IMG/VR virus record: IMGVR_UViG_3300033067_001793
Span: 1 to 25,502 of that record
DNA length: 25,502 bases
Reading direction: 5' to 3' (one strand)
Origin: a virus
Lineage: Duplodnaviria > Caudoviricetes
The notes under the pieces were generated by a model. That model was not told the origin of the DNA and did no database searches. It saw only the letters and a program-made list of their open reading frames with translations. The position numbers and the translations under genes were made by a program. Below, in pieces: positions 1 to 25,502 of this stretch. Every line of letters begins with the position of its first letter. Position 1 is the first letter of the stretch.

Positions 1-53
1 TTATCAATTTTGATAATTCTATTATATTAAAATAACATTTTTAAATCAAATTG

Positions 54-75
54 AAAAAAGGCTACCTAAGTAGCC
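54..75 (-). terminator. Intrinsic terminator after phosphoesterase gene
   Basis: Stem GGCTAC/GTAGCC (60-75) with A-tract 54-59, which reads as a U-tract on the minus strand. Confidence 0.7.
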
Positions 76-81
76 AATTTT

Positions 82-1305
82 TTAATTACCATAAACTCTC
101 TTTAACTGTTTAAGTTCTATTGGAACTGGAGTAAATGAACCTCTATCAATATTATTTAATACCCATATCTGTCTTGAATAATTATTTCCTTGCGGTCCTA
201 AATATTCTTCATCATGTAGATAGCAAGAACCAGCTAATAAACCAACAATACTTGTTCCATCAGGTCTGTCAGTTCTATGCATTTCCCAGTTCTGTCTATG
301 ACCCATTACACAGCTCATATGTTTTCTATCTACTAAGTTTTTAGCAGAAGGAATTGGAGCACCCATATTTGTTGAAGTAAAATAATGAGCATAAGCAATA
401 TTGTCTAAAATAGCTGGAACTAAAAAGTCGTGAACAGTCCAACCAAACTTCTTATATCTTAAATCATCTACACTAATGAAAGAACCTATTTTTTTATCAG
501 TATTAGAAACTTTTGTTATTCTGTGTTCATGATTACCTAAAACAAAGTCTAATGATGGTTTCCAATCAGTTTTCTTCATTTCATCTAATATAGGACGCAT
601 TAAAACTTCCATAGCATCAATTGCTGACTCTATATCTGCTTTATATTCATTACTATCAAAACTTTCTTTCTTATAGTTATATAATGATTTCATATCAGCA
701 AAATCACCTAGACATATAACTCTTTTTGGTTTAATATGAGCTATATATTTTCCTATCCACTCTAAAAACTCTGTAGGAACACCAGGACTAATTTGGCAAT
801 CTGGAATAACTATATGTGTATAATCATTTGTATCAATTAAAAGATTACTTTCTAATGCCTTTAATTCTATTTGTTTTGATTGTTTTTCTGCTATCTTAGT
901 AAAGCTTTCTAATTTAGGTTTAACTTCTTCTTTTGGAGCATTATTTACTAATACTTCTTTCATTAAACTTAGATTATCTTCTGCTTCTTTTCTAATGTTA
1001 GTAGGAGCATGATCCATAAACATTTTTCTAACATCTTCTGGAACACCCCTCCAAGCTTCTTCTAGCTCTTCTTCAGTTAACCAACCATCTTTTTCTTTTT
1101 CCACATCAAGTAAACTAGGATCAGAAAAATATTCTTCAGTTTTCTTATTTACATTAGCAGAAATATGAACTATTCCAAACTTCTCTCTTAATCTTAATAG
1201 AGTTCTTCTATCAATTTCTAATTTAGAAGCGGCATCTTCCATAGTTTTAGATGATTGAATTAAATTAATTAATTCTTCTTTAGTTATTGTGTTTTTATTA
1301 TACAT
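82..1305 (-). CDS. Calcineurin-like metallophosphoesterase with N-terminal HTH
   Basis: Motifs IPDCQ, LGDFAD, GNHE, AHY, GHRQ. N-terminal TMEDAASKLEIDRRTLLRLREKFGI is HTH-like. Start moved to ATG 1305 (AGGAG RBS; promoter -10 at 1346-1351). Confidence 0.85.
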   Translation of the reverse strand: MYNKNTITKEELINLIQSSKTMEDAASKLEIDRRTLLRLREKFGIVHISANVNKKTEEYFSDPSLLDVEKEKDGWLTEEELEEAWRGVPEDVRKMFMDHAPTNIRKEAEDNLSLMKEVLVNNAPKEEVKPKLESFTKIAEKQSKQIELKALESNLLIDTNDYTHIVIPDCQISPGVPTEFLEWIGKYIAHIKPKRVICLGDFADMKSLYNYKKESFDSNEYKADIESAIDAMEVLMRPILDEMKKTDWKPSLDFVLGNHEHRITKVSNTDKKIGSFISVDDLRYKKFGWTVHDFLVPAILDNIAYAHYFTSTNMGAPIPSAKNLVDRKHMSCVMGHRQNWEMHRTDRPDGTSIVGLLAGSCYLHDEEYLGPQGNNYSRQIWVLNNIDRGSFTPVPIELKQLKRVYGN

Positions 1306-1345
1306 ATTTATCTCCTCTTTTTGGGTTTTTAACACTTACATATTA

Positions 1346-1373
1346 AATATAGTAAATTAAAACAAAAAGTCAA
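1346..1373 (-). promoter_or_regulatory. sigma70-type promoter
   Basis: TTGACT-16bp-TATATT on minus strand. Confidence 0.7.
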
Positions 1374-1391
1374 GAGTTTTTTTAATAAAAA

Positions 1392-1754
1392 TCATATTTC
1401 TTCTATAATTATATGTATTTTTGCTATTTTATCTGCTTGTTTCTCACCACGAGTGTAGCAAACATAGTCAATCTGTGTGTCATCTTCATATAAACCAGCA
1501 TGTTTTAAAGCATCAAAAACAGCCTTAGTACAGAAGTTATCTAAATCTCTAATTCTAGCATCTGGTGGACAATATACAGCAGTATATTTAAGTCTTCCAT
1601 TTAGTTTTAAATTAAAATAACCAGCTTTGGTTACTATATCAATAACATGGTTTCTAAACTCTCTACCTTTTGCTGATAAAAATACACCAGAACGAGATTT
1701 ACTCCAATGGTTATTTAAGGAGTTAGGGTTATGAAAAGTTAATTCTATTTTCAT
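1392..1754 (-). CDS. rusA: RusA-family Holliday junction resolvase
   Basis: PNSLNNHW..SAKGREFR; PPDARIRDLDNFCTKAVFDAL..AGLYEDDTQI matches the RusA catalytic DxDN..K..D..DD pattern. Confidence 0.92.
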   Translation of the reverse strand: MKIELTFHNPNSLNNHWSKSRSGVFLSAKGREFRNHVIDIVTKAGYFNLKLNGRLKYTAVYCPPDARIRDLDNFCTKAVFDALKHAGLYEDDTQIDYVCYTRGEKQADKIAKIHIIIEEI

Positions 1755-2299
1755 TTAGTAGGCTTTCTTTTAGCTGAAGCCTTTTTTGCTGGTTTTGCTT
1801 TTTTAATTACTGAACTTCTATTTTTTACAGATGGTAAAATAATAACTGGTTCTGATGTTATAATTTCTACTTCATTTTGTTTAACAACAGGTAGAACTTC
1901 AGCTTCAATAAATGTATCATCAAACTCTAATGTTTCCTCTACTTTTGGTTGTTCTATAATTTTTTCTTCTGGAACTTTATATCCATTCATAAAAACTCTT
2001 ACAATTTCATTTATAGTGTTTCTATTATTAAAAAATACTTTTGATATAAATGATGAGTCATAGTCTTTTTCTGCTATCTCTTCAACACAAACTTCAAACG
2101 TTCTTAATACATTTTGTTTATAATAATCACCATATACTAAAAAGTGCATAATCTTTTTATCTTTTGATAAAACAACCTTAAATGATTTATATTGAACTGC
2201 TTCTTTTTCTGTTAGTTTTACTTTATCGTAATTAACTGATAAATTGTAAATAATATCATCTAAATTAACATTCCTAAACTTATAACCACTTATCTTCAT
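1751..2299 (-). CDS. Hypothetical protein with basic C-terminal tail
   Basis: ORF. Start moved to ATG 2299 (AAGGA RBS) because the listed start overlaps the promoter at 2324-2351. Confidence 0.7.
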   Translation of the reverse strand: MKISGYKFRNVNLDDIIYNLSVNYDKVKLTEKEAVQYKSFKVVLSKDKKIMHFLVYGDYYKQNVLRTFEVCVEEIAEKDYDSSFISKVFFNNRNTINEIVRVFMNGYKVPEEKIIEQPKVEETLEFDDTFIEAEVLPVVKQNEVEIITSEPVIILPSVKNRSSVIKKAKPAKKASAKRKPTK

Positions 2300-2323
2300 A
2301 TTATTATCCTTTGTTATTGTTTT

Positions 2324-2351
2324 ATTATACAAAAATTAATTTATAAGTCAA
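2324..2351 (-). promoter_or_regulatory. sigma70-type promoter
   Basis: TTGACT-16bp-TATAAT on minus strand. Confidence 0.7.
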
Positions 2352-2353
2352 TA

Positions 2354-2375
2354 AAGCCACCTTATTTGGTGGCTT
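2354..2375 (-). terminator. Hairpin/terminator after dnaB
   Basis: 8-bp stem AAGCCACC/GGTGGCTT just downstream of the dnaB stop. Confidence 0.6.
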
Positions 2376-2379
2376 GTGT

Positions 2380-3753
2380 TTAACTCTTAAATGCTAGTTT
2401 TTTCTTAGATTTTTTATCACCTTCAAACTCTGGATAATCTTCTTCTTTTAAATCATCATAAGTTAATTCTTCAAATCTAACTCTTTCACCATTAAACTTT
2501 AAGTGTGCTGAATTACTATTTCCAAATCTGTTTTTGGCTATAATAACTTCAACCATATTGGGTCTTGGACAAGTAGGATCAAACTGTCCTGGTCTATGTA
2601 AGAAAACTATAGATAAAGCATCTTTTTCTAATTGAGAACCACCATGTAAGTTTGCCATTGTTGGTCGTTTTCCTTCATTCTTATGAAACTCTCTATTCAT
2701 TTGTGCTAATGCTATAATAGGAACATTTAAACTCTTAGCTAAACCTAATAATTCAGTAGATATAAACTTAATTTCTTCATCTTCTCTTTTACCTTTTAAA
2801 TGGCTTGCTCTAATTAATTGTATATAGTCAACACAAATAAAGTCTAACTTTTGTTTATTATGTTCAACCTTAGCAATAGAACGAAGTTTAGATATTTCTA
2901 TGTTTGCTGTATCATTATAAACAATATGTTCTGATAAAGAGTTTTTAAATCTAACAATCTCGTCCATTTCTGACTCTGATAAATAACCAGAGTGCATTTT
3001 CCAAGATGGTATATTAGTTCCAGATTGAACCTTTCTAATCATAAGCTGTTCTAAGTTCATTTCTAATGTAAAGAATAAACCTCTTAAACCTCTTGATGAA
3101 TTATAATCTGCTATTTGCTGTAAGAAAGCTGTTTTACCACCACCAGGAGGTGCTGATATAATATTTAATGAACCACCTATTAAATTGATAGTTTTATCTA
3201 CACTTTCAAAACCAAACTTAACAACACCATTACCTTTATTATCAATGTTTGCTTGTAAATGTGTTAAAAACTTATCAAAACCACTTACTTCACTATAACT
3301 CTTATTATCTTCTTTTCTAGAAGCAACACTAGCTATTTCATTTGATATTAATTCAATCTTTTCATCTGCTGTTTTATCAGATAAAGAAATCTCTTCAATG
3401 ATCTTATTCTTTTCAATGATTGCTCTTTGATTTTTTAACTCTATTAACTGTTCAATATAACCAATTAAAGCATCTGAATGTTCCACTTTTTTACTTACTA
3501 ATTCTTTTAATTGTTCTTGTTTAATATTAGAACCCATTAAAGATAATTCATCAATAATAGTAAATTGGTCAATATATGCTTTTCTTGATACTAATTTTTC
3601 TATTGCTGTAAATATATTTCTATTTTCCTCACCATAGAAACAATCAATATCTAAACCATATGTTAATGCTACTTCAATATTATTAGAGTGTCTAATTAAC
3701 ATTGCTATTACTGAAAACTCTGTTTGTCTTGCTACTGGAAACTTATTGCTCAT
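2380..3753 (-). CDS. dnaB: Replicative DnaB-like (SF4) helicase
   Basis: DnaB N-terminal domain; Walker A APPGGGKT, FFTLEM, VDYIQLI, LAQMNR, AKNRFG. Confidence 0.95.
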   Translation of the reverse strand: MSNKFPVARQTEFSVIAMLIRHSNNIEVALTYGLDIDCFYGEENRNIFTAIEKLVSRKAYIDQFTIIDELSLMGSNIKQEQLKELVSKKVEHSDALIGYIEQLIELKNQRAIIEKNKIIEEISLSDKTADEKIELISNEIASVASRKEDNKSYSEVSGFDKFLTHLQANIDNKGNGVVKFGFESVDKTINLIGGSLNIISAPPGGGKTAFLQQIADYNSSRGLRGLFFTLEMNLEQLMIRKVQSGTNIPSWKMHSGYLSESEMDEIVRFKNSLSEHIVYNDTANIEISKLRSIAKVEHNKQKLDFICVDYIQLIRASHLKGKREDEEIKFISTELLGLAKSLNVPIIALAQMNREFHKNEGKRPTMANLHGGSQLEKDALSIVFLHRPGQFDPTCPRPNMVEVIIAKNRFGNSNSAHLKFNGERVRFEELTYDDLKEEDYPEFEGDKKSKKKLAFKS

Positions 3754-3913
3754 TTTTATTCTCCTTTTTTATTCTTTTTTCAAAATCTTCTTCTGTTTCA
3801 ATACTTACTATTTTACCTTTACCTATTGCTTCAATTATACTCTTCAGAAATAAACCTTCAAAAAGTGTTAGTTTATCACAAGAAAATGAAACATCTCTTA
3901 CATATTTACTCAT
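3743..3913 (-). CDS. Hypothetical protein, 56 aa (MSKYVRDVSF...KNEQ); not in ORF track
   Basis: Manual translation; GGAG RBS; overlaps the dnaB start. Confidence 0.65.
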   Translation of the reverse strand: MSKYVRDVSFSCDKLTLFEGLFLKSIIEAIGKGKIVSIETEEDFEKRIKKENKNEQ

Positions 3914-3975
3914 TTTATTCTCCTATTTTTATTATTGAGTGTAGTTTTTTAAAGAAACCACAAAAACTTTTTATT

Positions 3976-4167
3976 TTATAATCTTAACAATTTACTTAAA
4001 TTAATATATGCTTCTGTTTTATCTTTCTTATATAATTCACAAAAATTATCTAATCTTCTTATTGTATCCATTAAAAAAATACTATACATTATATTATCTT
4101 TTTTTAACTCTTCAACATTAACATCTTTAAATTGTTTTTTAATCATATTGTTTATTACAGCATTCAT
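3976..4167 (-). CDS. Hypothetical protein
   Basis: ORF coupled to upstream gene (TAATG overlap), GGAG RBS. Confidence 0.65.
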   Translation of the reverse strand: MNAVINNMIKKQFKDVNVEELKKDNIMYSIFLMDTIRRLDNFCELYKKDKTEAYINLSKLLRL

Positions 4168-4553
4168 TAAATATCTCCTTCAGTAAAATCTTCACTTTCA
4201 GAAATATGCTCACAGATAAAATAAAACAAAGCATCACAGAAATCTTCATAAACAACAACATATTCTGCTGTATTCATTGTTCCTGTTTTATTAAATACTG
4301 CTTTCTTAGCAATTAAGTCAACTCTTGGTGCTAATACTTTAACTTTATTTCCAATTGAAGCATTATATATACTTATTTCAACTAAATCTCCAGCATAGCT
4401 TGCCTCATATGAAAATGGCTTAAATGTTCCATCTAATGTAGCAACACAGAAGTTATGCTTTCTGAATAATGCTTGCTTAGATTGATTATTTACACCTTCA
4501 CTTCTTTGGGAAAGTAGTGCTGGTTTTACTGGTTTTGTTATTACGTTTTTCAT
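4167..4553 (-). CDS. Hypothetical protein
   Basis: ORF with AGGAG RBS and upstream promoter. Confidence 0.75.
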   Translation of the reverse strand: MKNVITKPVKPALLSQRSEGVNNQSKQALFRKHNFCVATLDGTFKPFSYEASYAGDLVEISIYNASIGNKVKVLAPRVDLIAKKAVFNKTGTMNTAEYVVVYEDFCDALFYFICEHISESEDFTEGDI

Positions 4554-4614
4554 TTTTATTCTCCTAAAAAATTATTTTTGTTATAAGATAAGAATTATTT
4601 CCTACCTTGATTTA

Positions 4615-4642
4615 AATATATCAAAAAAATATTAGTTGTCAA
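4615..4642 (-). promoter_or_regulatory. sigma70-type promoter
   Basis: TTGACA-16bp-TATATT. Confidence 0.7.
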
Positions 4643-4665
4643 TACTTTTTTAAAAATATTTTTAT

Positions 4666-5346
4666 TTATACTTTTTCCCTTAATTGAACGAATACTTTAT
4701 CCTTTAAGAAATAATCAAAATCTGGCTGAAACCAACTATTACTTCTATTATTATTCCAACCTTTAACAAGATTAAAATGTTTATCTCCAGTATCTTTAAT
4801 TAAATCAAAATACCCTTCATAGAAATCATAAATATTAATTTCATCAGCTAATTCTTTTGACATTTTCTCATAAAATCTTTTTAATAATTTTTTTCTAGCA
4901 TCTGTCAATATCTTAACTTTTGGAACATTAGTATCTTTAAAACAATCATTAAATATCTGTCTAATTTTATCGTATTCAATTCTTTCTTTTGATTGTTCTT
5001 CAACTGTATCAAACTGTTTATTTTCAACAATTTCTTTAACTATAACCTCTTTTATAGATTGTTTTTTCTTCATTCTAGATTTAGCAACTGCTGCTTTATT
5101 TCCTTTTATCCAACTAAAAAACTTTTTAATTTCTACATAGTCATCAAAATAATCAATACAAAATGATGATTTATTTATAAAGTCTTCTGTTATATCATAT
5201 ACTGATGTTATCTTAAATAAAGGAACTTTATCAGCATCTTCTTTAGCAAATACTTTAACTATATTACATATCTTAGTAAACTCATCTTTTGTAAGTTTTG
5301 AAAACTCTTCAGTTGTAAAAATGTCTGTATTTAATATTATTCTCAT
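4666..5346 (-). CDS. Phage replication initiator / replisome organiser
   Basis: C-terminal IFND..VPKVKILTDARKK..YF..GWN..WFQPDFDYFL resembles the C-terminal domain of phage replication proteins; lies upstream of dnaB. Confidence 0.7.
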   Translation of the reverse strand: MRIILNTDIFTTEEFSKLTKDEFTKICNIVKVFAKEDADKVPLFKITSVYDITEDFINKSSFCIDYFDDYVEIKKFFSWIKGNKAAVAKSRMKKKQSIKEVIVKEIVENKQFDTVEEQSKERIEYDKIRQIFNDCFKDTNVPKVKILTDARKKLLKRFYEKMSKELADEINIYDFYEGYFDLIKDTGDKHFNLVKGWNNNRSNSWFQPDFDYFLKDKVFVQLREKV

Positions 5347-5348
5347 TT

Positions 5349-5822
5349 TTATACTCCTTGTAAATAAATATTTTCTTCTTGTTCTAAGATTATCTTTTCA
5401 CAAAAATAATCTGTTATATCATAATATAAATCTATATTATATTCTCTTCTTTTTTTATAATCATTACTATAAAACAACTCTAAGTTTTTTAATAAAAAAT
5501 CTCTATGATTTTCACAAGAACTTATAAATCTTATTTGATAATCAAGAGTGTTTACATCTCTTTCAATCTCTTTTCTATTTAAACATAACTTTCTTGTATT
5601 TATTATTCTATCCTTCAATAACTTAAAATCATTTTTCATATATTTATCTATAATTGTTCTATCGTTATAGATATAATTTCTTATTAAAGCTGTTTTATTT
5701 TTAAAGTTTCCATCAAAGCAATGATCAACTATAGCTAAGTATCTTTTCATAGTATAATAACTAACTGGAACAACATCTTCTTTTTTTAACAGCTCAATTA
5801 ATTCGTAATCTTTATCTAACAT
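5349..5822 (-). CDS. Hypothetical protein
   Basis: ORF with AAGGAG RBS and own promoter. Confidence 0.75.
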   Translation of the reverse strand: MLDKDYELIELLKKEDVVPVSYYTMKRYLAIVDHCFDGNFKNKTALIRNYIYNDRTIIDKYMKNDFKLLKDRIINTRKLCLNRKEIERDVNTLDYQIRFISSCENHRDFLLKNLELFYSNDYKKRREYNIDLYYDITDYFCEKIILEQEENIYLQGV

Positions 5823-5853
5823 TTTAAACTCCTTTTTTAATGTCTATTATCCT

Positions 5854-5881
5854 AATATAGTGAAAAAAAATTAATTGTCAA
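5854..5881 (-). promoter_or_regulatory. sigma70-type promoter
   Basis: TTGACA-16bp-TATATT. Confidence 0.65.
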
Positions 5882-6098
5882 GGTCATTTCCAAAAGTATT
5901 TTCAAAATCTTTTTCAATAATCATTATTTCTCCACGAATGAACTTTTCAATCAATACTTCCACCATATTACAATAACTTATTTTATTTTTTTTACAGATA
6001 GATTTAAAAGAACTTAACTTATCTTTATTTATTCTAAAACTAGTTACTGGTCTTTTATATCCAGTATTTCTAACACTTTTTCTTTTCTTTTTAGCCAT
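5871..6098 (-). CDS. Ribbon-helix-helix-like DNA-binding protein
   Basis: VTSFRINKDKLSSFKSICKKNKISYCNMVEVLIEKFI fits the beta-alpha-alpha RHH pattern. Confidence 0.6.
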   Translation of the reverse strand: MAKKKRKSVRNTGYKRPVTSFRINKDKLSSFKSICKKNKISYCNMVEVLIEKFIRGEIMIIEKDFENTFGNDLDN

Positions 6099-6148
6099 AT
6101 TTTGCCTTTTGTTTAATTAATTCTAACAGATTTTAACAAAAAATCAAT

Positions 6149-6217
6149 ATGTAATGATTACAGTAATGATTACATATTTTTATAGTTTTTTGTAATATAT
6201 TACTGTAATCATTACAT
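6149..6217. repeat. Array of four GTAAT-N(1-2)-ATTAC palindromes
   Basis: Units at 6151-6161, 6163-6173, 6192-6203, 6205-6215. Confidence 0.9.
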
Positions 6218-6356
6218 CTTATAAGCTCAATATTTATAGGTGTTTTGAGATCCATTTTTCCTGAAACATACAATATACTATTATAATATATCTTAATATA
6301 CTTAATCTTAATATTATTATTTCGTCTGTTTGAAACATCAAACAAGACAATATTAT
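6191..6356. repeat. Long inverted repeat, left copy (pairs with 18454-18615)
   Basis: Reverse complement aligns with 18454-18615, including a 52-bp block with 1 mismatch and a 30-bp exact block. Confidence 0.92.
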
Positions 6357-6376
6357 GATAAAAATTAATTATACTA

Positions 6377-6404
6377 TTGACTTTGAAAAACTTTATATTA
6401 TAAT
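6377..6404 (+). promoter_or_regulatory. sigma70-type promoter
   Basis: TTGACT-16bp-TATAAT. Confidence 0.75.
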
Positions 6405-6440
6405 AAAATCATAAGTTAAAAACCCAATAGGAGAAACATC

Positions 6441-6662
6441 ATGGCATTTAACCCATTAAAAAATAAAACCCAATTATCATCAGCAGAAAGATTTAAAACT
6501 TTAATAAAAGTAGAACCAAAAAAAGAAGTTGAAGATGAAAGTTTAGAAGTTAACCACAAGTCAAATCTTTATAAAATACTTAAAGCAAAAACCCAATTAG
6601 AGCAAACAGAATTAATTGAGCTAACAAACTTAATTGATGATTATTATAAAAAATATCTGTAA
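6441..6662 (+). CDS. Hypothetical protein
   Basis: AGGAG RBS, own promoter. Confidence 0.75.
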   Translation: MAFNPLKNKTQLSSAERFKTLIKVEPKKEVEDESLEVNHKSNLYKILKAKTQLEQTELIELTNLIDDYYKKYL

Positions 6663-6667
6663 AAATA

Positions 6668-6695
6668 TTGACTTTTAATTTTAATAACCTATACT
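6668..6695 (+). promoter_or_regulatory. sigma70-type promoter
   Basis: TTGACT-16bp-TATACT. Confidence 0.7.
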
Positions 6696-6726
6696 TAAAT
6701 TATAGCCAACAAAAAAGGAGAAAATT

Positions 6727-6990
6727 ATGAGAGAAGGTTATTTGAATGATACTGAACCAGCAATTCTTGAGAAAGAATATTCAGTTTACTTAGAAAAAAA
6801 TTATAGTTATAATTTCAATTTATTTCAAAAATCAAAAGTTAAATACCCAAGTGAACTAACAGAAAAAGAAGCCAGAAATGAAATAACTGCTTATTATGAT
6901 TTATATAAAAAATGTATTCATATGCCATTATGTGTAAATCAAAGATTGTTAGAGATTTCTAAATTATTACAAGGTAAAACATTAAAATGA
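6727..6990 (+). CDS. Hypothetical protein
   Basis: AAGGAG RBS. Confidence 0.75.
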   Translation: MREGYLNDTEPAILEKEYSVYLEKNYSYNFNLFQKSKVKYPSELTEKEARNEITAYYDLYKKCIHMPLCVNQRLLEISKLLQGKTLK

Positions 6991-7367
6991 GAATAAAAGA
7001 TTATAATTACGATAATATAAAAAACCTAAAAAACCCAATGGGAAATTATGATGTTGTTGTAGATTTTATAAAAGAAACTTTTGATGTTTATAAAGAATAT
7101 GAAGGCATGTTATCATATTATCAAACAAAGGAAAAAAGTGTTTTTTGTTTAATAGATAGCATAAAAAATGTTATAAGTTTTTGTAATAATAATGATAAAA
7201 TGTTAGATGATGATTTCTATGTTTTACCAAAAAACAATCAACCATATGTTAGAAACCAAGAAGATTTTAATGAGTTAAAACACCTATTTTTAAAGTATAA
7301 ACTAGAAGAAAAACTCCAAAAAGAATTAGTGGTTAATACACCAAAACGAAAAGTTAATAAAATCTAA
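6987..7367 (+). CDS. Hypothetical protein with shared C-terminal KI tail
   Basis: ATGA coupling; ends KYKLEEKLQKELVVNTPKRKVNKI. Confidence 0.8.
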   Translation: MRIKDYNYDNIKNLKNPMGNYDVVVDFIKETFDVYKEYEGMLSYYQTKEKSVFCLIDSIKNVISFCNNNDKMLDDDFYVLPKNNQPYVRNQEDFNELKHLFLKYKLEEKLQKELVVNTPKRKVNKI

Positions 7368-7372
7368 AAAAT

Positions 7373-7398
7373 AAAAGCACTTGACAAAAGTGCTTTTT
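7373..7398. terminator. Bidirectional intrinsic terminator
   Basis: AAAAGCACTT/AAGTGCTTTT stem between convergent genes. Confidence 0.75.
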
Positions 7399-7455
7399 CT
7401 TACTATGTTACTCCTAGTGGTTTAATTTTAAGAGTAACGGGGGTAATATTCCAAG

Positions 7456-7677
7456 TTATTTTTTCTTGCTTAAAATCATATTTTTTAAAGACTTAATATG
7501 CATAGGCATTTCAGTATCTAATTCTACAAATCTTTTTTGATTTTTTATAAAGAAAACTAAGTCTTCTTCTGTATTCTCATTTTTAATTCCTTCATATATA
7601 ATGAATAACATTTTTACATAAAACTCTCTGTTTTCTGCATCTATTTTTTCTTTGAAATTGAAGTTTAAATTAATCAT
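7456..7677 (-). CDS. Hypothetical protein
   Basis: AAGGAG RBS. Confidence 0.7.
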   Translation of the reverse strand: MINLNFNFKEKIDAENREFYVKMLFIIYEGIKNENTEEDLVFFIKNQKRFVELDTEMPMHIKSLKNMILSKKK

Positions 7678-7703
7678 TTGGTTTCTCCTTTTTTATTGAT
7701 TTT

Positions 7704-8006
7704 TTACTCGTAATCTGTATCGCCATCTATCCAATGTAAGTTAGCTTTTTTGCTTGCTAACTGTGATATGTCTATATCAACTTTCTTCTTAAGTATCTCA
7801 ATTTGTTCTTCATAATGATTTACTTTTTTTACTTGTTGTTCTACAATATCACCAGGATAATTCTTTTCTATTTTATTTTTTAAAGACATATCATGCAATT
7901 CTAATGTTTGCTCTAAAAGTTTTATACTATCAATGTTTTTACAACATCTTTTCTCTGTTCTTTTTATTTCTTCAACAAGATAATCTTTAATTTTTTGATT
8001 AGACAT
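7704..8006 (-). CDS. Hypothetical coiled-coil protein
   Basis: AAGGAG RBS; heptad-like sequence. Confidence 0.7.
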   Translation of the reverse strand: MSNQKIKDYLVEEIKRTEKRCCKNIDSIKLLEQTLELHDMSLKNKIEKNYPGDIVEQQVKKVNHYEEQIEILKKKVDIDISQLASKKANLHWIDGDTDYE

Positions 8007-8086
8007 ATAATCTTAATCTCCTTAATAATATAATAACATATATGAAAATATTGTCAACTTTTTTTAAATATTTTTTAATAAAACTA

Positions 8087-8114
8087 TTGACAAATATTTT
8101 ATTTATTATATAAT
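8087..8114 (+). promoter_or_regulatory. sigma70-type promoter driving candidate sRNA
   Basis: TTGACA-16bp-TATATT with no RBS-led ORF before the next terminator. Confidence 0.65.
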
Positions 8115-8120
8115 TAATTT

Positions 8121-8221
8121 AACAATAACAATTACCAACGATTTTTATTCTCTAGTTGAAAACAGGTTTTCCTCCCTTTCCTGTTTATGAACCTCCAGAT
8201 TTTTGGAGGTTCTTTTTTTTT
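8121..8221 (+). ncRNA. Candidate ~100-nt small RNA
   Basis: Bounded by a promoter and a strong terminator; internal hairpin AAACAGG/CCTGTTT with a CU-rich loop. Confidence 0.55.
8189..8221 (+). terminator. Intrinsic terminator
   Basis: GAACCTCCA/TGGAGGTTC stem followed by T9. Confidence 0.88.
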
Positions 8222-8233
8222 ACCTATTTACTA

Positions 8234-8261
8234 TTGACTTTGCGTTTTATTTTGATATATT
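8234..8261 (+). promoter_or_regulatory. sigma70-type promoter
   Basis: TTGACT-16bp-TATATT with TG extension. Confidence 0.75.
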
Positions 8262-8293
8262 AATATTAAGATTATTAAAAAAGTGAGGAATTA

Positions 8294-8887
8294 ATGGCTA
8301 CAAATAAAAACAATAATAATAAACCAGTTCAAAGTTTATGGAGTCTATTCTCTGGAACAAGCATACCTGCATCATTACTTGTTGATGCCTCAGTAAAAGT
8401 AAAAAGAGATAATGAAATTAAAGATTTTCATACATATGAAGAATGGTTAGATTTTAACAAAAAAAGTTTAATTAAAAGATATGTTGAAGATTTTAACAGT
8501 AATATTAAAAACAAAAACAAGAAAAAATCAATTGAAGAAAAAATGAAGGATTGGATACATAATCACGAAATATTTTCAGTATTATCTACACACCAAATAG
8601 TTTCTCTTTATGTTGATTTCTATAATATAAAAGATGCTTACTTCTATAAGAAAAAAATACTTTTTATTGTAAATATTTTTAAAAGAATTGAAAAGGTTGT
8701 TGATAAAGATTTTAATATTTATATTATAAAAGCATTAAAAGATGATGCTAATAAAATGAAGGAAAAAACAAAAGATTACGAGCTAAAAGCAGTAAAGAAA
8801 ATTGAAGTATTAACTTTAAAATATGAACTTGAAAAAGGATTGTTGTTGAAAGAAAAACAAATAGAAAAAAAATGGAGTAAAATATGA
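8294..8887 (+). CDS. Hypothetical protein with shared C-terminal KI tail
   Basis: GAGG RBS; ends LKYELEKGLLLKEKQIEKKWSKI. Confidence 0.8.
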   Translation: MATNKNNNNKPVQSLWSLFSGTSIPASLLVDASVKVKRDNEIKDFHTYEEWLDFNKKSLIKRYVEDFNSNIKNKNKKKSIEEKMKDWIHNHEIFSVLSTHQIVSLYVDFYNIKDAYFYKKKILFIVNIFKRIEKVVDKDFNIYIIKALKDDANKMKEKTKDYELKAVKKIEVLTLKYELEKGLLLKEKQIEKKWSKI

Positions 8888-9321
8888 AAAAGAAAGAAAT
8901 AAATAAATGTATAACATACTATTATAAACAATATGGAAAAGATAGAACTTTTAAAATTGGAGATTGGTTTTGTACTTTTTCTGAACTAACTAACAGTGAT
9001 ATTTCTTTTTTACCAGTAGACTTAAATCATAAAGTTTCAACAATTAAAAAGCTTAATCTATTAACAACTAATAGTGAAGTTTTATCAACCAGATTTCATA
9101 ATATTAACTTAGGTTCTATATTTTTTACTCATTATACTCCATTAATTGTTAATAGCAGAAGTGTTTCAATAGAAGGATTAGATGGTAGAACTTTTAGAGG
9201 AATTAGAAAAGGATTATATCATGACTTGTTATTGAACTATCAAAGATTAATGTTTCAAAAAGATTTAGATAAAGTGTTAGATAAGAAAGAAGTTATAGAA
9301 AAAAAGAGAGGTAAAATATGA
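8884..9321 (+). CDS. Hypothetical protein with shared C-terminal KI tail
   Basis: ATGA coupling; ends QKDLDKVLDKKEVIEKKRGKI. Confidence 0.8.
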   Translation: MKKKEINKCITYYYKQYGKDRTFKIGDWFCTFSELTNSDISFLPVDLNHKVSTIKKLNLLTTNSEVLSTRFHNINLGSIFFTHYTPLIVNSRSVSIEGLDGRTFRGIRKGLYHDLLLNYQRLMFQKDLDKVLDKKEVIEKKRGKI

Positions 9322-9716
9322 TTACAAACACATTTTCAGAAAGAGATACTAAGTTAAGATTTCTATTTAGAGAGTTAGATAGAAGAATAAAAGATAAGTA
9401 TGATTTCGTATTAAAAATAGATATGGAAATAATGGAAGAGTTATTTAATAATCAAACAGTTCTACAGTTTAAGTTGGTGTTAAAACATAAACATGAAAGA
9501 TTATATCTTAACCAAACAATAAGTAATATGGCTCATTTAATGCGTTCTTTTGATAATAGTTTTGAATGGATGTTTCAGGATATAGAAAATAAACTTTTTG
9601 AGTATTTAGATAAAGAAAAGAAGCCATATGAAATACAAAATCAATATGAAATATTACAAGAATTATTGCCAGAAAAAAAAGAAGTAAAAGAAAAACCAAA
9701 GAAACTTAAAATATAA
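9318..9716 (+). CDS. Hypothetical protein with shared C-terminal KI tail
   Basis: ATGA coupling; ends YEILQELLPEKKEVKEKPKKLKI. Confidence 0.8.
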   Translation: MITNTFSERDTKLRFLFRELDRRIKDKYDFVLKIDMEIMEELFNNQTVLQFKLVLKHKHERLYLNQTISNMAHLMRSFDNSFEWMFQDIENKLFEYLDKEKKPYEIQNQYEILQELLPEKKEVKEKPKKLKI

Positions 9717-9718
9717 TA

Positions 9719-9746
9719 TTGACATTGTATTTTGTTTTGATATATT
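9719..9746 (+). promoter_or_regulatory. sigma70-type promoter
   Basis: TTGACA-16bp-TATATT with TG extension. Confidence 0.75.
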
Positions 9747-9782
9747 AAATATATAACATCAATTTTAAAGAGGAGGTATGTT

Positions 9783-10199
9783 ATGAATAAAGTAGATTAT
9801 CTACAAGAAGTAGAATTAAAATTAGAAGAATTAAAGCAAGTTGATTTTCTTGATTTGATATATAGTGAAGTGTATAGTTTATATACAAAAAATATAAAAC
9901 CACCAACAGAAGAAACAAGAGAAATATCATTTAATGATTTAAGTAATTTTGTAAAAAATGTAAGTTATGAATATAAAGATTTACATAGATATGCTGCTAA
10001 ACTTATGGAAAGAGTGGAAGCACAACCAAGTAAAGAATTGAGACTTGAAAAATCTATATTAAAGATGACTGAATATTTTTATAGACAAGATGATATTAAC
10101 CTAGCAGAGATAACAGCGATGCAGAAATATCAACAAATGTTTGCTGAAAACAATCCATTACAAAGTATTTTTGATATTAAAAACAAGAATAACCAATAA
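9783..10199 (+). CDS. Hypothetical protein
   Basis: GAGGAGG RBS. Confidence 0.8.
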   Translation: MNKVDYLQEVELKLEELKQVDFLDLIYSEVYSLYTKNIKPPTEETREISFNDLSNFVKNVSYEYKDLHRYAAKLMERVEAQPSKELRLEKSILKMTEYFYRQDDINLAEITAMQKYQQMFAENNPLQSIFDIKNKNNQ

Positions 10200-10208
10200 G
10201 GAGAATAT

Positions 10209-10301
10209 ATGAAATCAATATTAGAGTTTTTATTCTATCTATTTGAACCATATAATCCAGATTTATTTGAAGATGATGTTTTAATAGATGAAGATAACTA
10301 A
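10209..10301 (+). CDS. 30-aa acidic peptide (MKSILEFLFYLFEPYNPDLFEDDVLIDEDN); not in ORF track
   Basis: AAGGAG RBS; followed by a terminator. Confidence 0.55.
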   Translation: MKSILEFLFYLFEPYNPDLFEDDVLIDEDN

Positions 10302-10308
10302 AAAAATT

Positions 10309-10346
10309 AAGGGGAAGGTTGACTTCCTCTTTTTTATTGCTATATT
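10309..10346 (+). promoter_or_regulatory. Terminator hairpin overlapping a promoter
   Basis: AAGGGGAAG/CTTCCTCTT stem plus T-tract; TTGACT (10319)-16bp-TATATT. Confidence 0.7.
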
Positions 10347-10367
10347 AAATAGTAATGGAGGTATAAC

Positions 10368-10580
10368 ATGACTGAATATATGAGAAAAAAACTAGAAAAA
10401 CTTAAATGGAGATACCAGCTACACGATGATATGGGTTGTCTTCGTGAGTTTAGAGATAAAGATAGTGCTATTCAGTGGCAAAACTCTAGGAAAGACTTAA
10501 AGTTAGTTATAGTAAAGCCAAAGAAAATAAATCCATTTGAAATTACAGATAATTTTAATCCATTTGATATTCCATTTTAA
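10368..10580 (+). CDS. Hypothetical protein
   Basis: GGAGG RBS. Confidence 0.75.
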   Translation: MTEYMRKKLEKLKWRYQLHDDMGCLREFRDKDSAIQWQNSRKDLKLVIVKPKKINPFEITDNFNPFDIPF

Positions 10581-10721
10581 TTATTTTTTATATTCAATTT
10601 TCTAATTACCATTTATCTAAGATAATTGGTATTTTTTTTGATTTTTATTTTTATTTTGTTTTAATTAATTAGGGTTAATAAAAAAACCTTAGTCATTTTA
10701 ATTAAAGAAAGGGAAAGTAAA

Positions 10722-11123
10722 ATGAAAAATGAATTAATAAAATTAGAACAGTTATTTTACAAAATGGAGGACTATATAAATGAATCTGGATTTAATGCTG
10801 ATGGATATATATATGATTATAGATTATATAGGTATTCAAATAAATGTTATATAAGAAACATAAAGTATCCAAATATAAAAATGGAAATTACTGAAAAAAG
10901 ATATAAGGAAATTAATAATTTAGAATTAATTATATATAAATTATTAAAAAATATTAATGATTATTATGATAGTTGTTTAGATGATGATTTTAATATATCT
11001 TTACAGATTAATGAATTAAAAAAAGAAAATAAAAAATACATAATTGAAGAAGAAAAAGAAAGATTAGATTTTATATTAGAAAATAAAGATGGTGATTTAA
11101 AAGAAAAATTAATTAAAGTATAA
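10722..11123 (+). CDS. Hypothetical protein with shared C-terminal tail (KV); paralog of 12465-13025
   Basis: Ends EKERLDFILENKDGDLKEKLIKV; shares EIT..Y..I.NL....L...I.DYYD..F.I..QIN.L with 12465-13025. Confidence 0.75.
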   Translation: MKNELIKLEQLFYKMEDYINESGFNADGYIYDYRLYRYSNKCYIRNIKYPNIKMEITEKRYKEINNLELIIYKLLKNINDYYDSCLDDDFNISLQINELKKENKKYIIEEEKERLDFILENKDGDLKEKLIKV

Positions 11124-11140
11124 ATATTTTTAAAAAAGTA

Positions 11141-11168
11141 TTGACATTAAATAATTTTTTACTATATT
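11141..11168 (+). promoter_or_regulatory. sigma70-type promoter
   Basis: TTGACA-16bp-TATATT. Confidence 0.75.
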
Positions 11169-11237
11169 AAAAATAAGGGAGCAAAAAACTCCCTTACAAA
11201 AACAAAAAACATTTTAATTAAAGAAAGGGAAAATAAA

Positions 11238-11627
11238 ATGGACTTATATGAATTAGTAAATGAAACAAGAGAATTATCAGTAGACAAATTAGTTGAAGAT
11301 ATAAAAGGTATGGGTTTTCAATCAAAAGAAGAATTGGAGCAATACCTGGAAGAAAATGATAGTTTTAATGATTATGTTTGGGAAAGTGCTAGTATTGTTA
11401 TGGACAGGAGAAGATACAGCGAATTATTTAATTGTTATGTAGAAAACTCTGACGATATTGATGATAGTTATACAACTTATATAAAACATTATGGTGTTGA
11501 AGTAATAAGAAACTCAATAGAAGATAGTATACAAGCAGGTATTTTATATTATCTATACAGTCAAGTATATAACAATAAAGAAGATGTATTTTTTGAGTTA
11601 GTAAATGAATATTTTAATTATGAATAA
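11238..11627 (+). CDS. Acidic Ocr-like (DNA mimic / anti-restriction) candidate
   Basis: About 30 D/E vs 10 K/R; segments resemble T7 gp0.3 by eye. Confidence 0.5.
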   Translation: MDLYELVNETRELSVDKLVEDIKGMGFQSKEELEQYLEENDSFNDYVWESASIVMDRRRYSELFNCYVENSDDIDDSYTTYIKHYGVEVIRNSIEDSIQAGILYYLYSQVYNNKEDVFFELVNEYFNYE

Positions 11628-11638
11628 AGGAGATAAAA

Positions 11639-11965
11639 ATGAAATATGATTATAAAGATTTTATAGATTACAGATATAATTTAGATGACTTTATGAGTTT
11701 TCTAGTTGACAATATCATATATAATAAAACAGATGAAATAAATGATTTTGATTTATTCTTAAAAGATATTAAATATTCTTATTTACTGAATAAGGAATAT
11801 ATAGAAAATGAGAGTTTTGATTTTAATAGTTTTTATTATGAATTATCAAAGAAAGATTATGTTTATATAGATTTTTTGTTGTATAGAAACAACAACTTAA
11901 ATTGTGGTATAAATAATGATTTAGTTGAAGATTTAAGGGATTTTTTCAATATATATGTTAAATAA
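11639..11965 (+). CDS. Hypothetical acidic, aromatic-rich protein
   Basis: AAGGAG RBS; D/Y/F-rich. Confidence 0.75.
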   Translation: MKYDYKDFIDYRYNLDDFMSFLVDNIIYNKTDEINDFDLFLKDIKYSYLLNKEYIENESFDFNSFYYELSKKDYVYIDFLLYRNNNLNCGINNDLVEDLRDFFNIYVK

Positions 11966-11982
11966 TCAATAAAAGGGTTAAA

Positions 11983-12219
11983 ATGGCAAGAAAAACAAAT
12001 AAAATAGCCGTTAGAAGTACATACTTGTATAATAACGGCACTATTAAAGAAGATAATAGATTATTATCTGAAGAGTCTTATAAAGATTGGTTAAAATACG
12101 ATGTTTATTGGCATATTGATGATGAAAATAGTAAATATCTTAAAAATAGTGGATTAGTTTTTGTTAATTTTACAGAGTTTAATAAAAATGATATTAAAAT
12201 ATATGAAAAAACTTTTTAA
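11983..12219 (+). CDS. Hypothetical protein
   Basis: ORF in operon, AGGG RBS. Confidence 0.7.
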   Translation: MARKTNKIAVRSTYLYNNGTIKEDNRLLSEESYKDWLKYDVYWHIDDENSKYLKNSGLVFVNFTEFNKNDIKIYEKTF

Positions 12220-12225
12220 TAACTA

Positions 12226-12253
12226 TTGACTTTAATTTTTAATTTACTATATT
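12226..12253 (+). promoter_or_regulatory. sigma70-type promoter
   Basis: TTGACT-16bp-TATATT. Confidence 0.75.
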
Positions 12254-12286
12254 AAATATATAACAACAATAAAAAAGGAGAATGTT

Positions 12287-12463
12287 ATGAATAATAAAAA
12301 ATATATAGAAGAGTATATAAAATTAAGAGAATTGTTAGCACTCAAAAATAAATATAGTGTAAATGGTTCTAGTGATATATATAGTGAAAAGTTCAATGAA
12401 GTAATGGACTTAGATATAAAAAAACAAAAACAAGTTTTAGATAGTTTAATCAAGGGAGAATAA
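12287..12463 (+). CDS. Hypothetical protein, 58 aa (MNNKKYIEEY...LIKGE); not in ORF track
   Basis: AAGGAG RBS, own promoter. Confidence 0.7.
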   Translation: MNNKKYIEEYIKLRELLALKNKYSVNGSSDIYSEKFNEVMDLDIKKQKQVLDSLIKGE

Positions 12464-12464
12464 T

Positions 12465-13025
12465 ATGAATAAAGATAATTTGTCAATGGTTGAAAAGGTT
12501 GGTGTATTAGTTAGTAATGTAGGAAAGTTTTTTGACTTAATGCCTAATGGTGGTGGAAGTCTTAATGATTTTACAATAGTTGGTGGAAGTAAATTATATT
12601 TAGAAGATAAAGCAGTTTTCTATACTCATGATGAACTAAAACACTTATTGAATGGAAATCAATATATAACAGAAAGCGAACTAGAAAATATTTATAGAAT
12701 AAAGCCTTGTTATTTTATAAGAGATGATGTTTTATTTGAAAATGAAGAACCAGAACATACAAGAGAGATAACAAAGGAGCAATATGATGATATTGTTAAT
12801 TTAATACATAAAACACTTGATTTAGTTGCTGAAATAAGTGATTATTATGATGATATTGAAGAATTATATTTGCATTTTGGTTTTGATATAGAAGAACAAA
12901 TAAATCAATTATATGAAGAGAGCGACAAGTATAGAAGAGAATATAATAACTATTTATTAAAAGAGAAATTAGATAGAGAATTAGTAGAAAAAATAAACAA
13001 TCAAAAAAAGTTAAATAAAATATAA
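12465..13025 (+). CDS. Hypothetical protein with shared C-terminal KI tail
   Basis: GGGAG RBS; ends LLKEKLDRELVEKINNQKKLNKI. Confidence 0.8.
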   Translation: MNKDNLSMVEKVGVLVSNVGKFFDLMPNGGGSLNDFTIVGGSKLYLEDKAVFYTHDELKHLLNGNQYITESELENIYRIKPCYFIRDDVLFENEEPEHTREITKEQYDDIVNLIHKTLDLVAEISDYYDDIEELYLHFGFDIEEQINQLYEESDKYRREYNNYLLKEKLDRELVEKINNQKKLNKI

Positions 13026-13032
13026 AATACTA

Positions 13033-13060
13033 TTGACTTTTGATTTTAATATGATAAATT
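13033..13060 (+). promoter_or_regulatory. sigma70-type promoter
   Basis: TTGACT-16bp-TAAATT with TG extension. Confidence 0.6.
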
Positions 13061-13094
13061 ATATATATGAAGTTTACAAAAAAGGAGAATAAAA

Positions 13095-13457
13095 ATGAGT
13101 AAATTACAAGTTAAAGAACAAACAACAGAACACGGACTAGCAACAAAAAGATTTATCAATAAGAATACACTTATAGAAATTGTTAAGGTATTCAAGAAGA
13201 ATGGAAAGAAAAGTTTTTTCAATACATTGTCAGTAGATGGTTATAAGTTAGTTCAAAACATACCAGGAAACTATATGGTTAAAGATGAAAACAAAGATGT
13301 GGTTCTATCTTTTGATAGTAGTGGTATAGTAATGACAACAGATAAAAACAGAGAGCAAATGTTTCTAGACTTTTTAGAGGTATATAAGATTAAACAAGAA
13401 TTAGAAAATACACTAGACAATAAAGAACAAGTGGCAATTAGAAAATTGAAAATATAA
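13095..13457 (+). CDS. Hypothetical protein with shared C-terminal KI tail
   Basis: AAGGAG RBS; ends IKQELENTLDNKEQVAIRKLKI. Confidence 0.8.
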   Translation: MSKLQVKEQTTEHGLATKRFINKNTLIEIVKVFKKNGKKSFFNTLSVDGYKLVQNIPGNYMVKDENKDVVLSFDSSGIVMTTDKNREQMFLDFLEVYKIKQELENTLDNKEQVAIRKLKI

Positions 13458-13537
13458 AACAAAATGGTTGGAGATTATCCATAAAACAAAATCTTCTTCT
13501 TCCTTATAACCAGAGATGAAACTGGAAAAACATAGAT

Positions 13538-13567
13538 AAGAGACTGAAATATGTCTCTTTTTCTTTT
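13538..13567 (+). terminator. Intrinsic terminator
   Basis: AAGAGAC/GTCTCTT stem followed by a T-rich tract. Confidence 0.65.
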
Positions 13568-14040
13568 GGAATGATAACAAATTGATAGAATTGTAGGTGT
13601 TCCATATTATATATTATGGTGTAAAAGTCAATAGATATACATAACAATGATATAAAATTATATTATATGAAATAGTAGTAAAGTAAATAGATATAAAGTG
13701 TGGTTTATTTACAACAATAAATAGCGTAATATTACAATAAATGTTGTATAAATGATACATATTGCCTATTTTTTAAGCAGTGTTGTATTACATCAGACGA
13801 CTAAAAAGCCTATTTTCATTGACTTTACCTAATTGTAAATTAGAAAAATCAAATACTTATCCCACTTTTCCCCCAATTATACAGAACATTCTTCACAATT
13901 TTATCATTGAACCAATTACAATTCTATAACACAGCAATCAATCCATCATTAAATCAATGAAACACTCCAATAAATATTAAAGAAATCATTACAGCCATAT
14001 AACAATGGAATAAATATAGTATATTAGAGCCTGGTTGTAC

Positions 14041-14246
14041 ATTCATTTTTCTAATTGCCATTAACTTATCGTTGATAATTTTTTATCTTATTGCTGATAA
14101 TTTTTTAATAATTAATATATATAGTGTAAATTAGAAAAATGAATAAATATCATATAAATAATAATCAATAAATCAAGTACTTGATTTTTAATTTTAATTT
14201 AATAAGATAGTATTATATCAACAACAACAATAAGGAGAATGATATG
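14041..14246 (+). repeat. Cassette repeat copy A (inverted-repeat module, promoter, RBS)
   Basis: Direct repeat with 15207-15442 and 15779-16035; 16-bp perfect IR 14041-14056/14129-14144; promoter TTGATT (14181)-16bp-TAAGAT. Confidence 0.9.
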
Positions 14247-15215
14247 ACAACAATAATAAATAATATAGAATATGACTTTGATAAAGTATATATAGATAAA
14301 TATGGCTATAAAGATAATCAATCCGATACACCATTAAAAAGTAAGGCATCAGTTATTAAAAGATTAACAGGACAAACAGAACAAACTAATGAATTATATT
14401 ATGGTTGGATTGATAACTTTAGAGACGATAAAGAAATAGCATTATTAGCTATTAAAAATGAGACTTATGGATTATCATTAAAATATTTTAGTCCTAGATT
14501 ACAGAATGATAAAGAAGTAGTTATGGCTCAACTAAATAAAAATGATAGCGAATATGTTCTTATGTATGTTAGTGAAGAATTAAGAGATAATGAAGAAATA
14601 GCAGACTTAGCAATGTCTCAAAACCCAAAACAATACAAGTATTTAAGCGCTAGATTAAAGTGTCAATTAAAGTATTTCAATACTCTTAGAGAAGTTGACG
14701 AAATGTTAGCATTTGATTACGCACCTGGTATTATCATAACTAATAAAATGATTGAAGAATATCTAGAAAAATACGGGAACATATCAATAAACTTATTAGA
14801 TAGTACAATTTTCAACAACTTAAATAATGGTGATAGATTAAAGTATGCTAAACAGTTTTTAATTAATAATATATCTAGAATTGGTGGATATAATTTCAAC
14901 GAACATAAACTATTGAAGTTTATAGACCACAACCTAAGACATGATAAAGAAGTAGTTAAGGCTATTGTATTAGATAACTATAGAGAACTAGAAGATATGA
15001 AGGACGAAGAGATAACACCAGAACTATTACTAGAGATATATGATACAGCAGAAGACGCAGAACAATATTTATATCTATATGTTCCAAAGCAATATAGAAA
15101 AGGTATAGAAGAAAATGGTAGAGTATACTTAGAAAACCTATCATTAAAAAACAAGTTAGATAATATGTTAAAATTGAATGAAGTTGAAACAATAACTAAG
15201 AGATTAAAGATATAA
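14244..15215 (+). CDS. DUF4116-repeat protein with shared C-terminal KI tail
   Basis: Repeats RDDKEIALLAIK..LKYFSPRLQNDKEVV..LMYVSEELRDNEEI..LRHDKEVVKAIV; ends LKNKLDNMLKLNEVETITKRLKI. Confidence 0.8.
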   Translation: MTTIINNIEYDFDKVYIDKYGYKDNQSDTPLKSKASVIKRLTGQTEQTNELYYGWIDNFRDDKEIALLAIKNETYGLSLKYFSPRLQNDKEVVMAQLNKNDSEYVLMYVSEELRDNEEIADLAMSQNPKQYKYLSARLKCQLKYFNTLREVDEMLAFDYAPGIIITNKMIEEYLEKYGNISINLLDSTIFNNLNNGDRLKYAKQFLINNISRIGGYNFNEHKLLKFIDHNLRHDKEVVKAIVLDNYRELEDMKDEEITPELLLEIYDTAEDAEQYLYLYVPKQYRKGIEENGRVYLENLSLKNKLDNMLKLNEVETITKRLKI

Positions 15216-15442
15216 AATAATAGGGGTGTAATTCCCCTATTTTCTAATTGACAATTTAACTTTTTGTTTATAATTTTTTATCTTATTGCTGATAATTTTT
15301 ATTATAATAATTTATTAATAAAGTCAATTAGAAAATTGAAAAATATCATATAAATAATAATCAATAAAACAAGTACTTGATATTTAATTTTTATATGCTA
15401 ATCTATTAGTATAACAACAATAATAATAAGGGGAATGATATG
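15207..15442 (+). repeat. Cassette repeat copy B
   Basis: Terminator, 13-bp IR (15240-15252/15323-15335), promoter TTGATA (15377)-16bp-TAATCT, RBS. Confidence 0.9.
15219..15243 (+). terminator. Intrinsic terminator (identical copy at 15791-15815)
   Basis: AATAGGGG/CCCCTATT stem followed by Ts. Confidence 0.75.
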
Positions 15443-15787
15443 AAAACAATAAAACAATATAAAGATATGATTAAAACATTTACAGAAATAGAAAATAATT
15501 ATGAATATCAAACAGAAATAAATGGTACTATTTTTAGTTTTAAGTTTATGTTTAGTAATGGAGATAATCCAATTATAAGAATAAGACACGAAATAGAAGA
15601 AGATAATAATAGATATTGGATTTTTGATGATGATATTACAGATACATTATTAAATAATAAAAATTATATTGATAACGAAACATATATTATTGATATATTA
15701 AATAAATTAGAAATAATATATAATAAGACACAATTAGATAATTTATTAATTAATAACATAACAGAAAGAAAGGTAAACAAGATATAA
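15440..15787 (+). CDS. Hypothetical protein with shared C-terminal KI tail
   Basis: AAGGGG RBS; ends NKTQLDNLLINNITERKVNKI. Confidence 0.8.
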   Translation: MKTIKQYKDMIKTFTEIENNYEYQTEINGTIFSFKFMFSNGDNPIIRIRHEIEEDNNRYWIFDDDITDTLLNNKNYIDNETYIIDILNKLEIIYNKTQLDNLLINNITERKVNKI

Positions 15788-16035
15788 AATAATAGGGGTG
15801 TAATTCCCCTATTTTCTAATTGACAATTTATCTTATTGCTGATAATTTTTTATCTTATTGCTGATAATTTTTATTATAATTAATATATATAGTGTAAATT
15901 AGAAAAATGAATAAACATCATATAAATAATAATCAATAAAACAAGTACTTGATATTTAATTTTTATATGCTAAGATATTTATATGAGAAACAAAAAACTC
16001 ATAATCATATTAACAATAATAAGGGGAATGATATG
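15779..16035 (+). repeat. Cassette repeat copy C
   Basis: Terminator identical to copy B, tandem TTATCTTATTGCTGATAA x2, promoter TTGATA (15949)-16bp-TAAGAT, RBS. Confidence 0.9.
15791..15815 (+). terminator. Intrinsic terminator
   Basis: Same AATAGGGG/CCCCTATT hairpin. Confidence 0.75.
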
Positions 16036-16461
16036 GAAAAAGAAACAATAAAAAACATAAATAAAAGCAATAAAGACTTTTTTAAAATGATTGAAAAGGA
16101 AATGATACTAAACTTTTCACATGATATATTATCTTTAATATCAATTGAATTGAAAACAATTAAAAAAGTAAAATCAATAGGGGGATTAAAAATTAATTTT
16201 ATTGAAAATAAACTAGAAATATTATATAAAAATAGTGAAACATATAACAGTTTAATTAGCTATATAGTATTAAATAATAATTATCATTCTTATAATTTAA
16301 GAATACTTAAAGATGAGTTATTAGAAAATAAAAATAATAGCATATCTAAAAATGATTTATTAGAAACAATTAAAAAAATTGAAATAGAAAACTTAAAAAA
16401 TGAATTAGATAAAGAATTGTTAATAAATAACACAATAGACAGAAAGGTAAACAAGATATGA
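16033..16461 (+). CDS. Hypothetical protein with shared C-terminal KI tail
   Basis: Start moved to ATG 16033 (same AAGGGGAATGATATG leader as copy B); ends LKNELDKELLINNTIDRKVNKI. Confidence 0.8.
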   Translation: MEKETIKNINKSNKDFFKMIEKEMILNFSHDILSLISIELKTIKKVKSIGGLKINFIENKLEILYKNSETYNSLISYIVLNNNYHSYNLRILKDELLENKNNSISKNDLLETIKKIEIENLKNELDKELLINNTIDRKVNKI

Positions 16462-16526
16462 GAGATATAATAGTAATAAGTTTAATTGGATTAGCATTCG
16501 GAATAATGGCAGCATTAGCAATCTAA
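16458..16526 (+). CDS. 22-aa hydrophobic peptide MRDIIVISLIGLAFGIMAALAI
   Basis: ATGA coupling, AAGG RBS, followed by a terminator. Confidence 0.5.
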   Translation: MRDIIVISLIGLAFGIMAALAI

Positions 16527-16544
16527 TATAAACATAAAAAAGAT

Positions 16545-16571
16545 ACCCCTTTAATTAGGGGTTTTTCTTTT
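16545..16571 (+). terminator. Intrinsic terminator
   Basis: ACCCCT/AGGGGT stem followed by a T-tract. Confidence 0.75.
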
Positions 16572-16821
16572 GCATAATAAATATATAAATTGCATAATCA
16601 GATAGTATAGATTGATAGTAAATAAATATAATCATGAATTGCTATAACATAATACGATAGAATTGTTTTATATAAGTATTATATGTATGATAGAATTGTA
16701 GATAGATAGGCGGTAAAAACAGGAATTGCTAAATAAGTCGACCCCTAGTTTAACTTTTTGTGATAATTTTTTTAAGTGGGTCAATTTGATAGCACAATTT
16801 TTCAATTCCTCAATATTTAGT

Positions 16822-17004
16822 TTATTCCTTTATAATTAACAATCTATCTGGAAATCTTATTGCTTGTTTACTGTCATCAAGATACATTTTATTATCTTCA
16901 ATTTTAGTTACAATACATATATCTAATCTTGGAGTCTTTCCAAACATAACTGCTCTAACTACTTTATCACCTTCTTTAAAAGATATTTTATTTAAATCTT
17001 TCAT
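16822..17004 (-). CDS. Hypothetical protein (SH3/KOW-like beta pattern)
   Basis: FKEGDKVVRAV...ICIVTKIEDNKMYL; coupled to upstream ORF. Confidence 0.65.
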   Translation of the reverse strand: MKDLNKISFKEGDKVVRAVMFGKTPRLDICIVTKIEDNKMYLDDSKQAIRFPDRLLIIKE

Positions 17005-17150
17005 TTATATAACCTACTATAATAATCATTTGGCAACTCTCCAGTTTCAAACCAATGTTGCATCTCTTCTTCTGTTAAATAATTTGGAACTTCTATACCA
17101 CCATCAACACACTTAGAACATTCACATTTAAAATCATTATTCTCTACCAT
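17001..17150 (-). CDS. 49-aa protein MVENNDFKCECSKC...; not in ORF track
   Basis: Manual translation; CxCxxC and LTEEEMQHWFETGELPNDY; ATGA-coupled to the next gene. Confidence 0.6.
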   Translation of the reverse strand: MVENNDFKCECSKCVDGGIEVPNYLTEEEMQHWFETGELPNDYYSRLYK

Positions 17151-17304
17151 ATACTACCTTTAACCAATAATCTAATTCTTCTTTTGTTTTTACATGATCT
17201 GGAATATTCATTCCTCTATCAGCAAAAAACGGCTTTATTTTTTCTATATCAAAATCTACTAACTCAGACTCTAATTGTGACATACTTACTTTTTCTCTTG
17301 GCAT
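17137..17304 (-). CDS. 55-aa protein MPREKVSMSQLE...; not in ORF track
   Basis: GGAG RBS; overlapping operon arrangement. Confidence 0.6.
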   Translation of the reverse strand: MPREKVSMSQLESELVDFDIEKIKPFFADRGMNIPDHVKTKEELDYWLKVVYGRE

Positions 17305-17376
17305 ATATTAACTCCAAAAAATAATAACCAGTATGTTTGTGGGTTCATTAAAATTAAAAACATTAAATAATTCATA

Positions 17377-17550
17377 TTAATCATCCAAACCTGGGAATGT
17401 TGCCGCTAAAAATGAAACCATTATTGATCCTAAAAATACTAAAGCAATAACTGGATCTCTTTTATCAAAATCGTAACCTGACAACCAAATTGTAAATGTT
17501 AACAATAATGTTGTTAATATAAATACTAATATTCTTTTTTTACTCATCAT
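17377..17550 (-). CDS. Small membrane protein with two TM segments
   Basis: Two hydrophobic segments; start uncertain (17547, 17550 or 17562). Confidence 0.6.
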   Translation of the reverse strand: MMSKKRILVFILTTLLLTFTIWLSGYDFDKRDPVIALVFLGSIMVSFLAATFPGLDD

Positions 17551-17716
17551 TTTTTCTTTCATTATTTATAATATCAAATAAAGATATTTCATTTTTAATT
17601 TTTTGATCAATTCCAAATAAATAAATAATTTTACTATTATAATCTTTTGGAAGTAATCCAGTTTTTTCATAATGTTCTGTTTCTTCTTTTGTTAATCTTC
17701 TATAATCACTCATCAT
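17540..17716 (-). CDS. Hypothetical microprotein (LTKEETEHYEKTGLLPKDY)
   Basis: Start likely ATG 17713 or 17716; shares a motif with 17001-17150. Confidence 0.6.
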   Translation of the reverse strand: MMSDYRRLTKEETEHYEKTGLLPKDYNSKIIYLFGIDQKIKNEISLFDIINNERKNDE

Positions 17717-17855
17717 AACCCTTTCCAAAACCAATATAAATACTTACTATAAATAAAGTTATATTGATTGATACTGTATGTGGAAATCTATCTACATAGA
17801 TACCTAAACCAAAACCTTGTAATTTGTTTATTTCAAACTTGCTTCCTGAACCCAT
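17706..17855 (-). CDS. 49-aa protein MGSGSKFEINKLQGFGLGIY...; not in ORF track
   Basis: Manual translation; AAGG RBS. Confidence 0.55.
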   Translation of the reverse strand: MGSGSKFEINKLQGFGLGIYVDRFPHTVSINITLFIVSIYIGFGKGYDE

Positions 17856-17857
17856 AA

Positions 17858-18007
17858 TCATTTACCTTTCTTTGCTGTCTTAGCAGCATCTTTAAAATCT
17901 TTATTAGTTGGAGCACCTTTAGTTCCAGGCTTTCTCATTTTTTCTCCAGAACCATTTTCAATTCTTTTTCTTTTATCGTGAATATTATCGTATAAACCTT
18001 GTTTCAT
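17858..18007 (-). CDS. 49-aa basic phage protein (GLYDNIHDKRKRIENGSGEKMRKPGTKGAPT); not in ORF track
   Basis: Resembles a widespread small phage protein family recalled as GLYANIH.KR.RI..GSGEKMR.PG.KGAPT. Confidence 0.75.
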   Translation of the reverse strand: MKQGLYDNIHDKRKRIENGSGEKMRKPGTKGAPTNKDFKDAAKTAKKGK

Positions 18008-18013
18008 GATTAC

Positions 18014-18199
18014 TTAACTTTCTTTGTTGTTGTTTTTTTTGGCTACTGTTTTCTTTTTAGTAGTTGGCTTATCTTTACCTGCTAATGATAGAGCAATAGC
18101 AACTGCTTGTTTTTGTGGCTTACCTGCTTTTATTTCATTTCTAATGTTTGATGAAATAGCCTTTTGTGATTTAGCTTTTTGACCTTTGATTAATGGCAT
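18014..18199 (-). CDS. Small basic phage protein (ISSNIRNEIKAGKPQKQAVAIALS)
   Basis: Recognisable phage motif KQAVAIALS; AAGGA RBS. Confidence 0.75.
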   Translation of the reverse strand: MPLIKGQKAKSQKAISSNIRNEIKAGKPQKQAVAIALSLAGKDKPTTKKKTVAKKNNNKES

Positions 18200-18224
18200 A
18201 ATTATTATCCTTGTCTATACTTTA

Positions 18225-18252
18225 ATTTTAGCAGAATAATTCTAATTGTCAA
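18225..18252 (-). promoter_or_regulatory. sigma70-type promoter
   Basis: TTGACA-16bp-TAAAAT with TG extension. Confidence 0.7.
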
Positions 18253-18453
18253 TATAAACGGATTGCGATAGCAAAAAATAAACCGACTCTCAAAGAGAGT
18301 TTATAAAACACGATTAAATACCATTATTTTAACTATCTAATAAATCTTTACATAAATTATCAAATAAAATATAACTCATTAAAAAAACGATAAAAAAACA
18401 TATGTATTGAATGTTTTAAAAATCTTTTGCCACAAACAAAATAAAAAATTAAT

Positions 18454-18615
18454 ATAATATGGTCGTGTTTGATTTCAAACCGACAATAAGATAATTAAGA
18501 TTAAGTATATTAAGATATATTATAATATTATATTGTATGTTTCAGAAAAAAATATTGTCAAAACCCCTATAAACATTGAGTTTAAAAGATGTAATGATTA
18601 CAGTAATATATTACA
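18454..18615. repeat. Long inverted repeat, right copy (pairs with 6191-6356)
   Basis: See left copy. Confidence 0.92.
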
Positions 18616-18739
18616 TTTTTGTTAATGATTACATTCAAATATTTGAGTTAAAAAAACGGAAAAGTACCTTGAAACAACGATAAATATTGAATAATTCAAA
18701 TGTAATATATTACTGTAATGTATTACTGTAATCATTACA
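18590..18739. repeat. Array of GTAAT-N(1-2)-ATTAC palindromes
   Basis: Units at 18591, 18603, 18702, 18715, 18728 and a degenerate one near 18622. Confidence 0.9.
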
Positions 18740-18761
18740 CATAGATATTTACCATCAAATA

Positions 18762-18789
18762 TTGACATTTGGTTATATTCTGATAGAAT
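18762..18789 (+). promoter_or_regulatory. sigma70-type promoter of packaging-side operon
   Basis: TTGACA-16bp-TAGAAT with TG extension. Confidence 0.7.
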
Positions 18790-18807
18790 TAAAGTAAGGA
18801 GATTTTT

Positions 18808-19248
18808 ATGTTTGATAAACAACAATTAGAAATTATAAAAGAAGTAGGAAGAGAAGGTTTATCCTTAAGAGTTGCTGCATCTAGAATTGGAATGGTTCAC
18901 GGCAAGTTTATGTCTGAATATGAAGAAAATGAAGAAGCACAATTAGCATATGAATCTGGTCAAGCAGAATTAGAAGTTGAAGTAGTTACAGTTGCTAAAG
19001 CTGGATTTATTGATGACCAAAAAAAGTTTGATTTCCTTGCAAATACAGTATTGAATATGGACGGTAAAAATACTGCTAAAAATATTCAAACAAAACAAAA
19101 AACTGCTGCTGTTCCAAAAGAATTATTTAATCCAACAAGTTTGCTTGAGTTAGATGATGAAGAATTAAAAAGAAAAGCAGAACAAAAATTGATTGAAGAA
19201 TCAAAAAAAGTAAAACCAATAACCGATAAGAATGGAGAAGAGCAATGA
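18808..19248 (+). CDS. Putative terminase small subunit
   Basis: N-terminal HTH (GLSLRVAASRIGM), AYESGQAELE helix, C-terminal LLELDDEEL; upstream of TerL. Confidence 0.5.
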   Translation: MFDKQQLEIIKEVGREGLSLRVAASRIGMVHGKFMSEYEENEEAQLAYESGQAELEVEVVTVAKAGFIDDQKKFDFLANTVLNMDGKNTAKNIQTKQKTAAVPKELFNPTSLLELDDEELKRKAEQKLIEESKKVKPITDKNGEEQ

Positions 19249-19421
19249 GCAAATTAAAAAAATTATTTATATTATATATTTTAAGCATAATACTAAGTGT
19301 AGGTTCACTATTTTATGTTTTAAATGAAGTAGATAAAGAAGTACAACAATTAAAAAAAGATTTAATGGTTACAGTGTTTGTAGTTAATCAATTATTAGCA
19401 GTAGGACATACACACCAATGA
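19245..19421 (+). CDS. 58-aa membrane protein MSKLKKLFILYILSIIL...; not in ORF track
   Basis: ATGA-coupled at both ends; N-terminal TM segment. Confidence 0.65.
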   Translation: MSKLKKLFILYILSIILSVGSLFYVLNEVDKEVQQLKKDLMVTVFVVNQLLAVGHTHQ

Positions 19422-19678
19422 TTAATAAAGTTACACCAGTATTGCCTATACAAGCAATTAGAAAATACAACCAACATTTACCAAAGGAAAACACCATGCA
19501 AGAAATGGATTATAAACTAACTATTAAAGGTTTAGAAGAACAAGTTGAAATGTTAACATATGAGAGAGATTTCTATAGACAAAAGTTTGAGTCAACACAG
19601 ATTAAAAACTTTTTACAGCATTTTACACCACAAGAACAAATGGAATTATTTGAAATGATAGATAAAGGAGCTGAATAA
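19418..19678 (+). CDS. Hypothetical coiled-coil protein
   Basis: Coupled ORF. Confidence 0.7.
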   Translation: MINKVTPVLPIQAIRKYNQHLPKENTMQEMDYKLTIKGLEEQVEMLTYERDFYRQKFESTQIKNFLQHFTPQEQMELFEMIDKGAE

Positions 19679-19971
19679 TGGCTGAAAAGAAAACAACAAA
19701 AAAAGCAGAACCAAAAACTGCTGCTTGGCAAAGAAAAGAAGGCAAAGACCCTAAAGGTGGTTTAAATGCTAAAGGTAGAGCATCATACAATAAAGAAACT
19801 GGAGGTAATCTAAAGCCACCAGCACCTAATCCAAAAACAAAAAAAGATCAAGCTAGAAAAGATTCTTTTTGTGCCAGGATGGAAGGCATGAAAAAGAAAC
19901 TAACAAGTGAAAAAACTGCTAAAGATCCAAATAGCAGAATAAATAAAAGCTTAAAAGCTTGGAAATGTTAA
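19678..19971 (+). CDS. Conserved basic phage protein (DUF6321-like)
   Basis: AWQRKEGKDPKGGLNAKGRASYN..GGNLKPP..RKDSFCARM..SRINKSLKAWKC; family name recalled, not searched. Confidence 0.75.
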   Translation: MAEKKTTKKAEPKTAAWQRKEGKDPKGGLNAKGRASYNKETGGNLKPPAPNPKTKKDQARKDSFCARMEGMKKKLTSEKTAKDPNSRINKSLKAWKC

Positions 19972-19996
19972 TTTAATTTTACAAAGGAAATATATT

Positions 19997-20173
19997 ATGT
20001 TTGGAAGTTTATTAAAAGCAGCAGTTGGAGTAGTAGTAGAGACTCCATTAGCAGTAGTAGCAGATGTTGTTACATTATGTGGTTCTTTAACAGATAAAGA
20101 TAAACCATATACGGCAGAAGCAGTAGAAAAAATAGTAGAAAATGTTCAAGATGCAACAAACCCTAAGGAGTAA
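19997..20173 (+). CDS. 58-aa phage protein MFGSLLKAAVGVVVETPLAVVADVVTLCGSLTD; not in ORF track
   Basis: AAGGA RBS; P.AVVADVVTL.G.LTD..PYT motif recalled from small phage proteins. Confidence 0.7.
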   Translation: MFGSLLKAAVGVVVETPLAVVADVVTLCGSLTDKDKPYTAEAVEKIVENVQDATNPKE

Positions 20174-20178
20174 TAATA

Positions 20179-20274
20179 ATGAATGCACATCAAAGAAGAA
20201 TTAAAAGAAGAGAACACTTAAGAGTTGAAAGAAAAAATAAACTCAAAGAAGAAAAATCTAAACAACAGAAATGA
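20179..20274 (+). CDS. 31-aa basic peptide MNAHQRRIKRREHLR...
   Basis: AAGGAG RBS; ATGA-coupled to the next gene. Confidence 0.5.
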   Translation: MNAHQRRIKRREHLRVERKNKLKEEKSKQQK

Positions 20275-20615
20275 AGTTTAATAAAATAAATATACCTATT
20301 TACAGAAAGACTTTTTATATTATAACAGATAAAGAGTCTTATTATCTTTTGTATTTAAAATATAAAGGAGAAGATATAGATTTATCAACTTGTAATGGAG
20401 TATGTTCAGAAATAGGAACTGGATATTATTTGCTTGGAGTTTTTGATGGAAAGATTTCAACATTAATACATGAATTAACTCACTTATCAATGTATATATT
20501 AGATAATGGAGATAAGTATGATTTTAGAGAAAATGATGAACAACTTGCTTATTTAATGGAATATTTAACAGAGAAATCATTAACATATTTAAGTGTTAAG
20601 AATAAAAGTTATTAA
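20271..20615 (+). CDS. HEXXH zincin-like metallopeptidase-family protein
   Basis: TLIHELTHL followed by DEQLAYL. Confidence 0.7.
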   Translation: MKFNKINIPIYRKTFYIITDKESYYLLYLKYKGEDIDLSTCNGVCSEIGTGYYLLGVFDGKISTLIHELTHLSMYILDNGDKYDFRENDEQLAYLMEYLTEKSLTYLSVKNKSY

Positions 20616-20630
20616 GATTAAGCCAACTTC

Positions 20631-20651
20631 GAGCCTGCTGACGCAGGCTTT
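20631..20651. terminator. Hairpin between convergent genes
   Basis: AGCCTGC/GCAGGCT stem. Confidence 0.65.
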
Positions 20652-20655
20652 AGTT

Positions 20656-20868
20656 TTATTCTTCTTTATCTCTTATCTCTTCAATTACTTTATTGTTTAG
20701 ATACAATACAACTTTTGATAGCAGTATAATCAATATTAAAAATACAAACATTTTAGTTTTTTCATACCAATTAACTAATGTATCTGCTACACTAATTTTA
20801 AATAACAATTTAAACAATATCTCAATAGATAGGGTTATTGTCAGTGCCATCAACAAGTCTGTCAGCAT
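20656..20868 (-). CDS. Small membrane protein
   Basis: Hydrophobic segments; overlaps the upstream gene end. Confidence 0.5.
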   Translation of the reverse strand: MLTDLLMALTITLSIEILFKLLFKISVADTLVNWYEKTKMFVFLILIILLSKVVLYLNNKVIEEIRDKEE

Positions 20869-21265
20869 TTTTTATTCCTAACTGGTAGTAAAATTGTGTT
20901 TGTTTAATTGGTGTTATATCTTTAACCAATTCTTTTATAATGGCATATTTAGTTAATTCAATTTGATGTCTTATTTGAGCATCATATTCTTGTCTTTTTA
21001 TAACTAATTCATTCATATCTACAATATCGTGTAAAGCCATAACAGTTTGCATTGAATCTTTAGCAATTTGTTCTGCTACTGGATCTAAACTTATTGATTT
21101 AATTATAATTATTTCACCATGTTTTAAATTAGGTTTTGATGCTACTTTTCTACCTCTAACATTAAACTCTAATTTTTTATTTAAAAATAAATCGTGTCCA
21201 TAAAATATTCCATTTAATTGTATACCTAAGTCCATTATTGATTTTTTAAATTGTTCATTAGTCAT
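20822..21265 (-). CDS. Hypothetical protein
   Basis: Coupled to upstream RHH gene. Confidence 0.7.
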   Translation of the reverse strand: MTNEQFKKSIMDLGIQLNGIFYGHDLFLNKKLEFNVRGRKVASKPNLKHGEIIIIKSISLDPVAEQIAKDSMQTVMALHDIVDMNELVIKRQEYDAQIRHQIELTKYAIIKELVKDITPIKQTQFYYQLGIKNADRLVDGTDNNPIY

Positions 21266-21593
21266 TTTTTTTTCCTATCATACTATCAAAGTAATATTCA
21301 AGTGCTTTATTAATCATATCACTTCTGTTTAATTTTTTGTTATTGTTTTTTGCTTCTGATACTATTTCACTATCTATTTTATGTAAGTTATCTTTGTATA
21401 AAAATATACTTACTTGGGTTTTACCCTCTTTCTTTTTAGTGTCAATATATCTTTTCTGCCAATTGCTGGCATACTCATTATCCCTAGCTTCATTAGCAGA
21501 TTTCTTCTTATTTAGCTTTTCTTCTTCTTTAAGTTTCCTTGTTTTTTCTATCTCTTCAAGGATTCTTTGTTTGATTTCATCAATATTTTTCAT
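21258..21593 (-). CDS. Ribbon-helix-helix (CopG-like) protein
   Basis: KKEGKTQVSIFLYKDNLHKID..LNRSDMINKALEYY. Confidence 0.65.
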   Translation of the reverse strand: MKNIDEIKQRILEEIEKTRKLKEEEKLNKKKSANEARDNEYASNWQKRYIDTKKKEGKTQVSIFLYKDNLHKIDSEIVSEAKNNNKKLNRSDMINKALEYYFDSMIGKKND

Positions 21594-21631
21594 TTGACAT
21601 TTTCCTAATATTTTCTTATTATAATATATAC

Positions 21632-21659
21632 ATTATACAAAAAACAAATATTATGTCAA
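21632..21659 (-). promoter_or_regulatory. sigma70-type promoter
   Basis: TTGACA-16bp-TATAAT. Confidence 0.7.
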
Positions 21660-21686
21660 TAATAATATTAAAGGAACATAATCAAA

Positions 21687-23558
21687 ATGTTTGAAATAGA
21701 CAATTCATATTATCAAAAGTTCTTTTCAAAAGACGAATTAAATGCTAGAAATAGGGTTTTACAAACAGATACCTATAAAGAAGCAGTTGAAGTTTGGAGA
21801 GAGTTTTTAGAACCACATAAGGTTATAAGAAATGGTAAGCCATTATTAGATAGACCTTTAAATGCTCAAGAATTAAAAGCAGCAAGAAATCTTTTATGTA
21901 GAATAGATAGAGTATATCTAGCATTAGTTATTTCTGGAATGAAAGAAGAAGCATTAATGAGAATAGCAACTAACGATTGGCTATTTAAAAGAGCAAGAGA
22001 AGTTCAAAGAAATCCTGATGGTTATTTAGATTTGTGGCCCCGTGCTCACTATAAATCTACAATTGTTACAAAATTAGGTATTATGCAAGAGTTATTAATT
22101 AATCCAAAGTTAACAATTTTGATTTTAACATACACAAACAAGTTCGCTTTAGAAATATTATCATTTATTAAAAAAACTTTTGAGTTTAATGAAGATTTAA
22201 AAGAATTATTTCCTGATGTTTTATATAGAAATCCATCAAAAGAAGCTCCAGCTGGAACTTGGACACAATATAAAATATATTTAAAATCAAACATTGCTGG
22301 CAACGTAGCATCTGTAGATTATGCTTCTATTCAAGGTGGTGGTAAAATTGGACACCACGCACAATTGCTTGTATATGATGATATTGTTGTTGAAAGTTCT
22401 GTAACCAGTGTAGAAAATAGAGAAAAAACAGTTAGATATATTAACAACTCTAAAAACTTAGGTTCACCAGGACAACCAATTGATAGAAAATGGTTTGTTG
22501 GAACAAGATACCACCAAGATGATGCTTATGCTTACCTTATTAGCCGTGGTGCTGTTATTCCTCGTGTATATACTGCTACACATAATGGTAAAATTGATGG
22601 TGAGTTAGTATTCCTAACGCAAACAGATTGGAAAAAGAACTATTTAACACAAGATGATTATACATTATCTTGCCAAATGTTTATGAACCCTAATCTTTTA
22701 TCTAAATCTAGTTTTAGTATAAAATATCTTAAACCATATAACATTATACCACCTTGCCATATATTTATTTTCGTTGACCCTGCTTCTACAAAAAATAAAG
22801 ACTCTGACTATACATCTATTGCTGTTATTGGTATTAGACCAAAAGCAGTTAATGGCAGTTCAGCAGTTACTTATATGACAGAAAAACAAAAAGCAATGAA
22901 CTTAGAAAAGTTTTTGTTAGATGGTGTTAGAGATAGAATGAACCTATCAGAAACTTGGGAAGCATTAAAAAATATTTACTTAAAGTGGGAACAATTTTTA
23001 TCATTATTTGGAAATAATAAGTTTACAATAAATGTTTTTTATGAAAAATATGGACAACAAAGAGATGCTGAAGTTATTAAAACATTACAAGAAAGAGATC
23101 AAGTATTTTTTGAAATAAATAATACTGGTGGTAAGATTGCTAAAGAAGACCGTATTGGAAGATTGATACCTGACTTAAAATCTGGAAACTGGAAGATACC
23201 ATTCTTTGTAGAAAAGTTTGGAGATATATCATCTTGGAGAGTTGTTGAGTCATCTACAGATTATTATGAAATGAATTATGAGAAAGAACTATTAAAGAAA
23301 GATGGACAAGATAGATTTCCAGGACTTAATGGTTTTATTAAAGATAATTCATTTGATTTTACAATACAAGAAAGAAAAGCATATCCAATCATAAAAACTG
23401 CTGTTGATGGAATTAAGTATGATTATACATTACACTTTATTGATGAGTATATAAACTTTCCATCAGGTAAACATGATGACATATTAGACTCTATATCTCG
23501 TATATATGATGTACCAGATTTGTCTCAGTATGCTACAACTTTAAAGATATATTATTGA
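21687..23558 (+). CDS. terL: Terminase large subunit
   Basis: Walker A variant PRAHYKST, Walker B LLVYDD, GTRYHQDD, nuclease FVDPA and FPSGKHDDILDS. Confidence 0.93.
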   Translation: MFEIDNSYYQKFFSKDELNARNRVLQTDTYKEAVEVWREFLEPHKVIRNGKPLLDRPLNAQELKAARNLLCRIDRVYLALVISGMKEEALMRIATNDWLFKRAREVQRNPDGYLDLWPRAHYKSTIVTKLGIMQELLINPKLTILILTYTNKFALEILSFIKKTFEFNEDLKELFPDVLYRNPSKEAPAGTWTQYKIYLKSNIAGNVASVDYASIQGGGKIGHHAQLLVYDDIVVESSVTSVENREKTVRYINNSKNLGSPGQPIDRKWFVGTRYHQDDAYAYLISRGAVIPRVYTATHNGKIDGELVFLTQTDWKKNYLTQDDYTLSCQMFMNPNLLSKSSFSIKYLKPYNIIPPCHIFIFVDPASTKNKDSDYTSIAVIGIRPKAVNGSSAVTYMTEKQKAMNLEKFLLDGVRDRMNLSETWEALKNIYLKWEQFLSLFGNNKFTINVFYEKYGQQRDAEVIKTLQERDQVFFEINNTGGKIAKEDRIGRLIPDLKSGNWKIPFFVEKFGDISSWRVVESSTDYYEMNYEKELLKKDGQDRFPGLNGFIKDNSFDFTIQERKAYPIIKTAVDGIKYDYTLHFIDEYINFPSGKHDDILDSISRIYDVPDLSQYATTLKIYY

Positions 23559-23582
23559 CTTTTAAACTTAATATTGTATAAT
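23555..23582 (+). promoter_or_regulatory. sigma70-type promoter for tRNA and downstream genes
   Basis: TTGACT-16bp-TATAAT. Confidence 0.75.
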
Positions 23583-23590
23583 AATAATAT

Positions 23591-23664
23591 GCTGGTTTAG
23601 TTAAATGGTATAACAGTTGTTTTGTAAGCATCAATTATTGGTTCAATTCCATTAACCAGCACCA
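23591..23664 (+). tRNA. tRNA-Thr (anticodon TGT)
   Basis: Acceptor GCTGGTT/AACCAGC, D arm GTTA/TAAC, loop TT-TGT-AA, T loop TTCAATT, encoded CCA; two T-T stem mismatches. Confidence 0.85.
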
Positions 23665-23683
23665 TATAATAACAAGGATAATT

Positions 23684-24199
23684 ATGGAAAATAAAATTAT
23701 AGATAATGAAAATGTAGATTCAATTACATTATTTGAAGAAGAGATAACTGATGATGAAGCAGAAAAGTTTATACAGAGTTACAACGAATTACTTTCACAG
23801 GATGGTTCTGAAGAGGTTGTTGGAGAAAAGAATGAAACCTTTATCAATAAAAACTTATTTAAGAAAACACACCAAGCAAAATACTTAATTAAAAATGCTG
23901 ATTACTATGAAAATCTAGCATCTAATATACTTTTTACATATTTTCCAGCACATATGTGGTCAGCTGCTTTTGACAAAAAAGACAAGATTTTGTATACTAT
24001 GAACTTAATATGTCCAGAAAATATTCCTAGTTTTTCATTAAAAGGAATAAAAAGTTATGAAGATTTTTTAAAGTTAGTTTTAGCGGCTGGCAAAAAGATT
24101 TTAGTAGAACAAGACCTAGAAAGAATAATTTCTGACGAAGAGTTTAATGAAAAATTATTAAAAGCAAAAGAAGTAGCAGATAAGTATAAGGATAACTAA
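23684..24199 (+). CDS. Hypothetical protein
   Basis: AAGGA RBS; between tRNA and portal. Confidence 0.75.
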   Translation: MENKIIDNENVDSITLFEEEITDDEAEKFIQSYNELLSQDGSEEVVGEKNETFINKNLFKKTHQAKYLIKNADYYENLASNILFTYFPAHMWSAAFDKKDKILYTMNLICPENIPSFSLKGIKSYEDFLKLVLAAGKKILVEQDLERIISDEEFNEKLLKAKEVADKYKDN

Positions 24200-24200
24200 A

Positions 24201-25502
24201 ATGGGTGAAATAACACAACAACTCGTTCAAGAAGCAAAAGGTAAGACTGATTTGGACAATCAATCAGAAAGACTTTTTAAGAAATCTCAAAAAGCTTGGG
24301 AAATATCACAGAATTATATTGATAATTTTAAAGATAAAATTATTCGTAGATATAAAATGTATAACTCTGAACACGATTCAGATCAAAAATACACAGACGA
24401 AGATTATAAAAGAAATAAACACTATGTTCCTAAGTCACATGAGTTCGTAAAAAACTCTGTTTCTCAAGTTGTTCAAGCTTATTTCTTAAATCCTGATTTT
24501 ATTTATTTAACACCAGAAGTTAGTGAAGATGTTGTATCAATAATGTCTGCTGAATACTTTACTTATGTATTAAATAAGAGATTAAAATCAAAAAACAATT
24601 GGTGGTTAACATTTATTGAGATGACTGCTCAATCTGGATTTATTCATAACTTATGTATAGCTAAAGTTGACTGGAATGTTGATGAAAAATATTCAATAGC
24701 AACCCCAATTACAATTGAAAACTTCCGTGTTGATCCATATGCTGATCCATTAGATCCAGTTGGAACTTCTGCTTTCTTAATACATAAAATTGAAATGTAT
24801 GTTGATGATTTAAAAGCAAAACAAAAAGAAGACGGTTGGTTAGAATACTCAGTTCAAGATTTACAAAACAATTTTGTATCATCAATTACAGCAGAAGATC
24901 AAGTTAATGCTTCTAGATTTAAAGATGGTTATAATCCACAAGATGGAATGGCTACAGTTGATGATGAATTAAAGAAAGTTTATGTTCACGAGAATATTGT
25001 TCGTGAAAACAATAAATATTATGTATTTTATACATTAGGAACATCAAAAATGTTAACTAAAGTGTATAAATTAAAAGAAATATATCCTCAAGGTATACCT
25101 TATGTTATGGCTGCTATATATCCAGAAGAAATGAAGATATATGCTACTGCTCCATTAGACCATGCTTATCCAGCACAAACATTAATTAACGATTATACAA
25201 ACATTGTTATGGATGCAGTAGAACAAACAGTATGGCCCGTAACTATTGTTAAAGCAAATAGTGGTTTTGATATTAAGAGATTCCAAAAGGTAGGTCCTAA
25301 TGCTGTTGTAGAAGCAAGAAATCCACAGCAAGATGTATATCAATTAACAAAACAGTTAGCACCACAATCATTAAAGAATGAAATACCTTTCTTAATGAAT
25401 AACTTTGACTCTACAGTTGGTGGTTTACCAAACTCTACAGTTTCAACAGAAGGTGGAGATACTACTGCTACTGGACAGAATATGAGATATAGATCACAAT
25501 CT
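24201..25502 (+). CDS. Portal protein (partial, runs off window)
   Basis: Open frame of 434 codons from MGEITQQLVQ; motifs YVPKS, IAKVDW, IENFRVDP, IPYV, TTATG resemble P22/podovirus-type portals; follows TerL. Confidence 0.8.
   Translation, partial: MGEITQQLVQEAKGKTDLDNQSERLFKKSQKAWEISQNYIDNFKDKIIRRYKMYNSEHDSDQKYTDEDYKRNKHYVPKSHEFVKNSVSQVVQAYFLNPDFIYLTPEVSEDVVSIMSAEYFTYVLNKRLKSKNNWWLTFIEMTAQSGFIHNLCIAKVDWNVDEKYSIATPITIENFRVDPYADPLDPVGTSAFLIHKIEMYVDDLKAKQKEDGWLEYSVQDLQNNFVSSITAEDQVNASRFKDGYNPQDGMATVDDELKKVYVHENIVRENNKYYVFYTLGTSKMLTKVYKLKEIYPQGIPYVMAAIYPEEMKIYATAPLDHAYPAQTLINDYTNIVMDAVEQTVWPVTIVKANSGFDIKRFQKVGPNAVVEARNPQQDVYQLTKQLAPQSLKNEIPFLMNNFDSTVGGLPNSTVSTEGGDTTATGQNMRYRSQS

Follow-up and report, generated by a model that had tools for sequence, protein, structure and literature searches.

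The DNA analysed here (hereafter the window; 25,502 nt) is part of a lambdoid-like phage of approximately 54 kb, ten of whose accessory proteins end in the same short tail. This tail is a portable C-terminal tag that is conserved at the protein level and present on otherwise unrelated bodies, and it also terminates more than half of the open reading frames (ORFs) of G001, a 181-kb record carrying parts of a Legionella-type secretion machine. Because the tail is common to the phage and to a record of this kind, the phage is likely to have borrowed it, and it probably serves as an export label. We give roughly even chances to the specific proposal that the tail represents a type IVB secretion signal.

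A shared C-terminal tail in the phage window

The first-pass annotation of the window had listed ten C-termini as bearing a common tail, and direct reading of the sequence recovered all ten on the + strand, each at the stop position assigned to it. When 47 genes, hand-picked from 77 ORFs with antisense shadows and the 3′-open portal gene omitted, were searched for the pattern L[DEQN]xxL-x(9-14)-K[IVL]-COOH, exactly these ten matched. The claim that such a tail exceeds what composition alone would produce is upheld by 1000 whole-protein shuffles, which gave a mean of 0.023 matches (maximum 2); shuffling of the last 30 residues gave a mean of 0.046 (maximum 1), and within the proteins the pattern occurs at only 1 of 3690 positions. 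Since the whole pattern was fitted on the ten window proteins themselves, independent evidence was sought with a profile derived solely from the 132 tails of G001. With this profile, nine of the ten tailed proteins occupy ranks 1-9, and four score at least 10 bits, a score reached by none of 4496 control C-termini; the product of 10722-11123 is missed. A reciprocal profile scores at least 10 bits for 43 of 222 G001 ends versus 1 of 4496 controls. The tailed genes and the untailed modules are as follows, with bit scores from the G001-only profile:

6987..7367, + strand: tailed orphan, 126 aa, 17.3 bits; no match in Pfam, PHROG, NCBIfam or PADLOC
8294..8887, + strand: tailed orphan, 197 aa, 8.2 bits; preceded by a promoter-like site at 8234
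8884..9321, + strand: tailed orphan, 145 aa, 9.6 bits; tailed relative in phage locus L348 (37% over 41 aa, E 1.3e-5)
9318..9716, + strand: tailed orphan, 132 aa, 7.2 bits
10722..11123, + strand: tailed orphan, 133 aa, paralog of 12465, with the weakest tail (-1.3 bits); cassette swapped for other DNA in a close strain
12465..13025, + strand: tailed orphan, 186 aa, paralog of 10722, 16.6 bits
13095..13457, + strand: tailed orphan, 120 aa, 21.0 bits; preceded by a promoter-like site at 13033
14244..15215, + strand: tailed DUF4116-repeat protein, 323 aa (PF13475, E 2.5e-21), a family also found tailed in G001; cassette likely duplicated in a close strain
15440..15787, + strand: tailed orphan, 115 aa; recent tail DNA in common with 15949 and downstream terminator in common with 14244
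15949..16461, + strand: tailed orphan of at most 170 aa (the true start may be later), 19.7 bits
82..5346, - strand: untailed replication module (metallophosphoesterase, RusA, DnaB, O-like initiator)
18808..25502, + strand: untailed packaging region, likely to include a small terminase (from position and weak PHROG matches)
21687-23558, + strand: large terminase, untailed
24201-end, + strand: putative portal-like protein, untailed (from position and weak PHROG matches)

The shared part spans about 22 residues and is helical in the predicted model, which assigns low confidence to the last 20 residues (pLDDT 60 and 42). The consensus originally proposed, in which paired leucines are followed by a linker and a terminal K[IV], can be refined to a Leu-x3-Leu helix, a linker and a [KR]xxK[IV]-COOH end, with a third leucine (L-x3-L-x3-L) frequent. 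Leucine accounts for 52-68% of residues at positions -21, -17 and -13 of the tail profile, and lysine at -2 is near-invariant (100% by the selection rule used). About three acidic residues lie at -24 to -11 ahead of the basic end, and each of the ten window tails carries a net charge of +2 to +4 over its last seven residues and ends in I or V. As the annotation had also maintained, core genes lack the tail and the bodies are unrelated except for one paralog pair, the products of 10722 and 12465 (38% over 58 aa, E 1e-5). K-V also terminates the O-like replication protein (4666-5346), which has no Leu helix. A hydropathy window detects no membrane- or signal-like segment in any of the ten tailed proteins, a comparison that reaches significance in G001 only. 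The tailed phage genes are organized in small promoter/terminator cassettes within the early region, far from the packaging genes; the overall count of promoter-like sites is not above that of shuffles (130 vs 120 +/- 9.6).

The phage is small, uncultured and of freshwater origin, and its relatives carry the tail on different bodies. Single-protein scans found no relatives in IMG/VR, none were found in GTDB, and cultured phages gave distant matches only; in the host search, DnaB matches were at about 30% identity. A terminase alignment yielded 80 distant loci (30-38%) containing four chance-level tail matches. A DNA-pattern scan of 241 loci found a single matching ORF in six, mostly by chance, and more than one under the strict rule in none; one of the six, L103, led to G001. 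A tail-only profile, too short for a library of 1.84 billion proteins, returned five matches there, of which three have the lengths of window proteins, one is a read-through form of 15949 and one is a TPR-like repeat artefact. The ESM Atlas provided no usable lead, and the tetranucleotide likeness of the window to G001 (r 0.49) is not discriminating, as AT-rich controls reach 0.62. Within the reach of a full-text literature search that covers few subscription journals, the tail was not found in print. No secretion genes were seen in the phage fragment or in the loci of its relatives, and the reader of the tail must therefore come from another replicon. This agrees with the annotation's statement that the receptor cannot be identified in the window, where a DotL-like domain was looked for and found to be absent.

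Tailed genes and secretion-type genes in G001

The 132 tailed ORFs of G001, from a total of 237, encode proteins with a median length of 242 aa and bodies that include DUF285, ankyrin and DUF4116. Membrane- or signal-like segments occur in none of these 132 proteins versus 28 of the 105 untailed ones (p 1e-11, hydropathy window), a deficit compatible with any cytoplasmic tag. For six G001 proteins the recorded source is a contig of 2,230,803 bases, and G001 is likely to be a piece of an AT-rich replicon of about 2.2 Mb. This replicon is probably a giant conjugative element, with the chromosome of an undescribed bacterium as the lesser, though appreciable, chance. A Pfam scan that covered 83 of 100 untailed proteins gave no ribosomal, RNA polymerase or virion family; the record is a provirus cut-out, and the sampling is therefore biased against host genes. 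The pncB gene of G001 is closest to copies from Ralstonia, Acinetobacter and Variovorax (55-58%). No other elements of this type were found in GTDB, IMG/VR, PLSDB or INPHARED, and GTDB scans gave no tailed loci.

Direct, if circumstantial, support for export comes from an IcmW-like gene and a DotL-like gene that lie among the tailed genes of G001. The IcmW-like protein exceeds the Pfam cut-off (PF23130, E 3.9e-15) and falls below that of NCBIfam (41.6 of 100 bits). Its gene directly adjoins six tailed genes and also an AAA+ gene whose product resembles Lon (E 1e-22) and is an alternative candidate reader. A 313-aa protein, whose DotL-like domain spans residues 66-215, matches residues 214-362 of Legionella DotL (E 4.7e-15) as well as TrbC (E 2.7e-14), and stands alone without the ATPase parts. 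Because its single-sequence model is unusable (pLDDT 39.8), we infer from its position in DotL and from helical prediction that it corresponds to the all-alpha domain. No core gene of the DotA, DotG or DotH type was found among the proteins scanned in the readable 181 kb of 2.23 Mb, and no IcmS was seen in G001.

A parallel is provided by the cultured megaplasmid pBASL58 (GC 55%), which carries a Dot/Icm cluster and bears a different, acidic tail, L-x-x-[DE]-L-G-L, on 136 of its 749 ORFs. An 851-aa ORF of this plasmid matches the G001 DotL-like domain at 40% identity, and a stand-alone copy of 328 aa is present besides. A Variovorax megaplasmid has no DotH, IcmW or DotL-like match, and no enriched four-residue end was found among 400 of its ORFs (441 of 816 kb), a plasmid contrast of one against one.

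Candidate functions of the tail

We propose that the 2.2-Mb replicon has a Dot/Icm-like (type IVB) system whose coupling complex would read the tail as an export signal, and that the phage has likely taken it over for about ten accessory proteins. The G001 replicon would then hold a complete machine, and phage and replicon would meet in one cell. The Leu helix would dock on the DotL all-alpha domain or an IcmW-type adaptor, and the free basic end would be threaded into the machine first. Tagged phage proteins might be delivered to cells nearby, or might vie with the cargo of the element itself, and new bodies would gain the tag through 3′-end recombination between gene cassettes. The anatomy of the tail fits known type IV signals as summarised in PMC8740702, in which the free C-terminus is basic, the hydrophobic residue at its very end is essential, and the all-alpha domain of VirD4 binds the substrate. 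Like such signals, the tail is a short motif on unrelated proteins, has a basic free end with a hydrophobic last residue, and is borne by cargo without Sec signals or membrane segments. Against export, the tail is basic, unlike the Glu-rich signal of Legionella, the pBASL58 tail differs in sequence, and a tag on two unrelated mobile elements would most simply be read by a host protein. A bolder version, which we advance tentatively and consider rather unlikely, is that undescribed giant elements of about 2.2 Mb have their type IVB machine parasitised by a 54-kb tailed phage, which would have copied the elements' export tag to rapidly changing proteins of its own and would thereby send these to neighbours or jam the machine, and that such elements, pBASL58 included, each label at least 100 orphans with a private C-terminal code.

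A host reader, which would account for use of the tail by both phage and element, figures in a different interpretation that we judge unlikely but deserving of weight, in which an AAA+ unfoldase, either host ClpX or the Lon-like ATPase encoded beside IcmW, would recognise the tail as a degron or as a handle for an adaptor, and the variable bodies would capture targets and deliver these, or the tailed proteins themselves, for proteolysis. Such a combination of binder and common tail recalls the poxvirus ankyrin/PRANC proteins. The charge and pLDDT values of the tail ends are in keeping with this role, and the C-motif-2 degron of MuA ends in RRKKAI, near [KR]xxK[IV] (PMC12723719). However, the MuA tag described in that source lacks both the lysine at -2 and the spaced Leu helix, whose positions are kept in the present tail. 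The parallel tail of pBASL58 is acidic, unlike C-motif 2, and secretion-coupling genes sit amid the tailed genes of G001. C-motif 2 is not known as a tag on a hundred paralogs. Still more doubtful is that the tail docks diverse proteins, without export or degradation, on one hub in the infected cell, such as the host RNA polymerase, ribosome, replisome, a membrane site, or each other. The cassettes of the phage genes are typical of early host-takeover regions, the tailed proteins are all soluble, and an amphipathic helix could self-associate, but no candidate hub was found, and both the IcmW-like and DotL-like genes and the pBASL58 parallel would be left unexplained.

Loading into the capsid for co-injection, one of the destinations listed in the annotation, would suit a tailed phage whose small accessory proteins have a basic tail. 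The presence of more than 130 tailed genes in G001, with products of the size given above and no virion family among the proteins scanned, makes this very improbable, and the position of the tailed phage genes also argues against it. The annotation's notion of a portable tag is retained, and a secretion system, among the machines it listed, gains circumstantial support. An origin as a DNA by-product, whether from an AT-rich repeat or from A-rich sequence that helps to start the following gene, is scarcely credible. Consistent with it, 92 of the 132 tailed G001 genes lie no more than 15 bases from a neighbour (in 85 cases one on the same strand), the last Ile codon is ATA in 54 of 80 cases against a background of 27%, as expected from ATGA overlaps, and two window pairs have recent DNA in common. 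Yet identical codons are used at 62% of shared tail residues, versus 60% expected; the tails ending at 7367 and 15787 share seven residues and no codons, and those ending at 7367 and 16461 share eight residues and one codon. All six leucine codons occur, 25 tailed G001 genes face a convergent gene, and eight of the ten window tails have no close downstream start. The codon comparison largely refutes this origin and shows that the tail is conserved at the protein level.

As an export signal, the tail would constitute a short, near-uniform type IVB code from which substrates could be predicted by the hundred on a 2.2-Mb replicon not yet described, as well as a case of a phage exploiting the secretion machine of another element. 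If it is instead a protease handle, the tailed proteins would form a natural library of targeted degraders. The candidate readers (the DotL-like domain, the IcmW-like protein and the Lon-like ATPase) are small, accessible genes and under either reading the role of the tail is now testable, with pBASL58 offering a cultured parallel that has its own tail.

Comparison with known systems

The tail resembles the VirF-type signal of Agrobacterium VirB/D4 substrates (Vergunst et al., summarised in PMC8740702), a basic, hydrophilic C-terminus on unrelated proteins in which the last residues matter. It differs in being Lys-based, in its conserved upstream Leu helix and fixed K-[ILV] end, and in its association with type IVB parts and with a phage that itself shows no machine. 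The IcmW-like and DotL-like proteins of G001, and its many repeat proteins with a common C-terminal tag, recall the Dot/Icm coupling complex of Legionella as described in PMC7280309 (DotL, IcmSW, Glu-rich peptide). Unlike its Legionella counterpart, the tail is basic rather than Glu-rich, its motif is near-uniform on more than 130 genes, and the DotL-like piece is stand-alone; the few acidic residues ahead of the basic end do not form the acidic stretch of an E-block signal. The XVIPCD of Xanthomonas effectors is likewise a common C-terminal module on diverse bodies, combining a folded binding part with a free end, but according to PMC8740702 it is about 120 residues long, contains a beta-sheet, has a tail rich in Gln and serves a type IVA system. 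The short, helical tail described here is therefore not an XVIPCD. The ClpX C-motif 2 of MuA shares with it a basic run followed by a terminal Ile, and differs as set out above (PMC12723719).

The Kib killing system of Pseudomonas putida IsoF (PMC9519443) is a type IVB system that delivers proteins into other bacteria, as is proposed, and only proposed, for the present tail. As presented in that source, it differs in having one effector-immunity pair, a FxxxLxxxK motif and a location on a genomic island, with no mass-tagged cargo and no phage. The main text of PMC6482414, on Pseudomonas pBASL58/pMPPla107, contains nothing on C-termini, Icm, type IV or effectors. The G001 replicon differs from pBASL58 in tail sequence and in GC content (55% in pBASL58), and resembles it in that it is probably a giant replicon, with housekeeping-like genes, pncB, Dot/Icm parts, a stand-alone DotL-like domain and a tail on many orphans.

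A portable tail on ten phage proteins

The window is a fragment of a tailed-phage genome with a GC content of about 25%, organised as follows.

Minus strand: replication module (metallophosphoesterase, RusA, DnaB, O-like initiator)
Window centre: accessory region of small orphans
Right end: large terminase and portal-like gene

Several members of the close terminase group (n=13, 40-92% identity) reside on contigs of 54-58 kb, so the complete genome probably spans ~54 kb. At least half of the sampled window words are present in four runs from two studies, and the labelled source samples are aquaculture, aquatic or freshwater metagenomes.

The first-pass annotation had proposed that ten proteins encoded here end in a common tail, and all ten tails were confirmed in the sequence. 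The pattern is matched by 10 of 47 hand-picked window genes, as opposed to 0.023 and 0.046 matches in shuffled controls, and by 1 of 3690 internal positions. Its consensus comprises an amphipathic L-x3-L(-x3-L) helix, a polar linker of 7-10 residues and a terminal [KR]xxK[IV]-COOH. The preceding bodies are, as had been claimed, unrelated save for one pair (10722/12465). A single tailed protein has a family name (DUF4116, 14244-15215), and the remaining nine gave no worthwhile match in Pfam, PHROG, NCBIfam or PADLOC.

The tail is a protein-level signal. Comparing the last 12 positions in each of the 45 pairs gives 170 shared residues, of which 105 use the same codon (0.62, with 0.60 predicted from codon usage), and the proteins ending at 7367 and 15787 have seven residues but no codons in common. 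Recent DNA is nevertheless common to two pairs, 15787/16461 (8 of 9 codons) and 15215/15787 (all 40 of the 40 bases that follow the stop), which suggests that new bodies gain the tag by recombination at their 3′ ends. The tailed genes form small cassettes with terminators (16 observed versus 1.3 in shuffles) and promoter-like sites. Among 27 strong promoter-like sites at 6300-19000, 17 have a 16-base rather than a 17-base spacer, a possible clue to the host RNA polymerase, and one promoter-like site lies within a terminator-like hairpin (7373-7397). Other elements of this region are as follows.

14047-14270, 15240-15465, 15812-16040: three copies (60-100% alike) of a ~200-base intergenic module with an internal 22-base repeat, preceding the last three tailed genes
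10368-10580 (+): 70-aa orphan with an acidic C-terminal stretch containing Ile-Pro-Phe

The intergenic modules are likely recombination points for the gain, loss and duplication of cassettes. The acidic end of the orphan resembles the C-terminal peptide of bacterial SSB, and the protein may be an SSB-tail mimic.

The tag is conserved and the bodies turn over. In sequencing run X2, one contig aligns to 6900-10580 and 11139-12280 with ~500 other letters in between, and the 10722 cassette has therefore been replaced; a second contig carries the DUF4116 cassette at twofold depth and loops back, the pattern expected of a tandem copy. A terminase-pattern search yielded nine metagenome loci, four of them true phage relatives, whose fetched parts, reaching unequally into the accessory region, hold 6, 3, 1 and 0 tailed ORFs. 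The sole body among these relatives that matches a window body (locus L348 versus 8884, 37% over 41 aa) bears the tail in both phages.

The same tail on a 2.2-Mb replicon

Scanning IMG/VR with the tail pattern returned mostly noise, but one locus with two tailed genes led to G001, a record of 180,807 bases and 27.5% GC in which the tail ends 132 of 237 ORFs (137 under a looser rule). Because G001 was found through the tail, one match is not independent; the 132 are. A profile built solely from G001 places nine window proteins at ranks 1-9, missing 10722, with none of 4496 control ends at 10 bits or more; conversely, the window profile is positive for 43 of 222 G001 ends and 1 of 4496 controls. 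Fifty-three tailed G001 proteins, chosen to sample families, comprise 12 DUF285, 7 DUF4116, 6 ankyrin, 2 DUF1281, 1 WGR, 1 DUF7768, 2 weak DUF6745 and 22 without a family. Membrane- or signal-like segments occur in 0 of 132 tailed versus 28 of 105 untailed proteins (p 1e-11). One tailed DUF285 protein, modelled with a mean pLDDT of 92.5, is predicted to end in a long helix, with low confidence over the last 20 residues of that helix.

Of the best 120 DUF285 homologs, 77 carry the tail, and by these matches the tailed family is widespread. Fourteen of the 120 are recorded from a 2,230,803-base contig, and six of them are letter-identical to G001 proteins, so G001 is probably one piece of a 2.2-Mb replicon; further homologs among the 120 sit on 2.217-2.224 Mb contigs. 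This AT-rich ~2.2-Mb class (G001; contigs of 2.217-2.231 Mb) encodes dozens of DUF285, ankyrin and DUF4116 paralogs and had no match in GTDB or PLSDB scans; nor were tailed loci found in the GTDB scans.

The replicon is probably a giant conjugative element. Counterparts of the G001 AAA+ and pncB genes are carried by Variovorax, Ideonella and Pseudomonas plasmids of 0.7-1.3 Mb. Untailed G001 proteins (83 of 100 scanned) include NAD salvage enzymes, ArgRS, a PheS-related ligase, photolyase, LemA/TPM, PcfJ-like proteins and helicases, with no ribosomal, RNA polymerase or virion families among those scanned. Less probably, it is the chromosome of an AT-rich bacterium not yet described, a reading that retains some weight because provirus calls cut host genes away. 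An AEP-like primase of G001 (L335:6876-7445, minus strand) has a basic K-I end that lacks a clear Leu helix; primases are a classic cargo of conjugation. Related yet distinct ends occur at P0007, P0149 and L246:7299-7649 (a Pro-rich linker with a K-F or R-L terminus; a single K-I tail, isolated, on a different viral contig), a hint of a wider family of such tails.

Candidate readers of the tail

G001 encodes part of a type IVB machine.

L335:282-2222 (-): IcmW-like gene and, immediately downstream, a Lon-like AAA+ gene in which no protease domain was detected
L336:18037-18975 (+): stand-alone DotL-like middle domain without ATPase parts (also in the megaplasmid pBASL58, near 340,400-340,700)

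The IcmW-like protein (PF23130, E 3.9e-15) scores below the NCBIfam cut-off, and its gene directly adjoins six tailed genes, upstream of the AAA+ gene, with which it could form an adaptor-unfoldase pair. A 313-aa G001 protein matches residues 214-362 of Legionella DotL (E 4.7e-15), a stretch that is, from its position, probably the all-alpha domain. Standing alone, such a domain might act as a soluble adaptor or decoy. Two papers describe effector recruitment by DotL and IcmSW in Legionella (PMC7280309), and binding of C-terminal secretion domains by the VirD4 all-alpha domain, with VirF carrying a basic C-terminal signal whose last residues are essential (PMC8740702).

We give even chances to the tail being a type IVB export signal of the replicon that the phage has copied. 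A type IVB system on the replicon would read the tail, and the phage, itself showing no such machine, would have acquired it from the replicon. The analysis establishes the tag, its portability, its sharing and a partial machine; we infer a complete machine, tail binding, export and a common host for both elements. The strongest rival, in our judgement appreciably less probable, is that the tail serves as a handle for an unfoldase: the degron of MuA terminates in RRKKAI (PMC12723719), the Lon-like ATPase adjoins IcmW in G001, and a host reader would be the simplest account of use by two unrelated elements. Docking to a hub without degradation is somewhat less probable still, and loading into the capsid is very improbable. 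Terminal Ile in G001 tails prefers the ATA codon, as ATGA overlaps would produce, which favours some DNA-level pressure, and we regard a tail that is wholly a DNA by-product as scarcely credible.

Comparison with known systems

Type IV signals and degrons located at the C-terminus are already known as kinds. In the full-text literature searched, which takes in few subscription journals, we found neither this tail nor the 2.2-Mb replicon described, and no phage reported to share a tag of this sort. The cultured Pseudomonas megaplasmid pBASL58 (NZ_CP032678.1, 904 kb) carries a Dot/Icm cluster by annotation; one of its ORFs (851 aa) shows a 40% match to the DotL-like piece of G001, and a 328-aa copy stands alone. 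The main text of its paper makes no mention of C-terminal ends or Icm (PMC6482414). Over 841 kb, the last two residues are Gly-Leu in 136 of 749 ORFs, mostly in the form L-x-x-[DE]-L-G-L, and none of the 38 scanned belongs to a Pfam family. The contrast, one case against one, is a megaplasmid of Variovorax in which nothing matched DotH, IcmW or the DotL-like protein and no four-residue end was enriched (400 ORFs, about half of its length). The pBASL58 tail differs from that of the phage and G001, with no end reaching 10 bits in the G001 profile, and is likely to be the plasmid's own export or docking tag.
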